A stretch of DNA of 64,000 nucleotides from Gemmatimonadota bacterium (GTDB taxonomy: Bacteria > Latescibacterota > UBA2968 > UBA8231): assembly GCA_038153405.1 (NCBI GenBank), contig JAYOYH010000007.1, positions 63,234 through 127,233 of the forward strand, in the 5' to 3' direction. Shown piece by piece: positions 1-64,000 of the stretch. A program made the position numbers and the translations under genes. Below the pieces are notes generated by a model. It saw nothing but the letters and a program-made list of their open reading frames with translations, was not told where the DNA came from and searched no databases. Positions within the stretch are counted from its first letter, which is position 1; each line of letters starts with the position of its first letter.

Positions 1-395
1 AGATTGAGATAGGTTAGGGCAAAATCAGGTCGCAGCCCGCGTATGCGTTCCAATGCGGCAATGGCAAGCGCATAGCGCCCTTCAGAGGCGTGCGCTGTAG
101 CCATGATATTGAGAAGGTCAACGGAGGTCGAATCGATCGCCAACCCCGCTTGGCAAGCGCTTACCGCTTCGAGATACTGCCCGTTGACCATGTGCTCCTG
201 CGCGCGCTGCAGGTGGTTTATAGAGGATTGACTTGGGGGCAGGGGGACCGGGGCGGTTTGCTCCGTCTGCTGGGGGGCGTCGTCGCAGGAGCAGTAGGCG
301 ATGGCCAGCAGTAGGAAGATGGTCCACTGCAGAGGCGTACGGGTCCGTTGGGGTGGTCGGCGCAATAGGGCGTGCAGTGCGTTGGCGTTGGGCAA
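1..395 (-). CDS. TPR-repeat (lipo)protein, 5' part only (runs off window edge)
   Basis: Not in ORF track. Manual translation from TTG at 395 gives an open frame to the edge: ...WTIFLLLAIAYCSCDD...HMVNGQYLEAVSACQAGLAIDSTSVDLLNIMATAHASEGRYALAIAALERIRGLRPDFALTYLN, i.e. a hydrophobic signal with Cys followed by TPR-like helices. Start codon uncertain. Confidence 0.75.
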   Translation of the reverse strand, partial: MPNANALHALLRRPPQRTRTPLQWTIFLLLAIAYCSCDDAPQQTEQTAPVPLPPSQSSINHLQRAQEHMVNGQYLEAVSACQAGLAIDSTSVDLLNIMATAHASEGRYALAIAALERIRGLRPDFALTYLN

Positions 396-526
396 AAGAA
401 GAAAACCGTGGTTCTTTTATCGTAGACGGAATGCGTACGGAGTCGGATCAGCCAAGCAATATAAGCTATTTTGGAGTGTATATTGAACTGCAAGGGTAGA
501 AAAGTGCGTGGAGAATCAACTTTCTC

Positions 527-1795
527 ATGAGCGCAAAACAAAGAAAACTTGAACAGCACCAGCGCGATCAGCGCCAGCGTCGGCGGTGGATGGCCATCGG
601 CTTACTCGCGGCGATTGGCCTGGGAGCCGGCTACTGGCAGTGGCAGCGCACCGTCGATGAGCGCGAGGCTGCCGAGGCGTTGCGCCGCGGAGATCAGCTT
701 ATGGCGCAGGGAAGTGTGCTACAAGCCATTGCCGTCTACCGACGGGCTGTGGAAAGGGCACCCGAACGAGCAGATGGCTGGGTGAAAATTGCGTCGGCGC
801 ATGCGGCCGCCGAGCGCTTTGCAGAGGCAGCGCCGCTGTACGAGCGGGCGCTGGATCGGGATCCGGCCCATTTTGAAGCGCGCATTGGTCTGGCCATAAG
901 CCGAGAGCGGCTCGGTGAGTTCTTGGTAGCGGAAGCGCATTACAAAGCAGCCATTGGGCTTCGGCCGACCTTTGCCGAGATCTACTACAACCTCGGTTAT
1001 CTGTATCAGCAGCAGCGCTTGTATCAAAACGCAGCGCTCCAATATGAGAAAGCCCTCGAGCTAAAGCCAAAGTTTATTGGCGCATTGGCCAATTTGGGAT
1101 GGGTCTGGGACCGACTACACGATCCAGGTAAGGCCGTGGATATATATAAGAGGGCGTTGGCCCTAAAGCCAGATGAGGTGCCCATATACGTGCGGCTAGG
1201 GGCCAGCTATATGAGTATGAGCCAGTATGAGGAAGCAAGGACGGCCTATGAGAAGGCGCTGAGCTTGGGCGACGAGCGCCCTTCCGTTCTGCATGATTTG
1301 GGCGTTATCAATGAACAGGGGGGGCAACTTGAAGAAGCGCGCGTCTATTTTCGCCGGGCTTTGCAGCAGCAGCCGAGGGCCAGTGAAACGCATTTTCACC
1401 TGGCCGGCGTGTTGGATCAGCTAGGGGATCGGGTGGGAGCCGAGGTGCATTTTCGCCGGTCTATTGAGTTAGATCCGGATAATGCGGGCGCACATTATGG
1501 TCTAGCGCAGCTCTATTTTGCGGTTGGGCGCGGCCAAGAAGGACAGGCATTGTTGAAGATCTTTGCCCTGCTGAAGGAGTATCAAGGGCGACTGGTCCCG
1601 TTGAAGCGCGCCGTGGAACAGGCACCGCGCGATGCACAGGCCGCATACGACTTGGCCCAGTTACATATAGAATACGGCCGAGTGCAAAAAGGCGCCGCTA
1701 TCCTGCAGCGCATTCTCGAGTTGAATCCCGATTTTACAGAAGCGCAAAAACGCCTTGGAGAAATCGCGGAGCCATCGAAGGCCGATAGGCTCTAA
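527..1795 (+). CDS. Membrane-anchored TPR-repeat protein (422 aa)
   Basis: Basic N-terminus, TM helix (WMAIGLLAAIGLGAGYW), then many 34-aa TPR units (e.g. AEIYYNLGYLYQQQRLYQNAALQYEKALELKP). Confidence 0.9.
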   Translation: MSAKQRKLEQHQRDQRQRRRWMAIGLLAAIGLGAGYWQWQRTVDEREAAEALRRGDQLMAQGSVLQAIAVYRRAVERAPERADGWVKIASAHAAAERFAEAAPLYERALDRDPAHFEARIGLAISRERLGEFLVAEAHYKAAIGLRPTFAEIYYNLGYLYQQQRLYQNAALQYEKALELKPKFIGALANLGWVWDRLHDPGKAVDIYKRALALKPDEVPIYVRLGASYMSMSQYEEARTAYEKALSLGDERPSVLHDLGVINEQGGQLEEARVYFRRALQQQPRASETHFHLAGVLDQLGDRVGAEVHFRRSIELDPDNAGAHYGLAQLYFAVGRGQEGQALLKIFALLKEYQGRLVPLKRAVEQAPRDAQAAYDLAQLHIEYGRVQKGAAILQRILELNPDFTEAQKRLGEIAEPSKADRL

Positions 1796-3519
1796 GGCTG
1801 GATCGTATAGGGGTTGGAACGCAGGTTAATCGCGCTGTGCGAGCCACCCTGATGCACGACGAGGAGTTGATTAGCCGCTAGGTCGAGCAGGCGCTGGTTC
1901 GTTCCGTTAGGCCAGGTAATATCGACAGCGTCAATGCGTTCGGCCGCGCCGAGGCCAAATTGGGCGCGCAGGTCGCTGTGCGATAGATAGCTTCCAGCGC
2001 CGTTAATGCGCCGGCGCTGGCGTACGTCCCCGCTGGTAACCTCGATCAGCGCGCCGACTCCGTCGCGGCTGTCCGCACGGCCGATAAGCTGCACGTACAG
2101 CCAATTTTGCCGGTTGCCACCCTCGTTGCGCATCAGCACGGCGCGATCGTTTAAGTTGACGACTAAAATGTCGAAGTCGCCGTCATTGTCATAGTCGCCA
2201 AAGGCCGCCCCTCTGCTGACCTGTTCAAGTGCGAGCGCGCGTGCGGCTTCTACTTGCTTAAAGCGCCCGTTTCCGACGTTGGAAAAAAGTTGGTTGGGTT
2301 GCCTGTAGCGCGATCCCGTATCGATGCGGTCGACCTGAGGGTATACGTGGCCGTTGGCCACGAACACGTCCAATAGCCCATCGTTGTCAAAATCGAAAAA
2401 GCGCGTCCCCCAGCCCATTAAATCAATGGTGGGTCCGGCTAGGCCTGCCGTCGTCGTCACATCGGTAAAGCGCAGGCCGCCTTCGTTGCGGTATAGCGTA
2501 TTGGTTTCGCTAAAGAAATGGGTGACGTAGACGTCGGGATCGCCGTCGTTGTCGTAATCGGCAAAGTCGACGCCCATGCCCGCCTCGGTGTCCCCATCGG
2601 CATTGTAAGCGACGCCAGCCATTAACGCGACGTCTTCAAACGTGCCGTCTCCGCGATTGTGGAAGAGGACGTTGGGCGTTTCGTCGTTGGCGACAAAGAG
2701 ATCCAATAGCCCATCGCCATTGTAGTCTTCGGGCACGACTCCGAGGCCGTAATAGCGGTTGGCGCGTCCGATGCCGGAGGCCTCCGTGACGTCGGTAAAG
2801 ACGCCGTTGCCCTCGTTGCGGTAGAGTACGTCTGGCGCGCCGACCAATCCTTTGGGGCCGCAGTAGACCTGCAGGCCGCCGTAAAAGGTGCAGAGCTGGG
2901 GGTCAGCAGGGCGATTTTCGGCGTCAAAAACGACGTAGTTAGTGACGTAGAGGTCGAGGTCGCCGTCGTTATCGTAGTCGAAGAACGCCGAACTGGCACT
3001 GAAGTCATCGCCCGCAGTGCCGGCTGCCTGCGTGCCATCGACAAAGGTACCCCTGCCTTCGTTGAGGTAGAGCATATTGGCGCCAAAGTTGGTGACGTAG
3101 AGGTCGCGATCGCCATCGTTGTCGACGTCGCCGACGGCAATGCCCGTACCCCAACCGGCGTGGTCTGCACCGGAAGCGGCGCTGTGGTCGGCGTAGTGCC
3201 CCTCGCCGTCGTTGAGGTAAAACTGATTGCCCGGCCCCGACTGATCTAAATAGGTTGAAAAGGTCGCTCCGTTGGGGAGATACAGATCTAAGTCCCCGTC
3301 GTTATCTGCATCGAAAAAGGCCGCACCGTTGCCGTGCGCTTCCAGCACGTAGCGCTTGTCGAGGTCGCCGCAGACATTGTCATAAGCAATGCCAGCGGCC
3401 TGTGTTTGGTCGCTAAAGTGCACCTGTGCCGACAGCGCTAGAGGGGCGAGGGCAAAGCCATGCCCGAGAATAATCGACTTGATCAATTTCGACTTCGTAC
3501 GAATGCGTGATGGCCTCAT
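1792..3519 (-). CDS. CRTAC1-like protein: FG-GAP/VCBS repeats + ASPIC/UnbV C-terminal domain
   Basis: Signal peptide, repeated DxDNDGDxDLYVxN motifs, LYRNEG motifs, C-terminal GxGYLS...FGLG...ITWPNG. Confidence 0.9.
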   Translation of the reverse strand: MRPSRIRTKSKLIKSIILGHGFALAPLALSAQVHFSDQTQAAGIAYDNVCGDLDKRYVLEAHGNGAAFFDADNDGDLDLYLPNGATFSTYLDQSGPGNQFYLNDGEGHYADHSAASGADHAGWGTGIAVGDVDNDGDRDLYVTNFGANMLYLNEGRGTFVDGTQAAGTAGDDFSASSAFFDYDNDGDLDLYVTNYVVFDAENRPADPQLCTFYGGLQVYCGPKGLVGAPDVLYRNEGNGVFTDVTEASGIGRANRYYGLGVVPEDYNGDGLLDLFVANDETPNVLFHNRGDGTFEDVALMAGVAYNADGDTEAGMGVDFADYDNDGDPDVYVTHFFSETNTLYRNEGGLRFTDVTTTAGLAGPTIDLMGWGTRFFDFDNDGLLDVFVANGHVYPQVDRIDTGSRYRQPNQLFSNVGNGRFKQVEAARALALEQVSRGAAFGDYDNDGDFDILVVNLNDRAVLMRNEGGNRQNWLYVQLIGRADSRDGVGALIEVTSGDVRQRRRINGAGSYLSHSDLRAQFGLGAAERIDAVDITWPNGTNQRLLDLAANQLLVVHQGGSHSAINLRSNPYTIQP

Positions 3520-3523
3520 GAAC

Positions 3524-5827
3524 CTATTCTGTTTCGGTGAAGTGCAGCACTTGGTTGGTCTGTAAGGGACCGTGCCGCTCGCTCTGTCCAGAGGGCCAGT
3601 AGATATGCAGGCTATCTACGATCTCTTGCTGACCGAGACCGAATTCGAGCGCAAAGCTGCTGGTCGAGCCAAAGCCACCGCCGCTCTGGATTTCGGCGCG
3701 GAGCGCGCGTCTGCCGCTATAGACAACGGCCTGGGCGCCGATGGCGGAAGTGTTGGGGGGGCGTCCCTCTATATCGACGCTGAGCCACCGGTTGGAAGTT
3801 CCTTCGTTGCGGTAGAGGCTGTTGGGCCACAGGTCGCCGGGATAGTGGCCGCCGAGCCCCACGTAGAAGTCTACATCGCCGTCGCCGTCGTAGTCGGCAA
3901 AGGCGACGCCGTGGCCCTTACCTTGATTGTCGACGCCGGCATCGCTGGCCACGTCCACATAGCTACCGTCGCGGGCGATAAAAAGCGCATTCGGCTCAAA
4001 GCGCGCCATAATAGGGCCGCCATTGGCCAGGTATATATCGATTTGCCCATCGCCGTCTAGGTCGCTGTAGCCGGCCCCCATCGAGCCAAATGCGCGCGCT
4101 AGGCCGGCGTCGGGTGCCCGTTCGTGAAAGCGATCGTTGCCGTCGTTGCGGTAGAGGTGTGCGCGACTGCGGTAGATGCCTGCGTCGCTCGTGGCCGAGG
4201 CCACAAAGTCCTCGTAATAGGCCATCGCCGAAACGAAAATATCTAGGTCGCCGTCGCTGTCGCTATCAAAAAAGAGGGGGACATAGCTGCCGTTGACCGG
4301 CGCGCTGACGCCGGCCTTTTCTGCCATATCGGCAAAGCGACCGCCGTCGTTGCGGAAGAGGCGATTGGCACCGGCGACATTGGCCACGTAAAGATCGAGA
4401 TCGCCGTCGCCGTCGTAGTCGCCAAAGGCCACGCCCAAGGATTTGCCCACATCGTCTATGCCAAAAGGCGCTGCGCGCTCGCGGAACCTCCCGCTTCCGC
4501 TGTTGATATACAATTTGTTGGGTGCCCCGCTGCCGGTTACGCCGTCGGCCACGTAGAGGTCTAGCCAGCCGTCGCCGTCGACGTCGCCCCAGGCGGCGGT
4601 AAAGCTATCGTCTCCGTCTTCGGTGCCCGCTGTCGCCGCGATATCGGCAAAGCGCGCGTAGCCGTCGTTTTGGTAGAGGGAGTTGACCTCGGCACCTTCC
4701 CACGCGTCGCGCGTCACGTAGAGGTCGCTATCGCCGTCGCCGTCAAAATCGGCAGCAATGGCGGCCCAGCCCCCGATGTGTTTATCCAGTTCAGATCGCT
4801 CCGATGCGGGTGCAAAGCGTCCGTTGTCCTGTATAAACAGCCCGTGAGGTGTGGATATCCCGACGGTGAAAAGGTCGAGATGGTCGTCGCCGTCCAAGTC
4901 GGCCCACGCTACGCCGCGGCCGCGGTCGGTTTTGTCGACCCGGTTTTCTGGCGCCACGTCGGTAAAATGCACCGGAGACGGCTGCTGCCCGTGTGCAGGT
5001 GAAATGACGTAGGCGGATGGCAGATTGCCCGGATAGGTAGCGTGTGCTGCTAGGTAGGCCAGGCGCAGGTTCCAGAGGCGCACCGGCCGCTGCGGAGAAG
5101 CGGAGGGCAGAACGTCGATTGCGCGCTTATAGGCTTCGATGGCGCCGATAAAATCGCGCTGCCAGTGTCGTGCCGTGGCCAGTAAAAAGGGCAGATGCAA
5201 ATCGTCGGGGGCCTTTTGCAGGAGATCTTCAAAATCGCGCTCGGCGCGTTCAAACTGTCCCAATCGCAGGCGCGAAGCAGCGGCCCCGGCCTTGGCCTTG
5301 ACCATTTCGGGATCCACTTTCAGAATGGCCTCATACTGCTCTAAGGCTCCCTCTGGACTGGGGGGTGCATCCGTCATTAACACATCGGCATAGGCCATGC
5401 AGGCCGGCGTAAAGGTTGGAAAGCGCTCGACGATGAGCTTGAGCAGTTTGCGCGCCTCGCCGTCGCGTCGCATCATGCGGTATACCTGTGCCAGTTGAAA
5501 GGGCGCGTCAACGCGCAGAGTATCCAGCCGTATGGCGCGCTGAAGAATGGGGATGGCTTGTTCTAACTGGCGCTTGCGCATACTGATTTCGGCTAGGCCG
5601 AGCAGGGCCGTATACTCCGTCGAGTCGCGCAGGACGATTTGGCCAAAGAGCACACGCGCTGAATCGAGCTGGGAACGGGCTACGAGCTGCATGGCCCGTT
5701 CATAGAGCGCGGGGATGTGCTCTTTAGATGGAGGTTCCGGTTCGGGTACAGGATCACAGCTAACCACTGCGATCGCTGCTACAACAACGAATAGGGCCGA
5801 ACGGGCAATGCGCATACGGGCAGTCAT
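3524..5827 (-). CDS. Lipoprotein with TPR repeats + FG-GAP repeats + ASPIC/UnbV domain
   Basis: Start moved from 5983 to ATG 5827, which overlaps the upstream stop as ATGA. Lipobox-like AVVSC, TPR helices, repeated DxDGDGDxDLY, C-terminal GGGFGS...FGLG...IYWPSG. Confidence 0.88.
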   Translation of the reverse strand: MTARMRIARSALFVVVAAIAVVSCDPVPEPEPPSKEHIPALYERAMQLVARSQLDSARVLFGQIVLRDSTEYTALLGLAEISMRKRQLEQAIPILQRAIRLDTLRVDAPFQLAQVYRMMRRDGEARKLLKLIVERFPTFTPACMAYADVLMTDAPPSPEGALEQYEAILKVDPEMVKAKAGAAASRLRLGQFERAERDFEDLLQKAPDDLHLPFLLATARHWQRDFIGAIEAYKRAIDVLPSASPQRPVRLWNLRLAYLAAHATYPGNLPSAYVISPAHGQQPSPVHFTDVAPENRVDKTDRGRGVAWADLDGDDHLDLFTVGISTPHGLFIQDNGRFAPASERSELDKHIGGWAAIAADFDGDGDSDLYVTRDAWEGAEVNSLYQNDGYARFADIAATAGTEDGDDSFTAAWGDVDGDGWLDLYVADGVTGSGAPNKLYINSGSGRFRERAAPFGIDDVGKSLGVAFGDYDGDGDLDLYVANVAGANRLFRNDGGRFADMAEKAGVSAPVNGSYVPLFFDSDSDGDLDIFVSAMAYYEDFVASATSDAGIYRSRAHLYRNDGNDRFHERAPDAGLARAFGSMGAGYSDLDGDGQIDIYLANGGPIMARFEPNALFIARDGSYVDVASDAGVDNQGKGHGVAFADYDGDGDVDFYVGLGGHYPGDLWPNSLYRNEGTSNRWLSVDIEGRPPNTSAIGAQAVVYSGRRALRAEIQSGGGFGSTSSFALEFGLGQQEIVDSLHIYWPSGQSERHGPLQTNQVLHFTETE

Positions 5828-6642
5828 TCGATAACGTAGTCGATGCCCGTCAGTTCCTGCAGCGCTTTGCGAGCGGCTTCGGCATCGGGGCCTTGGCGCT
5901 GTTTCAATAAGTCCAGCAGCGCCTCTGCTGAGGCCGTATCCCCCCGAGCAGAAATTCCACGCACCGCTTCCAAACGGACCCACTCGCTGGGGTCTTGCAG
6001 CGCCGCGCGAAGCAGGGGCAGTGCGTCATCGATGGGGCGAATGGCCGCTATTTGGGTGGCGATATAGCGGACCTTTTCGTCGGGGTCGCGCATGGAGCGC
6101 AATACGGCCGGCGCGGCACTCGGCGACCAGATTTTATTGATGGCGGCCAGGGCGCTCTGGCGCACGATGGCGATACTATCGCCAAGCGCTAGCTGGAGCA
6201 CGTGCGTAGCCGATGTGTCGCGGAAGCCGGGTAGGCCCTCCGCTGCGGCGGCGCGCAGATCGGCGTGGGGCGAAGAGAGTAGGAACTGTCGCACGGTATC
6301 GAGGAGAGCCGGCACGTGGATCTTCGACAGCGCGAGGACGGCTTCTTTGGCAATGTGCGTATTGGGGTCGTGGGCGAGTGCGCGCAGCGCGTTTTCGGCG
6401 CGGGGGGAGCCTATCCGGCCGAGGACCTGAGCGCCTATATAGCGCAGGGTATCCGAGCCGCTGTCCATGGCTGCGATGAGCGGTTCAACGGCCGTGCTGC
6501 CTTGGTCGACGAGGCGATAGGCCGCTTTGCGTCGCACCGCCGACGAGGCATCGGCTAAATCGCTTACGAGCTGGTCGGTGCTGTGTTGCTCACAGCCCAG
6601 ACAGCAGAGCAGAGCGATGACTAAGTATCGAGGGAACGGCAT
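5824..6642 (-). CDS. HEAT (PBS-lyase-type) repeat lipoprotein
   Basis: Signal ending CLGC; repeats such as VRRKAAYRL, LRYIGAQVLGRIG, VRLEAVRGI. Confidence 0.85.
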   Translation of the reverse strand: MPFPRYLVIALLCCLGCEQHSTDQLVSDLADASSAVRRKAAYRLVDQGSTAVEPLIAAMDSGSDTLRYIGAQVLGRIGSPRAENALRALAHDPNTHIAKEAVLALSKIHVPALLDTVRQFLLSSPHADLRAAAAEGLPGFRDTSATHVLQLALGDSIAIVRQSALAAINKIWSPSAAPAVLRSMRDPDEKVRYIATQIAAIRPIDDALPLLRAALQDPSEWVRLEAVRGISARGDTASAEALLDLLKQRQGPDAEAARKALQELTGIDYVIE

Positions 6643-6660
6643 GGCGGGAAATGGGGGATT

Positions 6661-6698
6661 GCACTGTTCCGAGGGGAAGATACCTCTCGGAACAGCGC
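6661..6698. repeat. Intergenic inverted repeat (16-bp imperfect stem, 6-nt loop)
   Basis: GCACTGTTCCGAGGGG-AAGATA-CCTCTCGGAACAGCGC, between the DUF4159-like and HEAT genes; no adjacent U-tract. Confidence 0.7.
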
Positions 6699-6738
6699 GT
6701 TGTATTTAAGCAGTGAGAAAATGGATCGCAGTGCGGTC

Positions 6739-7920
6739 TCAGTTGACCATCTGCATAAGGCGCTGCGTCATGGAGCCTTCCTGAGTCAGCGCGTAGACGA
6801 TGACGTTGATCGCCATTTGCATCTGGCGCAGCTTATCCTGCCCTTCAACGGATTCCGTATACCCCAGGCCGAGGCTGAAATCGATTCCTACGAGGCGCCC
6901 CTTTATAAAGTGTCCCGTGGTATATTGCCAAGCATTTTGGTTCTTGTTGGAACTGGTTCCGCGCGTCGAAGTAGGCGCTCCCCCTTTGAAATCGAAATAG
7001 GAGCTGAAGACCGGGTGGTCGTCTGGGAGGCGCTCAGACCAGAAATCGCGGCCCTCTACCAAACCGCCGTACTTTTCGAGGCCCTCTTTAACAAAACCGA
7101 TGCCGCCAAAAATAAATCCGCCGGACAGCAGATAGCGGGTCATCTGCTCCAATTCGCTCTCGTTGGGTGCACCTGCGGGCAGGATAATGGGTATTTCCAA
7201 TAGGCGATCGTCGTCGTAGGTGATGCTGCCGATGAAATCGGCGCTGATGCCCGTATACTCGTTCAGGCCGTTAACTAAAAAGCGCAGATTATTGGTCGAT
7301 CCGGTCGCCGTGCCCGAAGCCAGTGCGGCAGCAGATATTACGCGGGCAAAGTTGATGAACCCTTTAATGGCCTGCGGATCGCCCTGTTCCTGCACGAGCA
7401 TGGCGCGGTAGCGTCCGGTGTCCATGCTATTGACGTCGAGCATTTCAAGCGCCATATCGATTTTATTGTCCGGTTGGCGCGTGCCCGTAATGTCTACGGC
7501 GGTCATGGAAGGCTCCAGGGCAACCGTCCCCAAATCCACGGAGCGGGCCACCATCATCGATGGGCTTGCAGTCATGTTGAGTGCGGAAATGGTGCTAAAA
7601 CTGGCCGTGGCCTTCACCTGGTCCATCCGCGCGCGCGTGGCTACGGTCTGGCGCTGGATCATTTGCCGTTTGGGTTTGGGGATCTTGCGCAGTTCAAGTG
7701 GCTTGGTCAGCCGCGGTTCGCGCTTTATGAACTTGGTCGTCAGCGGCCTTGGAGCCGTCTCAACCGTCTCTTCCAGGGGATCGATGATCGCCGCGCAAAG
7801 GTGGATGAGCACGGCGAGTATCAGCGATAATAGGAGATACTTATGGAGCTCTTTGAGAAGAATCTCAGGATGGAACGATCGGGCGGGTGAAACAAAGCGC
7901 CGCGCAATGCCTGAACTCAT
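6739..7920 (-). CDS. Membrane-anchored protein with TonB-like N-terminal architecture and DUF4159-like C-terminal domain
   Basis: One TM (SLILAVLIHLCAAII), K/P/R-rich linker (KREPRLTKPLELRKIPKPKR), C-terminal YLLSGGFIF...LPDDHPVFSSYFDF...AINVIVYALT typical of DUF4159. ATGA-coupled to the upstream gene. Confidence 0.75.
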   Translation of the reverse strand: MSSGIARRFVSPARSFHPEILLKELHKYLLLSLILAVLIHLCAAIIDPLEETVETAPRPLTTKFIKREPRLTKPLELRKIPKPKRQMIQRQTVATRARMDQVKATASFSTISALNMTASPSMMVARSVDLGTVALEPSMTAVDITGTRQPDNKIDMALEMLDVNSMDTGRYRAMLVQEQGDPQAIKGFINFARVISAAALASGTATGSTNNLRFLVNGLNEYTGISADFIGSITYDDDRLLEIPIILPAGAPNESELEQMTRYLLSGGFIFGGIGFVKEGLEKYGGLVEGRDFWSERLPDDHPVFSSYFDFKGGAPTSTRGTSSNKNQNAWQYTTGHFIKGRLVGIDFSLGLGYTESVEGQDKLRQMQMAINVIVYALTQEGSMTQRLMQMVN

Positions 7921-8960
7921 TGTAAAACCCTTTTCTCGTAGTGAACGGGCCGCTGCTTTGAAAAGACGAGATCGCCGATGCCCAGTGTCTGACCGCGTTT
8001 ACGCACAGCGCGCTCCAACTTGTGGAGTCGCACCGTTGCCGAAGTGGGACCGACGGCTACTACTTTTACTCGGCCCAGCTTCATCTGCCTGTTTTCTCGC
8101 TGGAACACATCGAGCTGCATCCCTTCAATAATGCCATGATTAGCCCCTCTGTCAATGCGATACTGAGGTCGGTTGTCTTCATCGGTCGCTAGGATGGTGG
8201 AGATCGTTCCCCACAGGGGCAGGTGTGCGTCAATTTGGGGCAGGAGATCGCGTATCATGCAATCGATGAGATGGCCGCCGATGGCCGCATCGTTTTCGAG
8301 TGGGGATAGATACCAGCGGTCAGCGGAATTCAGCATGCGCAGGGAGGGTGGGTTTTTAAAGCGCTGACGCATAATCGGTGCTACGTAATCGCGTATGACC
8401 TCGGGGTGGGTATAGCCCGGATATTTGTCGGGATTGTAAACAAATCGGTTGTCGTGCTGCAGCATGATAGTGCTATCCTGTAAAGCGGACCAGACGATTT
8501 TATCGCGCTGGGTTTCTATCAGTCTAACTTCGATCGCCGCGCTCAGTGCGGGAAGAGCGGCTACTTCTCTGGGCTGAGAGTCGGCGGAACCGGAAAGCGT
8601 GGCTGCACTCGGCTCTGTGTAATACAGTGTGCGGTTGCGGTACAGCCTATCGATGCGCCGCAGCACGAAGTGTAAAACAAAGTCGATGCCTTCCTCCGCT
8701 TGAAATACGCTTCGTCCCCGCTGATCTAACTGTGCCGCTCGCGAGACCAGCCTGCAGCGGGGAAGGGTACCCAAGCCCCGCATTACGCCTTTTTGGGCCC
8801 GATAGCTTGCCGACTCGTATAGCGAATCGAGATGATCCCATCGCTTATCGGCGTCGGTCTCGTCGCTGAATGCGATGGCAACATTTAGGTGGGGTCTGGC
8901 CTGTAGGGCAGAGGGAGCAATTAGACCGAGGAGGATGCTCCACGCGCTCCACCGTATCAT
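7917..8960 (-). CDS. Exported protein with FlgT C-terminal-like beta domain
   Basis: Start placed at ATG 8960 (AGAGG RBS; signal MIRWSAWSILLGLIAPSALQA). C-terminal IDRGANHGIIEGMQLDVF...GRVKVVAVGPTSATVRL resembles FlgT_C. Confidence 0.6.
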   Translation of the reverse strand: MIRWSAWSILLGLIAPSALQARPHLNVAIAFSDETDADKRWDHLDSLYESASYRAQKGVMRGLGTLPRCRLVSRAAQLDQRGRSVFQAEEGIDFVLHFVLRRIDRLYRNRTLYYTEPSAATLSGSADSQPREVAALPALSAAIEVRLIETQRDKIVWSALQDSTIMLQHDNRFVYNPDKYPGYTHPEVIRDYVAPIMRQRFKNPPSLRMLNSADRWYLSPLENDAAIGGHLIDCMIRDLLPQIDAHLPLWGTISTILATDEDNRPQYRIDRGANHGIIEGMQLDVFQRENRQMKLGRVKVVAVGPTSATVRLHKLERAVRKRGQTLGIGDLVFSKQRPVHYEKRVLQ

Positions 8961-9147
8961 GAGCCTCTTTTCGTAGTCTATATTGAGCGCCAAATTGTGC
9001 GTAAAAATACATCTGCCTTAAGGCAATAACAATAATTATTTTTTTAGTTGTATGGGATTTTAAGATATAGACAACTATAGCCAAACACAGGCAATGCAAT
9101 GCGTTTATGAATTTGTTAAGAATTTTGAAAAAGGGGGCGATATGATC

Positions 9148-9176
9148 TTGACTTTGGTTGCACTGCCAATTATCTT
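9148..9176 (+). promoter_or_regulatory. Putative sigma70 promoter of the 27-kb envelope operon
   Basis: TTGACT (9148-9153), 17 bp spacer, TATCTT (9171-9176), inside a markedly AT-rich divergent intergenic region (~8990-9210). Confidence 0.6.
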
Positions 9177-9276
9177 GGCCAATCAAGTAGACATTTTTTT
9201 ACGCTCAATACCTAGGCTCTAATCGCGCAGCGTGCGCGGGGATGACCTAAGGTGTTTTTCTTCAAGGAGAAGAAGT

Positions 9277-10209
9277 ATGAGGAAGCTGAGCATAGCTGCA
9301 GCTGCAGTGGTCGGTTTGGCCGGTGCCGCTTTCGCCCAGGGCGAAAGGGTATTCGACCTGCCGAAGCTTACCCAGGCACCCGTTCTCGACGGTGTCATTG
9401 ACGGCGATGAGTGGAACGGTTCGCTCGAACTCGACTGTTCCCCCTCGCGCGTTCAGGCCGACGGTGCCGAGTATGGCTGGCGCGACATCGAAGCCCAGCA
9501 GAGCGAAGTTAGCGTCAATCAGTTGGTGCAGTCGGATGGCGAAGATGCCGCGATTGCCCGCACCGATGCCGACTTCAGCTCGCGCATTTGGCAGGCTTGG
9601 GATGACGACGGCCTGTGGGTCGTAACCGCCGCTGCCGACAACGTCCATGACGTTGAGGGTGGTGACCGCGGTTGGGCCTGGTGGGAGCGCGATAGCCTCT
9701 CCCTCTACGTCGATCTGCTCAACGAAAAAGAAGAGTCTGTGCTCAACGGTGAATACACCGCGCTGAATATCATCAACTTCCAGGCTCGTCCGCTTGAGTC
9801 CAGCCCCTACACCGTTTCGTGGGCCCGCACGGTTGAAAATGCGCGTTCTGACGAAGACGGTAACGATCCCGACCTCGTCGCTGGTTTCGACAACGGCTAT
9901 CGCGACGCAGGCGACGAGTTTGGTGGCGAAGCAGACTACGTCCTTGAGATGTTTATTCCCTGGGAGAACCTGCTCCGTTTTAACCTGCCCGCCACGCCGG
10001 TCGTCGGCACCGAGATGGGTTTCTCTTGGCTGCCGCCAGATCCGGATGGCGATGACGCCTACGGCGGTCAGTTGCAGTGCTGGGGATGGGCTGATGACCC
10101 CTCCAACTACTCCACTTGGATCTTCTCCGACATGCCGGCTGGTCCCGCTGGTGGCAGCACGGCCGTCGAGAGCGATTCATGGGGTCGCATCAAGACGACG
10201 TTCCAGTAA
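9277..10209 (+). CDS. Exported acidic CBM9/DOMON-like sugar-binding protein with C-terminal SWGRIK tail
   Basis: Start placed at ATG 9277 (AGGAG RBS). Signal peptide ending AFA; APVLDGVIDGDEW, AWDDDGLW, WERDSLSLYVD, YVLEMFIPW are CBM9-like motifs; ends GGSTAVESDSWGRIKTTFQ. Confidence 0.75.
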   Translation: MRKLSIAAAAVVGLAGAAFAQGERVFDLPKLTQAPVLDGVIDGDEWNGSLELDCSPSRVQADGAEYGWRDIEAQQSEVSVNQLVQSDGEDAAIARTDADFSSRIWQAWDDDGLWVVTAAADNVHDVEGGDRGWAWWERDSLSLYVDLLNEKEESVLNGEYTALNIINFQARPLESSPYTVSWARTVENARSDEDGNDPDLVAGFDNGYRDAGDEFGGEADYVLEMFIPWENLLRFNLPATPVVGTEMGFSWLPPDPDGDDAYGGQLQCWGWADDPSNYSTWIFSDMPAGPAGGSTAVESDSWGRIKTTFQ

Positions 10210-10249
10210 GACTGGGCTTTATAGCCTGATGTAAAGGTCGTATTGTTGA

Positions 10250-10286
10250 GTTTCATGCCGGGGAAGTTACTTCCTCGGCATGAAAC
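10250..10286 (+). repeat. Strong intergenic hairpin after the first operon gene (mRNA stabiliser, attenuator or terminator)
   Basis: GTTTCATGCCGGGGAAG-TTA-CTTCCTCGGCATGAAAC, 17-bp stem with one G-U pair; followed by a small AGGC/GCCT stem and a T run. Confidence 0.75.
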
Positions 10287-10374
10287 CTATAGAGGCCTAT
10301 GCCTTTTTTCACTACAATACAAATTTGGATACGTGCCCGTGCGGGTGCGTGTCGAGGATGACGGGGAGCCGACG

Positions 10375-13300
10375 GTGAAAACGCCCTTCAAGGTGAATTT
10401 AAGCCAAATAGCACGGTTCTTGGCGTTGGTTGGCTTATGGACGCTTGCCTCCCAGGCCGATGCGCAGCGCCATCCGGAATCGCAGGGCCCCTTGCCCTAC
10501 TATCGCGATGAACCGGGGGTGTTGCCGGAGCCTGAATGGCTGCATCGCCCCGAGTTCATCCGTGGGCCGCGGGATCGCTATGAGCGCGGTGCCAATCGAC
10601 TGTTTTTGGCCACAGGGGACGACGTTCCCTACCTCAACTACGCCGAAGAGCGCTTTATCCTCTCGCAGCGAGAGTTAATTCCTTGGTTCCAGCCCAAAGG
10701 CCGTTCTTGGAAATTTCGCAACACGCGCTGGGATCGCATGGGCAATTATATGGGATCCCCCTCCAGTACATCCTCGCCGGCCAGCGGTTATTTGCGGCTG
10801 TTTTCTTGGGAGGAAACGCGCAGCGACGACGACGGTTTAGGGCGCAGTTTTATCGACCATCGCTCGCCTTCGCCGTGGGGGCCGCCTGCCGGATATAACG
10901 ACGCCACTTTGCGCATAGGTCATTACAACTATAAAGATCTTCACTGGACGGCTACCGTCGGTCAGAGTGTGCGCAGTTATTTCACGCCGTTGACGCTAGC
11001 GCAAAGCCATCTTTCCGTGGCGCGCTTGGACTTCGATAATAAATTCGGCAAAGACCGCGCCACGATTCTGCTCAACAGGGGGCGGACGCGGCCCGGTGGC
11101 CTCTTTTCCGAATGGGCTTCCGTTGGCGGTGAAACCGAAGATGCCAACCCAGTCCTTATGTACGGTCTCCACTACAAGCATCGCTTCGGCCGCTACGCCC
11201 AATTTGGCACGACGCTCCTCAACCAGGTTTTGAACCAACCCGGATCCGGCAGCAGCAGTCCTTTGAAGGGCGATCTGCCCTACGATATGCTCGGTCCGCG
11301 CGTGATTCGCGTGTTCATCGCCGATGATTCACCCAGAGAGAGCCTGCACAATGCCAAGGTCTACGGCGTCGACATCGTCGTTCGCGGCACGCGCGGAGAC
11401 CAGCCCGTGACCCTTAGCAACCGCCAGGGGGAATTCTACGACCCGGGTTTAGAGCCGGTAGTGGCAGGTGGGCGGTTGCTGAGCGGAGATGGGCGGGAGG
11501 CGGTCGGTCTTGAAACGGTCGTGTATGAATTTACTATTCCGGGTGATATTACGGCGACCTCGGCCCGCTTCTTCGCCGATGTCTCCAACGACTATCGAAT
11601 TGGCATTCGGCAAATCTACGATTTTCCCGGCATTAGCCGCTCGGGCGAGCTCGATTTGGAAGAGCGGGTTTGGCCCGACGACTTCGTCACCACCGAATCC
11701 GTCACGCGCCGCCCCTTTAAGTGGGATATCCAGGAGGGCGAGGAACCCTATTATACGGTGGCCCGTTCGGAGGGCGTGGGGCAAAATGGTTCAAACCGTC
11801 GCGTCGTGCAGTTCGATCACGGCATTCCCACGGGCCAGAACCTATTTTCGTTCGACGCACAGGCCAATCTCATCGGTCTGAAGTTCAGCGGCGAAATCGT
11901 CCGCAACAATCAGAATTACATCTATCCCGTAGGCCGCAATGACGGGCGGCGGACCAGCCACAAGGCGTTGGCCTATTGGCTCAACGTCAAAAAGGATATT
12001 GGGATTGCCAAGCGCTTGGGCGCGCAGCTGGGCGCCGAGTTTTTTCGCTTGGATCCCAGCTATAGCGGCGGCTATGACAGCCAGCGCGGCGGCATGGCCT
12101 TCCACTTAGATCTGCAGGAATCACCGGGTGGGCGCGTGAAGTCGGATACGCAGGAGTACGGACTGGTCGAAGACAACGACGACGACGATCAGTGGCCCGA
12201 TGATTTTGTCGAAGATACAGCCTCGCCGGGACGCCTTTCTTACCCCGGTTGGCCCAACGCATCCGTATATCCGGGCTTGGACGAAAATCTCGACAATATT
12301 CCCGACGTCGACCGCAACGAAAACTTTGTGCCCGATTGGAACGAGGCATTTCTCACCTACGATGTCGATCCGCCAGAGTTTGTCTACGGAATAGACTTTA
12401 ACAACAACGGCATGCCGGATTTTCGCGAGAACGACGACTTGCCCGACTATCCTTATCGCCGGGATCAAAAGGGACGCCACTTCTTCCTATTGCTTGACCG
12501 CTTGGGCGGCTGGGGCAAATCCATTTCCGCTGGCTACTATAAGTCGAACGAGATTGCTGGCGGGACTGAGGCCAAAAGCATGTACCTGCGCTATGCTCTC
12601 GAAAAGCAGCGAGATGGGGTGGGGAGTTTACAAATCAACATCGATACCAAGATCGTAGAGGACAATATTCAAGACGATAGCTACGTGTATATCGTCCCGC
12701 CCAACGACGACGATGTCATTCCCTGGCTCAACAAGCCGGACCATCATCCCGACGTTGCCGGTCGCTACCGTCCTGCAACGCCCGATCCGCTGCTGATGCG
12801 CGACAGCTGGGTCAATACCGCTTATATCGACGCCGATTACCTGAAGATTGCGAATATGCGCATTCACAATGCGCTGCTGTGGACGCGCAACAGCATGTCC
12901 GAGATTCCCCTTGAAGGAGGCGGAGATGGCGAGTTGTTGCAGGCCGAAGACGTCCGCTCGCGCCTCATCGTGATCAACAAAGTCGATCGAACCTGGTTGC
13001 TTAAGTCCATCGCGATTTCGACCAAGTTCAAACACCGCTTAATCTACGAAAATGTCGACAGCGAAGAAGATCCGCGCATATCAGCTTCCGATTTTATTCC
13101 CATCGTGATGGGGGAGTATGCGCTGACGCCCAAGACCCGATTGGTGCTGGGCGCACAGGGCATGCCTTTTTTGCCCATGAAGCACTGGGATAGAGCCAAT
13201 AAAGACGGCACTTATTCTCAGACCGACTACGCCTTCATGTACAAGATGCGCTCGGAGTATTTCGGTTTTGAAAACGACTTCTTCTTCGGCTATTTGCTTA

Positions 13301-13380
13301 CGGATAGGCAGCACACTCGATTGCGCGACCGCGACTTCAATCGCGGCACGTTTTTCGTCGAAGTCATAACGCCATTCTAA
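10375..13380 (+). CDS. Large putative outer-membrane protein A (~1000 aa), paralog of 17414-20344
   Basis: Start placed at GTG 10375 (GGGGAG RBS; the ORF-track start lies 5' of the hairpin). Signal peptide ending QADA, amphipathic beta-like segments, Asp-rich DxDxN repeats, C-terminal FFVEVITPF ending in Phe. Confidence 0.7.
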   Translation: MKTPFKVNLSQIARFLALVGLWTLASQADAQRHPESQGPLPYYRDEPGVLPEPEWLHRPEFIRGPRDRYERGANRLFLATGDDVPYLNYAEERFILSQRELIPWFQPKGRSWKFRNTRWDRMGNYMGSPSSTSSPASGYLRLFSWEETRSDDDGLGRSFIDHRSPSPWGPPAGYNDATLRIGHYNYKDLHWTATVGQSVRSYFTPLTLAQSHLSVARLDFDNKFGKDRATILLNRGRTRPGGLFSEWASVGGETEDANPVLMYGLHYKHRFGRYAQFGTTLLNQVLNQPGSGSSSPLKGDLPYDMLGPRVIRVFIADDSPRESLHNAKVYGVDIVVRGTRGDQPVTLSNRQGEFYDPGLEPVVAGGRLLSGDGREAVGLETVVYEFTIPGDITATSARFFADVSNDYRIGIRQIYDFPGISRSGELDLEERVWPDDFVTTESVTRRPFKWDIQEGEEPYYTVARSEGVGQNGSNRRVVQFDHGIPTGQNLFSFDAQANLIGLKFSGEIVRNNQNYIYPVGRNDGRRTSHKALAYWLNVKKDIGIAKRLGAQLGAEFFRLDPSYSGGYDSQRGGMAFHLDLQESPGGRVKSDTQEYGLVEDNDDDDQWPDDFVEDTASPGRLSYPGWPNASVYPGLDENLDNIPDVDRNENFVPDWNEAFLTYDVDPPEFVYGIDFNNNGMPDFRENDDLPDYPYRRDQKGRHFFLLLDRLGGWGKSISAGYYKSNEIAGGTEAKSMYLRYALEKQRDGVGSLQINIDTKIVEDNIQDDSYVYIVPPNDDDVIPWLNKPDHHPDVAGRYRPATPDPLLMRDSWVNTAYIDADYLKIANMRIHNALLWTRNSMSEIPLEGGGDGELLQAEDVRSRLIVINKVDRTWLLKSIAISTKFKHRLIYENVDSEEDPRISASDFIPIVMGEYALTPKTRLVLGAQGMPFLPMKHWDRANKDGTYSQTDYAFMYKMRSEYFGFENDFFFGYLLTDRQHTRLRDRDFNRGTFFVEVITPF

Positions 13381-13385
13381 TCACG

Positions 13386-14147
13386 GTGAATGCGATGCCT
13401 CTGTTGAACTATACCGGCATACTCGCGGCTCTGTTGATCGCGGGATGCGCGCTTCCTCCGCACTCTGTCCTTAAGTATCAGGTGCAGGCTTTACCCATTA
13501 TCCCCGCGGGTGAATCGGTCTTTTACGAAGATCCGGTAGACAGCACCATTGTTTGGAGCAAAGAGGGCCTACAAATCAAAGTCCGGTTTTACAACGACGA
13601 CATGCTCGATGCCCGTTTTGATCCGAGAGTGAGCCCCTATACGCTGACCGGATGGAGCGATCCAATCTTGGGGTACACGCCGCCGCTGTGGACGACGTTT
13701 GAAATCACGGTGATCAACCGCACGCGCGAACGCGTAGAACTCGACCCGACACAGGCCATACTGCGACTGGACAATGGCAACCATCTCTATTGTCGTCAAG
13801 GCGTTGGGGTTTGGAAGACGCTGCCGCACTACTACGACTACAGCTATCTGAAGTGGAGTGGCCGCCAGGGCAACGTCGAGTTTTATGCCAATACGGACCG
13901 TAACGCCATTTGGAACCGCACGGAATTTCAGCGCGAAAAGCCCGTGCGCAAAGGGCGCAAATACACGGGTATGCTAACCTTTCCTCGGCTGCCCAATGAC
14001 GTCGAGTCGTTCACCCTTGAAATCAACGATTTCATCTTGGCCTATGACAGTGCCGAAGCCGGTTTTGGCAATCCGATAGAGTTTACTGATATACACTTTG
14101 ACTTTACAGTGAAGCAGGGAGTGGTCACCGTGGAGAGGAGTCGCTAA
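13386..14147 (+). CDS. Lipoprotein, Ig-like fold suspected; paralog of 25284-26078
   Basis: Lipobox LIAGC; FEITVINRT...ELDP...GMLTFPRLP motifs shared with the 25284 protein. Confidence 0.75.
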   Translation: MNAMPLLNYTGILAALLIAGCALPPHSVLKYQVQALPIIPAGESVFYEDPVDSTIVWSKEGLQIKVRFYNDDMLDARFDPRVSPYTLTGWSDPILGYTPPLWTTFEITVINRTRERVELDPTQAILRLDNGNHLYCRQGVGVWKTLPHYYDYSYLKWSGRQGNVEFYANTDRNAIWNRTEFQREKPVRKGRKYTGMLTFPRLPNDVESFTLEINDFILAYDSAEAGFGNPIEFTDIHFDFTVKQGVVTVERSR

Positions 14148-14816
14148 ATGAGAGCGCCTGCTCTATACATGCGCGCGTTTGCCGTGTTTGCTGCGTTGGC
14201 TGCCGTTGTTGGCTGTGGAAATCTGAAATACCAGGCGCTCAAGGGGACCAGCGTGGAGAATCCACCGCAGGCTCCGGTGAAGGTCTACGTAAAGGAGTTC
14301 CCCGTTACGAGCAAGGCCAATGTAATCGATCCCAATGCCGCGCTGGGGGACGGCGGTTACGGTGGAGGCGGGCGATCGATCAATGCGCTGGCGGAAGTGG
14401 GCAATGCCATCATGGTCATATCGAGGCCCTCGCGCATCGAAGACCTAACCCGTTCCCTACTGCGCGAACTGCGTCCGCGGCAGCTGCGCATCTTTTCCGA
14501 GTACGATCGGGTAACAGACTTGAAGGGCGTTCGCAATATTGACAACCCATTTGTCCTCGTGCCGCCGGAAGACGAGTCGGCGCAGCTCGAAATTAGTGGC
14601 ACTGTCTACTTGTTGAGCGAACGCGTCGAGCAGCGTTTTTCGCAAAACAGCAGCAGCGCGCGCGTGGAGCTTGTAGTGCGTGATGTTGCCAGCGGGGAAG
14701 AGGTTCGCTTGCCGCCGACGGCGGCCGGTATAAGCATGACCTATAACTCGAAAGAATTGGAAGAGGCGATCGCCATTTTCATCTCCACGCTGCTAACCCA
14801 AAAGACGCTCTTTTGA
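14148..14816 (+). CDS. Lipoprotein of unknown function
   Basis: Lipobox VVGC; starts immediately after the previous stop; Gly-rich segment GDGGYGGGG. Confidence 0.75.
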   Translation: MRAPALYMRAFAVFAALAAVVGCGNLKYQALKGTSVENPPQAPVKVYVKEFPVTSKANVIDPNAALGDGGYGGGGRSINALAEVGNAIMVISRPSRIEDLTRSLLRELRPRQLRIFSEYDRVTDLKGVRNIDNPFVLVPPEDESAQLEISGTVYLLSERVEQRFSQNSSSARVELVVRDVASGEEVRLPPTAAGISMTYNSKELEEAIAIFISTLLTQKTLF

Positions 14817-14817
14817 G

Positions 14818-16464
14818 GTGGTGAGGAAGATTGCCTTGGTATCAATGGTAACCATGCTGACGGCCTTTCCCAGCGCAGTGGATGCTGCAAGCCAAACGGT
14901 GACTTGGCGTTGGGATGGCGAGGATGCGAGTGTCTTGCAGTTGCTGCAGACAAGCGTTGACGTCGGCCGCGGAGTTGTGTTGGACGTGCTCTCGCCAGAC
15001 AAAAATATAGCTTTGGGAGCGATCGCGCGGAACGATTTTGGTCTGCGTGAACCGCTGACGGACGGGGAGGTCTCTCTGGTTGCCAGCGAGTGGATATCCA
15101 ATACGCCGAACGTATTCGGTCGATATTTCACCGTTGACCTTGGTGTAAACCGTGCGATAACGCGGGTGCGGGTGCGGCCCGGTCAAACCGCGATTAACCA
15201 ACCGGAATACTACATCCGCGGATACAGAGTGGAAGCGGCCTTGGAAAATGATCCGGATATTTGGCGTCTGCTGGCCGAAGAGCGCACGAACTTCAATTTG
15301 CTAATTGACACCGGTGCGGACTCTACGTGGGCCGTTGTGGCCGATGGTCAACTCGCTTCTCGTTTGGGCCGCTACGTGCGCTTTACCATTACCCGGCAGG
15401 ACCGCAGCAATTGGGTGGCAATTGGCGATATCGAGGTGTTCGGCGAGGGCGTTGAGGCTGAGGGTACGGCTCAATACACCTGGTTGCCGCAAGCACCGGT
15501 GAATGTGGGGCGCATACGGTGGCAGACCGAAGACCGTGCAGAGGGATTTAGTCTGTCTGCCAAGGGCGGTGATGAAACGTGGTCTACCGTCAACCCGCTG
15601 GAGTCCGATCGGTCTTTTGCAGGAGCTGAACCGATCGACTCGCTGCAATTTATGGCCTCGCTGTCGACTCACGATCCGTTTGCCACGCCCGTTTGGCGCG
15701 GGGTAGAGGTCGAATACGACACGCGCTTAGTCGCCGACGGGGCGTTGGGGGCGGTTGAGCCCAACGCGGTTGCCCGCGGGGAGTGGGCCGAGATTAACTA
15801 CAGCATTGAACTGGCACTGCGAGCGGATAATTACGGTGTGGATAGGGTGCTATTGGACGGAACGGCGCTGGTCGTTGATGGGCTGCGCGTGGATGGCGTC
15901 TTGCTGAGCAATAATGAGTATAGCTACAGCGCCAACGACGAATTGGGTCAGACTGAGATACAGATAAACCGCGCGGTCTTGCAGACGGCTCTGCTCCAAA
16001 TAGAAGGCCGGGGCCTTTTCCTCAACGAGGTAACGGAGATAGGATTTCGCGTTGGCAATGCGCAGCAGGAAGAAGCCGACGGCTATATTAACTGGCAAAA
16101 CGGCCGAGAGAGCCCGGTGGCTAGTTGGCGCGTGCGCGCTCAGGGAACACCCGGCGAATTGCTCGGCGAGATCGAGCTTTCCGAGCGGCCATTCTCGCCC
16201 TACGAAAGCAAAGAGCTGACGTTCAAGTTTATCGTCTCCAATTTGAACAACCCAACGGATATCGTCCTTTCGCTCTATCGTTTGAACGGCGTGCGGGTCC
16301 GGCAAATGCAGCAAAACGGCGGTGCGCGGCCCTATGAATTCCGCTGGGATGGAAGGGATGAAGGGGACCGATTGGTGGACCCCGGTCTCTACTTGTACGA
16401 GGTAAGAGTAGCCGGTGGCGGCGAGAGGAGCGGGCGGCGAGGAACATGCGTTGTCGCCTATTAG
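14818..16464 (+). CDS. Exported protein: discoidin (F5/8 type C)-like domain + C-terminal FlgD-Ig/T9SS-CTD-like domain
   Basis: Signal peptide; YFTVDLG...ITRVRV...YRVE...RYVRFTIT...IGDIEVFG (discoidin-like); C-terminal PFSP...LYRLNGVRVR...FRWDGRDEGDRLVDPGLYLYEVRV...GTCVVAY. Confidence 0.72.
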   Translation: MVRKIALVSMVTMLTAFPSAVDAASQTVTWRWDGEDASVLQLLQTSVDVGRGVVLDVLSPDKNIALGAIARNDFGLREPLTDGEVSLVASEWISNTPNVFGRYFTVDLGVNRAITRVRVRPGQTAINQPEYYIRGYRVEAALENDPDIWRLLAEERTNFNLLIDTGADSTWAVVADGQLASRLGRYVRFTITRQDRSNWVAIGDIEVFGEGVEAEGTAQYTWLPQAPVNVGRIRWQTEDRAEGFSLSAKGGDETWSTVNPLESDRSFAGAEPIDSLQFMASLSTHDPFATPVWRGVEVEYDTRLVADGALGAVEPNAVARGEWAEINYSIELALRADNYGVDRVLLDGTALVVDGLRVDGVLLSNNEYSYSANDELGQTEIQINRAVLQTALLQIEGRGLFLNEVTEIGFRVGNAQQEEADGYINWQNGRESPVASWRVRAQGTPGELLGEIELSERPFSPYESKELTFKFIVSNLNNPTDIVLSLYRLNGVRVRQMQQNGGARPYEFRWDGRDEGDRLVDPGLYLYEVRVAGGGERSGRRGTCVVAY

Positions 16465-17314
16465 AAGCTGGTTGTTGTTCATTAATTGTTTGGGACTCAG
16501 TGTCGTAGGGCCAGTCGGCGCCGCGTTTGAAACGGGGGCAGGGGCGTATTCCACTGCGCTGGGCAACGCTTTTTCGGCCGGGGTAGAATCGGCCGAAGGA
16601 GTATGGTTTAATCCTGCGACCTCTGCTAGGCTGCGTTTGCCGCGCGTCGCCATAACGCAGGGTGCGCTCTACTCAGGGCTGAGCGATCGCCCAAGCATCA
16701 GCGCTGCAGCCGGTGTTTGGCCCCGGCGCTGGGGCACGCTGCAGGCGGGTTTTTCCGGCCTGTGGGCAGATGATTGGGCTGAAAGCCAGTGGCTATTGGG
16801 CTACGGTCGCGTGCTGCACCCTCGGTTGTCGGTTGGAGCGCAGCTGCGGACGGCCAGTTGGAGTTCGGGGCGCTATGGGCAGCGCCGCTGGCTGGCCACC
16901 GTCGGTGCCCTATACGAAGCGGGGTGGGTCAGTTCGCGTTCCTACGTTCGCTTTTCGGCTGTCGTGGCCAATATAGGCCGGCCCGATTCCAAGTCGGCCA
17001 GGGCGTCGGGTATGCCCGCGCGTTCGCATACGTTGGGCATGCAGGTTCGAAATGCAACGCGTGCCCTCTTGCTCGACTTGGTCGAACAGGGCGGCGATTG
17101 GCAGGCGCGCTGCGGGTATGAATCGGTGCTGCGCGCCGAATTAAAGCTGCGGCTTGGAGCGACGGTATTGCGGGGTGATACCGTAAATAAGACCGGGCAT
17201 ATAGGACTGGGGTACGAGTGGAAAAACGTGCATTTTGACTATGCGTTTTCGCGTTCGTACGACCTAAACGACTTCGGGGCCGACCACCGTTTTGGCATTG
17301 GCTATGCTTGGTGA
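16451..17314 (+). CDS. PorV/PorP(SprF)-like outer-membrane beta-barrel
   Basis: Start placed at TTG 16451 (uncertain). GAYSTALGNAFSA...VWFNPA matches the PorV/PorQ-type N-terminal motif; C-terminal FDYAFS...GADHRFGIGYAW. Confidence 0.7.
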   Translation: MSPIRSWLLFINCLGLSVVGPVGAAFETGAGAYSTALGNAFSAGVESAEGVWFNPATSARLRLPRVAITQGALYSGLSDRPSISAAAGVWPRRWGTLQAGFSGLWADDWAESQWLLGYGRVLHPRLSVGAQLRTASWSSGRYGQRRWLATVGALYEAGWVSSRSYVRFSAVVANIGRPDSKSARASGMPARSHTLGMQVRNATRALLLDLVEQGGDWQARCGYESVLRAELKLRLGATVLRGDTVNKTGHIGLGYEWKNVHFDYAFSRSYDLNDFGADHRFGIGYAW

Positions 17315-17413
17315 GGTTTCGGACGCAACGAAAAGGCAAAAGGATTCGCTGAGCGGAGGCGAATGTCCATGAAAATAGAGCGGTTTTTATACTTCTCGGG
17401 TGAGGGAGCAATT

Positions 17414-20344
17414 ATGGAGCACGCGAATCGCGGTTATCGCTTGAGGTTACACGTCCTCGGGGTGCTTTGCGCGCTGGTCGCTCTGGGCGATGTCGGGTTT
17501 GCGCAGACGCACCTGCGCGATCGCGACTTTCTCAATCTGGGCTCGACAGAGGGCTATCTCAACTACGGCCGCACGGAATACGAGCCCTATCCCGAACTCA
17601 TTAGTGCGCGCAATCGCTACGACCGCCTGGGCAATTTTCAGATGCGCGGCCACAGGACGTTCACCTGGGAACTCCAGCGTCCTGGGTTTAGCGAAATCAG
17701 CACGCGCTCTGAGCAGTATCTGGGTTGGTTTAACAACCTCATCATTATGAATGATACTTACCGGGGTTGGGATTTCGGGGTGACGGTTGGTGAGGATATC
17801 CGCACTAAACTCACCGATTTGACCTTCCACGATCCGCGCTACTACGGTATTCGCATGGACGGCGCGTCGGCCGATAACCGCTTTACGCTACTGCTTAGCC
17901 AGGGCGGCACGCAGGCCACGCAGTCGCCCAATCCCAAGTTTTCCACTTTTCAGGGCGGCAAAGAGCGTTCGTCTGTGCTGATGTTTGGTGGACACTGGGA
18001 GACGCAGTTGGGCAATATCCTCAAACTGGGCGCTACTTATTTCAACCACCATATGTTGGATACGTTCAATGACAAGGGCGCCTTTGTCCGCGGCGATACA
18101 CCCTATAGCATGCTGGCGCCCGCCTTTATTACGATCATCGTCGAGGACGATTCGCCCGATGCCAATCAGGTCGGTGCCGTCGTATACGATGTGGGTATCG
18201 AAATTCAGGCCGAGTCGCTGGGGCAGCAAATCCGCCTTAGCAGCTTGGAAGGCGATGCCAACTACGATCCCACTCTGAGGCCGACGGTAGAAGGCGGCCT
18301 TCTCAACGCAGACGGCGGTCGTCACGTCAGCGGCGACGGCCAGCGCGTATTCTACACTTTCCGGATGCCCGAGTTCGCCCTGCCCGACGCGGCCGACTAT
18401 GCCAACGATCCGTCCGCGGCGTTAAACGGACTCACGGTCAAATCGGTTCGCTTTCTGGCCGATGTAGCCGGCGATTACAGAATATTGGTTAAGCAGCAGC
18501 ACCTCTTCTTCAATGAATCGGCCTACGAGAAGAACCTCGAAAAAGAGTATGTGCCCGGCGATAATAGCTACGTCAATCCATTCACCGGTTTGAAAGGAGC
18601 GGATGCCCTGCTGAGTCCGCAAGAAGCCTACGAAGCGGGGGAAGAAATATTCAAGCAGTGGCCGGTGCCGCCCAACCAGTCGATTAGCCAACTCAACCCC
18701 TTTATGCAGTTCAAATGGGATCTGGAAAACCCAGAAGAGGTGGCCTATACCGTCGTCCGCGCCGAGTCCAACTCAACCGATCTGAGCAACCGCCGCATCG
18801 TGAGCTTTGACTACGGCATTCCCACCGGGCAAGCGCTATTCGGTCTCAATAGCCACCTGACGTTGGGTGGATTTGATGTCAAGGCCGAGTTCGTTACAAA
18901 TCCGCAGTATTTTATCTACCCGATTGGGAATAATGCGGGCAAGCGATTTCAGAAGAAGACGTTGGCCTACTTCATCAATGCGGTCAAGCGCTACGAGTCG
19001 CTGTCCTTTGGCGTTGAACTCTTCCAACTCGACCCCGACTACGGCGGCAATTACGACAGCATTCGCGGTGGCGTGCCCTTTTTTACTGATGTGGCGCAAA
19101 CCGGTTCGCAAATGCAGGAAATATTCGTCATGACCGACAACGACGACAACGATCAGTGGCCCGACGAACTCATCGTCGAACTGCCTAGCGCAGACCGCCA
19201 AGATTCGGGCGTTTTTCCCGGCCTCGACGAAAACCAGGATCTGGTGCCCGATACCGATCAGAACCTCAACGGCATCGCCGACTGGACCGAGCCCATTATT
19301 TTTTACGATGCCGATCCACCCGAATTCGTCTACGGCCTCGACTTCAACAACAACGGCGTAGTCGATTTTCGCGAAAACGATGGGTTGCCCGATTACCCCT
19401 ATCGCCGTGATCGCCGCGGGTTCCACCTCTTCACGCGCAAGGACGGCCTCGGCTTGTTGGGTAAGACCCTTTCGCTGGGCTACTACGACACCAAGGAAGT
19501 GGCTGGTCGCGGCAGGGCCAAGGCCATCTACGCGCGCTACGAGTACAGCACGAACTCACCGTATTTGGGCCGTATTCGCATCAACGAGGATATCAAACGC
19601 GTAGAAGACAGTATTCGCGATGACGTCTATATCTGGCGCGATCGCAGCGTGCAGCGCATCGACTCGCCCTATCCGCACATCACGCCGCGTCAGATAGAGG
19701 AGCGCGACCTCAACTCGCAGTTGCTGCCGCCCGACAGGGACCCGTTGCTGATGCGCAACAGCCTAGTCAATACCCTCTTTATCGAGGCACGCACCAGCCC
19801 CATCATCGATTTTAATTTGATCAACAACATTCAATGGCTGCGCAACAGCCAGTCAGCTGACGAGTTTGACGACGGCGTAGTACAAGAAGAGGACGTCCGT
19901 TCGCTCATCACCATGGTCAATAAAGTCGACTATACGATCCGCGCTGGAAATGTTACGGTAAAGCCCATGTTCAAGCATTTGCTCCTGCGCGAACACTCGC
20001 AAAAGCTCGATCGCGAACAGGGTCAAGGCAGCACGCGCTCGTTTTCCATTTTTACGCCGATTTTGCGCACCCGTCTCGATCTGACCAACAAATCCTACCT
20101 GCAGCTGGGATTTCAGGGGTTGCCGTTCTGGCGCTACACCAAGACCGACCGCGTCGACAGCAGCCAGAATTTCAAGGAGTGGACTACCGTATTCATGTTG
20201 ACCAATCGATCGGATTACTATGGTTTTGCGCTGTCGACTCAAATTGGCTGGGAGACTACCCGCCGCGAGTATGACGACGAGATCAATTCGGCGCTCAACC
20301 GCAACAGCTCTACGCTGTTTTTCGATGTGCTGGCCGGCTTTTAA
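17414..20344 (+). CDS. Large putative outer-membrane protein B (~976 aa), paralog of 10375-13380
   Basis: Start placed at ATG 17414 (GAGGGAG RBS). Signal peptide, same motif order as paralog A, C-terminal LFFDVLAGF ending in Phe. Confidence 0.7.
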   Translation: MEHANRGYRLRLHVLGVLCALVALGDVGFAQTHLRDRDFLNLGSTEGYLNYGRTEYEPYPELISARNRYDRLGNFQMRGHRTFTWELQRPGFSEISTRSEQYLGWFNNLIIMNDTYRGWDFGVTVGEDIRTKLTDLTFHDPRYYGIRMDGASADNRFTLLLSQGGTQATQSPNPKFSTFQGGKERSSVLMFGGHWETQLGNILKLGATYFNHHMLDTFNDKGAFVRGDTPYSMLAPAFITIIVEDDSPDANQVGAVVYDVGIEIQAESLGQQIRLSSLEGDANYDPTLRPTVEGGLLNADGGRHVSGDGQRVFYTFRMPEFALPDAADYANDPSAALNGLTVKSVRFLADVAGDYRILVKQQHLFFNESAYEKNLEKEYVPGDNSYVNPFTGLKGADALLSPQEAYEAGEEIFKQWPVPPNQSISQLNPFMQFKWDLENPEEVAYTVVRAESNSTDLSNRRIVSFDYGIPTGQALFGLNSHLTLGGFDVKAEFVTNPQYFIYPIGNNAGKRFQKKTLAYFINAVKRYESLSFGVELFQLDPDYGGNYDSIRGGVPFFTDVAQTGSQMQEIFVMTDNDDNDQWPDELIVELPSADRQDSGVFPGLDENQDLVPDTDQNLNGIADWTEPIIFYDADPPEFVYGLDFNNNGVVDFRENDGLPDYPYRRDRRGFHLFTRKDGLGLLGKTLSLGYYDTKEVAGRGRAKAIYARYEYSTNSPYLGRIRINEDIKRVEDSIRDDVYIWRDRSVQRIDSPYPHITPRQIEERDLNSQLLPPDRDPLLMRNSLVNTLFIEARTSPIIDFNLINNIQWLRNSQSADEFDDGVVQEEDVRSLITMVNKVDYTIRAGNVTVKPMFKHLLLREHSQKLDREQGQGSTRSFSIFTPILRTRLDLTNKSYLQLGFQGLPFWRYTKTDRVDSSQNFKEWTTVFMLTNRSDYYGFALSTQIGWETTRREYDDEINSALNRNSSTLFFDVLAGF

Positions 20345-20388
20345 AAGGCCCAACCACCTAGGACGCAGAACGAACTGAGGATCCAACT

Positions 20389-23300
20389 ATGCTTCTTGTG
20401 AATCTTCTCGTGATTGCCATAATGGGCGGAGCTGTGGGGTTGACGTCGCGCTATTTTTCCCCGCAAGAGCTGCAAGATCGCTTTGGCTTTGGGCAAAAGC
20501 TCTATGCCTTGGGCGACTACGAGAAGGCCTTGCCTCATTTCGAAGCCGTTATGGCGACGAAAAACAACATCACGATCAACGTCGAAGATGTCACTGTTAC
20601 TCTCGACGAGTTTATCTTGCCCGTGCGAGTTGCTGCCACCTATCAGCTGGGCAATACGCACAACAAGCTGGGGCAGGACAAACTGCGCCGCTCGGGGTTC
20701 TTGCGCGCAGAGGGCAAAGAGGATCAAGCCGATCAGCGCTACCAAGAGGCATTGGAGGAATTCAAGCGCAGCTTGGAGTATTTTGGCGAAATAAGCGCTG
20801 GCGAAGAAATCGATGAGCGCACGCGGGTTATGGCGCAATTCCAGACGCTTGAAACCAACTACAAGCTCAAGCAATTTGATAGCGTGATTGAAGAGGGGGA
20901 ACGCCTGCTCGAGCAGTTTCCCAACAGCGTGTATGAGACGGCCGCTTACTATAATATCGGCTGGTCGTATTACGAATTGGGTCAATACGGCAACGCTATC
21001 GACAACTTTAAAGAAGTGATAACGCTGTCGCCGCGCGGTTCGCACGCCGACCGCTCATACTTTCAGATCGCCGAATCGTACGGCAATTTGGAAGAGTACG
21101 ACCAATCGCTGAACTACCTGGACCGGCTCATACGGCGCTATGACTTTTCCGCGATGTCGGAAAAGGAACTGATAGAAATGGCCAGCCTCAAGCTCAAAGG
21201 CCTCGTCGAGGAGACCTCGCGTGAATTGGTCGCCAAAGCACAGCTCAAGCGCGGCGATATTTTTTCCCGGCGCGGCGATGTAGATATGGCGCTGGCGGCC
21301 TATGCCAATGTGCCGGAAAAGTATCCGATGGAGACGGCACTAGTCGAGAATGCCTACATTCGCTCAGCCGAACTGATCAACGAAACGCGCGGCACCGACG
21401 CGGCGCTTATCGCCTACCAGAGCGCCATTGAAAACGTTGACGACAAGCGCTTTCAGGCCAGAACTCAGCTGACGATCGCGCGCTTGCTGTTTGAAAAAGA
21501 TGCCTTTGAACGGGCGGCCGAGCAGTACCGCATCTTCCTCAGCGCCTACGGAGACGTGGCGGCGCGCATTGGCTTTGCCGAAGACAAGGTGCTCTTCCGC
21601 ATCAGCCAGTGTCACCAAGCGCTGATTCGCACGCACTTGGCCAACGGCAATGCCGATGGGGCAGACGAAGCAACGGCTGAGGCGTTGAGGATCTACGACG
21701 AGCTGCTAGTCAAACACGGCGATAGCCCGCTGTTGCCCGACGTCTACTTCTCGCGCGGTTACGCCCGCCAGCTAATAAAAGACGCAGGAGCAGCCGACGA
21801 CTTCACGCATATGGTTAGTACCTACCCCGATCACCCAGCCGCCCCCAATGCGCTTCTGCAGCTTGCGCGCATCGACTTTGAGGCGGGTAAGTTCCAGAGG
21901 GCACAGGCGACCTATGAGCGATTGCTGACGGACTTTCCCGAATCTGACCCGATCAATCCCGCGCGTATGGAACTGGGTCTGTGCTTCAAGAATATGAACG
22001 ACCTGACCCGCGCAATCGCCTCCTTTGAATCGATTGATTCGCAGTGGAGCCAGTGGGGCAAAGTGCAGGCTGAGTTGGCCGACCTCTACGTGCGTTCCGG
22101 CGATCGCTCGGGTGCCAAGCGCGTGCTCGAGCGCGCTATGGAGCAGGTTGACAGCGATGAACTGCGCGGACAGCTCGTTTACGTAAAATCGCGCGTCCAC
22201 TTCACCGAGGCCGAGTATCGCGAGGCCATTGAAGGCTTTTCGCAAGCGCTGGAACTGCCTATTCGCGAAGATATTTACAACGGTTCGCTTCTCTCGCGGG
22301 GCAGTGCATACTACGAACTGGCCAAAACGCTCGATGCCAAGGGCGATACGGCGCGCGCGCGCGGCGAATACGAGTTGTCTTTGATTGATATGAAAGCGCT
22401 CCTTGAGCGCGACCCGCCAGCCAACATAAAGGACAGCGCATTTCGTACTTTGGGTGCGGGAATGATCCGTCTGCAGCGAGAGGACGAGGCCGTTCGCTAC
22501 TACAAAGAGCTCATCGCATCCAGCGATGATCAGCAGCAGCGCGCGACGTTTCAAATGCTGCTGATGGAGCTCTATTTTGATCAGCAGGCCTTCGAACAGT
22601 CTGAAATCTTTGCCCGAGAGCTCCTCGAAATGGATTTCGAGGACGACAACAACGCCGGCTATTACCGCAAAGAACGCGCCTATTCAATAATTGGCAACGC
22701 GCTTGTTCAGCGCAAAGATTATGCGGAAGCCAGTAAGATTTTCGCCGAAGGGCTAGCCCAGTATCCACAGTCGGGTGAGAGCGCCAACCTGGCCTTTTCC
22801 AAGGCGTTTTCTGATTTCAATGGCGGCGATTACGAACTGGCCGCTAAGGGGTTTGCTTTTTATGTCAATTCGTTTTCGAACGATCGCAATGCCGTACACG
22901 GCCAGTACTACCTGGCCCATAGCTATCAAATGCTCACCGACTTTGATAGCGCGGCGACGTCATTCAGTGAGCTAATGGATCGCTATCCTCGCTCGAACTA
23001 TACCGAAGAGGCGATGTTCTTAGTCGGGGAAAATTACTACAACAAGCGCGATTTCGCCGCCGCTTCGCAGGCCTATTCTACGCTGCTAGAGCGCTTTCCG
23101 AAGGGAAGGTATGGCGACGCGGCTCTGTACGCCAAGGCCTGGTGCGAATTCGAGCAAGAAGATATGGAAGCGGGAGTGGCTTCAATGGCCCAGCTCGTAA
23201 GCAACTTTCCCCAAAGCGAGTTTGCCGCCAAAGCTCAGTTTACGGTTGGCGATTACCACTACAACAACCGCAACTATAAAGAGGCGCTCAAAGCCTACTC

Positions 23301-23661
23301 TGTCTTGATCGAGTCCTATGCCTCTACGCCGGAAAAACAGCGCGCAGAAGCTCTCGTCGAAGAACTGAGCGAAATCGAGGCGAGTTTGGATTACGCTCAG
23401 GTTATGGGCAAATTCGAGTCAAAAGACTATGAAAATGCCATTAGGGGTTTTAAGGAAATTATCGAGAAATATCCCGATACCTATACGCAGCTGGCTGCCT
23501 ATTGCAATCTGGGGCTCACCTACGAGATCCTCAGGCAGTGGCCTCAAGCTGTCGAGAATTACGATCAAACCCTGGCCAGAGGGGAGGGCGATATCGAAAA
23601 TTCGGACGTCGTCAATTTTGCTCGTCTGCACCGGGATTGGATCGTCGAAAACAGGCTATAA
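20389..23661 (+). CDS. Very large TPR protein with BamD/CpoB-type repeats (1090 aa)
   Basis: N-terminal hydrophobic anchor or signal, then many repeats ending in (F/Y)P.S such as LLEQFPNSVYETAAYYNIGWSYY and LMDRYPRSNYTEEAMFLVGENYY. Confidence 0.88.
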   Translation: MLLVNLLVIAIMGGAVGLTSRYFSPQELQDRFGFGQKLYALGDYEKALPHFEAVMATKNNITINVEDVTVTLDEFILPVRVAATYQLGNTHNKLGQDKLRRSGFLRAEGKEDQADQRYQEALEEFKRSLEYFGEISAGEEIDERTRVMAQFQTLETNYKLKQFDSVIEEGERLLEQFPNSVYETAAYYNIGWSYYELGQYGNAIDNFKEVITLSPRGSHADRSYFQIAESYGNLEEYDQSLNYLDRLIRRYDFSAMSEKELIEMASLKLKGLVEETSRELVAKAQLKRGDIFSRRGDVDMALAAYANVPEKYPMETALVENAYIRSAELINETRGTDAALIAYQSAIENVDDKRFQARTQLTIARLLFEKDAFERAAEQYRIFLSAYGDVAARIGFAEDKVLFRISQCHQALIRTHLANGNADGADEATAEALRIYDELLVKHGDSPLLPDVYFSRGYARQLIKDAGAADDFTHMVSTYPDHPAAPNALLQLARIDFEAGKFQRAQATYERLLTDFPESDPINPARMELGLCFKNMNDLTRAIASFESIDSQWSQWGKVQAELADLYVRSGDRSGAKRVLERAMEQVDSDELRGQLVYVKSRVHFTEAEYREAIEGFSQALELPIREDIYNGSLLSRGSAYYELAKTLDAKGDTARARGEYELSLIDMKALLERDPPANIKDSAFRTLGAGMIRLQREDEAVRYYKELIASSDDQQQRATFQMLLMELYFDQQAFEQSEIFARELLEMDFEDDNNAGYYRKERAYSIIGNALVQRKDYAEASKIFAEGLAQYPQSGESANLAFSKAFSDFNGGDYELAAKGFAFYVNSFSNDRNAVHGQYYLAHSYQMLTDFDSAATSFSELMDRYPRSNYTEEAMFLVGENYYNKRDFAAASQAYSTLLERFPKGRYGDAALYAKAWCEFEQEDMEAGVASMAQLVSNFPQSEFAAKAQFTVGDYHYNNRNYKEALKAYSVLIESYASTPEKQRAEALVEELSEIEASLDYAQVMGKFESKDYENAIRGFKEIIEKYPDTYTQLAAYCNLGLTYEILRQWPQAVENYDQTLARGEGDIENSDVVNFARLHRDWIVENRL

Positions 23662-23697
23662 CACGCACCCTACAAGCGCTACAATGGGAGGTCTAAG

Positions 23698-24366
23698 ATG
23701 TCGGAAAATTTTATAGTCGGCCAGTTTCTCAAGGGCGGTCCAATGATGTGGCCGCTATTGATCTGTTCTCTCATTTCGATGGTCGTTGCCATCGACCGCC
23801 TGTTGAGCTATATGCGCCTGCCGTCTGAGGAAGAGGCGGAAGCACATCTTTCGGAAGTGGAATCGGTGTTGGAAAAGGGCGGCGAAGCGGCCGCCGTAGA
23901 GCACTTCAAGGCGAATAAAGGCGTGCTCAATTACGTTTTTGCCGCGTTGTTAAAACGCTATGACTCGCTCGTTTTAGAGAATCGGACGGATGTGGAGGAT
24001 ATGCGGCAGGAACTCATCACGGTTACGGAAGAGGCGGGCATCGACTATCTCGGCCGTCTGCTCAATGCCTTAGGGACGATTGGGGTGCTCGCACCGCTCA
24101 TGGGGCTGCTGGGAACGATCGTGGGAATGATCCGCGCCTTTGACGCCATTGCCCAGGCCGGTGCCGGCGATCCGGCCGCCGTGGCCAGCGGTATTTCCGA
24201 AGCGCTTATCACCACGGCTTCGGGTCTGATCGTGGCCATTCCGACCATCGTCTTTCACCGTTACCTATCTGCCCGGGCCGACAAGGCGTATAAGGAGATT
24301 GAACTCTACTGCCATGCCTTCGCCAACACGCTTATCGTTCGCTTTAGCAATCAGCGCGAGAGCTAG
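23698..24366 (+). CDS. exbB: MotA/TolQ/ExbB proton channel
   Basis: GGPMMWPLLICS; LGTIGVLAPLMGLLGTIVGMIRAF; GISEALITTASGLIVAIP. Confidence 0.93.
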   Translation: MSENFIVGQFLKGGPMMWPLLICSLISMVVAIDRLLSYMRLPSEEEAEAHLSEVESVLEKGGEAAAVEHFKANKGVLNYVFAALLKRYDSLVLENRTDVEDMRQELITVTEEAGIDYLGRLLNALGTIGVLAPLMGLLGTIVGMIRAFDAIAQAGAGDPAAVASGISEALITTASGLIVAIPTIVFHRYLSARADKAYKEIELYCHAFANTLIVRFSNQRES

Positions 24367-24381
24367 AAGAGGAGAAGGGGG

Positions 24382-24828
24382 ATGCCCAAAAGGCCAGCAC
24401 TAGCTCGGCGAATAAAGGGCAAGGCGCGCAATAATGCGCGTTTTGCGACCAGTACAGATCCGGATATGACGCCGTTGATCAACTGCATCTTTCTGCTATT
24501 GGTCTTCTTTATGGTGGCGACGACCTTTCTCAATACTAAGGGGCTTAGCGTTGATTTGCCTGGAGGCCAGGGGGATGATTCTTCGCGCGCTAGCAAAGAT
24601 ATCAACATCGTCATAGAAAAAGACGGTGCGATACAGGTCAACGGCGAATTGACGACGACCGAGCAGCTTGCCGAGCGGATTGGCAATATCGTTCAGTCCG
24701 ATAATATCAAGAATGTGATTATAGAGGCGCATCGCACCGTTCGACACCAAACGGTGGTCCAGGTCGTCGATATCGCGCGCGGACAGGGTATCCAAGCGGT
24801 GGCTTTTGCCAAGTCGGCGGAGGGCTAG
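24382..24828 (+). CDS. exbD: ExbD/TolR family protein with Asn at the conserved TM Asp
   Basis: MTPLINCIFLLLVFFMVAT (canonical motif is TPLID); VDLP; VIIEAH...VVQVVDIARGQGI. Confidence 0.88.
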   Translation: MPKRPALARRIKGKARNNARFATSTDPDMTPLINCIFLLLVFFMVATTFLNTKGLSVDLPGGQGDDSSRASKDINIVIEKDGAIQVNGELTTTEQLAERIGNIVQSDNIKNVIIEAHRTVRHQTVVQVVDIARGQGIQAVAFAKSAEG

Positions 24829-24830
24829 CC

Positions 24831-25280
24831 ATGGCGCGCAGAATGCAGACAAGCGATGCCAACAACAACGATCTTAACCTGACACCCCTGATTGACGCGG
24901 TCTTTCTATTGCTGGTCTTTTTTATGGTCACGTCAGTTTTTGTACAGGCCACGCAGTTAAAGATCGAGTTGCCCATTGCCGACAACTACGACAAGATCGA
25001 CCAGGAGAAAAAGCTGAGCCTGCTCATTTCGGCCGAGGGGCAACTCGAGTTTAACAGTCAGTTGGTGAGCATGGGCCAGTTGACCGGCTTCATTGAGGAC
25101 GAACGCCTGCGTTCGGGGTCGGGCACCCTCATCATAACGGCCGATGCGCAAACGCCGCACGGCTTTGTACTCGATGCGATGGAAATGGCGGTAATGGCAG
25201 GTGTGAGCAAGATCGACCTCGAAACCGGCGAAAACAAAGCGGCCGGAGAGGCCAGCGCCGCGGCCGCAGCAAAGGAATAG
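24831..25280 (+). CDS. exbD: ExbD/TolR family protein (canonical Asp)
   Basis: LNLTPLIDAVFLLLVFFMVTS; IELP; LIITADAQTPHGFVLDAM. Confidence 0.92.
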   Translation: MARRMQTSDANNNDLNLTPLIDAVFLLLVFFMVTSVFVQATQLKIELPIADNYDKIDQEKKLSLLISAEGQLEFNSQLVSMGQLTGFIEDERLRSGSGTLIITADAQTPHGFVLDAMEMAVMAGVSKIDLETGENKAAGEASAAAAAKE

Positions 25281-25283
25281 CGA

Positions 25284-26078
25284 ATGACGTCCCTTCGGTT
25301 GAGTTCTATTGCCCTGTGTATGTCCCTTATCGCCACGCTGAGCGGATGTGCCTATCTGGCCAGCCTCATCCCGCAAGAGATGTATTACGAAATCTCTCTC
25401 AGCCCTTTGCTGCCCGAGGGGAGAGGTGAGTATCAGGTTGACCCCGACGATCCCCAAGCGGTGACGTTTAGCCACGAGGGCATGGTCGTACGGGTGCGGC
25501 CCTATACCGACGACGAACTCAACGCGCTCTATCCACCGCTCTTTGACGGGCGCCATACCAATCCCTACACCACCGATCAACTCAATGTGGATCTCGGCTA
25601 CGTGCCGCCGATTTTTATGGTGTTTGACATAACGGTGGTCAACCAGACGTATTCCAAGATCGAATTTGACCCGGCTAGGACTTTGCTTACGACCAATACC
25701 GGACGCAAGCTGCGCTATTACGATCCCGGTAGAGCTGGAGAGGGCGTAGATCCGCTGGGTGGAAACCGCTTTAGCACCTATTATCAGACGGAGCGGGGCC
25801 GTTCGGGTATCGATAAGGACATCAACTTGGAACGCATGGGCCTTATTTACAAAACGGCTTTCCATCGCTTTCGCCCCGTCTTTCGCGGCGACGAGCGCAG
25901 CGGCACGCTGACCTTTGATAAGTTGCCTCCCGATGCGACCGAGGTGGTCCTTTCAGTTGATGACTTCGTCCTTTCTTTTGACGCGAGCGGCAACCCCGAA
26001 CGGACCATTGACTTTGAGTGCCGGTTTAAAGTCAACCAGGGCGTTGTTGAAAGCCAAGTCGATCCGCTGTTAGATTAG
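25284..26078 (+). CDS. Lipoprotein, paralog of 13386-14147
   Basis: Lipobox TLSGC; LGYVPPIF.VFDITVVNQT...EFDP...GTLTFDKLP...FKVNQGVV. Confidence 0.78.
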   Translation: MTSLRLSSIALCMSLIATLSGCAYLASLIPQEMYYEISLSPLLPEGRGEYQVDPDDPQAVTFSHEGMVVRVRPYTDDELNALYPPLFDGRHTNPYTTDQLNVDLGYVPPIFMVFDITVVNQTYSKIEFDPARTLLTTNTGRKLRYYDPGRAGEGVDPLGGNRFSTYYQTERGRSGIDKDINLERMGLIYKTAFHRFRPVFRGDERSGTLTFDKLPPDATEVVLSVDDFVLSFDASGNPERTIDFECRFKVNQGVVESQVDPLLD

Positions 26079-26206
26079 GGCGCCAGCCCCCTCTATCGGG
26101 GCCCATTTAACGAAGGTTAACTCACCTGTTTAAACCGCACATCGTTTCATCTGCAAGTAATTCGACCAGAGAATGCACGGCCTCCGCACTCTCTGGTCGA
26201 ATTGTA

Positions 26207-27847
26207 ATGTCGTCTTTGTCGCTCGCCCTATGTGGGCTGCTGATGGCCTGTGGCGGCGAGAAGCCGGCGCCCACACTGCTGGCACGAGTAGGCGATAAGT
26301 CCATCCATATCGACGATCTCATTGCTTTTGAGCGCGCCATTGAAAGCGGAGATTCGCTGAGCGCAGAGGCGCATCGCCAGCACCTTAATACGCTCGTCGA
26401 TCGCGAAGTGCTGATCTTGGAAGCGCGAGCCCAAGGCTTGGAGACCGATGCCTATTTTCAGCAGGTACTGGCTGGTGATATTGAAACTAAACTAGCCGAA
26501 ATGATGTTTAATCAGGAGGTGGCCGAGCGCTCTGAACCGACGCCGGAAGAAATTGAGGCGGCCTATGCCACCGGTGATTGGAAGCAGCAGGTCGTAAGCG
26601 TTGAGCTGTTCTTGCCCGACGAGGAAACGGCGCTTAGGGTGCGCGCGGAAATTCTCAATGGAATGGACATCTTCGAGGCCGGTCGACTCTATTCGGTTGA
26701 CCGCCTAATGCACATTCCGATGGGCGGTGCTCAGCAGTTTGTCTATTCCAAACAGGATGGACCGGCCGAAGTCGTTCAGCGCGTTTTTCAGATTCCCGCC
26801 GGTAGTATTTCATCGCCTATACCGCTATTTAATGGCTTTGTCCTAGCCTACGTCGCCGAGTACCGCGACGTCCAGCGTGCGGAGGTCGCCGACGAATTGG
26901 CCCGCTATGTTCGCAAGGAAAAGCGTCGCTTGCTGCGGGGGGCCTATTTGCAGCATTTGAACAAAGCGCTCAATCTGCAGTTTTCATCGACCGGTTTAGA
27001 GCGCGCTGTTGCCCATTTGTCGCAGCTGAAAGCGGACGATTCGACGCCGCTGCCGGCCGACTCCAATGCGGTGGTCTATTCGTACGGTGACGCGTCTGCC
27101 GACCTGGGGACCGTTGTGGGATTGATGCAGGGTCCGGCGCGGCGCTGGCCCGAAATAAATTCGGAAAATATCGTCGCCGAAATAAAGAATACCGTATTGC
27201 CGAATCTGCTAATGGCCGCCAATGCGCGCGAACGCGATATCGATTCCTCGCCCGAGTTCCTCGCCTGGAAGAGCTGGCGCAGCGAGGATTTGCTCCTTTC
27301 GCTGCTGCGCAAAACCGTTTGCTCCGGCATCGAGGTGTCAGAAGATGAGGTGGTCTCGCACTATCGGAAAGTGAGGCGGCGCTTTCGCATTCCCGGCTAT
27401 GCCCGAGTGCGCGATGTGCTGGTGGCAACGCGGGAGGAAGCTGTTGCGCTCAAAGAGGCCGTTGAAAATGGAGCCGACTTTGCCCAGATCATTGAGGAGC
27501 ATTCCCTGCGCAAGGGCAGCAAAAAAGGCGTGTTTCGCGTCTTTGCCCTACAGGCCAATAAATATGGCAGCGGGTGGATGAACTACGCGTTTAACGTCCC
27601 TATCGGACAGCTTGAGGGGCCCGTGCAGGCCGAAGGGGGATTTTCCCTATTGGAAGTAGTCGAACGGGTCGATGATGCCTATTATTCCCTCGACGAGTCT
27701 AGGGTGCGCTCGGCGGTCACGCGCGATATGCAAAAAATAAAAGAACGCAGCGCGTTTAATGAATTTGTAAGGGACGTGCGCGCAAGGCGCGCTGAGCAAA
27801 TTACCCTATACCAAGATCATCTGGCAGCTGTTTGGGAGCGCCCGTAG
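26207..27847 (+). CDS. SurA/PrsA-like lipoprotein with two parvulin (rotamase)-like domains
   Basis: Lipobox LMAC; LARVG...LNTLVDREVLILEARAQGL (SurA/PrsA N-domain); GSISSPI and GADFAQIIEEHS...GQLEGPVQAEGGFSLLEV (parvulin-like). Confidence 0.8.
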   Translation: MSSLSLALCGLLMACGGEKPAPTLLARVGDKSIHIDDLIAFERAIESGDSLSAEAHRQHLNTLVDREVLILEARAQGLETDAYFQQVLAGDIETKLAEMMFNQEVAERSEPTPEEIEAAYATGDWKQQVVSVELFLPDEETALRVRAEILNGMDIFEAGRLYSVDRLMHIPMGGAQQFVYSKQDGPAEVVQRVFQIPAGSISSPIPLFNGFVLAYVAEYRDVQRAEVADELARYVRKEKRRLLRGAYLQHLNKALNLQFSSTGLERAVAHLSQLKADDSTPLPADSNAVVYSYGDASADLGTVVGLMQGPARRWPEINSENIVAEIKNTVLPNLLMAANARERDIDSSPEFLAWKSWRSEDLLLSLLRKTVCSGIEVSEDEVVSHYRKVRRRFRIPGYARVRDVLVATREEAVALKEAVENGADFAQIIEEHSLRKGSKKGVFRVFALQANKYGSGWMNYAFNVPIGQLEGPVQAEGGFSLLEVVERVDDAYYSLDESRVRSAVTRDMQKIKERSAFNEFVRDVRARRAEQITLYQDHLAAVWERP

Positions 27848-27854
27848 CGCGGGT

Positions 27855-27884
27855 CTCGACGGGGGAGTATTTTCCCACGTCGAG
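27855..27884 (+). repeat. Intergenic hairpin between the envelope module and the inner-membrane module
   Basis: CTCGACG-G-GGGAG-TATT-TTCCC-A-CGTCGAG. Confidence 0.55.
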
Positions 27885-27966
27885 CGGTCTCCATTAGAGT
27901 GAGCATGCCGGGCGGCTCAACGCTACCGGAGTTGAGTGGGTTCATAGGCTTCTCCTATCAAGGGAA

Positions 27967-29967
27967 ATGGATCTGAACGTGGCCGATGCAAGAGGGCAGG
28001 AGCGCTTCGAAATAATGCCCGAAGACGCGCCGTTTGAGCCAGGGTTTAATATCAAGACGCTCTGGGCGGCGCTCTTTGTCGGATTCGTTATGTTGCCGGG
28101 GGCTATTTACCTCGGATTGGTGACCGGGCAGAGTATGGCCGGCGGCGCCGAGTGGGTGACGCTCATTCTCTTTATCGAGATTGCCAAGCGCACCTTTGTC
28201 CGCCTGCGCACACAAGAGATTATTATTCTCTACTGGGTGGCCGGTGGCTTGGTGCTGATGGGGGGGAAGCTAGGCACGGGGGCCGACCTGTTTGGCGGTC
28301 CGTTTGGCGTGCTCATTTGGGATCAGTATTTAATTCAATCCCCCCAGGCCAATGGCTTGGCCGAGCACATTCCGGATTGGGTCGTGCCGCCGCGCGGATC
28401 GGAAGCGCTGCTCGAGCGCAGCTTTCTGCACGCGGCCTGGATCAAGCCGATTTTCATATTGCTCGTAGCGGTGGTACTACAGCGGATCAATGCCCTCTCG
28501 CTAGGCTATGCGCTCTTTCGCATAACCCACGATATAGAGCGCTTGCCCTATCCCATGGCCTATGTGCAGGCTGGGGGAGCTACCGCTCTTGCAGAAACCT
28601 CATCGCAAAAAGAAGGTTGGCGCTGGCACGTATTCAGCACGGGTACTTTTATCGGGGCGGTCTGGGGTCTGTTGTATGTCGTGGTGCCAACGCTGTCTTC
28701 TGTATTTCTCACGGAGACGGTTTCCGTTCTGCCCATTCCCTTTATTGATTTCACGGTGCCCATGAAGTCGGTGCTGCCGGCTGCAGTAATCGGTTTGGCT
28801 ACCGATCTCATTCACGTGCTCATTGGATTGGTGCTGCCCTTTTGGGTTGTCGTGGGCGTATTTTCATCGTCTATTCTAGCCAATCTGGTGGCCAACCCGC
28901 TGCTCTATGCCAGTGGGGTATTGCACACCTGGGAACCGGGTATGTCGGCTATTCCGACGATGATCGCCAATTCGTTCGACTTTTGGCTGAGCTTCTCCAT
29001 TGGGGGGGCTATCGTCGTGGCATTGGTCGGTTTTACCACGGCATTTATTTCGCTGCGCGCGGCACAGCGCTCCGTGGCGCAGCCATCTGATCGAGGCGGT
29101 CCCAGCCCCGAGCGCGGCGATATACGCATCGTCTATGCATTGGGTATCTGGGCGTTGAGCACGCTGGCCTTTGTTGGGATGGTTTACTATCTGGTGCCCC
29201 AATTCCCCTGGTGGATAACTGCCTTTTTTGGCTTTGTGTGGACCCCTATTTACTCCTATATCGGCGCGCGCATGGTCGGTTTAACTGGCAGCCCACAGGG
29301 GGTGACTTTTCCCTACCTGCGCGAGGCGAGCTTCTATCTTTCGGGTTATCAGGGCGCGGGGATTTGGTTTGCTCCCGTACCGATCTTCCAGTGGGGGTAT
29401 GAGGCGCAGACCTTTAAGCAACTCGAGTTAACGCGCACTCGCTTCGGTTCGCTAATAAAAATGACGGCCCTGACCCTCTTGGTCATGTTCGTCTGCTCGT
29501 TTTTGTTTTGGTCGCTCATTTGGAAATTGGGACCGATTCCCTCGTCGGCCTATCCCTATGTGCAAAAGCTCTGGCCCTTTCACGCGACGATGCAGGCTTT
29601 TTGGGTCAAATCGACGCTGCCAGGTGCCAGTTCGAACCTGCTGACGCAGATCATTCGCTGGGACTATATCGGCATCGGGTTGCTCTTCAGCAGCGTGCTC
29701 TACGCCGCCCTCCACGTGCTGCACGCGCCGATGGCTATTTTCTACGGTTTTGTCGCTGGGCTCGGACAGTGGCCGCACTTTGTGATCTTAAATTTTATTG
29801 GAGCCATGCTCGGGCGCTTTTACCTGCAAAAGCGCTTTGGCGAGGAACGCTGGCGGGCCTATGCGCCGATTTTGCTGGCCGGCTATTCCTGTGGGGTGGG
29901 ACTCATTGGCATGAGTTCGATTGCCATTGCCCTGATTTCCAAAGCCGTTTCACAGGTCGTCTTTTAG
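27967..29967 (+). CDS. OPT-superfamily-like polytopic membrane protein (putative peptide/solute transporter)
   Basis: 666 aa with many TM helices; IPDWVVP and DIERLPYPMA motifs resemble the OPT 'ExLxFP' loop. Confidence 0.65.
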   Translation: MDLNVADARGQERFEIMPEDAPFEPGFNIKTLWAALFVGFVMLPGAIYLGLVTGQSMAGGAEWVTLILFIEIAKRTFVRLRTQEIIILYWVAGGLVLMGGKLGTGADLFGGPFGVLIWDQYLIQSPQANGLAEHIPDWVVPPRGSEALLERSFLHAAWIKPIFILLVAVVLQRINALSLGYALFRITHDIERLPYPMAYVQAGGATALAETSSQKEGWRWHVFSTGTFIGAVWGLLYVVVPTLSSVFLTETVSVLPIPFIDFTVPMKSVLPAAVIGLATDLIHVLIGLVLPFWVVVGVFSSSILANLVANPLLYASGVLHTWEPGMSAIPTMIANSFDFWLSFSIGGAIVVALVGFTTAFISLRAAQRSVAQPSDRGGPSPERGDIRIVYALGIWALSTLAFVGMVYYLVPQFPWWITAFFGFVWTPIYSYIGARMVGLTGSPQGVTFPYLREASFYLSGYQGAGIWFAPVPIFQWGYEAQTFKQLELTRTRFGSLIKMTALTLLVMFVCSFLFWSLIWKLGPIPSSAYPYVQKLWPFHATMQAFWVKSTLPGASSNLLTQIIRWDYIGIGLLFSSVLYAALHVLHAPMAIFYGFVAGLGQWPHFVILNFIGAMLGRFYLQKRFGEERWRAYAPILLAGYSCGVGLIGMSSIAIALISKAVSQVVF

Positions 29968-30090
29968 CCCGATTATAGATCGTTATTTATTCGCTGTTTC
30001 CACGGCAATACGCCGCTCCACCGATCCCCTTGAGATGCGTTAATGGATGTGAAATGCGAGCCATGCTGCGCACCATTTTGACGAACCGCC

Positions 30091-31995
30091 ATGACCTATA
30101 GATCGTTCATATTGGGCACCTTGGTGGTGCTGGCTGTGGTCTGCGGGGCGCCCTATGCCATCTGGATGGTGCGCTCGTCGGAAATCACGTGGTCCTATTT
30201 TCCCACCAGCGTTGGCTTTTGCTTTGTCGTCCTCTTTTTGCTCAATGCACTCATACAGAAGGTGAGCGGTCGGTCTTTTCTACAGCCAAGTGAGTGGGCG
30301 ATTGTCGTGATTATGGGTTTGGCGGCCACGGGTATACCGACCTTTATCGTCGGCACGCTATTGGCCATTATTTCCAGTCCATACTACGGGGCAACGCCCG
30401 AAAATGACTGGGAGGGCAATATTCACGCTTTCCTCCCCGACTGGCTGGTGCCTAGCCCCGAAGGCGGAGCCATGCGCCATTTCTACGAGGGGCTGCCCGC
30501 CGGCCAGGAGGTGCCCTTTGACGTCTGGATGGGGCCGCTGTTCTGGTGGCTGAGTCTTATTTTTTCCATCTACTTTATCTGCTTTTGCATGGTCGTGCTG
30601 TTTCGAAGGCAGTGGGTTGAAAACGAGCGCTTGGTCTTTCCGCTGATGGAAATGCCGCGCCTATTGGTCGACGAAGATGGTCGTCATCTGCTGCGTTCTA
30701 AGCTATTCTGGGCCGGGTGTGCTGTGCCCCTGTCTATGATGCTGTTTAACGTGGTGGGTTATTTCTACATTGGGTTTCCGCAAATAAACTTTCACCACCC
30801 CGTTACGATCGAGTTGAGTCGCGATTTTCCCGCACTCTCGCTCATGCTCTACTTTCCCGTCATCGGTTTTATGTATTTGGTGAGCACCTCCGTTTCGCTC
30901 AGCATCGTCGTCTTTTACCTAATCGCTGTTCTGCAGGAGGGGATTACCAATCGCATTGGCTACGACGTGACGCGCCCCGATGCCTGTGTCTGGGGCATGC
31001 AGTCGCTTTCCTGGCAGGCGTGGGGCGGATTTACGGCGATGGTGCTGATCAGTTTGTGGATGGCTCGGCGACATCTGGGCGCTGTCGCTGGCCAGGTCTT
31101 TGCCGGGCAAAGGACCGTGGACGATAGCGAGGAGATGATTTCCTACCGCACAGCGGTTTACGGTTTCCTCTTGGGGTTGCTCTACGTGGTGGGCTGGCTG
31201 TGGAAATCCGGTATGGATCTGCACGTCGCCCTGCTCTTTATCGGCGCCGTATTGATCGCCTATTACGGCGTTACCCGCCTGGTTATCCAGGCCGGCATTT
31301 ACTTTCTGACCCCCCCAGTGGGTGCCCAAGCATTTGCCCTAGCCATAACCGGCACGAGCATTGGCGGTCACAACTTGGTTGCTCTGGGGCTCTCCTACGC
31401 CTGGTTTGGCGACGTGCAGTCGCTCTTTATGCCGGCGGCTGCGCACGGGGCGCGCCTAGCCGAAATTTATCGCGTGCGTCGCGGTATGGCTTGGGCGCTG
31501 GGGGCGGCCGTGCTGATCGGTTTTGTCGCCAATATCTACTTTGTCCTGACGCTGTGCTACAAGTTTGGCGCGGGCAATTTTGGCTCCTGGTACTTTGTTG
31601 CCGGGGGCGGAGCAGGAGGCATGGCTTTTAACGGAGTCATTCGCCATTTTAACGATCCCTGGCCGATGGATGTAAACAAGCTTAGCTACTTTGCCATTGG
31701 AGCATGTGCCTACGCGCTGCTGGCATTTTGTCAATATCGCTTTTACTGGTGGCCACTGTCGCCCGTAGGGATTGCCGTCGCACCACTGTGGATGACGCGT
31801 CTGATCGTGTTTTCGGTCTTTTTGGCTTGGGTGAGCAAGAGTGCCATTATGCGCTATGGGGGGATTAGCGCCTACCGCACGGCGCGGCCATTTTTCATGG
31901 GGCTGATCGCGGGTTATTTTCTCGGCGTCGGCATTTCCTACTGCATAGATGCCATTTGGTTTATGGGGGACGGACACGTTTATTTTCACGGCTAG
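30091..31995 (+). CDS. DUF6785/DUF6784-like polytopic membrane protein, copy 1
   Basis: LPDWLVP, FYEGLP, RRQWVENERLVFPL, EMISYR, WWPLSPVG, RYGG..AYR.ARPFFMGLIAG. Family name is recalled, not searched. Confidence 0.7.
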   Translation: MTYRSFILGTLVVLAVVCGAPYAIWMVRSSEITWSYFPTSVGFCFVVLFLLNALIQKVSGRSFLQPSEWAIVVIMGLAATGIPTFIVGTLLAIISSPYYGATPENDWEGNIHAFLPDWLVPSPEGGAMRHFYEGLPAGQEVPFDVWMGPLFWWLSLIFSIYFICFCMVVLFRRQWVENERLVFPLMEMPRLLVDEDGRHLLRSKLFWAGCAVPLSMMLFNVVGYFYIGFPQINFHHPVTIELSRDFPALSLMLYFPVIGFMYLVSTSVSLSIVVFYLIAVLQEGITNRIGYDVTRPDACVWGMQSLSWQAWGGFTAMVLISLWMARRHLGAVAGQVFAGQRTVDDSEEMISYRTAVYGFLLGLLYVVGWLWKSGMDLHVALLFIGAVLIAYYGVTRLVIQAGIYFLTPPVGAQAFALAITGTSIGGHNLVALGLSYAWFGDVQSLFMPAAAHGARLAEIYRVRRGMAWALGAAVLIGFVANIYFVLTLCYKFGAGNFGSWYFVAGGGAGGMAFNGVIRHFNDPWPMDVNKLSYFAIGACAYALLAFCQYRFYWWPLSPVGIAVAPLWMTRLIVFSVFLAWVSKSAIMRYGGISAYRTARPFFMGLIAGYFLGVGISYCIDAIWFMGDGHVYFHG

Positions 31996-32052
31996 TGCGC
32001 CGTAGCTGTTGGGGCTATGGTCCCGAATGGGAAGGTTTCGAGGGAGTTGGCT

Positions 32053-35000
32053 ATGAAGAAATTGCTCAGTGGAGCGGTCCTGGTCTTTGCGCTGGGAATG
32101 GTGCTGGCGCTGGCCGTTGGCGATCCGCAGCGGATCAATACGCGAGTAAATGCCTTTTTCGGCTGGGAGCCAACGCCTCCACGGGCCGAGCGCCTAGTGG
32201 GCGAAGAGGAGGCTGGGGCCCTGCGCGCGCTGGTATCGGGCATTCGCCGTCAGGATGTGGCTGCCGAGATTGAGCATTTTGCCGCTATGGGATCCCGCGT
32301 TACGGGCTATCCGGGTGAGCGCCGTGCCTATGAGTATATTCGCGACCGTTTTGCCGAATTGGGGTTAGATGATGTCCGCAGCGAGGCCTTTTCAGTCACA
32401 GTGCCCATTGACAAGGGAGGGCAATTGCACCTTCCCAACGGTCAGGTAAAAGAGCTCTACAGCCTGTGGCCCAACGGCGTGCGCACGCCTTCGCTGCCGG
32501 CTGGCGGCATACGAGGGCCGCTGGTATATGGCGGCAAGGGAACGCTGGAAGAGGTGGACGGTAAGGTGCTAGACGGCGCGATCGTCTTACTCGATTTCGA
32601 CGGTGGGCAAAACTACTTGAACCTGGCCACGCTGGGAGTTCGAGCGGTCGTCTTCTTCGACAACGGCGGCGTCAATCGCGAGCAGGCCGCCGACAAATTT
32701 CTCAAGGTCTCGGTCGACGTCCCGCGGTTTTGGATCGAGCGCCAAGATGCATTGGCGTTGGTAGACGAGCTGCAGCGCAATTCGGTGCAGGTTCGGGTCG
32801 AGGCGCAAATGGATTGGGAGGCGGTGGAGGCCCGCAATATCTACGGTTGGCTACCCGGCTCCGAGGCCATGATGCCGCCCAAAAGTCGCGAAGGCGATCA
32901 GGCGTGGAGGGAACAGGTCATCGTCGTGCAGGCCTATTACGATGCGATGTCGGTGGTCCCTGCTAGGGCGCCTGGGGCGGAAAATGCCGCCGGCATTGTC
33001 GCCCTGCTCAAACTGGCCGAAACGCTTAGGGAACAGCGACCGCAATACTCGGTGTTATTCTTGGCGACATCGGGGCATTTTCAGGGGCTGGAAGGCATCA
33101 ACGACTTCCTCTATCGGCACAGTCGCGGCAGCGAGTATTTTCGCGAGCGCATGGCCGATGCCGAGCGCATAGACTTCGACCTAATGCTCTCGCTCGACCT
33201 ATCGAGCCACGGCCAGCGCAGTGCTTCCTTTGGCATGGGGACCTTCTACAACCCCGAGTGGCAGACCGACAACTACGTCAAATACATGCTCACCCCTTAT
33301 TCCAAGCGCTTAAGTCAGGCCATCGAAGAGATTTTTGCCGATTCCACGCGCCACTACGAGGGGATCGCGCCCCCCAAGCGCACGTGGAAAAATTTCATGC
33401 CTATTCCGCTGGCCTTTGCCAGCGAGGCGGCCGCCTTTGTCGGGCAAAAGGCCCTGGCGCTGGCCACGGCCAACGATGCGCGCAGAGCGGTCGACACGCC
33501 CCTCGACGTGCCCGAAGCAATGAATCTGGACAATCTCACCCGGCAGATCCGCACGCTGGCCGCTATGCTGGCATGGGCCGGGCGCGATGCCGAATTGCTC
33601 AAGCCGGGCAAGTTGGAACTGGAAGACTATGGGCACAGCCTAGCCGGGTCCATTTACTGGTTTGATCGGGACGTAAACTTTGCCGTGCCCAAATCGCCGG
33701 TGGCCGGTGCACTGGTGACCTACCAGCAGCAGGGGCCCAATTCGGTGGCCGGCGTGCGCACGCTCATGGTGCGCAAGGCCGACGACGAAGGGCGATTTCG
33801 CTTTGATATCATGCGCAATCGCTACGAAAATACCATCAAGGCCTACGAAATTGATGCGCGCGGTCAGATCGTTTCTGCGCCCGATATGGGGCAGGAAGGG
33901 GACGAGACCTATCCTATGGCTCACCCCTGGGGTTGGTGGGAAAATGAAATGCTGCAGGTCCTCTTTAAATGCCGCGCGCTGAGTCTGTTTGAAACGGTCG
34001 ACTCGCGCTACCTATCGGTGCTCGATCACGTAACGGTACTCGACGATCGCGACGGTGTGCCGCAGTCGTGGGGGGCCGACTACGTCGAGCGCCAGAGCAA
34101 CGAAGAGGGTAAGGTCACGCTGGCTTCCGTCGTCTACGCTCAGCCGGGCACGCGGGTCAAGGTGCTGATGAGCACCAGTCTGTTTGGCGTGCGCTACTTG
34201 CTCAGCGGTGCCCCCGATGCGCTCCTAGAAAACCCCGTTCAGCCGGAAGAAGTCGACGAGGGAGTGCTAAAGCGCGCGTTGGGCAATGGCTATCCCATCG
34301 ACGCCGGCACCGTGCTGCGGCCGAGTTATGCAGCGGCGCGCGATATGTGGACGCTCGACGACGCGCGCATCAAGCAGTTGGCCCGCTACGGGGTGCGCAA
34401 CGACAAGTTTATGCGTCTGCACGAGGAGGCGCGCGCCGCGCTGATGGCGGCGCGCGAGCACCTCGATGCACTTCGCTACAGCCAGTACAAGGCCAGCACG
34501 CGGGAAGCGTGGGGCTTAGAGGGGCGAGGGTATCCAGATATCAAAGCAACGGCCGATGATACCGTATACGGCGTGATTTTTTACTTTGCTCTGCTGCTGC
34601 CTTTCTCCTTTTGCTGCGAGCGGCTCTTTTTCGGCTTTGCCGACGTGCGCAGGCAGATGCTGGGCGCGGCGCTATTCTTTCTCGGCATCTTCCTCCTCAT
34701 GCGCTTTATCCACCCGGCGTTTAAGTTGTCGTCATCGCCCTATATCATTTTCTTGGCCTTTGTAATTTTTGCCATTGGCGGCACGGCGCTCATGATGATT
34801 CTCGGCCGCTTTACGCGCGAGGTCAGCCAGCGCAAGCGCGCATCGGCCGGCGTACACGAGACCGATATCGGCCGCATTAGCGCAACGGCAGCGGCGGTTG
34901 CACTGGGCATTTCGAACCTGCGCAAGCGCAAAGTCCGCACCCTACTAACCGTTGTCACATTAACATTGCTAACATTTACGGCACAAGCATTTACGTCTGT

Positions 35001-36672
35001 TCAAAGTTATTTGAAGTACTATCAGATTCCGCGTCCTAACGCCCCAAGCTATGAAGGTGCTCTGCTGCGCGATCGCGGTTGGAAGGGCATGCAGCTTTCT
35101 GTGCTCGACTATGCGGAGAGCGCTTTCGGCAGCGAGGGCCAGGTGCTGCCGCGCTCCTGGCTGTCGACCCACCTGATTGGCGAGCGCGCCTACATCGATG
35201 TGCAGCGCCGGGAGACAGGGGCCGAAAGCTTTGCCTTCGCTATGATGGGCGTGGTCCCTGCGGAGCGCGATCTGATGGGGTATGGCGATATGCTGGTCGG
35301 TGCGGAGAGTCGCTTTTTTGCCGAAGGGGAGCGCGACGTATGCATTTTGCCCCAGGCGCTGGCCGAAATTCTCGGCATCGGCGCGCAGGACGTCGGCCGC
35401 GTCGAGGTGTGGATCATGGGACAGGCCTACCGCGTTATCGGCTTAATCGACGGGGAGCAAATCGATGTGCTGCGCGATTTGGACAACGAGAGTCCCATGC
35501 CGGTCGATACGGTGGCCGAGGCGCAGAAAATGCAAGAAATGGCCAATCTCGACCCGCGCCTGATGGATACGGCGGCCATCGAAACCTTTACGCACCTGCT
35601 GGCCAACAACGTCGTTTTATTGCCCTATCAGAAGGTGATTGATCTGGGGGGCACGCTGCGCTCAATCGCCCTGGCCGACTTTTCCGACCGCCAGGTTCTG
35701 CTCGACGAGGTCGAAGACTTTGTGTCTCGGGTGGCCGTTCCGCTCTTTGTCGGCGCCGACGAGCGCGTGCGGGTCTATACTTCAATGGGTTCGGCGTCGC
35801 TGTCGGGGATGGGCAACCTGTTCGTGCCGATGCTCATCGCCGCGCTGATCGTCCTCAATACCATGTTGGGTTCGGTCTATGAGCGCTCGTCGGAAATTGG
35901 CGTATACAGTTCGGTGGGGCTGGCCCCCGGGCACATTTCCTCGCTCTTTATCGCCGAGAGTATGGTATTTGCCATCGTCGGCGCGGTGCTGGGCTATCTC
36001 GTCGGCCAGTCGACTACCCTCTTGCTAACGCGCTACGAACTGCTGGGGGGGATGTTTCTCAACTACTCATCGCTTTCGGCCATCACCTCGACGCTGATCG
36101 TCATGGCCACCGTAGTTCTTTCCACGCTCTATCCGGCCCGCAAAGCGGCGTCGATGTCCGTGCCCGATGTGACGCGGCGCTGGACCTTTCCCGAACCCGA
36201 CGGCGATCGCTGGCAGTTCGACTTTCCCTTTACGCTGGCGCGCAACGATGCGCTGGGCAGCGGGGCTTACCTGCACCGGGTATTTTCCTCCTACGGCGAG
36301 GGATCGGTGGGCGATTTCATGACCGAAGACGTGGCGTTTCGTCGGGAGCGCGGCGGAGCCGATCCGATTTACGCACTCGAACTCATGGTTTGGCTAGCTC
36401 CCTACGATTTGGGCGTGAGTCAGCGCGTCGTCTTGCGCATGCTGCCGACGGAGGATATCGCCGGCATCTATCGCATCGAAATGCAGATAGAGCGGATCAG
36501 CGGCGACGTGGCCTCGTGGAAGCGACTCAATTCAGGTTTCCTCAACGTGCTGCGCAAGCGCTTTCTCGTATGGCGCACTATTCCCCAGGAAATGCGCGCA
36601 GCATACCGGCAGCAGGGAGACGAATTGGCCGAGGCATCCACCGTGCCGCAGGGGGCATCTGCCCGCACTTAG
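32053..36672 (+). CDS. Giant fusion: degenerate M28-peptidase-like/PA domain + membrane region + FtsX/MacB-like permease
   Basis: Start placed at ATG 32053 (GGGAG RBS). GSRVTGYPG...AYEYI and GPLVYGG (PA domain); VQAYYDAMS...PGAENAAG; SNLRKRKVRTLLT; VLNTMLGSVYERSSEIGVYSSVGLAP...FIAES (FtsX signature). Confidence 0.8.
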   Translation: MKKLLSGAVLVFALGMVLALAVGDPQRINTRVNAFFGWEPTPPRAERLVGEEEAGALRALVSGIRRQDVAAEIEHFAAMGSRVTGYPGERRAYEYIRDRFAELGLDDVRSEAFSVTVPIDKGGQLHLPNGQVKELYSLWPNGVRTPSLPAGGIRGPLVYGGKGTLEEVDGKVLDGAIVLLDFDGGQNYLNLATLGVRAVVFFDNGGVNREQAADKFLKVSVDVPRFWIERQDALALVDELQRNSVQVRVEAQMDWEAVEARNIYGWLPGSEAMMPPKSREGDQAWREQVIVVQAYYDAMSVVPARAPGAENAAGIVALLKLAETLREQRPQYSVLFLATSGHFQGLEGINDFLYRHSRGSEYFRERMADAERIDFDLMLSLDLSSHGQRSASFGMGTFYNPEWQTDNYVKYMLTPYSKRLSQAIEEIFADSTRHYEGIAPPKRTWKNFMPIPLAFASEAAAFVGQKALALATANDARRAVDTPLDVPEAMNLDNLTRQIRTLAAMLAWAGRDAELLKPGKLELEDYGHSLAGSIYWFDRDVNFAVPKSPVAGALVTYQQQGPNSVAGVRTLMVRKADDEGRFRFDIMRNRYENTIKAYEIDARGQIVSAPDMGQEGDETYPMAHPWGWWENEMLQVLFKCRALSLFETVDSRYLSVLDHVTVLDDRDGVPQSWGADYVERQSNEEGKVTLASVVYAQPGTRVKVLMSTSLFGVRYLLSGAPDALLENPVQPEEVDEGVLKRALGNGYPIDAGTVLRPSYAAARDMWTLDDARIKQLARYGVRNDKFMRLHEEARAALMAAREHLDALRYSQYKASTREAWGLEGRGYPDIKATADDTVYGVIFYFALLLPFSFCCERLFFGFADVRRQMLGAALFFLGIFLLMRFIHPAFKLSSSPYIIFLAFVIFAIGGTALMMILGRFTREVSQRKRASAGVHETDIGRISATAAAVALGISNLRKRKVRTLLTVVTLTLLTFTAQAFTSVQSYLKYYQIPRPNAPSYEGALLRDRGWKGMQLSVLDYAESAFGSEGQVLPRSWLSTHLIGERAYIDVQRRETGAESFAFAMMGVVPAERDLMGYGDMLVGAESRFFAEGERDVCILPQALAEILGIGAQDVGRVEVWIMGQAYRVIGLIDGEQIDVLRDLDNESPMPVDTVAEAQKMQEMANLDPRLMDTAAIETFTHLLANNVVLLPYQKVIDLGGTLRSIALADFSDRQVLLDEVEDFVSRVAVPLFVGADERVRVYTSMGSASLSGMGNLFVPMLIAALIVLNTMLGSVYERSSEIGVYSSVGLAPGHISSLFIAESMVFAIVGAVLGYLVGQSTTLLLTRYELLGGMFLNYSSLSAITSTLIVMATVVLSTLYPARKAASMSVPDVTRRWTFPEPDGDRWQFDFPFTLARNDALGSGAYLHRVFSSYGEGSVGDFMTEDVAFRRERGGADPIYALELMVWLAPYDLGVSQRVVLRMLPTEDIAGIYRIEMQIERISGDVASWKRLNSGFLNVLRKRFLVWRTIPQEMRAAYRQQGDELAEASTVPQGASART

Positions 36673-37712
36673 AGGAGCACTTCGCGCCCGCTGCGCGCCG
36701 ACTCGTAGCAGGCGTCGATGACCTTTTGCAAGTTGAGGAGTTGGCGCGCATCCTGCATATCCCACGTTTTGCCGCTTAGCAGATTGTCGACGATTGCTGC
36801 GTCTTGGGCGTGCACGCTGTCAAACCAGTTGTCGCCGGCCAGTTCGGGGGTGCGGTCGACGACCTCGCCCTCTTCGTCGACGAGGACCGAGAAGGGCGCA
36901 CCGGTTATCGTGCCCTTTTCCGCTGTGAGCTGAAAGCTGTGAAAGTCCGTCACTTCGCTGCACCAGTTGCCCTCGAGCGCTAAATAACTGCCGTTGTCAA
37001 AGCGCACAAAGGCCCCCAGCAGGTCTTCGGCATCGTAGCGGGCGTGCACGTGTTTGCCCAGCTTGGGGCCGCGCTTAGTGGGAAAGAGGCGCGAAGTGGA
37101 AGCGCTTACGGACACGGGATTGGGCGAGAGACTGACCCACATGACGAGATCCAGCGTGTGCACCAAGGTCGAGGCCAGCACGCCGCCGCCCGAGGTGGCC
37201 AAGTGGTAGTGTGGGGCCCAGGCCGGCGGAACGGTATGGCAGCCCCAAGCCTTTAAATACACGGGGTTCCCCAATGCGCCTTCGACCATGAGCTTGCGCG
37301 CATGCTGCGAGGAGGGCAGGTGGCGCATATTGGTGCCCAATTGCACCTGCCGACCAACCTTTTGGGCCCTTTGAAGCACCTCTGTAGCTTCTTCCGAATT
37401 CATCATAAAAGGCTTTTCGCACAGGATATTGGCTCCTGCATCAAGGCTGGCCAATGCCATGAGACAATGCGTATTGGGCATGGTGGCAATAATGACCAAA
37501 TCGAGCGCGTCTCCCTCGAGCATGGTTCGGTAGTCGTTGGCTTTGCGCGCCTCGGGCCACTGCTGACCGGCCGCTTCTAAGCGCTCTGCATCGAGGTCGC
37601 ATAGGGCGGTAACGGTGACGCGCTCTTCTCCGATTGCTTGGAGACCGCGGAAGTGGACGTTGGCCTGGGTGCCGCAGCCGATCATGCCGATGCGGATGGG
37701 TGAGTTTGCCAT
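36669..37712 (-). CDS. Gfo/Idh/MocA family NAD(P)-dependent oxidoreductase
   Basis: Start placed at ATG 37712. IGMIGCG, ILCEKP, GGGVLASTLVHTLD. Confidence 0.9.
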   Translation of the reverse strand: MANSPIRIGMIGCGTQANVHFRGLQAIGEERVTVTALCDLDAERLEAAGQQWPEARKANDYRTMLEGDALDLVIIATMPNTHCLMALASLDAGANILCEKPFMMNSEEATEVLQRAQKVGRQVQLGTNMRHLPSSQHARKLMVEGALGNPVYLKAWGCHTVPPAWAPHYHLATSGGGVLASTLVHTLDLVMWVSLSPNPVSVSASTSRLFPTKRGPKLGKHVHARYDAEDLLGAFVRFDNGSYLALEGNWCSEVTDFHSFQLTAEKGTITGAPFSVLVDEEGEVVDRTPELAGDNWFDSVHAQDAAIVDNLLSGKTWDMQDARQLLNLQKVIDACYESARSGREVLL

Positions 37713-37808
37713 GTTCGTATGCCTTCTTGGCGATAGGGGTATTCGGCTTACATCTGTGGTGTGGAATTGTAGGTAAGCATATGGCACCTGCGCAAGGCGA
37801 TGCAGGGC

Positions 37809-38498
37809 CTAATCGACATATTCCGTGCGTTCGGAGTTGAGCAGGTCGCGCACGGACTCAATATTGTCCTGGCCTAAGCGGACGCTTCGGGTCAGGTCTT
37901 CTTCGGCCTGCCGCACCGCGGGTAGTTTTTGGCATACGGCATCGAGTTGATCGCGCGGAATGACAACGACGCCGTCGCGATCGGCCACGGCGACTTCGCC
38001 CGAATCGACGCAGGTGCCTCCCATAACCACGGGTAGCCCCACCGTACCGGGCCCGTTGCGCGTGCAGGAATTGGGGGTGATACCCATGCAAAAGGTGGGG
38101 ATGCCCACGGGTATGATACCGTCTATATCGCGCATGAGTCCATCCGTCACAAAGCCGACAATGCCTTTGTTGCGCGCCATCGACAGCATAATATCACCAG
38201 CTACGCAGGTTTTGGTAAAGGTATCGGTAGCCACGAAAAGGGCGTCGCCTGGCTGGGCCAATTCAAGCGCGGCAAAAACGGCCAGATTATCCCCTGGACC
38301 CGGGTGACAGGTGACGATGGGGGCGGTGAGTTTGCAGTTGTGCGGATCGAGGGCCTTGATGCGGTAGTCGAGGGCGCCGCGGCCATTCATGCAGTCTACG
38401 ATAAAGCCGGTAGGGGTATTGCGCAGCGCGCGCAAAATAGAACTGTCGGGCCGCGGAATATGGCGGCGCACCGTAAGTAGGGGAGGATCTTTGATCAT
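37809..38498 (-). CDS. RraA-like/HMG-CHA aldolase family protein
   Basis: PGDNLAV...PGD, AGDIM...ARNKGIVGFVTDGLMRD, ADRDGVVVIP. Confidence 0.88.
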   Translation of the reverse strand: MIKDPPLLTVRRHIPRPDSSILRALRNTPTGFIVDCMNGRGALDYRIKALDPHNCKLTAPIVTCHPGPGDNLAVFAALELAQPGDALFVATDTFTKTCVAGDIMLSMARNKGIVGFVTDGLMRDIDGIIPVGIPTFCMGITPNSCTRNGPGTVGLPVVMGGTCVDSGEVAVADRDGVVVIPRDQLDAVCQKLPAVRQAEEDLTRSVRLGQDNIESVRDLLNSERTEYVD

Positions 38499-38625
38499 TG
38501 GGTTATCTCCGTGTGGGCGCTGCGTTTTCTACATAAAAAGTGGATGAGATAAAGTAGCTAAGCATGGGGTAAACGGCGATGGCTTGGCTCCCCATGTATG
38601 TCTGAATCGACCTCGGACAGAAGGC

Positions 38626-39717
38626 TTAGTGGGCAATGACTACCTGAGCCGGGTTGATTGCCCCATAGCGGCCCTTATTCGCGGTGATTTCAAAGGCCTC
38701 CGGCACCTTGTCGAGGCCCTCCAATAGGTGGCGAATGGTAGGCTTCATGGAAATGCGGCCAGTGGCGACTAGGCGCACGGTGTATTCGAGGTGGGCCTGC
38801 GAACTGATATCGGGAAAGAGGTAGCGCAGGCTGCGCTCGCGGAAGACGTCGATATCCAATTCCAGCGGGGTGCCAAACCACGAAACGCCGACCAGTTTGC
38901 CGCCCGAGCGCACCGAATACAGGGCCTGTTTTAGGGCGCGGTCACCGGCCAGGCCTTGTTTGGGACTGCCGCCGGCGCACTCAAATACCACGTCGGCCCC
39001 CTCGCCTCCAGTTAGGTCGAGGATGGCTTCGACCGGATTGCAGTCGCTGGCGTTAATGGCGTGGTCCGCTCCCAATGCGCGCGAAAGCTGGCAGGCTTCG
39101 GGGCGCACGTCGACAGTGATAAGCTGACCGGCTCCGCAGGCGCGGGCCGCTTGCATGCTCTCAATGCCCATGCTACCCTGACCAAATATGACCACGCTAT
39201 CGCCGGGGCGTATTTGCGCCGTTTCGACACCGGCTATGCTGTCGCTCAGCGACTGCAGCGTCGCCGCTTCGCTGTCCGAGATGCGCTCGTCGACCTTTAC
39301 TAGCGAAATGGCCGGTAGCAGGGCGCGCTCGGCAAAGCAGCCGGGCAGTTGAAACCCGATAATGGGGCCCTTGCGACAGTCGTTGCCGCGCTCGGAGCGG
39401 CACATCGGGCACAGCCCGCAGGGCAGTTTGGCGCGGGCGGCCACGCGGTCGCCAACGGCGTAACCCTCTACGTCCGTGCCCACTTCGACTATGCGCGCGC
39501 AAAACTCGTGCCCGAATAGCTGCAGCGGGGCGTCGCGCTCTAAGCGCCGTTTGGTCTGCTCGTACGCAAGGGTCGGTATGCCGAAGGCCAACTGTGCTTC
39601 AGTAACGCTCGGCTGCACGACGAGAGGTTCCACCAATACGTGGTCTGCCGGACAGGTGGGCATGTCGATATCGTCCAAGCGCATATCGCCAAATGCGTAA
39701 AATCGCCATGCTTTCAT
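38626..39717 (-). CDS. MDR (zinc-binding alcohol dehydrogenase-like) oxidoreductase
   Basis: FGHEFC, structural-Zn motif CGLCPMC...C, GQGSMG, GADVVFECAG; catalytic Cys position reads VQPSVTE. Confidence 0.88.
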   Translation of the reverse strand: MKAWRFYAFGDMRLDDIDMPTCPADHVLVEPLVVQPSVTEAQLAFGIPTLAYEQTKRRLERDAPLQLFGHEFCARIVEVGTDVEGYAVGDRVAARAKLPCGLCPMCRSERGNDCRKGPIIGFQLPGCFAERALLPAISLVKVDERISDSEAATLQSLSDSIAGVETAQIRPGDSVVIFGQGSMGIESMQAARACGAGQLITVDVRPEACQLSRALGADHAINASDCNPVEAILDLTGGEGADVVFECAGGSPKQGLAGDRALKQALYSVRSGGKLVGVSWFGTPLELDIDVFRERSLRYLFPDISSQAHLEYTVRLVATGRISMKPTIRHLLEGLDKVPEAFEITANKGRYGAINPAQVVIAH

Positions 39718-39835
39718 AGGGTTTCTCCGGTGAAATAGGTAGCAGCAAGGTAGGGTTTAGCACGCTGGGCAACAAGGGTCTTGCTGCGCTTTCTGCAAAG
39801 GGGGAAATTACAGCAAATATCTCTGGAGGTTACCA

Positions 39836-40651
39836 TTGAACACGCACCCAACTTTTCGCTCCGATCAGCGCGGTGAGATCCTCAACTTTTTTCGCAGCCA
39901 GCAATACGCCGTTGTCGGCGATGCTCTTTGCGCGACGGAAGTGGCCGAACTCAACCAATTGGTCGACCGCTCCAAGGCGCACTATCCTGCTCTGTGGGGC
40001 ATCGGCAGCGCCGATATCCACACGCACGGCCAGATCCTCGTCGACCATCCGGAAATGGATCCCTTTGCCCGCCACCCGCTGGCGCTGGGGTTGGTAAAGG
40101 ACCTCTTGGGGCCAGAGCCGCGCTTCGCGCAAATAGATTTTCGCGACGTGCCGCCGGGCGTTGGCGAGAAGGCGGCGCTGCCCTTCCATCGCGATCGCGG
40201 ATTCGTGCCGGCTGCCTTTTGGCAAGAAAATCTACTTCAATGCGCGTACGTATGCGCCATCTACTACTTGAGCGATGTGGGGGATGGGGACACCTGTTTT
40301 TGCGTGGTGCCCAACAGCCATCCTTATCCGAGTCGCGAAGAGGCCGCGCTGCAGATGGGGGATGCATACGTAGAAATTCCCATTCGCGGATCTGCGGGCA
40401 CGATGGTGCTCTACAACATAGCGATATACCACACGCGGGTGCTCGGCCAGAGGGATGCCGGACGCCGCACGATGCATCACTACTTCAGTCGCGAGGGGAA
40501 TCCGCCCCTGACCAATTGGGCGCTGGTGCCGCGCCGTTTGGCCCAACACGAAGACGGCGAGACGCGCACCTACTACAGCCAGTGGACCGAGGCGATGCAG
40601 GTCTATGCAGAAGCGGGTTTTAGCCGTGCCGATACAGACGGAAAGAAATAG
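39836..40651 (+). CDS. Phytanoyl-CoA dioxygenase (PhyH)-like Fe(II)/2OG dioxygenase
   Basis: PFHRD (HxD), VVPNSH, AGTMVLYNIAIYH, RRT. Confidence 0.85.
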   Translation: MNTHPTFRSDQRGEILNFFRSQQYAVVGDALCATEVAELNQLVDRSKAHYPALWGIGSADIHTHGQILVDHPEMDPFARHPLALGLVKDLLGPEPRFAQIDFRDVPPGVGEKAALPFHRDRGFVPAAFWQENLLQCAYVCAIYYLSDVGDGDTCFCVVPNSHPYPSREEAALQMGDAYVEIPIRGSAGTMVLYNIAIYHTRVLGQRDAGRRTMHHYFSREGNPPLTNWALVPRRLAQHEDGETRTYYSQWTEAMQVYAEAGFSRADTDGKK

Positions 40652-40657
40652 ACGGTG

Positions 40658-42664
40658 CTACCCGTGCAAAATGGGATGGCCGTTGCCGGGAAAAAAAATC
40701 ATATCGACGATAAAGGAGATGCCGACCCCGCTAAAGTGGCCTATGATAAGGCCTAGGAAAAAAGGAGCGGCCTTGCGATAGAGATCGATGCCGCCGAAGC
40801 GCATAATGAGACTTTTAGCCGCCCAGGCGATAAAGATGGCTGCCGCCTGATTGCGAATCATCCACACGGAAGATATGGCCAATCCAACGGGGTGGAGCGG
40901 CCACCATGGAAAGCGGTACTGCAAAAAAGTCAGGACCGACATAGCCGCCGAGCCGATGGCAAAGAACGTCAGCTTTTGCGCGTGAAAATCGGCTGGACTC
41001 TTGATCTTAGCCATGACGTCGTCAAACGAGCGCACGCCGGCGCCGGAGGATACGCGGAAGAACCACGAGTTGAAATTCGATGCGCCCTGATCGTAGGCCA
41101 TAGTGATGACATAGGCCAGCGTGGAGAAAAAGCCAACGCCTAGAGCCAGAATAATGGCTAGCCCTAGGCCGCGTCGGGTCATGCGCATGGCGTCGTGCAG
41201 GCGGGCAGCGTGGGCGGCCGAGGGCATAAAGATCGACTGTACGTCTCCGAAGAAAGAGTAGCTCAGGCCGAGGGCCGCTAAACCGCTGGGATTTATGGAG
41301 GCCGTTCCCAGCGTCATCATGGTCATCGCCTGGCTAACGATGGGCGTGGTCATATAAAATACGCCGGTCTGCACCACTAGGCGCGTTATGCCTAGGTAGG
41401 CGATGAGTACGCCGGCCAGAAAAAAAGCGGCCACCGAAAACTCCATGCCCGCTCGGTAGAGCCAGGCCAGCATGTAGGAAACGCCGAGGAGCAATCCCAC
41501 GCTGGCGGCGCGATAGGACATCAACTCGCGCGAGTCGTCGATCTCTATGCTGGTATTCCACGCTTTGCGCGCCACGTCTTTGAGGTGGTCGCGCGCCATC
41601 CACAGGCTCCACAGCACCAGCGTTACAAAGGCCCCCCAGCACTGCCACGACGTCGAGGGAAGGCCCCAGACAAAGGTATCGCCCTCCGTTACGCCCAAAC
41701 CAAAGCGGTTGAAGAGTCCTTCCTCGAGCATAGTGAGGATAAAGAAAAACCATATGCTAAACGTGATGTTTAGGTTGGCAAAATACATAAAGCCAACCAC
41801 GGGGAAGTAGTAGCGGATATTGATCGTTGGAAAGCCGTGGGCTATCTGTATGGGGTGTTCCCAGGCGATCGTGGGAAAGAAGTGAAAGAAGAAGCCGACG
41901 ATATTCCACAGGGCAATAAAGAGGGGAATGGCGGCACCGGCCCAGAACACTTTGTTGCGCATGATGGCCGGCAGCAGAGAGGGCGAATCTGCATCGGCGA
42001 CGAGGGCTTGGGGCACTTCCATCAGCGGGTAGGCCAGCCGTTCGCGCTCGACCCACTGCTTGCGCAGGATGACGACGAGGCAGAAGCAGACCAAGTAGAG
42101 GGTCCAGATAAAGCTCAGCCACCAAAACATCGGCATAGTCCAGGCGTTGAGCAGGGTGCTCCAAGGAATGGGCTCGCCAATGGGAAGACCCTCGAAGAAC
42201 CAGGTCATGGCTAGCCCCTCGTTCGAGGGGAGCAGCCAGGCGGGAAGGTGGGGCAGAACGTGAGTGCCCCACTGATTTTCCGCCGAGGCGAAATAGTAGG
42301 GCGTCGTCGGAATGGACAGAACGAAGCCCATCATGAAAATGGGTATACCGGTGGTGACTAGACCCATGACGACGACGGTAATCATCTCAGCCGGTTGCAG
42401 CGCCCAGCGCGGGTTGAGGGCTTTGAGCAGGGCGTTGAGGCCAATGAGGCAGACAAAGAAAAAGCCGACGGCAATGGGAAAGAATGACCAAGTAATTTCA
42501 GACGAACCCAGCACCCAGATGGCATAGGGCGCGCCTAGGCACACGACGAGGACCTGCAGCAGGCCCAGCAGCAGGGAGCGCAGCGTCAGTCCGCTGGTCA
42601 AGCCAGACTGTGCGGAGGGCTCGCCGTCTGATGGATCAGATACGGGCATTGTAGAATTGGGCAC
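40658..42664 (-). CDS. DUF6785/DUF6784-like polytopic membrane protein, copy 2
   Basis: SSEITWSFFP, RKQWVERERLAYPL, ELMSYR, FGDVQS.FMP, WWPLHPVG, RFGG..LYRKAAPFFLGL. Confidence 0.75.
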   Translation of the reverse strand: MPNSTMPVSDPSDGEPSAQSGLTSGLTLRSLLLGLLQVLVVCLGAPYAIWVLGSSEITWSFFPIAVGFFFVCLIGLNALLKALNPRWALQPAEMITVVVMGLVTTGIPIFMMGFVLSIPTTPYYFASAENQWGTHVLPHLPAWLLPSNEGLAMTWFFEGLPIGEPIPWSTLLNAWTMPMFWWLSFIWTLYLVCFCLVVILRKQWVERERLAYPLMEVPQALVADADSPSLLPAIMRNKVFWAGAAIPLFIALWNIVGFFFHFFPTIAWEHPIQIAHGFPTINIRYYFPVVGFMYFANLNITFSIWFFFILTMLEEGLFNRFGLGVTEGDTFVWGLPSTSWQCWGAFVTLVLWSLWMARDHLKDVARKAWNTSIEIDDSRELMSYRAASVGLLLGVSYMLAWLYRAGMEFSVAAFFLAGVLIAYLGITRLVVQTGVFYMTTPIVSQAMTMMTLGTASINPSGLAALGLSYSFFGDVQSIFMPSAAHAARLHDAMRMTRRGLGLAIILALGVGFFSTLAYVITMAYDQGASNFNSWFFRVSSGAGVRSFDDVMAKIKSPADFHAQKLTFFAIGSAAMSVLTFLQYRFPWWPLHPVGLAISSVWMIRNQAAAIFIAWAAKSLIMRFGGIDLYRKAAPFFLGLIIGHFSGVGISFIVDMIFFPGNGHPILHG

Positions 42665-42739
42665 GGTAAACTCTCGTTTTAGGTCGCGTCAAGATATTTT
42701 CCATAGGGACAGACGTCAATGTCGTTGGGGCGGGGTCGA

Positions 42740-43552
42740 TTACTCGGGCAGTCGTCCCAGCGGCGTTTGCGGTCCCGTCAGCACCGCGTGGCCCCAAGTG
42801 CTGTCGTCATCGCCGTTGCCATAGATCATAAAGTGTCCACCGTAGGGGCCGCCGTCGGGATCGGTGTGGACGATTTCCATGCTGTATTCATCGCCGACCT
42901 GCGGCGGCTGCCAGCGCGGGTCACTCTGGCCAAAGGTCGCCGCCATATCCACGCGGGCTTCCAAGACAAAATCACCGGCATGGCCGCTAAAGCGAACCTG
43001 CCATTCAACGGCGGGAATGGTTTCCTCTACGTAGGATTTGCCCGGTGCGCCGTGCCGCCACCAGGCATGCGAAGGCTTTTGCTCGGTAGAAGCGGTAAAG
43101 CAAAAGGCATTGTCGCCCTGGGCAAAAAGTTCAGGGGCGCGATCGCGGGGCCCTTCCATGAACCAGCAGATCGCATCGCGAAAATACCAGCGCTTATCGG
43201 CTGGCTGTGGGTCATCTACATCGTTTACATTATCGCTTACTTCGGCGCCAAAGTAGAAGTGCGTGGCATCCCAAGCGGCGTAGTAGCGCGCGCTGAGGTC
43301 CTCTTCTATGGGGCCTTCATCACCGTGGTTGGTGAGGCGGTTGCGTGCTCCTCGGTCGAGTGCGTAGGGTGCCGATTGGCTGATGCGCCGCATATCCCAC
43401 ACGCCATCGCTGTGCGCGCGATCTTTCCATTCGCTCAGATCACCATCAATCGACGGAGGCGCGAGCAAGAGGGGGATGCGCAGTGGAGTCGGCGATTCGA
43501 ATGCCCAGAGCGTGGCCGGTACGAGCAGTGCTACGATTGCAATATTGATCAT
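42740..43552 (-). CDS. Exported CBM9/DOMON-like sugar-binding protein
   Basis: Start placed at ATG 43552 (GGAG RBS). Signal peptide; PPSIDGDLSEW, DLSARYYAAWDATHFYFGAEVSD, WYFRDAI, FVLEARV. Confidence 0.75.
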   Translation of the reverse strand: MINIAIVALLVPATLWAFESPTPLRIPLLLAPPSIDGDLSEWKDRAHSDGVWDMRRISQSAPYALDRGARNRLTNHGDEGPIEEDLSARYYAAWDATHFYFGAEVSDNVNDVDDPQPADKRWYFRDAICWFMEGPRDRAPELFAQGDNAFCFTASTEQKPSHAWWRHGAPGKSYVEETIPAVEWQVRFSGHAGDFVLEARVDMAATFGQSDPRWQPPQVGDEYSMEIVHTDPDGGPYGGHFMIYGNGDDDSTWGHAVLTGPQTPLGRLPE

Positions 43553-43730
43553 GAACGTCACTCCATTGTTGGAAGGATACTATACGCAAAAAAGGAGAAA
43601 ACGGCGAGTGAGTATGGTCATTAGGGTAGGGAAGGAATGGCTACAGTGACGCTCATTTTGCCGATTCACCTTGCAAGTAATGCGACCACTCGCTATATAT
43701 AACGCCGTGAATAGAACGAAGAAAAATGCG

Positions 43731-45008
43731 ATGGAAGTTATGCGAACTGGGCGCTGGCTGTGGTGTTGCGTACTGCTGTGCTTTAGCTGCGGGACGCCGG
43801 AGCGCATTCGGCCGGGTGAACCAGTTAGAGTTGTCCTATGGGAATTCGGCGGCGTGCCCGGGGTAATCGAGTGGAGTAAGCAGGCCGTCGAACGGTTTAA
43901 CGCCGAGCGCGACGATATCCAGATCGAGCTAGAATTTCGCGATTGGGCCACGCAGCGCGAGAGCTTGATCAGCACCACAATCTTGGGCGAGGGACCGGAT
44001 ATCGTCCGCGTTCACCACAAATACTCCGTCGAGTTTGGCGAGTTGGGCGGCCTCTATGCGCTGGAAAGCTTCGCCGATTTTCCGGCCGTAAAAGAGCGCA
44101 TTCTCGACAACGTGTGGGAGCCGGTGGCCTACGGCGGCAAGCACTACGGTCTGCCGGTCACGATGCTGCCCTTTATCCTAGCGGTTAATCGAGTCATTCT
44201 CGATGAAAATGGTGCGCACATACCCAATACGTGGGAGGAAATGCGCGCCATGGGACCCGGTCTAAAAGAAGCGGGTATCCACGCTTTCACCATGCCGGGT
44301 GGGGTCAACTTAGATACCGCCTATCGCTTTTTACCCCTGCTGTTTCGCGCCGGTGGGCGCGTGTTCAATGAAGACTGGACAGCGGCCGCCTTTAACGGTC
44401 CTGCGGGAGTTGCGGCGCTGACCTTTCTCGTCGAGATGAAAGAAGCTGGCTATATGCCGTCGGCCACTGCGGCCTACCGCTTTGATGAGAATGCCGCCCA
44501 TTGGGCTACCGGTAAAGCGGCGCTGTCGATCGAGGGGCCGTGGTGGCAAAATACCATGTCTGGCAATTACGATTTTGATCTGGATAAACTGCAGTTGGCG
44601 CAGGTCCCCGGTCCGGCACAGCTCTACGAAGACCATCCCTCTGGCACCCTGCTCGACGTAGTTATGGTGGCTATCACCGGCTATAGCCCGGTGCCCGATC
44701 AGGCTTGGGAAGTGCTCAAGGCGCTCTATGTCGAAGATCCGGTATGGCGCAAGCCCAATCCCAATTTGGGGGGGATACCCACGCAAAAAGCCGCCTATGC
44801 ACCCGGGGTGGAAAGCGATTATATCGGCTTAGACGAACTGGCCGAGGCCGGGCGCAACGGCATAAGCTGGCCCGGGCACCCCGGCATTACGGAGATCCAA
44901 CGCCACATAGCTGATGCGGTAAATATGGCCCTGACGGGCACCCTGTCCCCGCGCGAGGCGCTCGACCAGGCTGCAGTAGAGGTCGACGAAATTCTGAGTG
45001 ATTATTGA
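43731..45008 (+). CDS. Carbohydrate ABC transporter (CUT1) substrate-binding lipoprotein
   Basis: Lipobox CFSC; PDIV, YGGKHYGLP, IPNTWEE, GKAALSIEGPW. Start is 43731 or 43740. Confidence 0.9.
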   Translation: MEVMRTGRWLWCCVLLCFSCGTPERIRPGEPVRVVLWEFGGVPGVIEWSKQAVERFNAERDDIQIELEFRDWATQRESLISTTILGEGPDIVRVHHKYSVEFGELGGLYALESFADFPAVKERILDNVWEPVAYGGKHYGLPVTMLPFILAVNRVILDENGAHIPNTWEEMRAMGPGLKEAGIHAFTMPGGVNLDTAYRFLPLLFRAGGRVFNEDWTAAAFNGPAGVAALTFLVEMKEAGYMPSATAAYRFDENAAHWATGKAALSIEGPWWQNTMSGNYDFDLDKLQLAQVPGPAQLYEDHPSGTLLDVVMVAITGYSPVPDQAWEVLKALYVEDPVWRKPNPNLGGIPTQKAAYAPGVESDYIGLDELAEAGRNGISWPGHPGITEIQRHIADAVNMALTGTLSPREALDQAAVEVDEILSDY

Positions 45009-45009
45009 T

Positions 45010-45909
45010 ATGGATCCCAAGCGAAGAGGTCAGCTAACGCCGTATTTGTTTCTGCTGCCGGCACTAATTGTGCTGGCGGTAGTTATTTTATACCCCGTCG
45101 TCAACAATCTGACGATGAGCTTTTACAAGGTGCGCCTGCTCAAAGCCAGCGGTGGCGACGTTTTCATTGGCTTGGAAAACTACGCCAAACTGTTGGGCAG
45201 CCGATCCTTTGGCAACAGCGTCTGGGCTTCACTGCGCTTTGCCATCCTCTCGCTGCCCCTGGCCTTTATTCTCGGCTTGGGGATGGCGCTCATCTTTAAC
45301 GAGATCAAAAAATACCGGCCGGTCTTCACCGGCTTTCTCCTCGTGCCCTGGGCCATAGCGCCGGTCGTGACCGGCTATATGTGGCGCTGGCTTTTTCACG
45401 ATAGTTTTGGCTTAGTCAACTACAGCTTGTTAAGCCTCGGTTTTATCGATGAAAACGTAGCGTGGTTGGCCGAACCCGATGCGGCCATGGGAGCGGTAGT
45501 TGCGGCCAATATCTGGCGTTTTATGCCCTACATAACCATCATGCTGTTGGCCGGTTTGCAGGGCGTTTCCACCGAGCTCTACGAAGCAGCCCAAGTCGAT
45601 GGCGCCAACGTATTTCAGCGCTTTTTCAACGTGACGCTGCCGCAGCTCCGCCACGTTATTGGCGTGGTATTTCTTTTCGCCACCATTTGGATGGTCAACG
45701 ACTTTGCCCTGATTTTTATTATGACAGAGGGAGGGCCGGCCAAAGCTACAGAAGTCGTTCCCATCACGATTTACCGCATTGCCTTTGAGCATTTGCGCCT
45801 AGGGCGGGGGGCGGCAGCCGGCTTGCTATTGCTCGTTTTTCTGCTGTCGATGAGCCTGTTTTTTATACGTATGTTATTCGCCGAGAGGAAGGCATCCGAT
45901 GCGCATTAG
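45010..45909 (+). CDS. Carbohydrate ABC transporter permease (MalF-like)
   Basis: PYLFLLPAL, FIGLENY, EAA loop ELYEAAQVDGANVFQRFFNVTLP. Confidence 0.93.
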   Translation: MDPKRRGQLTPYLFLLPALIVLAVVILYPVVNNLTMSFYKVRLLKASGGDVFIGLENYAKLLGSRSFGNSVWASLRFAILSLPLAFILGLGMALIFNEIKKYRPVFTGFLLVPWAIAPVVTGYMWRWLFHDSFGLVNYSLLSLGFIDENVAWLAEPDAAMGAVVAANIWRFMPYITIMLLAGLQGVSTELYEAAQVDGANVFQRFFNVTLPQLRHVIGVVFLFATIWMVNDFALIFIMTEGGPAKATEVVPITIYRIAFEHLRLGRGAAAGLLLLVFLLSMSLFFIRMLFAERKASDAH

Positions 45910-46738
45910 AACGCAGGCGCGCCTGCGCGCGGCTCTCGGGTATGGGCTTGGCTCTATTTTTGTCTTTGCGCTCGTGTTGCCGCTTATCTGGGTCGTCACG
46001 ACATCCATTCGCCCGTTGGCCGAAGTGACCAGCACGCCGCCGGTCATTTTTCCGCGTTCCTTCACCTTTAATGCCTATGTCGAGCTGTGGGATGCCGGTC
46101 CTTTTCTAAAATATTTCCTCAACAGCGTCGTAATTTCGCTCAGCACTGCGCTCATTGCGCTGGCCTTTAGCATCAGCGCGGCCTATGCCTTTGCGCGCTT
46201 CCGCTTTTGGGGAGGTACGGCACTGCTGATGGTGGTCGTCATGTCGCAGATGCTACCCGGATCCTCAATTCTCATACCCCTCTTTCAGGTGATTCGCGTC
46301 CTCGGCTTACTCGACACCCACCCGGGTATGGTACTGGTCTATACCGGCTTTGCCATTCCCTTTTGCACCTGGTTACTCAACGGCTACTTTCGCGCGATTC
46401 CAGTCGACTTGGAACAGGCTGCGCTCATCGATGGGTGCAACCGCCTTGAGCTGCTCTATCGGATTATTCTTCCGCTGGCCGCTCCGGCCATTATTGCCGT
46501 GGGCACCTTTGCCTTTTTGCTGTCGTGGAATGAGTTTCTCTTCGCCTTTGTGTTCACCAAGTCCAAAGCGCAGACCATTGCCGTTGGTTTGCGCACCGCT
46601 TTTCTCGGCCAATACGTCAATAAATACGATCAGCTCTTTGCTGCTTCCATTATATTTAGCCTGCCGCCCATAGCGATATTCGTCGGTTTGCAGCGCTATT
46701 TTGTGCAGGGTCTTACGGCAGGAGCAGTAAAAGAATGA
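45899..46738 (+). CDS. Carbohydrate ABC transporter permease (MalG-like)
   Basis: FLNSV, AAYAFARFRF, IPVDLEQAALIDG, SWNEFLFA. Confidence 0.93.
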   Translation: MRIRTQARLRAALGYGLGSIFVFALVLPLIWVVTTSIRPLAEVTSTPPVIFPRSFTFNAYVELWDAGPFLKYFLNSVVISLSTALIALAFSISAAYAFARFRFWGGTALLMVVVMSQMLPGSSILIPLFQVIRVLGLLDTHPGMVLVYTGFAIPFCTWLLNGYFRAIPVDLEQAALIDGCNRLELLYRIILPLAAPAIIAVGTFAFLLSWNEFLFAFVFTKSKAQTIAVGLRTAFLGQYVNKYDQLFAASIIFSLPPIAIFVGLQRYFVQGLTAGAVKE

Positions 46739-46754
46739 GGAGACAATACACCCA

Positions 46755-47747
46755 ATGTTAAAGAATGCACTTCGCGTAGCGGCCTGCGCTTTAGTGGCAA
46801 CGGCGTGCGGCAACGGCCAGCCGGAAGGCGCACCGGGCGCCTTGAAAGTCGGTTACGTCGTCAACTTTATGTCGCATGAGTGGTATCAGAATATCTGCAA
46901 AGCGGCACAGCGCCACGCCGCTACCCAGGGCGTGGATTTAGTTATCGCCGACGCGAATATGGACGTAGCCGCGCAGATTTCCAAAGCGGAAAACCTTCTG
47001 GCTCAGGGAGTCGACGTATTGGTGCTTACACCAGTCGATGCCAAGGCAATGGGACCTGTTGTTCAGCAGGCCAAAGCGGCCGGTGTGAAAGTAATTACCG
47101 AGTCCAACCCCGTGCCGGGCAGCGATACTTATGTGGGCATTGACAACGAAGCGAGCGGCTATAAAGCAGGCAAATGGTTTGCCCAATATGCCAGTGACCG
47201 CGGACTGAATCCGCGCATTCTCGTCATAGGCTTTCCCAATTTTGAAGACTGTCGGCAGCGCGTGGCCGGCTTTAAGCGCGGTCTAGCCGAGAGTGGCATT
47301 GACTATGCAATCGTACAGGAAGTGGACAGCCAGGGATTGAAAGAGAAGGCGTTTAAAGTGGCCCAGGATGCGCTGACGGCGCACCCAGATATCAACGTAA
47401 TTTTTGGCATTAACGACGATTCGACCTCCGGCGGTATGGCCGCCTACAAAGCAGCCGGGCTGGATGAGGGGGGGCTGACGGCCATCGGATTTGGCTTTGA
47501 AGGCGTCGTTGGGCAAACGGCGCTGATGGGCGATACCTCCTATCGGTCTGCGCTCGGCATGTTTCCAGACTTTGTCGGGGTATCCCTAGTCGACGCGGCC
47601 ATTCAACTGCACGCTGGTAAGCAACTGCCCCACCACTACGAAACCCCCACCATCATGATCACCAAAGAGAACGTCGACCAGTTTTACGACCGTTCGGCAC
47701 AGCCCTTTGCTATGAAGATCGACGCCGTGCGGAACCTGCTGCCGTGA
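46755..47747 (+). CDS. Monosaccharide ABC transporter (CUT2, RbsB-like) substrate-binding lipoprotein
   Basis: Lipobox ATAC; DANMDVAAQIS..ENLLAQGVD, VGIDN..SG, HPDINVIFGIND. Confidence 0.92.
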   Translation: MLKNALRVAACALVATACGNGQPEGAPGALKVGYVVNFMSHEWYQNICKAAQRHAATQGVDLVIADANMDVAAQISKAENLLAQGVDVLVLTPVDAKAMGPVVQQAKAAGVKVITESNPVPGSDTYVGIDNEASGYKAGKWFAQYASDRGLNPRILVIGFPNFEDCRQRVAGFKRGLAESGIDYAIVQEVDSQGLKEKAFKVAQDALTAHPDINVIFGINDDSTSGGMAAYKAAGLDEGGLTAIGFGFEGVVGQTALMGDTSYRSALGMFPDFVGVSLVDAAIQLHAGKQLPHHYETPTIMITKENVDQFYDRSAQPFAMKIDAVRNLLP

Positions 47748-48715
47748 AAAAGTGGGCCGGTCGGATAGTGCAGAACGAGCAGGCCGGTTTGCTGTTGGCG
47801 CTCATCCTCTTGTGCGTAGTTCTCTCCTTGCTGAGCCCGGTTTTCTTTACCGCGATTAATATCAAGAATGTGCTGCGCGATGCTGCGCTGGTGGCCATCG
47901 CGGGGACCGGCATGGTGATGGTTATTTTACTGGGCGAAATTGACCTCAGCGTCGGATCGACGCAGGCGGTGGCGGGCATCGTTGCGGTCTCCGTGCTCAA
48001 CGCATTCTCGAGCGTGGTGCTGGCGCTGGGCGCGTCGCTGATGCTGGGGGCGTTTATCGGCTTGCTCAACGGCCTGTTGATTACGCGTGCGCACATAAAT
48101 TCGCTCATAGCTACGCTGGGTATGATGGCCATTCTGCGCGGCAGTGCGATGGTTTCTACTGGGGCCGTGTCGATTCAGGGGGCGGTCGATGGCTTTGTCG
48201 AGGTGGGCACGGGGCATATCGGTCCGATTCCTATTCCCGTGCTAATCGCCTTTATCCTACTGGCGCTATTCTTCTTTGTCCTCCACTACACCACATTTGG
48301 CCGCTATATCTACGCCATCGGGGGCAATCCGCAGGCCGCGCGTCTGTCGGGGTTGGCCGTCGACAAAACGCGTATTCTGGTCTTTGTCATCGCCGGTGCG
48401 TTGGCGGCGCTGAGCGCCTTTATTCTCGCATCGCGGCTCAACTCCGGGCAGCCCAACGCGGGGTTGGGTTTTGAGCTACAGGTCATTGCCGCCGTAATCC
48501 TCGGCGGGATTAGCTTAACGGGCGGCGTGGGTACGCTAGCCGGTTCGGTGATTGGCATTCTCATTCTCACCGTGCTGAGCAACGGCCTCGTTCTGCTCAA
48601 TGTCTCTTCCTTCTATCACGATATCGCGCGCGGGTTAGTCATTATTCTCGCCGTGTACCTCGATACGCGGCGCAAGCAAAGCCTGCTGCGGCGCATGCTG
48701 CGCGGCGCACAATGA
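47744..48715 (+). CDS. Monosaccharide ABC permease (RbsC-like)
   Basis: GEIDLSVGS, TTFGRYIYAIGGNPQAARLSG, GFELQVIAAVILGG.SL.GG.G. Confidence 0.93.
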   Translation: MKKWAGRIVQNEQAGLLLALILLCVVLSLLSPVFFTAINIKNVLRDAALVAIAGTGMVMVILLGEIDLSVGSTQAVAGIVAVSVLNAFSSVVLALGASLMLGAFIGLLNGLLITRAHINSLIATLGMMAILRGSAMVSTGAVSIQGAVDGFVEVGTGHIGPIPIPVLIAFILLALFFFVLHYTTFGRYIYAIGGNPQAARLSGLAVDKTRILVFVIAGALAALSAFILASRLNSGQPNAGLGFELQVIAAVILGGISLTGGVGTLAGSVIGILILTVLSNGLVLLNVSSFYHDIARGLVIILAVYLDTRRKQSLLRRMLRGAQ

Positions 48716-50211
48716 ATGTCCCGCTCCTAGCGCTAAAGGGCATCGATAAATACTTCCCCGGGGTGCATGCGCTGCGGGGCGTTGATTTCGAAATAGCGGA
48801 AGGCGAAACTCATGCGCTCGTGGGGGAAAATGGGGCGGGCAAGTCGACGCTGATAAAGATCATCGCCGGCGTCTATGCACCCGATAGAGGACACCTCGAA
48901 ATCTCGGGAGCATCGACGACGTTGGCCAATCCGCGCCAAGCACAAGATCTCGGGTTAGTTGTCGTCTATCAGGAATTGGAACTGGTGCCCTCGCTGTCGG
49001 TGGCAGAGAACCTCTTTTTTGGCCGACTGCCGAACCGAGGCGGTCGCGTGCAGTGGAGCCACCTCTACCGGGAGGCTCGACGCCTGCTGGGCGAAGTGGG
49101 GTTGGACGTAGACCCGACCGACAAGGTCGGCTATCTGGGCATCGCTGCCCAGCAACTCGTGGAAATTGCCCGCGCCCTTTCTCAGCGGGCTCGGCTGATC
49201 GTGATGGACGAGCCGACTTCGGCGCTGAGCCCCCAAGAAATTGCGCGGCTGTTGGATTTGGTGCGCGATCTGCGCCGGCGCGGCGTTTCCGTTCTATACG
49301 TCTCGCACAAATTGGAAGAAGTGCTGGAAATAAGCGACCGAGTCACCGTGCTGCGCGATGGCGCAAAGGTAGCCTGTAAACCTACGGCAGGCCTCGACCA
49401 ACAGCGTCTTATTACGCTGATGGTGGGGCGCGAATTGGGCATGGGTTTTCCCGAGCGCACGGGCGATGCCGGCCAGGTAGTACTCGAAGTAAGCGATCTA
49501 AACAGCGACGCCGTGCGCGATATCTCCTTCTCGGTCTTCGCCGGCGAAATCGTCGGTTTTTCCGGTCTAATGGGGGCGGGCCGCACCGAATTGGCGCGGG
49601 CACTGATCGGCGCCGACCGCCGTACTGCCGGGGAGATACGCGTCGGTGGAGAACGATTGCCGCCGTCAGACCCTCAGGCAGCACGCGCACTCGGGCTGGG
49701 TTTGGTGCCGGAAGATCGCCGCGAACAGGGCATTTTCCCCCGTCGCAGCGTATGCGATAACGCCAGCATTGCCGCGCTGTCGGCCCTGAGTCGAATGGGT
49801 TGGGTGCAGCGCCGCCGCGAGCGAACGCTGGTCGAGCAGCTCATTGCGCGACTGCAGGTGCGCACGCCGGATATCGATGTTCACATTGCCAATTTGAGCG
49901 GGGGCAACCAGCAAAAGGTGCTACTGGCGCGCTGGATGATGGTAGCCAATCTGCGCGTGCTGCTGGTCGACGAGCCCACGCGCGGTATCGACGTTGGAGC
50001 CAAGAGCGAAATTTACCGCGTGCTCGACGAAATGGCTCGCCAGGGGCTGGCCATCATCGTACTTTCATCGGAGATGGAGGAAGTGTTGGGGCTTTGCGAT
50101 CGCATCTACGTCATGTGCGAAGGGCGCATTACGGCGCACTGCACGCGCGGTGAAGCCACGCCCGAAGCGTTGTTAGCGAGCGCGTTACCCAATGGACAAA
50201 GGGTGGTCTGA
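48712..50211 (+). CDS. Monosaccharide ABC ATPase with two NBDs (RbsA-like)
   Basis: GENGAGKST, MDEPT, GLMGAGRTEL, LSGGNQQK, DEPTRGIDVGAK. Confidence 0.95.
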   Translation: MNVPLLALKGIDKYFPGVHALRGVDFEIAEGETHALVGENGAGKSTLIKIIAGVYAPDRGHLEISGASTTLANPRQAQDLGLVVVYQELELVPSLSVAENLFFGRLPNRGGRVQWSHLYREARRLLGEVGLDVDPTDKVGYLGIAAQQLVEIARALSQRARLIVMDEPTSALSPQEIARLLDLVRDLRRRGVSVLYVSHKLEEVLEISDRVTVLRDGAKVACKPTAGLDQQRLITLMVGRELGMGFPERTGDAGQVVLEVSDLNSDAVRDISFSVFAGEIVGFSGLMGAGRTELARALIGADRRTAGEIRVGGERLPPSDPQAARALGLGLVPEDRREQGIFPRRSVCDNASIAALSALSRMGWVQRRRERTLVEQLIARLQVRTPDIDVHIANLSGGNQQKVLLARWMMVANLRVLLVDEPTRGIDVGAKSEIYRVLDEMARQGLAIIVLSSEMEEVLGLCDRIYVMCEGRITAHCTRGEATPEALLASALPNGQRVV

Positions 50212-50215
50212 GCGC

Positions 50216-51256
50216 ATGCAATTTCTGTCGGTACTAAGTCTTACCCTCTTTCTGAGTAGCTGCGCGCCGCTGACCCTGCCCGAAGAGATGACGCAAGCGG
50301 GGGAAAGCGCCTTGGCAGTAGGCGAAGCCGTCGAGCAGGTCAGCCATCTCGAAGTGTTTCTGCAGGCAAAGCGCGCACGGGATGAGGAGGCCGACGTGGC
50401 GCCGAAGTACGTGGCCGTGCTGCCCTTTATCGACGAGTCGGGCTTTCGCAAGGACATATGGGACCTCGGTTGGGAAATGGCCCGCATGCTCAGCCAGGAG
50501 GCGGTGGCTAGTGCGCAGTGGCGGGTCGTGCCCTACGAAGCGGTCGACGAATTAATGGGCAAGCGGCGCGTCCTCAGCATGGAGGCGCTGTTGGAACTGG
50601 GGCGCCAGCTCGAGGCCGATATCCTTTTCCTCGGCACCATTGACGACTACGATATGAGGCGTCTATCGGTCGGAGATCCCATGCTGGGCGGTTATAAATC
50701 CTATGTTGGCGCGGCCGCTATGCGCGTGGGCGCACTGCGCGTAGTCGATGGCACCGACCTGGGCATGGTGGTGAGTGAACGCGAAACCAGCGATAGGGAT
50801 CTGGGGTTAGATCTACTGGGCAAGCCGCGCGACCAAGATGTGCAATTTGCCGATCTACGCACGATGGAGTTTGGTAGCACGCGATTTCGCGAATCGCTGT
50901 TGGGCCAGGCAACGCTCGCTGCGATGGAAGAAATTATTAGCGGAATGGAGTCGCTATTCGAGCCGGAAGACCTGAAGCTCGATGGCCATATGCCGGAAGT
51001 GCTCTCCGTATATGGGGAAGACGTGTACATCAATATCGGCAGTGAAAACGGGCTGCACGTCGGCTATCGATTTTCCGTATTTCCCGGTTTTGGCCGCGTA
51101 GCCAAGGATGATCCGCAGGCATTGGTGCGATTGGGGGTGGTCGAAGTCAAAGAGGTGATTGGCAACCGCCTATCCAGCGTGCGCATTATTGAGGGAGGCC
51201 AAGCCATTCGCGCAGGCGATCGGCTAAGTGCCTATCGGCAGGAAGCGGGAGAATAA
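50216..51256 (+). CDS. Lipoprotein with CsgG/TolB-N-like alpha/beta domain and FlgT_C-like domain
   Basis: Start placed at ATG 50216. Lipobox LSSC; VAVLPF...LGRQLEAD.LFLGTI; VYINIGSENGLHVGYRFSV...GVVEV.EV...S...I..GD. Confidence 0.68.
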   Translation: MQFLSVLSLTLFLSSCAPLTLPEEMTQAGESALAVGEAVEQVSHLEVFLQAKRARDEEADVAPKYVAVLPFIDESGFRKDIWDLGWEMARMLSQEAVASAQWRVVPYEAVDELMGKRRVLSMEALLELGRQLEADILFLGTIDDYDMRRLSVGDPMLGGYKSYVGAAAMRVGALRVVDGTDLGMVVSERETSDRDLGLDLLGKPRDQDVQFADLRTMEFGSTRFRESLLGQATLAAMEEIISGMESLFEPEDLKLDGHMPEVLSVYGEDVYINIGSENGLHVGYRFSVFPGFGRVAKDDPQALVRLGVVEVKEVIGNRLSSVRIIEGGQAIRAGDRLSAYRQEAGE

Positions 51257-51285
51257 GTGTGTAGTGGGCAAATAGGAGAAAGCGG

Positions 51286-52332
51286 GTGGGCATGATGCGA
51301 AGAGTCGGAGCCATTGATTATCGCGGGCGCGGAGTCTGTATAGAAGAGGAGCTTCCCGAGCTTGCCGCGGGTCAGGTTCAGGTCGAGGTGGCCGCCTCGC
51401 TGATAAGTCCGGGCACCGAACTGGGGCGGGTCAAACACATGCGCAGTGAAGCCCAGGACGAGCGCCCCCCACGCCCCTTTGGCTATGCCAACGCAGGTGT
51501 GATAGAGCGGGTTGGCGAGGGCGTCGAACAATTTTCCGTCGGACAGAGGGTTGCCTGTATGGGTGGAGGCTATGCCCTGCACGCCGATCGGGTCTGCGTT
51601 CCGCAGAATCTCTGCGCTGCCGTACCCGACGGCGTGTCGTTAGAGGCGGCGGCCTCTGTGCACTTGGCCGCGACGGGACTGCATGCCATACGGCGTACGG
51701 CCCCTCTATTTGGCGAAAACGGCATGGTCGTCGGCATGGGATTAGTCGGCCAGTTCAGCGCGCAGTTTGGCCAATTGTCGGGCTGTCACATAATGGCGGT
51801 TGACCGCGTGCCGTTGCGCTTGGAAAAGGCGCACGAGAACGGCATTGAAGGAGGGGTAAACGCTGCCGAAAACGATCCCGTAGCAATGGCGGACCGGTTT
51901 GCTGCAGGGTGCGGTATGGACTTTGGTATTATTGCCTTTGGCGGCGAGGCGACCTCTGCTTTTGAGCAGCTGTACAAGAGCTTGAAGACGACGCCGGACG
52001 GTCATCGCATGGGCCGCATTACCATTGTCGGCGGAGCCCATATCAGCCACGGCTTCGCCGCCGGTTTGGGCAACGTCGACGTGCGCAGCGCCGCGCGCAC
52101 CGGACCGGGCTACCACGACGAGGCCTACGAACACGGCAGGAACTATCCGGCAGTTTTTGTAGAATGGCCGACCCAGCGCAACCTGAACGAATGCCTGCGC
52201 GCCATGGCCAGCGGAGCGCTGCGCGTAGAATCGCTCTACACGCACCAATTTGCACTGAGCGATATGGCCGACGCGGTCGATGTGCTGGTCGAAACGCCCG
52301 ACCAGGCTTTGGGCGTGGTGCTAAAACCCTGA
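51286..52332 (+). CDS. MDR-fold oxidoreductase lacking Zn ligands
   Basis: SLISPGTE, PFGYANAG (in place of GHE), FSVGQRVA, VVGMGLVGQ. Confidence 0.85.
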   Translation: MGMMRRVGAIDYRGRGVCIEEELPELAAGQVQVEVAASLISPGTELGRVKHMRSEAQDERPPRPFGYANAGVIERVGEGVEQFSVGQRVACMGGGYALHADRVCVPQNLCAAVPDGVSLEAAASVHLAATGLHAIRRTAPLFGENGMVVGMGLVGQFSAQFGQLSGCHIMAVDRVPLRLEKAHENGIEGGVNAAENDPVAMADRFAAGCGMDFGIIAFGGEATSAFEQLYKSLKTTPDGHRMGRITIVGGAHISHGFAAGLGNVDVRSAARTGPGYHDEAYEHGRNYPAVFVEWPTQRNLNECLRAMASGALRVESLYTHQFALSDMADAVDVLVETPDQALGVVLKP

Positions 52333-52336
52333 TGGC

Positions 52337-53080
52337 TTAGACCGGTTCGCCTGTAACGAGGTTGCGCTTGCCCTCTTGGGTGAAGGTGACCGTGGGTAGG
52401 TCGATCTCCTGGCCGGCGATCATTTGCTGCAACAGCTTGGTCACGCCCTCAATGGCCGGGCCCACCAGTGCCTCGCCTTTTTCGCGCGTGCCGAGGGCGG
52501 CCGATTCGTTATCGATGGCGTCCATTTGCACGCGCTCGGGTGCCAGATAGAGCATGGTGGAGGTCTCGTATTCATCGGCGTGACCCGGCAGGCGGCCATT
52601 TTCCATATACTGCTGGACCATATCCGGATCGTAGACATCCCAATAGGACTGAAAGCGCAGATTGATCTTTAGCTTTTCTCGGTACTCGTCTATGCGCCGC
52701 ATCATTGGTTTGACATTGCCGCCGTGGCCATTAAGGATGAGAATATTTTCCACCCCGGCGCGGGCTAGCGAGTGGCATACATCGTAGACGTATTCGCAGA
52801 ACACTTCCGGGCGCACGGTCAGCGTGCCGATGTGCTCCATCCAGTGCTCGGAAACGCCGATGGCCACCGGCGTGGCAACGACTACGTGCGGCAGTAAATT
52901 CTGCGCGGCCTTTTCAGCCATGTGCGCCGCATGCAACGTGTCGTGGATCATGTGTAAGTGCTCGTTGTGCTGCTCGGTGGCCGCGGTGGGCACGATGGCC
53001 GCCTTGATGGTGCCGGCCTGCATGCGCTCGCGAAATTCTTTGCGGGTTAGGTCGCCGATAAATACGCGTTGATCGCTCAT
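52337..53080 (-). CDS. Creatininase/MftE family amidohydrolase
   Basis: Start placed at ATG 53080 (AAGGAG RBS). TEQHNEHL..HD, NGHGGN, HADEYETS. Confidence 0.88.
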   Translation of the reverse strand: MSDQRVFIGDLTRKEFRERMQAGTIKAAIVPTAATEQHNEHLHMIHDTLHAAHMAEKAAQNLLPHVVVATPVAIGVSEHWMEHIGTLTVRPEVFCEYVYDVCHSLARAGVENILILNGHGGNVKPMMRRIDEYREKLKINLRFQSYWDVYDPDMVQQYMENGRLPGHADEYETSTMLYLAPERVQMDAIDNESAALGTREKGEALVGPAIEGVTKLLQQMIAGQEIDLPTVTFTQEGKRNLVTGEPV

Positions 53081-53316
53081 GACGGGCTCCTTTAAATGAG
53101 TTCGAAAAAGTTCAGAGGCGATTTCCTCACCATACGTGCGTAGTGAAGGCATGCGGAAGGTAATGGGCCCAATGGGGCCAGTCAAGAAAATGGTCCCGAC
53201 CTATTCGCTGCTGGCGTCCATGAGCCGCGGTGCCGTATTCGCGTTGAACAATAATCTGTCCTCTCTCCGGAGAGGGCATTGGGCAACAATGGCTCGCCCA
53301 AGTCGAGTGGTGCACT

Positions 53317-55263
53317 TTGACAGCACGCCCTTTTAGTGGAAATATCACATTCCGCGCCCTAATCGTGGGTGCGCTCCTCGCCGCAGCGGTGGGCGTGGGC
53401 GCACCCTACGAAAACTTAATTATCTCCGGATCGCCGCTGCACCTAGACTACAGCACGCCAGCGGCCGTTTTCCTCTTTTTCCTCTTTTACATACTCGTTA
53501 ACCCACTGTTGTGTGCCGTGCGAAAAGACTGGGCGTTTAGTCGCGCCGAATTGATAACAGTCTACATCATGGCCGCCGTTGCCTGTTCCGTTTCGACCAT
53601 TGGTTTAGTCTGCGTATTGATCCCGCACATCTCCGCTGGAACCTACTTTGCCGCACCGGAAAACGGATGGGAAAAGCAGGTGCTGCCCTATATGGCCAGT
53701 TGGCTGCGGGTAGGCGACGAGGAAGCCGTCTTACATTTCTACGAAGGACTACCCCGTGGCGCGGCGATCCCTTGGATGGCGTGGATAGCCCCGCTGGCGG
53801 GATGGAGCATATTGATCGTTTCCTTTTTCGCTGCGATGACGGCCTCTATGGTCATCGTGCGAAAGCAGTGGATCGAAAACGAGCGACTGACCTTTCCCCT
53901 AGTGCAGGTGCCTATCGCCATGCTGGGCGAAGAAGGAGAGGACCGCGGAATAATCAGCCCTTTCTTCAAGAATCCCATCGTGTGGATTGGGATACTCGTT
54001 CCAATCATTCTCTACTCTCAGCGCGCTCTGCACAACTATTTCCCCTTCGTACCCGAGGGCATGCCCATTTCGGAGTCGTGGTACTTTTGGAACGACAAGT
54101 TTCGCCTGCGCCTATCGCTGAGTTATGCCGTGCTCGGATTCGGCTATTTGCTCAGCACTAAACTGGGATTTAGCATGTGGTTTCTCGGGCTATTGACGAT
54201 GTTTGAAAATGCCTTTCTGCACTACGCTGGTTGGGCGGGTACAGACCGCGTGGTCGGTTCCTCATTAGGCACGCCGAATTTGCTCTATCAGGGCATGGGT
54301 GCGTTGGCCGCGCTGGTCTTCAGTTCGCTGTGGATTGGGCGCGAGCACTTGCTGCAGGTGGTGCGCGGATTCTGGGTGCCTACTGGTGGGGACGAGCGCG
54401 AAATAATGTCTTATCGCCAAGCTGGTATTTTGCTCTTGTGCAGTGGTCTGGCAATGTCAATATGGTGCGTTTTTTCCGGTATGAGCTGGTGGCTGGCCCC
54501 GCTGTTTTTGCTGGTGGCTTTCCTGCTAATGTTTGCAATAACGCGCATTGTAGCCGAAGGCGGCTTGGCCGTGGCCAAGCCGACGATGATGCCCAACGAT
54601 GTATTGGTCGGTGCACTGGGCAGCAGTGGCTTAGGATCGGCCAATATCGGAGCCCTTGGTATGACCTACCCATGGGTGGGGCAGATGCGCACGACGATGA
54701 TGGCCGCCGTTATCCACGGCCTCAAGCTTGTCGAAAGTTATACCGTGGGAAACCGCAAGCGCCTGTTTTGGGCGATTATGCTGGCAGCCCTAGTGGCTAC
54801 ATCCTCATCCATCGCGACGGTTTTACTCGTGGGCTATCGCTACGGTGCGCTCAATCTGAGCGAGTGGTTCTTCGGCATTGGCTCGGCTACCGCACCCTAT
54901 ACCTTTGTCGATTACCACTTGGCCAATTCTGCGGAAGCCAGTCGGTCATTTTACATTCTGTCGAGCATCGGTGCGGCCTTACAGCTCTTGCTAACAGTGG
55001 CCAATTCGCGCTTTATTTGGTGGCCGATTCACCCAGTTGCTTTTCCCGTTAGCGCCTACTGGACCACGCATCACCTTATGCCCAGCATCTTTTTAGCTTG
55101 GGCGATAAAGAGCGTGGTTTTGCACTACGGTGGCGTCGTGCTCTACCGCAAGACGCGGCCATTTTTTCTCGGGTTAATACTGGGCCATTATGTGGCGGGT
55201 GGCCTGTGGATCGTCCTAGATGGTTTTACCGGAATGACGGCCAATCATTTGTTCTACTGGTAG
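53317..55263 (+). CDS. DUF6785/DUF6784-like polytopic membrane protein, copy 3
   Basis: AELITVY, APENGW, FYEGLP, RKQWIENERLTFPL, EIMSYR, WWPIHPV, HYGG..LYRKTRPFFLGLILG. Confidence 0.75.
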   Translation: MTARPFSGNITFRALIVGALLAAAVGVGAPYENLIISGSPLHLDYSTPAAVFLFFLFYILVNPLLCAVRKDWAFSRAELITVYIMAAVACSVSTIGLVCVLIPHISAGTYFAAPENGWEKQVLPYMASWLRVGDEEAVLHFYEGLPRGAAIPWMAWIAPLAGWSILIVSFFAAMTASMVIVRKQWIENERLTFPLVQVPIAMLGEEGEDRGIISPFFKNPIVWIGILVPIILYSQRALHNYFPFVPEGMPISESWYFWNDKFRLRLSLSYAVLGFGYLLSTKLGFSMWFLGLLTMFENAFLHYAGWAGTDRVVGSSLGTPNLLYQGMGALAALVFSSLWIGREHLLQVVRGFWVPTGGDEREIMSYRQAGILLLCSGLAMSIWCVFSGMSWWLAPLFLLVAFLLMFAITRIVAEGGLAVAKPTMMPNDVLVGALGSSGLGSANIGALGMTYPWVGQMRTTMMAAVIHGLKLVESYTVGNRKRLFWAIMLAALVATSSSIATVLLVGYRYGALNLSEWFFGIGSATAPYTFVDYHLANSAEASRSFYILSSIGAALQLLLTVANSRFIWWPIHPVAFPVSAYWTTHHLMPSIFLAWAIKSVVLHYGGVVLYRKTRPFFLGLILGHYVAGGLWIVLDGFTGMTANHLFYW

Positions 55264-55288
55264 CAAGATTCGAGCGTTCGCAAGTGCG

Positions 55289-55501
55289 GTGAGCGCCCCG
55301 CTCCAGCACATGAATCACGTCGCCGCCGTTGCCGCACCCTTGATCGGCGGTTTGGTCTGGATGCACTTTGGCTACCAGATCATTTTTTTCACCGGAGCCT
55401 TTATCGCTCTCGTCTCGTTGATCGTATCTCAGTGGATTGATCCAGACCAACCGCAGCTAGAGAAAGAAGGCCGCTTAGCTCTTTCACCCGCAGCAGGTTA
55501 A
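55289..55501 (+). pseudogene. Remnant: last two TM helices of an MFS-type transporter
   Basis: MNHVAAVAAPLIGGLVWMHFGYQIIFFTGAFIALVSLIVSQWI resembles MFS TM11-12; only 25 nt separate it from the upstream stop, so the rest of the gene cannot fit. Confidence 0.6.
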
Positions 55502-55546
55502 TTTTGCACACCCCTACTCGTTATAATATCAGATAGGAGAAACGCT

Positions 55547-56410
55547 ATGAAAATTGGAACACGCATGCCGCCCTTTGCCCGCCAACTCGGTTTTAATGGC
55601 TTTGCCGAGTGGCTGGCAGAAAACGACTTTGATGCCATTGATACGCCGACCTTGACCAAGGAAATGGCCAAGAAGTGCAAGGACCTAGGGCTCGCCATAG
55701 GCACCTGCGATGCCGGCAGTGGGGGGCTGCTCAGCCGCGACGCAACCAAGCGCACCAAAGCGCTAAACGCCCTGAAAAAAGACCTTACGGCCATCGCCAA
55801 AAACGGCGGCCACACCTTCTTTACCGTGCTGGGGCCTGACGATCCGACGATGAAGCGCAGCGAGACTTTTGAAATTTTCAAGAAGGTGTATCCCAAAGTC
55901 GTTGCCCATGCTGAAAAAGTCGGCGTCCAGATTGCCATTGAGCCGTGGCCGGGCGGCGCGCCCTACTACGCAAATTTAGGATGCACCCCGGAAAGCCTGC
56001 GGCGCATTTTTGAGGTGTGCCCTTCGCCTAATTTGGGCATCTGCTACGACCCCTCTCATTTTCTGCGCATCCAGGTAGACTATATACGCCTGTTGGCCGA
56101 GTTTGGCGATCGCGTGCGTCACGTGCACCTGAAAGACACCGAGGTCATCGAGGAAAAACTCTACGAATCGGGCATTCTCGGCGAGAGCTATAGCAATACC
56201 TACGTCTGCGGCGAGGGATGGTGGCGCTATACCATTCCCGGCGAAGGGCAGGTCGACTGGCAGCAGGTTATTCGGCGTTTGGAAGACTACGGCTACGACG
56301 GCGTGCTGAGCGTTGAATTAGAAGACCACCACTTTTGGAAAACGGCCGAGTTGCAGCAGGAAGGTCTGCTGCGTTCCCAGGAGTATATCGCCCAATTTCT
56401 CAAGGGCTAG
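55547..56410 (+). CDS. Sugar phosphate isomerase/epimerase (xylose-isomerase-like TIM barrel)
   Basis: IAIEPW, GICYDPSH, HVHLKD, PGEGQVDW, YDGVLSVELE; AGGAG RBS. Confidence 0.9.
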   Translation: MKIGTRMPPFARQLGFNGFAEWLAENDFDAIDTPTLTKEMAKKCKDLGLAIGTCDAGSGGLLSRDATKRTKALNALKKDLTAIAKNGGHTFFTVLGPDDPTMKRSETFEIFKKVYPKVVAHAEKVGVQIAIEPWPGGAPYYANLGCTPESLRRIFEVCPSPNLGICYDPSHFLRIQVDYIRLLAEFGDRVRHVHLKDTEVIEEKLYESGILGESYSNTYVCGEGWWRYTIPGEGQVDWQQVIRRLEDYGYDGVLSVELEDHHFWKTAELQQEGLLRSQEYIAQFLKG

Positions 56411-56435
56411 CTCGCTTGCGCCACGCTGCAACGGT

Positions 56436-56471
56436 AGGGGGCTGTTCTCTCTGGGGAACGCCCCCTTTTTT
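56436..56471 (+). terminator. Rho-independent terminator
   Basis: AGGGGGC(T)GTTCTC...GGGAACGCCCCCT followed by a T run, downstream of the isomerase stop. Confidence 0.8.
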
Positions 56472-56488
56472 ATGGTGTAAGGCATTGG

Positions 56489-56517
56489 TTGACAGCCTAT
56501 GTCAGCGCGTCTATTAT
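56489..56517 (+). promoter_or_regulatory. Sigma70 promoter with an overlapping palindromic operator candidate
   Basis: TTGACA (56489-56494), 17 bp spacer, TATTAT (56512-56517); TGACA-N5-TGTCA inverted repeat at 56490-56504. Confidence 0.75.
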
Positions 56518-56549
56518 ACTGCCTCATTCAACGTTAACGGGGGTGTTTT

Positions 56550-57545
56550 ATGGTTGGTTTCGCCGTAGTTGGGTTGGGGATGGGACGCAACCGCGCTCGG
56601 CAAATAGCCGATACGCAAGGGGCCGAGCTCAAGATCGTTGTCGATCTCAACGAGTCGCTGGCAAGGGAAGTCGCCGATGAAATGGGCTGCGCTGGGGGCT
56701 GCTCGCTCGAAGATGCGCTTGGGAGGAGCGACGTAGATGCCGTGTTGGTTATGACTCCGAGTGGATTGCACGCCAGCATCGGCGTGGAGGTAGCGCGTGC
56801 AGGTAAGCACGTCATTACGACCAAGCCCATGGAGGTCAGCACGGAGGCCTGCGATGCGTTGATAGCCGCCGGGCAGGCGGCCGGCGTGCTGGTCGGCGTC
56901 GACTACCAGAGCCGCTATGTCGACAACAATTATCGCATAGCTGAAGCGCTCAAGCGCGGCGATTTCGGTGAGCCGATACTCGGTGAAGTCCGCTTCAAGT
57001 GGTTTCGCTCCGACGACTATTTTAGCCATAACGGCGGCTGGCGCGGGACCTGGGCAATGGATGGCGGTGGATCGCTGGCCAACCAAGGATCGCACCTGAT
57101 AGACCTGTTGCTGTGGTTTATGGGCGATCCGGTCCGAGTTTACGGCGAGACAGCCGTTCTCAACCACGATATCGAGACGGAGGACGTCGGCATGGCGCTG
57201 CTCACTTATCCCGGCGGAGCTAAGGGCGCCCTTGTCGGCACGACGACCTTTCCCACCAACACCTATTTTAGTGCCGAAGTGCACGGCCGTGCCGGCGGTG
57301 TGCTGGTGGATTCAGTGCTGTCGGGCGAGATGCGGGTATTTGGCGACGGCCTCGAAGAAAAACTACAGTCGATTGACAACCCACTTCACAACGTCGTGGA
57401 GGATGTCGTGTCGGCGCTGGAAAAGGGTACAAACCTGCGGGTAGACGGGCGCGAGGGACGCCGCACAGTCGCCCTGTTGGAGCATATCTACAACTCGGCG
57501 CGCGTGGGGCATCCCGTCGCATACGGCAGCGTACATGCCCGTTAG
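56550..57545 (+). CDS. Gfo/Idh/MocA family oxidoreductase
   Basis: VVGLGMG, HVITTKP, WRGTWAMDGGGSLANQGSHLIDLL.WFMG. Confidence 0.9.
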   Translation: MVGFAVVGLGMGRNRARQIADTQGAELKIVVDLNESLAREVADEMGCAGGCSLEDALGRSDVDAVLVMTPSGLHASIGVEVARAGKHVITTKPMEVSTEACDALIAAGQAAGVLVGVDYQSRYVDNNYRIAEALKRGDFGEPILGEVRFKWFRSDDYFSHNGGWRGTWAMDGGGSLANQGSHLIDLLLWFMGDPVRVYGETAVLNHDIETEDVGMALLTYPGGAKGALVGTTTFPTNTYFSAEVHGRAGGVLVDSVLSGEMRVFGDGLEEKLQSIDNPLHNVVEDVVSALEKGTNLRVDGREGRRTVALLEHIYNSARVGHPVAYGSVHAR

Positions 57546-58572
57546 AGCGGCCCTTGTCGGTGGAGACAATCCACATGCTGGGGGGTGGTTGGAAACGCTG
57601 CGCCATGCGCCTTCCGTGGCAGAAGTTGGCCTGTGTGGTTCGTGGGATGATGCAGTTCATGAGGCCGAGGTCTACAGCACGGTCGACGACCTGCTGGGCG
57701 CCGGCACTTGGGGTATGGCGTTGGTATGTGCCCGCAACGCCCAGGCCCCTGCGCTCGCCCGCTCGCTAATAGAGGCCGGTGTGCCAACCTTGGTGGAAAA
57801 ACCCGTTGCGCGCACGGCGCGTGAAATTGCCGAGTTGAACGATCTCGCGCAACGGGTGGGCACGCCGTGGAGCACTTGCTTTCTCAATCGGTATCATCCA
57901 GCTGTACGCACAATGAGGAGTTGGGTGAATGAGGGCGCGATCGGTCGCTTACTTTCCATAGAGGGCCGAATGGTCACTAGCACCGTGGCTCAGCGGGGTC
58001 GGCACCACTGGCTCTTTAGCCATCGGGAGGCCGGCGGCGGGATTCTGCACTGGCTCGCCGTGCACACCGTCGATCTCGTGCGCTTTATTAGCGGCTGTGA
58101 ATTCGAACGGGTGAGCGCCGAAACGGCTACGTTGGTGGAGGCCATCGACGTAGAAGAAGTGGCCTGCGCTGCTTTTCGTCTCGAAGGGGGGGCGCTTGGC
58201 CACATCCACGCCGCCTATGCCTTGCCGCGGCGCTACGGCGATATCTCTATGGTTCTGCGCGGCACCGACGGCGATGTCACCTGGCAGAGCTGGGACTATG
58301 GCGGACACAAGGATCGACTCACTATACAGAGTACCGTGGGGGCTTGGGCAGACGAGTCCAATCGCCAGATCGTCTGCAATCCGCCAGTAGGGGCGGGCTA
58401 CGGAGGGCAGATGGGCGTCGATTTCATCGGTGATTTTATCACCGCTGCGCAGGGAGGACAGCCCTTTATATGCGATGGGGAAGACGCGCTGCGCGCTATG
58501 GAATTTATCGAAGGAGCCTATCAGTCCGCCGAGAGCGGAAAACGAGTGGAGCTAGTCTGTGAAAATAACTGA
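57535..58572 (+). CDS. Gfo/Idh/MocA family oxidoreductase
   Basis: LVEKP, GGGILHWLAVHTVD, AYQSAESG. Confidence 0.87.
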   Translation: MPVRAALVGGDNPHAGGWLETLRHAPSVAEVGLCGSWDDAVHEAEVYSTVDDLLGAGTWGMALVCARNAQAPALARSLIEAGVPTLVEKPVARTAREIAELNDLAQRVGTPWSTCFLNRYHPAVRTMRSWVNEGAIGRLLSIEGRMVTSTVAQRGRHHWLFSHREAGGGILHWLAVHTVDLVRFISGCEFERVSAETATLVEAIDVEEVACAAFRLEGGALGHIHAAYALPRRYGDISMVLRGTDGDVTWQSWDYGGHKDRLTIQSTVGAWADESNRQIVCNPPVGAGYGGQMGVDFIGDFITAAQGGQPFICDGEDALRAMEFIEGAYQSAESGKRVELVCENN

Positions 58573-59800
58573 AATCGACGTGCGCCTTATTGATGCAAAC
58601 TTTCGCAATTTAATTATTACGCAAATACACACAGATGCGGGCATCACGGGTATTTCCGAAGTAGTGACCAAGCGCTTTGACGATGCCACGCTCAACGGCG
58701 TGCGCAACCTAACGGAAAACATTGGGCTTATCGGCAAAGATCCGCGCCAGCCCAACTTGCATTTTGAGCGCATGTATCGCGACAACCAGTGGACCATTGG
58801 CACCGTTTCGGTTTCGGCCATTAGCGCGATTGAAATGGCCATGTGGGATATAAAGGGCAAAGAAGTAGGCAAGCCCGTATACGAACTCTTTGGCGGCCCG
58901 ACCTTTGCCGAGCGGGTGCCGGTCTATTGCCACGTTCCGGGCGGTTCTTCTCCGCAGGAATTTGCCGATAATATCGCCACTGCACGGCAGCGCGGGTACC
59001 GGGTGTGTAAAACTACGCTGCCGGTCTACTACGGCCAGGTCCAGAGAGTTTCCAGCGATGGCTCGGAATACAAGATTGGCGGGAATGCCTATTCTGGAAC
59101 AAAGGGAAAGGTCGACGGCTCCTATAACGAGCACCAATGGCTCGACCAGCGCATCTTAAACGAGGTGGTCTCGTTCTTTGCCGAGGCGCGCAAAGTGCAC
59201 GGGGACGAAATGGAAATCTGGGTCGATTGCCACGCCCGGCTGAGTGGGGCACATGCCGCGCGCCTAGTTTACGCGCTGCGCGGTCTAGTCGATCTGATTG
59301 AAGAACCGCTACCTCCGGAAGACATCGATGGGCTCAAGGCGCTTAAAGAGGCGTCCTATGCCTGTGGCGGGCCAAAGATTGCCGCCGGCGAGCGCACGGC
59401 GACGATTTACGATCGCAATATGCTGCGCATGGTAACGGAGCAAATGGTCGATATCTACCAGCCTGACATCGGCAACTGTGGGGGATTTACGTCCTTCTAC
59501 GAGCTAGCTACGGTAGCTACCATGCACAACGTTGCCATGGCACCGCACAATCCCAACGGTCCCATCTCAGTTGCTCAGGGCCTGCAGGCTATCGCCTCCG
59601 TGCGCAATGGGCACATCCTCGAGACCGTGGGCAATGAGGCTGAGGAAGCGCTGGCCGATGAACTGCTGGTCAATCCCGAAGCGGTGCGCAGCAAAGACGG
59701 CTACATCGAGTTACCTAAAGGCCCCGGCATTGGTATCGAGCTCAATCAGGAGGGCTTGGAGCGCCGGCCGTTTAAACGCTATTACCAAACGACGCGCTAA
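58559..59800 (+). CDS. Enolase-superfamily acid-sugar dehydratase (mandelate racemase subgroup, DgoD-like)
   Basis: MKITEI, SAIEMAMWDIKGK..GKPVYELFGG, VDCHAR, IEEP, AAGER, QPD, APHNPNGP. Confidence 0.87.
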   Translation: MKITEIDVRLIDANFRNLIITQIHTDAGITGISEVVTKRFDDATLNGVRNLTENIGLIGKDPRQPNLHFERMYRDNQWTIGTVSVSAISAIEMAMWDIKGKEVGKPVYELFGGPTFAERVPVYCHVPGGSSPQEFADNIATARQRGYRVCKTTLPVYYGQVQRVSSDGSEYKIGGNAYSGTKGKVDGSYNEHQWLDQRILNEVVSFFAEARKVHGDEMEIWVDCHARLSGAHAARLVYALRGLVDLIEEPLPPEDIDGLKALKEASYACGGPKIAAGERTATIYDRNMLRMVTEQMVDIYQPDIGNCGGFTSFYELATVATMHNVAMAPHNPNGPISVAQGLQAIASVRNGHILETVGNEAEEALADELLVNPEAVRSKDGYIELPKGPGIGIELNQEGLERRPFKRYYQTTR

Positions 59801-59833
59801 GGGCGTCCGTTCCTACTGCCAGGAGATAGGGTT

Positions 59834-61120
59834 ATGAAAATTGTAGACGTAGAGCGCATTATCGTCGATGTGCCTTTTACAAAACGCCAGCAAAAAATCG
59901 CTGCGCGTGAGGTGTATAATTGGGCGGTACTCGAACTGTGTCGAGTTGAAACGGATAGCGGTCACGTCGGCTGGGGTGAAACCGTTATCCACTATACGTG
60001 GGCGCGGGTGACGGATGCCGCGGTCCAGCGCGTTATGGGCAAGAGCCCAGCCGCCCTCATGAACGACGACAGCCTGGGTGCCGGGTTGCAAATGGCGCTA
60101 TTTGATGTGGTTGGTAAGGCATTGGAAGTGCCCGTCTACGAACTGCTCGGAAGCAAGGTGCGCGATTGGGTGCCCATCTCTTGGTGGTCGATTGACGCAT
60201 CGCCGCGCGACTGGGCTGCCGAGGCAAAGGACGCGGTCAAAAAGGGGTATACAAGCTTTAAGACCAAGCCGCGTCCGTGGTGGGATATCGTCGCCCAGGT
60301 CGATGCCATTTCGAAGGCGGTGCCGGCGCACTTCAAACTCGATCTCGATCCCAATGCCACCTGGCAGGACGCTGCCACGGCCATCCCGATTATAAAAAAG
60401 CTGGAAAAGTACGAGCGGATTGCCATGTATGAAACGCCGATCCCACAGCATGACGTACTCGGCAATCGGCAGATTCGCGCCGTCAGTAGCCGGCCAATCG
60501 CTATGCACTTTGGTTCGCCGCCCTACATTACGCACGTGCGCGAAGAGGTCTGCGATGGCTATGTCATCTGCGCCGGCAAGAGTCAGGTTATGCGCCAGGG
60601 GTTGCTTAGTGCCGAGGCGCAAATGCCATTCTGGCTACAGTTGGTGGGCAATGGACTGACCACGACCTGGGCTGCCCACCTCGGGGCGGTCCTTACCAAT
60701 GCGACCTGGCCGACCATAACCTGCATCAACCTCTACAGCCATCAATTGCTAAAGAAAGAAATTGACGTTGTCGGTGGCTATCACAAAGTCCCCGACGGTC
60801 CTGGTCTCGGCGTTGAAGTGGACGAGCGCGCCGTTGCTCGCTATCGCGTATCGGAAAAGACCCTGAAGAAGTTTGCCGAGAAAGGGGAGCGCTACGATCG
60901 CCCCGATCCGCGCATCATCAACAGCGTAGTATATCCGGACGGTTCCTGCGTGCATATGGGGCGCGCAAGCCAGGGATATGGGTATTTTGGTTCGGGCAAC
61001 GGACCGGCCTATGTCGAGGGGGTCCGTTTGGTTGAGCGCCCAGATGACGGAACAAAAGAGTGGCAAACGCTCTATGAGCGGGCTCTGCAGCATCCGGTGC
61101 GCGACCGCTGGCAGTCCTGA
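59834..61120 (+). CDS. Enolase-superfamily (MR/MLE) protein with C-terminal extension
   Basis: GWGET, MALFDVVGKALEVPVYELLG, KTK, DPN, ETP, VPDGPGLGVEVDE. Confidence 0.85.
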   Translation: MKIVDVERIIVDVPFTKRQQKIAAREVYNWAVLELCRVETDSGHVGWGETVIHYTWARVTDAAVQRVMGKSPAALMNDDSLGAGLQMALFDVVGKALEVPVYELLGSKVRDWVPISWWSIDASPRDWAAEAKDAVKKGYTSFKTKPRPWWDIVAQVDAISKAVPAHFKLDLDPNATWQDAATAIPIIKKLEKYERIAMYETPIPQHDVLGNRQIRAVSSRPIAMHFGSPPYITHVREEVCDGYVICAGKSQVMRQGLLSAEAQMPFWLQLVGNGLTTTWAAHLGAVLTNATWPTITCINLYSHQLLKKEIDVVGGYHKVPDGPGLGVEVDERAVARYRVSEKTLKKFAEKGERYDRPDPRIINSVVYPDGSCVHMGRASQGYGYFGSGNGPAYVEGVRLVERPDDGTKEWQTLYERALQHPVRDRWQS

Positions 61121-61152
61121 TATAACACGGCGCTTATAACGGGGAGATAACA

Positions 61153-61854
61153 ATGCAGTTGCTCGATTACGGCCGCTCGTTTGTAACTTTTGTCACACCG
61201 GGGCGCGGCAATAATGCGCGTTTGCAGATCGAATCAACGTGCCGGTTGCTGTCGGCCGATCAGGCGCCGCGCGACTACTATTTTTTCGCTTCGTGTAAGT
61301 CGGAAAATACCTTTGCCGAGCGCGATCTTTTTCACGAAGATAACTACGATTTCTGTGGGCTGTTCTCCGATAGCGAATATGCCATTTACCGCACCAAGGC
61401 AGTGCATCACGACGGCTTTTGCGAGTCGGGCGTTTGGCGCGAGCGCTTTGAAGATGTACAGTGGACGTTGAATTATACTCGCGGCGAGGTGTTGGACCAT
61501 GCCGAAGCGATCGTTCGCGCGACACTCGATGGGCGCGTATTGATTGGAACCGTCGAGTGGGAGAGCGAAGGGGTTCACTGCGCTATAGAGTTTCCGATCA
61601 AGACCATGAACGCCAACGACCTTCACATGATATGGCAGGTCGACACCGGTCCCGTCGTCTTTCCCACCGGTTTACAGCAGGGAAGGTTAGGCATCGAAAC
61701 CTTCTCGCCCGCCTATGTCGCCTATAATTCGGCACGCGTTGCCGATTTTATCGCCCAAGGACCCCTAAATGTGGGCGACGTCGCCGTGACTCACTACCAT
61801 CAACGGATTAGCGTCGAAGCGCAGGCGCGCGTTTTTGCCCTCATAGAGGATTAA
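61153..61854 (+). CDS. Hypothetical protein (233 aa)
   Basis: GGGGAG RBS, in-operon position, natural composition; no family recognised. Confidence 0.7.
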   Translation: MQLLDYGRSFVTFVTPGRGNNARLQIESTCRLLSADQAPRDYYFFASCKSENTFAERDLFHEDNYDFCGLFSDSEYAIYRTKAVHHDGFCESGVWRERFEDVQWTLNYTRGEVLDHAEAIVRATLDGRVLIGTVEWESEGVHCAIEFPIKTMNANDLHMIWQVDTGPVVFPTGLQQGRLGIETFSPAYVAYNSARVADFIAQGPLNVGDVAVTHYHQRISVEAQARVFALIED

Positions 61855-61871
61855 CACATAGGAAGCGCGGC

Positions 61872-62834
61872 ATGGCATCAATCGATTGGCCATTAGAACA
61901 ACTCGTTGACTACCGACCAGAGCTTACAAAAAGGGACGACTTCGACGCCTTTTGGGATGCACAACTGGCCGTCAGCGCCGCTGTGCCGCTGAACGCCGAG
62001 TTTACCATGCTCAACGATGGGTTACCCGGCGCACACACGTATGACGTGTCGTTTGACGGGGCCGATGGCGTGCGCGTGCGCGGTTGGTTTATGGCGCCGC
62101 TCGCCCAAGACGGTCCCCTGCCGACGGTGGTGCAGTTTATCGGCTACACGGGGGGGCGCGATTATCCCCATCCTCTAGCCGCACACGTGCTCAACGGCTT
62201 TTGTGCGCTGATTATGGACTCGCGCGGACAAGGGGGCAATACGGGCATGCGCTTGGACACGAGCCATGGGGCGCAGTCGGGGTTTATAACGCACGGGATT
62301 GTCGACAAGGACGAATACTACTTCCGTAACTTTTACCTTGATACCGTGCGCGCCGTCGAAGCCGTGGCCGCTAGGGACGAAGTCAACGAGGAGCGAATCT
62401 GTGCCCTTGGCGGGAGTCAGGGCGGAGCGCTGAGTATTGCCTGCGCTTCTCTTTCGCCGCGGGTGGTGGCGATGGCCCCCGACGTGCCGTGGCTTTCTCA
62501 TTTTCGCAGGTCCGTCGATATAGCTATGGGGCCCTACGAAGAGATTACAAATTTCCTGAAGCGTTTTCCTCAGCATATAGAGCAGGCATTTACTACACTC
62601 TCTTACTTCGATAATATGAATTTGGTGACGCGCACGCGCGCTGCCCACGCCTATTATTCCGTTGGTTTGTGGGACGCTGTCTGCCCGCCCTCTACGGTAT
62701 ATGCCTCCTATAATCACCTGCCGGCCGGTGTGCAAAAAAGCATAGAAGTATATCCATACAACGGGCATGAGGGAGGGGGTACCTTACATCAGCAGCGCAA
62801 ACTGCAGTGGCTGCGGACAACGCTGGCCAGTTAG
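61872..62834 (+). CDS. Acetylxylan esterase/cephalosporin-C deacetylase (CE7)
   Basis: DFDAFW, RGQG, GGSQGG, TLSYFD, D.VCPPSTVYA.YN, NGHE. Confidence 0.92.
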   Translation: MASIDWPLEQLVDYRPELTKRDDFDAFWDAQLAVSAAVPLNAEFTMLNDGLPGAHTYDVSFDGADGVRVRGWFMAPLAQDGPLPTVVQFIGYTGGRDYPHPLAAHVLNGFCALIMDSRGQGGNTGMRLDTSHGAQSGFITHGIVDKDEYYFRNFYLDTVRAVEAVAARDEVNEERICALGGSQGGALSIACASLSPRVVAMAPDVPWLSHFRRSVDIAMGPYEEITNFLKRFPQHIEQAFTTLSYFDNMNLVTRTRAAHAYYSVGLWDAVCPPSTVYASYNHLPAGVQKSIEVYPYNGHEGGGTLHQQRKLQWLRTTLAS

Positions 62835-62843
62835 GATATCAAA

Positions 62844-63854
62844 ATGAAAATTACGCGCATTGACGAATACGTCACCGCTGTTCCGCACATCACTTCTATC
62901 GAAAAAAGTCGGCCGGGAGACTATAAGGAGCGTCCTATAAGCATTATCGAAGTGCATACGGACGAGGGGATTGTTGGACTGGGGGAGGGCGGGCGCGGTG
63001 AGCGCTTTATCGGTGCCGAAGATACGTGGGTCGGCGTCGATCCGCTCTCTGTAAACCTAACGACGACGGGGGGTGCTATGGGCATGGCGCTGTTCGATAT
63101 CGTCGGCAAAGCGTTTGGGGTGCCGGCGCATAAGCTCATGGGGGCCAAATACTGGGATGCCGTGCCGGTTGGATGGTGGTCGCCGCCGTTGGAAGCCCAT
63201 GAATTCGCCGCAATGGCCGAAGAAGGGGCGCGCAAGGGATATAAAACCCACAAACTCAAGGCGCGCTCACATAATATCGTCGAGACGGTGCGCCTGATGA
63301 CGGAAGCGGCCGGCCCCGACTACGGCATTATCGTCGATCCCAACTTTGAGTTTGGCAATCTGGCCAACAGCCTGCGTTTGGCCGAAGCTCTGGAACCGTA
63401 TACTATCGAGGCTTTTGAAGATCCCTTCCAATATCTTCCGGGTTGGCATCAGTACTGCGATTTTCGCCGTCACACGCGCATTCCGCTTGCCCCTCATCTG
63501 GGCGATCCGCAAAAGGTGATGAGCGCCATTCGCGCCGAGGCGGCCGATATGTTTAACCTGGGCGGTTCAGTAGAAAGTGTGCAAGCCATGGCGGCGATGG
63601 CCGAGGCGGCCGGCATGCCGGTGTGGCTGCAGGTCGTCGGTCTGGGGTTGGGTATTTCGGGGGCCTACGGCACGCACGTGCACGCGACGGTGCGTAACGC
63701 AACGGTGCCGTCGGATTCACTGCACTTTACGCGGGAAAACGATTTGATCGGCGGTGCTCTCGAGCCGAAAAATGGATTGGTCACAGTCCCCGACAGTCCA
63801 GGTTTGGGAGTCGAATTGGATCGCCAGGCGTTGGCGCATTATCGCGTCGCTTAG
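62844..63854 (+). CDS. Enolase-superfamily (MR/MLE) protein
   Basis: TDEGIVGLGE, MALFDIVGKA.GVP.H.LMG, KLK, DPN, EDP, VPDSPGLGVELD. Confidence 0.85.
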   Translation: MKITRIDEYVTAVPHITSIEKSRPGDYKERPISIIEVHTDEGIVGLGEGGRGERFIGAEDTWVGVDPLSVNLTTTGGAMGMALFDIVGKAFGVPAHKLMGAKYWDAVPVGWWSPPLEAHEFAAMAEEGARKGYKTHKLKARSHNIVETVRLMTEAAGPDYGIIVDPNFEFGNLANSLRLAEALEPYTIEAFEDPFQYLPGWHQYCDFRRHTRIPLAPHLGDPQKVMSAIRAEAADMFNLGGSVESVQAMAAMAEAAGMPVWLQVVGLGLGISGAYGTHVHATVRNATVPSDSLHFTRENDLIGGALEPKNGLVTVPDSPGLGVELDRQALAHYRVA

Positions 63855-63869
63855 AAGGGTATTATAAGG

Positions 63870-63897
63870 TTGACATAAACGGGATCTCACCTATTTT
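63870..63897 (+). promoter_or_regulatory. Putative sigma70 promoter of the tRNA
   Basis: TTGACA (63870-63875), 16 bp spacer, TATTTT (63892-63897). Confidence 0.6.
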
Positions 63898-63918
63898 CTA
63901 GGGCTGTTTTGCATAGGG

Positions 63919-63994
63919 GAGCCCGTAGCTCAGCCGGTAGAGCAGCGGACTTTTAATCCGTTGGTCGTGGGTTCGATTCCCACCGGGCTCGCCA
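63919..63994 (+). tRNA. tRNA-Lys(UUU)
   Basis: GAGCCCG/CGGGCTC acceptor stem, GCTC/GAGC D-stem, GCGGA-CTTTTAA-TCCGT anticodon arm, GTGGG-TTCGATT-CCCAC T-arm, encoded CCA. Confidence 0.96.
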
Positions 63995-64000
63995 TTTAAA

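Follow-up and report, generated by a model that had tools for sequence, protein, structure and literature searches.

Barrels A and B belong to an undescribed family of giant outer-membrane beta-barrels and may serve as motor-coupled conduits

Two long genes in the window (the whole 64,000-nucleotide stretch analyzed here) encode barrels A and B, which are ancient sisters in an undescribed family of giant outer-membrane (OM) barrels with about 30 predicted strands. We infer, with roughly an even chance of being right, that the two proteins are the OM conduits of a motor-coupled envelope system, probably one for nutrient uptake. The main functional clue, overlooked by an earlier note on this DNA, is a context of ExbB-ExbD-ExbD genes, a TPR protein and a TonB-like DUF4159 protein, together with partners carrying type-B C-terminal domains (CTDs). 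The genes concerned are as follows.

6739..7920, - strand: DUF4159-headed inner-membrane protein of TonB-like build, 393 aa (Pfam DUF4159, E 2.7e-9)
7917..8993, - strand: familyless 358-aa protein, upstream of and overlapping the DUF4159 gene (no Pfam match)
9232..10209, + strand: 325-aa CBM9-like protein, immediately upstream of barrel A (Pfam CBM9_1, E 2.7e-7)
10375..13380, + strand: barrel A, 1001 aa, signal-peptide-like N-terminus, predicted ~30-strand OM beta-barrel (AF2 model), C-terminal Phe
13386..14147, + strand: lipoprotein-like 253-aa protein with Cys after a hydrophobic N-terminus, paralog of the product of 25284-26078
14148..14816, + strand: lipoprotein-like 222-aa protein, no family, single copy in the genome
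14818..16464, + strand: secreted 548-aa discoidin/CTD protein (Pfam F5_F8_type_C_2, F5_F8_type_C, FlgD_ig)
16415..17314, + strand: PorV/PorQ-like small barrel, 299-aa ORF (NCBIfam PorV_fam, E 4.8e-8, 32.9 bits, under the 90-bit cut-off)
17363..20344, + strand: barrel B, 993-aa ORF, signal-peptide-like N-terminus, predicted ~30-strand OM beta-barrel (AF2 model), C-terminal Phe
20389..23661, + strand: TPR protein with N-terminal hydrophobic anchor, 1090 aa (many Pfam TPR families)
23698..24366, + strand: ExbB/TolQ-type proton channel (Pfam MotA_ExbB, E 6.8e-30)
24382-24828 and 24831-25280, + strand: two different ExbD/TolR genes (Pfam ExbD, E 3.5e-26 and 1.1e-25)
25284..26078, + strand: lipoprotein-like 264-aa protein, paralog of the 253-aa protein
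26207..27847, + strand: SurA-like parvulin PPIase, 546 aa (Pfam Rotamase_2, Rotamase), closing the conserved gene order

Sequence and predicted fold of A and B

The ORF of barrel A spans 10243/10375-13380, and the GTG at 10375 yields 1001 aa. Orthologue cluster P0080, 79% identical to A, has this length too. As read from the sequence, barrel B likely starts at 17369 or 17414; the exact position is uncertain because its orthologues, 969 to 975 aa long, agree with the internal ATG at 17414. A database protein identical to B (P0004) has 991 aa. In the BLASTP alignment of A and B, 348 of 1005 columns were identical (35%; E 6e-158), covering residues 118-1045 of A and 53-993 of B in the translated ORFs. 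The shared motifs listed by the earlier note (WDRMGNY/YDRLGNF, KGDLPYDML/RGDTPYSML, IADDSP/VEDDSP, RFFADVSNDYRI/RFLADVAGDYRI, SNRRVVQFDHGIPTGQ/SNRRIVSFDYGIPTGQ, DPLLMRDS/DPLLMRNS, EDVRS..NKVD, and KFKH) were all found to be collinear, both in this alignment and in the translations. Its signal peptides and terminal Phe residues were also recovered: judged from the letters, a putative signal peptide, hydrophobic up to A-Q and helical in the AF2 models, opens each protein, and Phe is the last residue of both (..VITPF in A and ..VLAGF in B). A C-terminal aromatic residue is the beta-signal of OM barrels.

Neither protein matched a Pfam or NCBIfam model at E <= 0.01. With Pfam nothing appeared even at E <= 10, so that no plug, POTRA or TonB_dep_Rec model was matched, and neither B by itself nor profiles built from alignments A1 and A2 matched PDB sequences above chance level (the matches were a ribosomal protein, a flavodoxin, IF-3, and a restriction-enzyme M subunit). 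The statements that A and B have no recognizable family and carry neither plug nor POTRA thus stood, as did that of inserted sequence. The A/B family has an invariant, D/N-rich insertion of about 100 residues and a second, variable insert sited between barrel strands; the N-terminal ~100 residues are conserved and poorly ordered.

The AF2 models of A (pLDDT 82.5, pTM 0.84) and B (pLDDT 67.8, pTM 0.64) are all-beta, with about 30 long strands each in the DSSP lists. In Foldseek searches, every match at E <= 1e-3 was an OM barrel, both for B (41 of 41; among them MtrB at E 2.5e-9, SlpA at E 2.5e-9, LptD, ushers, and TBDTs) and for A (34 of 34; MtrB at 4.8e-10 and SlpA at 2.4e-7). A Foldseek-independent search of 48,161 chains with model A gave bacterial or mitochondrial OM barrels for all of the best 50. 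Together, the models and the two kinds of fold search point to A and B being very large OM beta-barrels, as had been proposed from the letters. Exported, all-beta as modeled, and aromatic at the C-terminus, both proteins fall into the general class of OM beta-barrel proteins. In the ESM Atlas, 30 feature matches had no Pfam family in common, and the three displayed were unnamed Latescibacterota or Gemmatimonadota clusters. Among clusters with a name, the TonB-dependent-receptor-like DUF6029 came nearest (score 0.89), which is a lead only and had no hmmscan support.

Size, distribution, and phylogeny of the barrel family

The earlier description of two paralogous proteins was right about the paralogy and too narrow about the number, since the genome holds 23 family members, A and B included, and at least 1001 clusters at 90% identity (732 at 50% identity) can be counted in public data. 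Every named public cluster was annotated "hypothetical protein." Neither Pfam nor NCBIfam has a model for the family, and the open literature searched was found to make no mention of it; a search on OM beta-barrels of Latescibacteria likewise gave nothing relevant as judged by title and abstract. Barrels were present in 34 of 61 sampled genomes of the phylum, and 10 of the 61 had at least 15 barrel matches each.

The family tree groups A with B as sisters (SH-aLRT 99) within a clade that also holds a triplet of barrels on contig C34 and the DUF4159-linked barrels of a distant relative, genome G003. A second clade, clade I, comprises 17 of the 23 barrels of this genome and has no adjacent motor or DUF4159 gene. 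At other loci, barrels occur as tandem doublets or triplets. The joint retention of A and B, their sister relation, and these tandem arrays are compatible with multi-barrel assemblies and do not show one.

A conserved operon with motor genes

The locus search was built on alignment A1, and the loci recovered are therefore mostly B and A orthologues. Among them were 44 loci with a B orthologue. Barrel A, the 253- and 222-aa lipoprotein-like proteins, the CTD protein, and the PorV-like gene were present in all 34 loci with a full upstream flank. Downstream of B, the TPR gene was found in all 39 loci with enough flank and ExbB in 35 of these 39, and the PPIase gene was kept in most orthologous loci. 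A second cassette, on contig C34, carries three barrels, TPR, DUF4159, lipoprotein, ExbB, ExbD, and ExbD genes, all in one direction, and a canonical ExbB-ExbD-ExbD-TonB set sits elsewhere in the genome, on C52.

Several members of the operon and genes close to it recur at other loci. The 358-aa gene adjoins the DUF4159 gene in loci L064, L067, L073, and L076, and homologues of the CBM9-like protein lie beside barrels at G003 loci L085, L082, L086, and L079 and at L012 of the genome studied here. The 253- and 264-aa lipoprotein-like proteins are 34% identical (E 1e-37), with relatives beside barrels L017, L016, L021, and L015. The 548-aa protein ends in a T9SS-type (type IX secretion) CTD without the TPNGDG motif (CTD alignment A4), and its residues 82-548 are homologous to CTD proteins of about 640 aa encoded upstream of paralog barrels. 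A reading of these ~640-aa proteins as DUF4159-CTD fusions was rejected, since an HMM of the G003 DUF4159 partners matched, among the neighbors, only the two DUF4159 genes already known. The true start of the PorV-like gene is probably later than annotated, because its 299-aa ORF overlaps the preceding gene by 50 nt. The TPR protein matched NCBIfam tol_pal_ybgF over six stretches (229 bits). Further neighbors of the paralog barrels included solute-binding proteins, ABC permeases, OPT-fold DUF6785/6784 transporters, a sulfatase, a BNR sialidase-like protein, a GDSL lipase, and CBM9, discoidin, and LRR proteins.

The DUF4159 protein as a putative transducer

The product of 6739-7920 is predicted from its sequence to have a short cytoplasmic tail, one TM helix with a His residue, a P/K/R-rich linker, and DUF4159 as its C-terminal domain. 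It is a full-length homologue of barrel-adjacent G003 proteins of about 440 to 445 aa (HMM E 2.4e-72). All eight of the ~440-aa barrel neighbors scanned in G003 were DUF4159 proteins, and of 16 DUF4159 matches in that genome, 9 had a barrel no more than 1 kb away and 11 no more than 4 kb. Across the 61-genome sample of the phylum, 29 of the 34 genomes with barrels also encoded the DUF4159 protein, versus none of the 27 barrel-free ones, a co-distribution that amounts to few independent events because the 27 negative genomes span only three taxonomic families. The other five barrel-bearing genomes had no DUF4159-transducer match at E <= 1e-15. Copy numbers climbed together, with 31 transducers and at least 15 barrels in genome G001 and 14 transducers and about 15 barrels in G003.

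This arrangement resembles that of TonB-dependent transporters (TBDTs) and SusC with ExbB-ExbD-TonB, in which a large OM barrel family has likewise multiplied within genomes, has its genes together with those of an ExbB/ExbD motor and a TonB-like inner-membrane protein, and is flanked by genes for binding proteins and inner-membrane transporters. The parts differ, however: the barrels here have about 30 predicted strands rather than 22 and lack a Plug or TonB_dep_Rec domain, the putative transducer ends in DUF4159 and not in TonB_C, a giant TPR protein belongs to the set, and the coupling is a supposition. A and B themselves were rejected as TBDT/SusC proteins, with no match to Plug (PF07715; Pfam, E <= 10) or to PF00593. 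In a search of the whole genome, TonB_dep_Rec (PF00593) gave 7 matches on 6 ORFs, none of them on contig C7; the genome thus has only 6 TonB-dependent receptors.

Another parallel for the inner-membrane parts is offered by the TonB/TolA-like transducers with vWA heads of Williams-Jones et al. 2025 (PMC12204202), with which the cassette shares a TPR protein, one ExbB/TolQ, two different ExbD/TolR, and a TonB-like anchor whose TM helix carries a conserved His. The head here is DUF4159, a term absent from the main text of that paper, and among its passages on barrels that were covered, none deals with an OM partner of the A/B kind.

The same list of parts, namely, an ExbB/TolQ, two ExbD/TolR, a giant TPR protein, a TonB-like anchor, OM barrels, and lipoproteins, is also alike in kind to an outward-acting or motility machine such as the myxobacterial Agl-Glt or Nfs systems, and the barrels might then be the OM part of an apparatus that moves or exports surface material. 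Agl-Glt is a set of TPR, TolQR-like, barrel, and lipoprotein components. We regard such a role as very improbable: none of the proteins scanned matched a Glt, Nfs, or Gld family, the cassette and its barrels are multiplied per genome amid uptake and degradation genes, which would be unusual for a motility or export machine, and the comparison is one of analogy.

Comparison with other large barrels

The best Foldseek E values belonged to MtrB (4.8e-10 and 2.5e-9), with LptD at 1e-6 to 1e-5. MtrB and LptD are 26-stranded barrels enclosing a partner protein, and like them A and B are giant barrels; the products of the adjoining lipoprotein genes could lie within them. The TM-scores were nevertheless only 0.12 to 0.33, no LptD/OstA or MtrB family was matched, and the operon contains neither cytochrome nor LPS-transport genes. 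LptD was rejected as an identity for A and B, given that there was no Pfam or NCBIfam match and that its Foldseek TM values (0.12 to 0.16) reflect generic barrel similarity. Omp85/BamA/TpsB proteins, with POTRA domains and a 16-stranded Bac_surface_Ag barrel, were rejected for want of any Pfam match; BamA, TamA, and FhaC aligned with the C-terminal half of model A only (structural Z ~10).

The C-terminal barrel of Deinococcus radiodurans SlpA (PDB 8ae1 and 7zgx; SlpA_C, PF21620) is, like A and B, a single-chain OM barrel of about 30 strands and similar length. It gave the longest structural alignments in the Foldseek-independent search, with Z 12.4 over 406 residues for model A (7zgx_A, the longest among the matches listed) and Z 13.1 over 409 to 438 residues for model B. 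These values raise the possibility, which we consider improbable, that A, B, and their relatives serve the OM passively as abundant structural porins or as scaffolds, distantly related to SlpA/OmpM and with metal-stabilized loops, and that the motor genes are mere neighbors. OmpM1 and classical porins reached the same Z, and homology to SlpA is not established because the Z values equal those of small porins. Of 50 family members scanned, 9 gave sub-threshold matches to Pfam SlpA_C (2 of 5, 6 of 25, and 1 of 20 by scan, none of them A or B), always at profile positions ~200 to 312, with E values of 8e-7 to 2e-3 and 17 to 28 bits against a cut-off of 35. The invariant D/N-rich insert also recalls the SlpA pore, for which metal-binding insertions are described (PMC9388160); those of A and B are acidic and probably metal binding as well.

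Against a passive porin, however, stand several observations. The PDB profile searches with alignments A1 and A2 found no SlpA, there is no significant sequence match, and Pfam detected neither an SLH domain nor a coiled coil in A or B. A reading of the two as SlpA/OmpM-like connectors between OM and peptidoglycan, which have an N-terminal SLH domain and a stalk formed by a coiled coil, was itself rejected, since there was no SLH match and the AF2 models contain no long helix besides the signal peptide. A passive porin would not be expected to hold a fixed order with ExbB, ExbD, and TPR genes in 35 to 39 of 39 loci, or to track the DUF4159 protein across genomes. Whereas SlpA is one abundant protein, the A/B family is multicopy and tied to ExbB/ExbD, TPR, and DUF4159 genes, and dozens of divergent copies per genome are more like substrate-specific transporters than a scaffold.

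Relation to type IX secretion

In Bacteroidota, 14-stranded PorP/SprF proteins hold type-B CTD proteins at the surface. An equivalent role here, in which SprA would export a CTD protein and the barrel would bind the CTD and keep the cargo on the surface as a docking or shuttle partner, is in our estimate unlikely. In its favor, a CTD domain ended no more than 300 bp from the barrel ORF in 15 of 23 cases, where 2000 random draws averaged 1.67 and never exceeded 7, and a CTD lay within 3 kb of 20 of the 23 versus a random mean of 3.3. The CTD gene is on the same strand and directly upstream of the barrel, and the neighboring CTDs show the pattern FTPNGDGxND...WDGRD...PPGxY...VAY and match Pfam CHU_C. 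For A and B themselves, the CTD protein and the PorV-like gene precede B in 34 of 34 loci. The genome has 104 CTD sites and a SprA gene, yet no PorP_SprF match reached the cut-off: a genome search with PF11751 gave one match, of 16.7 bits, below the cut-off and on another contig. No PorP, SprF, or PorV family of NCBIfam, NF033709 included, matched A or B, and PorV_fam matches fell elsewhere in the genome and, weakly, on the 299-aa ORF.

Immediate placement of 15 of the 23 barrel genes downstream of a type-B-CTD cargo gene resembles sprB-sprF and other reported pairs (PMC9143113, PMC12618676), and the latter paper describes type-B substrates as often linked genetically to PorP/SprF shuttles. 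The shuttles are FadL-like 14-stranded barrels of about 300 to 400 aa, however, and the barrels here have about 30 predicted strands. CTD adjacency, moreover, occurs mainly in the other subfamily (12 of 17 clade-I barrels) and not in the A/B clade, and in G003 a FlgD_ig match lay within 3 kb of only 1 of about 15 barrels. SprA was found in all 27 sampled genomes that lack barrels, so type IX secretion does not require them; a role as a core T9SS part was ruled out, with SprA in 59 of 61 genomes, these 27 included. A literature search on type IX secretion in Latescibacter found nothing.

A and B were also rejected as the translocon itself. SprA/Sov is a protein of about 2100 to 2400 aa with a 36-stranded barrel, and A and B have about 1000 aa; the sole TIGR04189 (SprA/Sov) match in the genome was a 2133-aa ORF on contig C29. 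The SprA chain 8gl6_A matched the A and B models weakly in Foldseek (E ~1e-3).

Proposed mechanism and implications

Under the favored reading of A and B as motor-coupled OM conduits, the two may form a new kind of powered OM gate. The ExbB/ExbD motor, fed by the proton-motive force, would work through the DUF4159 protein, whose build (a TM helix bearing His, a P/K-rich linker, and a globular head) is like that of TonB, and the TPR protein may take part in energy coupling. The putative target of DUF4159 action would be the barrels, possibly at their N-terminal ~100 residues, which is a guess, and this action would open the barrel or drive passage through it. The D/N-rich insert of ~100 residues is probably calcium binding and may shape or occlude the lumen; it recalls the metal-binding insertions of the SlpA pore. 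Discoidin and CBM9-like surface proteins, which have sugar-binding folds, would capture the substrate, and these folds make energized uptake of large nutrients the most likely task. The transporter, binding-protein, and degradative genes beside the paralog barrels, and the low number of TonB-dependent receptors, also speak for uptake. By analogy, the cassette would be a functional counterpart of TonB-dependent/SusC systems assembled from unrelated parts. Counting against this reading are the missing TBDT-type plug, the 17 clade-I barrels with no motor or DUF4159 gene beside them, and the five barrel-bearing genomes with no transducer match. The PorV-like gene and the CTD protein in the operon could alternatively point to secretion or surface display.

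A more far-reaching proposal, which we put forward tentatively and consider doubtful as a whole, joins these elements. A and B, probably with cognate lipoproteins, would form a hetero-oligomeric gate opened by ExbB/ExbD through a DUF4159-headed TonB analogue and the TPR protein, and would thus represent a second, TonB-independent class of active OM transporter with sugar-binding catchers displayed by type IX secretion; the sister subfamily would provide the docking sites for type-B CTDs that replace PorP/SprF in this phylum.

Known OM transport rests on a handful of barrel families, and the barrels described here form a large, unnamed one of about 30 predicted strands. Its fixed tie to ExbB/ExbD and a TonB-like protein with an unstudied head points to an undescribed way of energizing the OM. 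For type IX secretion, the barrels offer a second, testable case of cargo-adjacent barrels, outside Bacteroidota. A motor-coupled system of this kind could explain how uncultured Latescibacterota with few TonB-dependent receptors feed on complex organic matter.

The barrel family of A and B

Two long plus-strand ORFs, at 10243-13380 and 17363-20344, hold the genes analyzed here:

10375-13380 (+), gene A
17363-20344 (+), gene B

Started from the GTG at 10375, A has 1001 aa, the length of its orthologue cluster P0080 (79% identical to A). B has 993 aa counted from 17363, the identical database protein has 991 aa, and the B orthologues have 969 to 975 aa, lengths that match a start at the ATG at 17414. 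The earlier note had described A and B as paralogs sharing collinear motifs, and BLASTP aligned them end to end with 35% identity (348/1005 columns; E, 6e-158), with all the named motif pairs found in the same order. The terminal Phe that it had reported was likewise present in both proteins, and both N termini are signal-peptide-like: read from the sequence, they are basic and then hydrophobic up to A-Q. Most paralogs in the same genome, unlike A and B, end in nonaromatic residues (..AGLE, ..AGVER, or ..AGLQ). Their C termini extend 1 to 3 residues beyond a conserved F/Y-x-G motif, which would give those paralogs an internal beta-signal.

Neither protein matched a Pfam or NCBIfam family, even at an E value of ≤10, or a PDB sequence, in keeping with the note's description of them as belonging to no recognisable family. 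The models of A (114-sequence alignment; pLDDT, 82.5; pTM, 0.84) and B (35-sequence alignment; pLDDT, 67.8; pTM, 0.64) consist of long beta-hairpins nearly throughout, from residue ~125-180 to the last residue, with ~28 to 32 membrane-length strands counted from DSSP lists without coordinates, so that strand number and closure are predictions. In Foldseek searches of the PDB, every match at an E value of ≤1e-3 was an outer-membrane barrel, as the note had proposed: 34/34 for A (MtrB, 4.8e-10; SlpA, 2.4e-7) and 41/41 for B (MtrB and SlpA, both 2.5e-9, followed by LptD, ushers, TonB-dependent receptors, and porins). The TM-scores were low (0.1 to 0.3), as expected because strand numbers differ. 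The best 50 rows of a Foldseek-independent search of 48,161 chains were all bacterial or mitochondrial outer-membrane barrels. Because the structural matches of both models are outer-membrane barrels, the predicted fold class can be regarded as settled.

The longest structural alignments were always to the 30-stranded Deinococcus SlpA barrel (A, Z of 12.4 over 406 residues; B, Z of 13.1 over 409 to 438 residues); OmpM1 and small porins equaled this Z over ~170 to 260 residues. Of the 50 family members scanned, 9 (neither A nor B among them) matched Pfam SlpA_C, each time below the threshold and in the same profile region, and the SLH domain and coiled coil that define SlpA are absent from A and B. 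A remote relationship to SlpA is possible, and a passive SlpA-like scaffold or porin is one alternative to the active transport proposed below. SlpA, the nearest solved protein by structure, is a homotrimer. The barrels are frequently encoded as tandem triplets, which might form heterotrimers (contigs C224, C59, and C68 of genome G001; G003:C2:779875-788342 in genome G003; and contig C34 of the window's genome). The SlpA pore is lined by metal-binding insertions (PMC9388160).

The note's view of A and B as a pair proved too narrow. A profile built from the first hits gave 47 match segments in the window's genome, corresponding to 23 ORFs (~880 to 1075 aa) distributed over 14 places, one of which is truncated by the end of its contig; matches break into N- and C-terminal pieces because of a variable inter-strand insert that differs among paralogs. 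In public data, the first profile matched 732 clusters at 50% identity, 504 of them with an E value of ≤1e-10, and a second profile matched at least 1001 clusters at 90% identity (E, ≤1e-20). Among the 120 matches listed, all were named "hypothetical protein," none had a Pfam domain, and the source MAGs were labelled Latescibacteria/-ota or Gemmatimonadetes/-ota. The family occurred in 34 of 61 sampled genomes of the phylum, with at least 15 matches in 10 of these 34 and 88 first-look candidates in one genome; the other 27, forming three taxonomic families, had no barrel matches. No curated family, sequence-related solved structure, or paper on these barrels was found, in literature that included few subscription journals. 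A and B belong to a new family of outer-membrane barrels, as judged from their models.

Positions invariant across the family cluster in one acidic segment, residues ~590 to 685 of B (DNDDNDQWPD...PGLDEN.D..PD.DQN.NG..DW...DFNNNG..DFREND..PDYPYRRD), which is confident in the model from the deeper alignment and has little secondary structure. Its DxDxNG-like spacing resembles that of calcium-binding loops. The N-terminal ~100 residues are also conserved (YxNY...YDxxGN) and are poorly ordered in both models.

A conserved operon with an ExbB/ExbD motor

The operon was surveyed in other species at 44 loci with a B orthologue (54 to 96% identical to B). In the window, the genes concerned include the following:

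6739-7920 (-), 393-aa DUF4159 protein
13386-14147, 253-aa lipoprotein-like protein
14148-14816, 222-aa lipoprotein-like protein
14818-16464, discoidin/T9SS-type C-terminal domain (CTD) protein
16415-17314, PorV-like ORF
25284-26078, 264-aa lipoprotein-like protein

The order A, 253-aa lipoprotein, 222-aa lipoprotein, discoidin/CTD protein, and PorV-like gene was kept at 34/34 loci with a full upstream flank. Where the downstream flank sufficed, a giant TPR gene was present at 39/39 loci and ExbB at 35/39, followed in gene order by two ExbD genes, the 264-aa paralog of the 253-aa lipoprotein, and a parvulin PPIase. The divergent upstream genes, encoding the DUF4159 protein and a 358-aa protein without an assigned function, were kept where the flank reaches them (loci L064, L067, L073, and L076). 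Inherited along with the barrels are ExbB and the two ExbD proteins, the lipoproteins, a membrane-anchored TPR protein, a surface protein of sugar-binding type, and the TonB-like DUF4159 protein. A quick maximum-likelihood analysis of 35 barrels placed A and B as sisters (SH-aLRT, 99); they therefore represent an old duplicate pair, both retained, a history in keeping with the note's idea that the two may act jointly.

The PorV-like ORF, as listed, begins 50 nt inside the gene before it and scored 32.9 bits against PorV_fam (cut-off, 90), so both its start and its family assignment are uncertain. Members of the ~250-aa lipoprotein-like family, which had no Pfam match, adjoin barrels repeatedly (13386-14147, 25284-26078, L017:6226-6990, L016:811-1551, L021:4861-5667, and L015:11654-12541); by analogy with LptE, they could be plugs of the barrel lumen. 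Genes for OPT-fold DUF6785/DUF6784 membrane proteins and for PhyH-type dioxygenases are found repeatedly a few kilobases or less from barrels, in this genome and in G003 alike (window positions 30091-31995, 40658-42664, and 39836-40651; loci L078, L082, L085, and L015).

A TonB-like DUF4159 protein accompanies the barrels

The DUF4159 protein shares the architecture of TonB and TolA: a short tail in the cytoplasm is followed by a His-containing transmembrane helix, a linker rich in P, K, and R, and a globular DUF4159 head. It was found in 29 of the 34 barrel genomes and in 0 of the 27 without barrels, although the latter come from only three families and represent few independent events. Across the 61 genomes its distribution tracks the barrels, not type IX secretion, and copy numbers of these TonB-like proteins and of barrels rise together (31 of the former in G001 and 14 in G003). 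In G003, 8/8 scanned ~440-aa barrel neighbours were DUF4159 proteins, full-length homologues of the window gene (E, 2.4e-72); of the 16 DUF4159 matches, 9 lay at most 1 kb from a barrel and 11 at most 4 kb, as read from coordinates with no permutation test. Two further cassettes occur in the window's genome:

C34:20446-36885 (locus L009 and beyond), co-directional: three tandem barrels, TPR, DUF4159, a lipoprotein like the 253-aa one, ExbB, ExbD, ExbD
C85:8458-14158, partial: TPR, ExbB, ExbD, DUF4159

In the tree, the A/B clade includes both the C34 triplet and the barrels of G003; contig C85 has no barrel match. A canonical ExbB-ExbD-ExbD-TonB set lies elsewhere, on contig C52. The main text of a 2025 paper on vWA-headed TonB/TolA-like force transducers (PMC12204202) does not contain the term "DUF4159," and those of its passages on barrels that were consulted describe no family like that of A and B.

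Barrels and type IX cargo

The window's genome has a gene for the type IX translocon SprA, ~8 PorV/PorQ-family genes, and 104 distinct CTD sites, with no PorP/SprF match above the cut-off. About 100 of its proteins end in an FlgD_ig/CHU_C-type domain, many with the type-B TPNGDGxND motif. The protein at 14818-16464 keeps the CTD half WDGRD...PGLY...VAY and lacks the TPNGDG motif present in 22/23 other CTDs of the alignment.

The barrels might instead be docking sites for CTD cargo: of the 23 barrel ORFs, 15 have a co-oriented gene immediately upstream whose CTD ends ≤300 bp away, whereas 2000 draws of random placement averaged 1.67 such barrels and never exceeded 7. By their FTPNGDGxND...WDGRD...VAY pattern, the adjacent CTDs are of the CHU_C (type-B) class, and in Bacteroidota, PorP/SprF shuttles hold that gene position and anchor type-B cargo (PMC9143113 and PMC12618676). 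However, the adjacency is found mainly in a separate clade of 17 barrels of this genome (12 with an upstream CTD), not in the A/B clade; in the distantly related G003, only 1 of ~15 barrels has a CTD match within 3 kb; and SprA occurs in 59/61 sampled genomes, including all 27 without barrels.

Proposed function

Taken together, the predicted structures, the gene order, and the co-occurrence of these genes in related genomes lead us to infer that the A/B system is an energized transporter, in which the ExbB/ExbD motor would act on the barrels through the DUF4159 protein and something large would be moved across the outer membrane. An Agl-Glt-like machine working outward is the alternative as to direction. 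Import is favoured because the family has expanded and diversified like substrate-specific importers, because this genome has only six TonB-dependent receptors, and because the neighbours of the barrels include binding, uptake, and degradation types: CBM9-like, discoidin, and LRR proteins; solute-binding proteins, ABC permeases, and OPT-fold DUF6785/6784 transporters; and a sulfatase, a sialidase-like protein, and a lipase.
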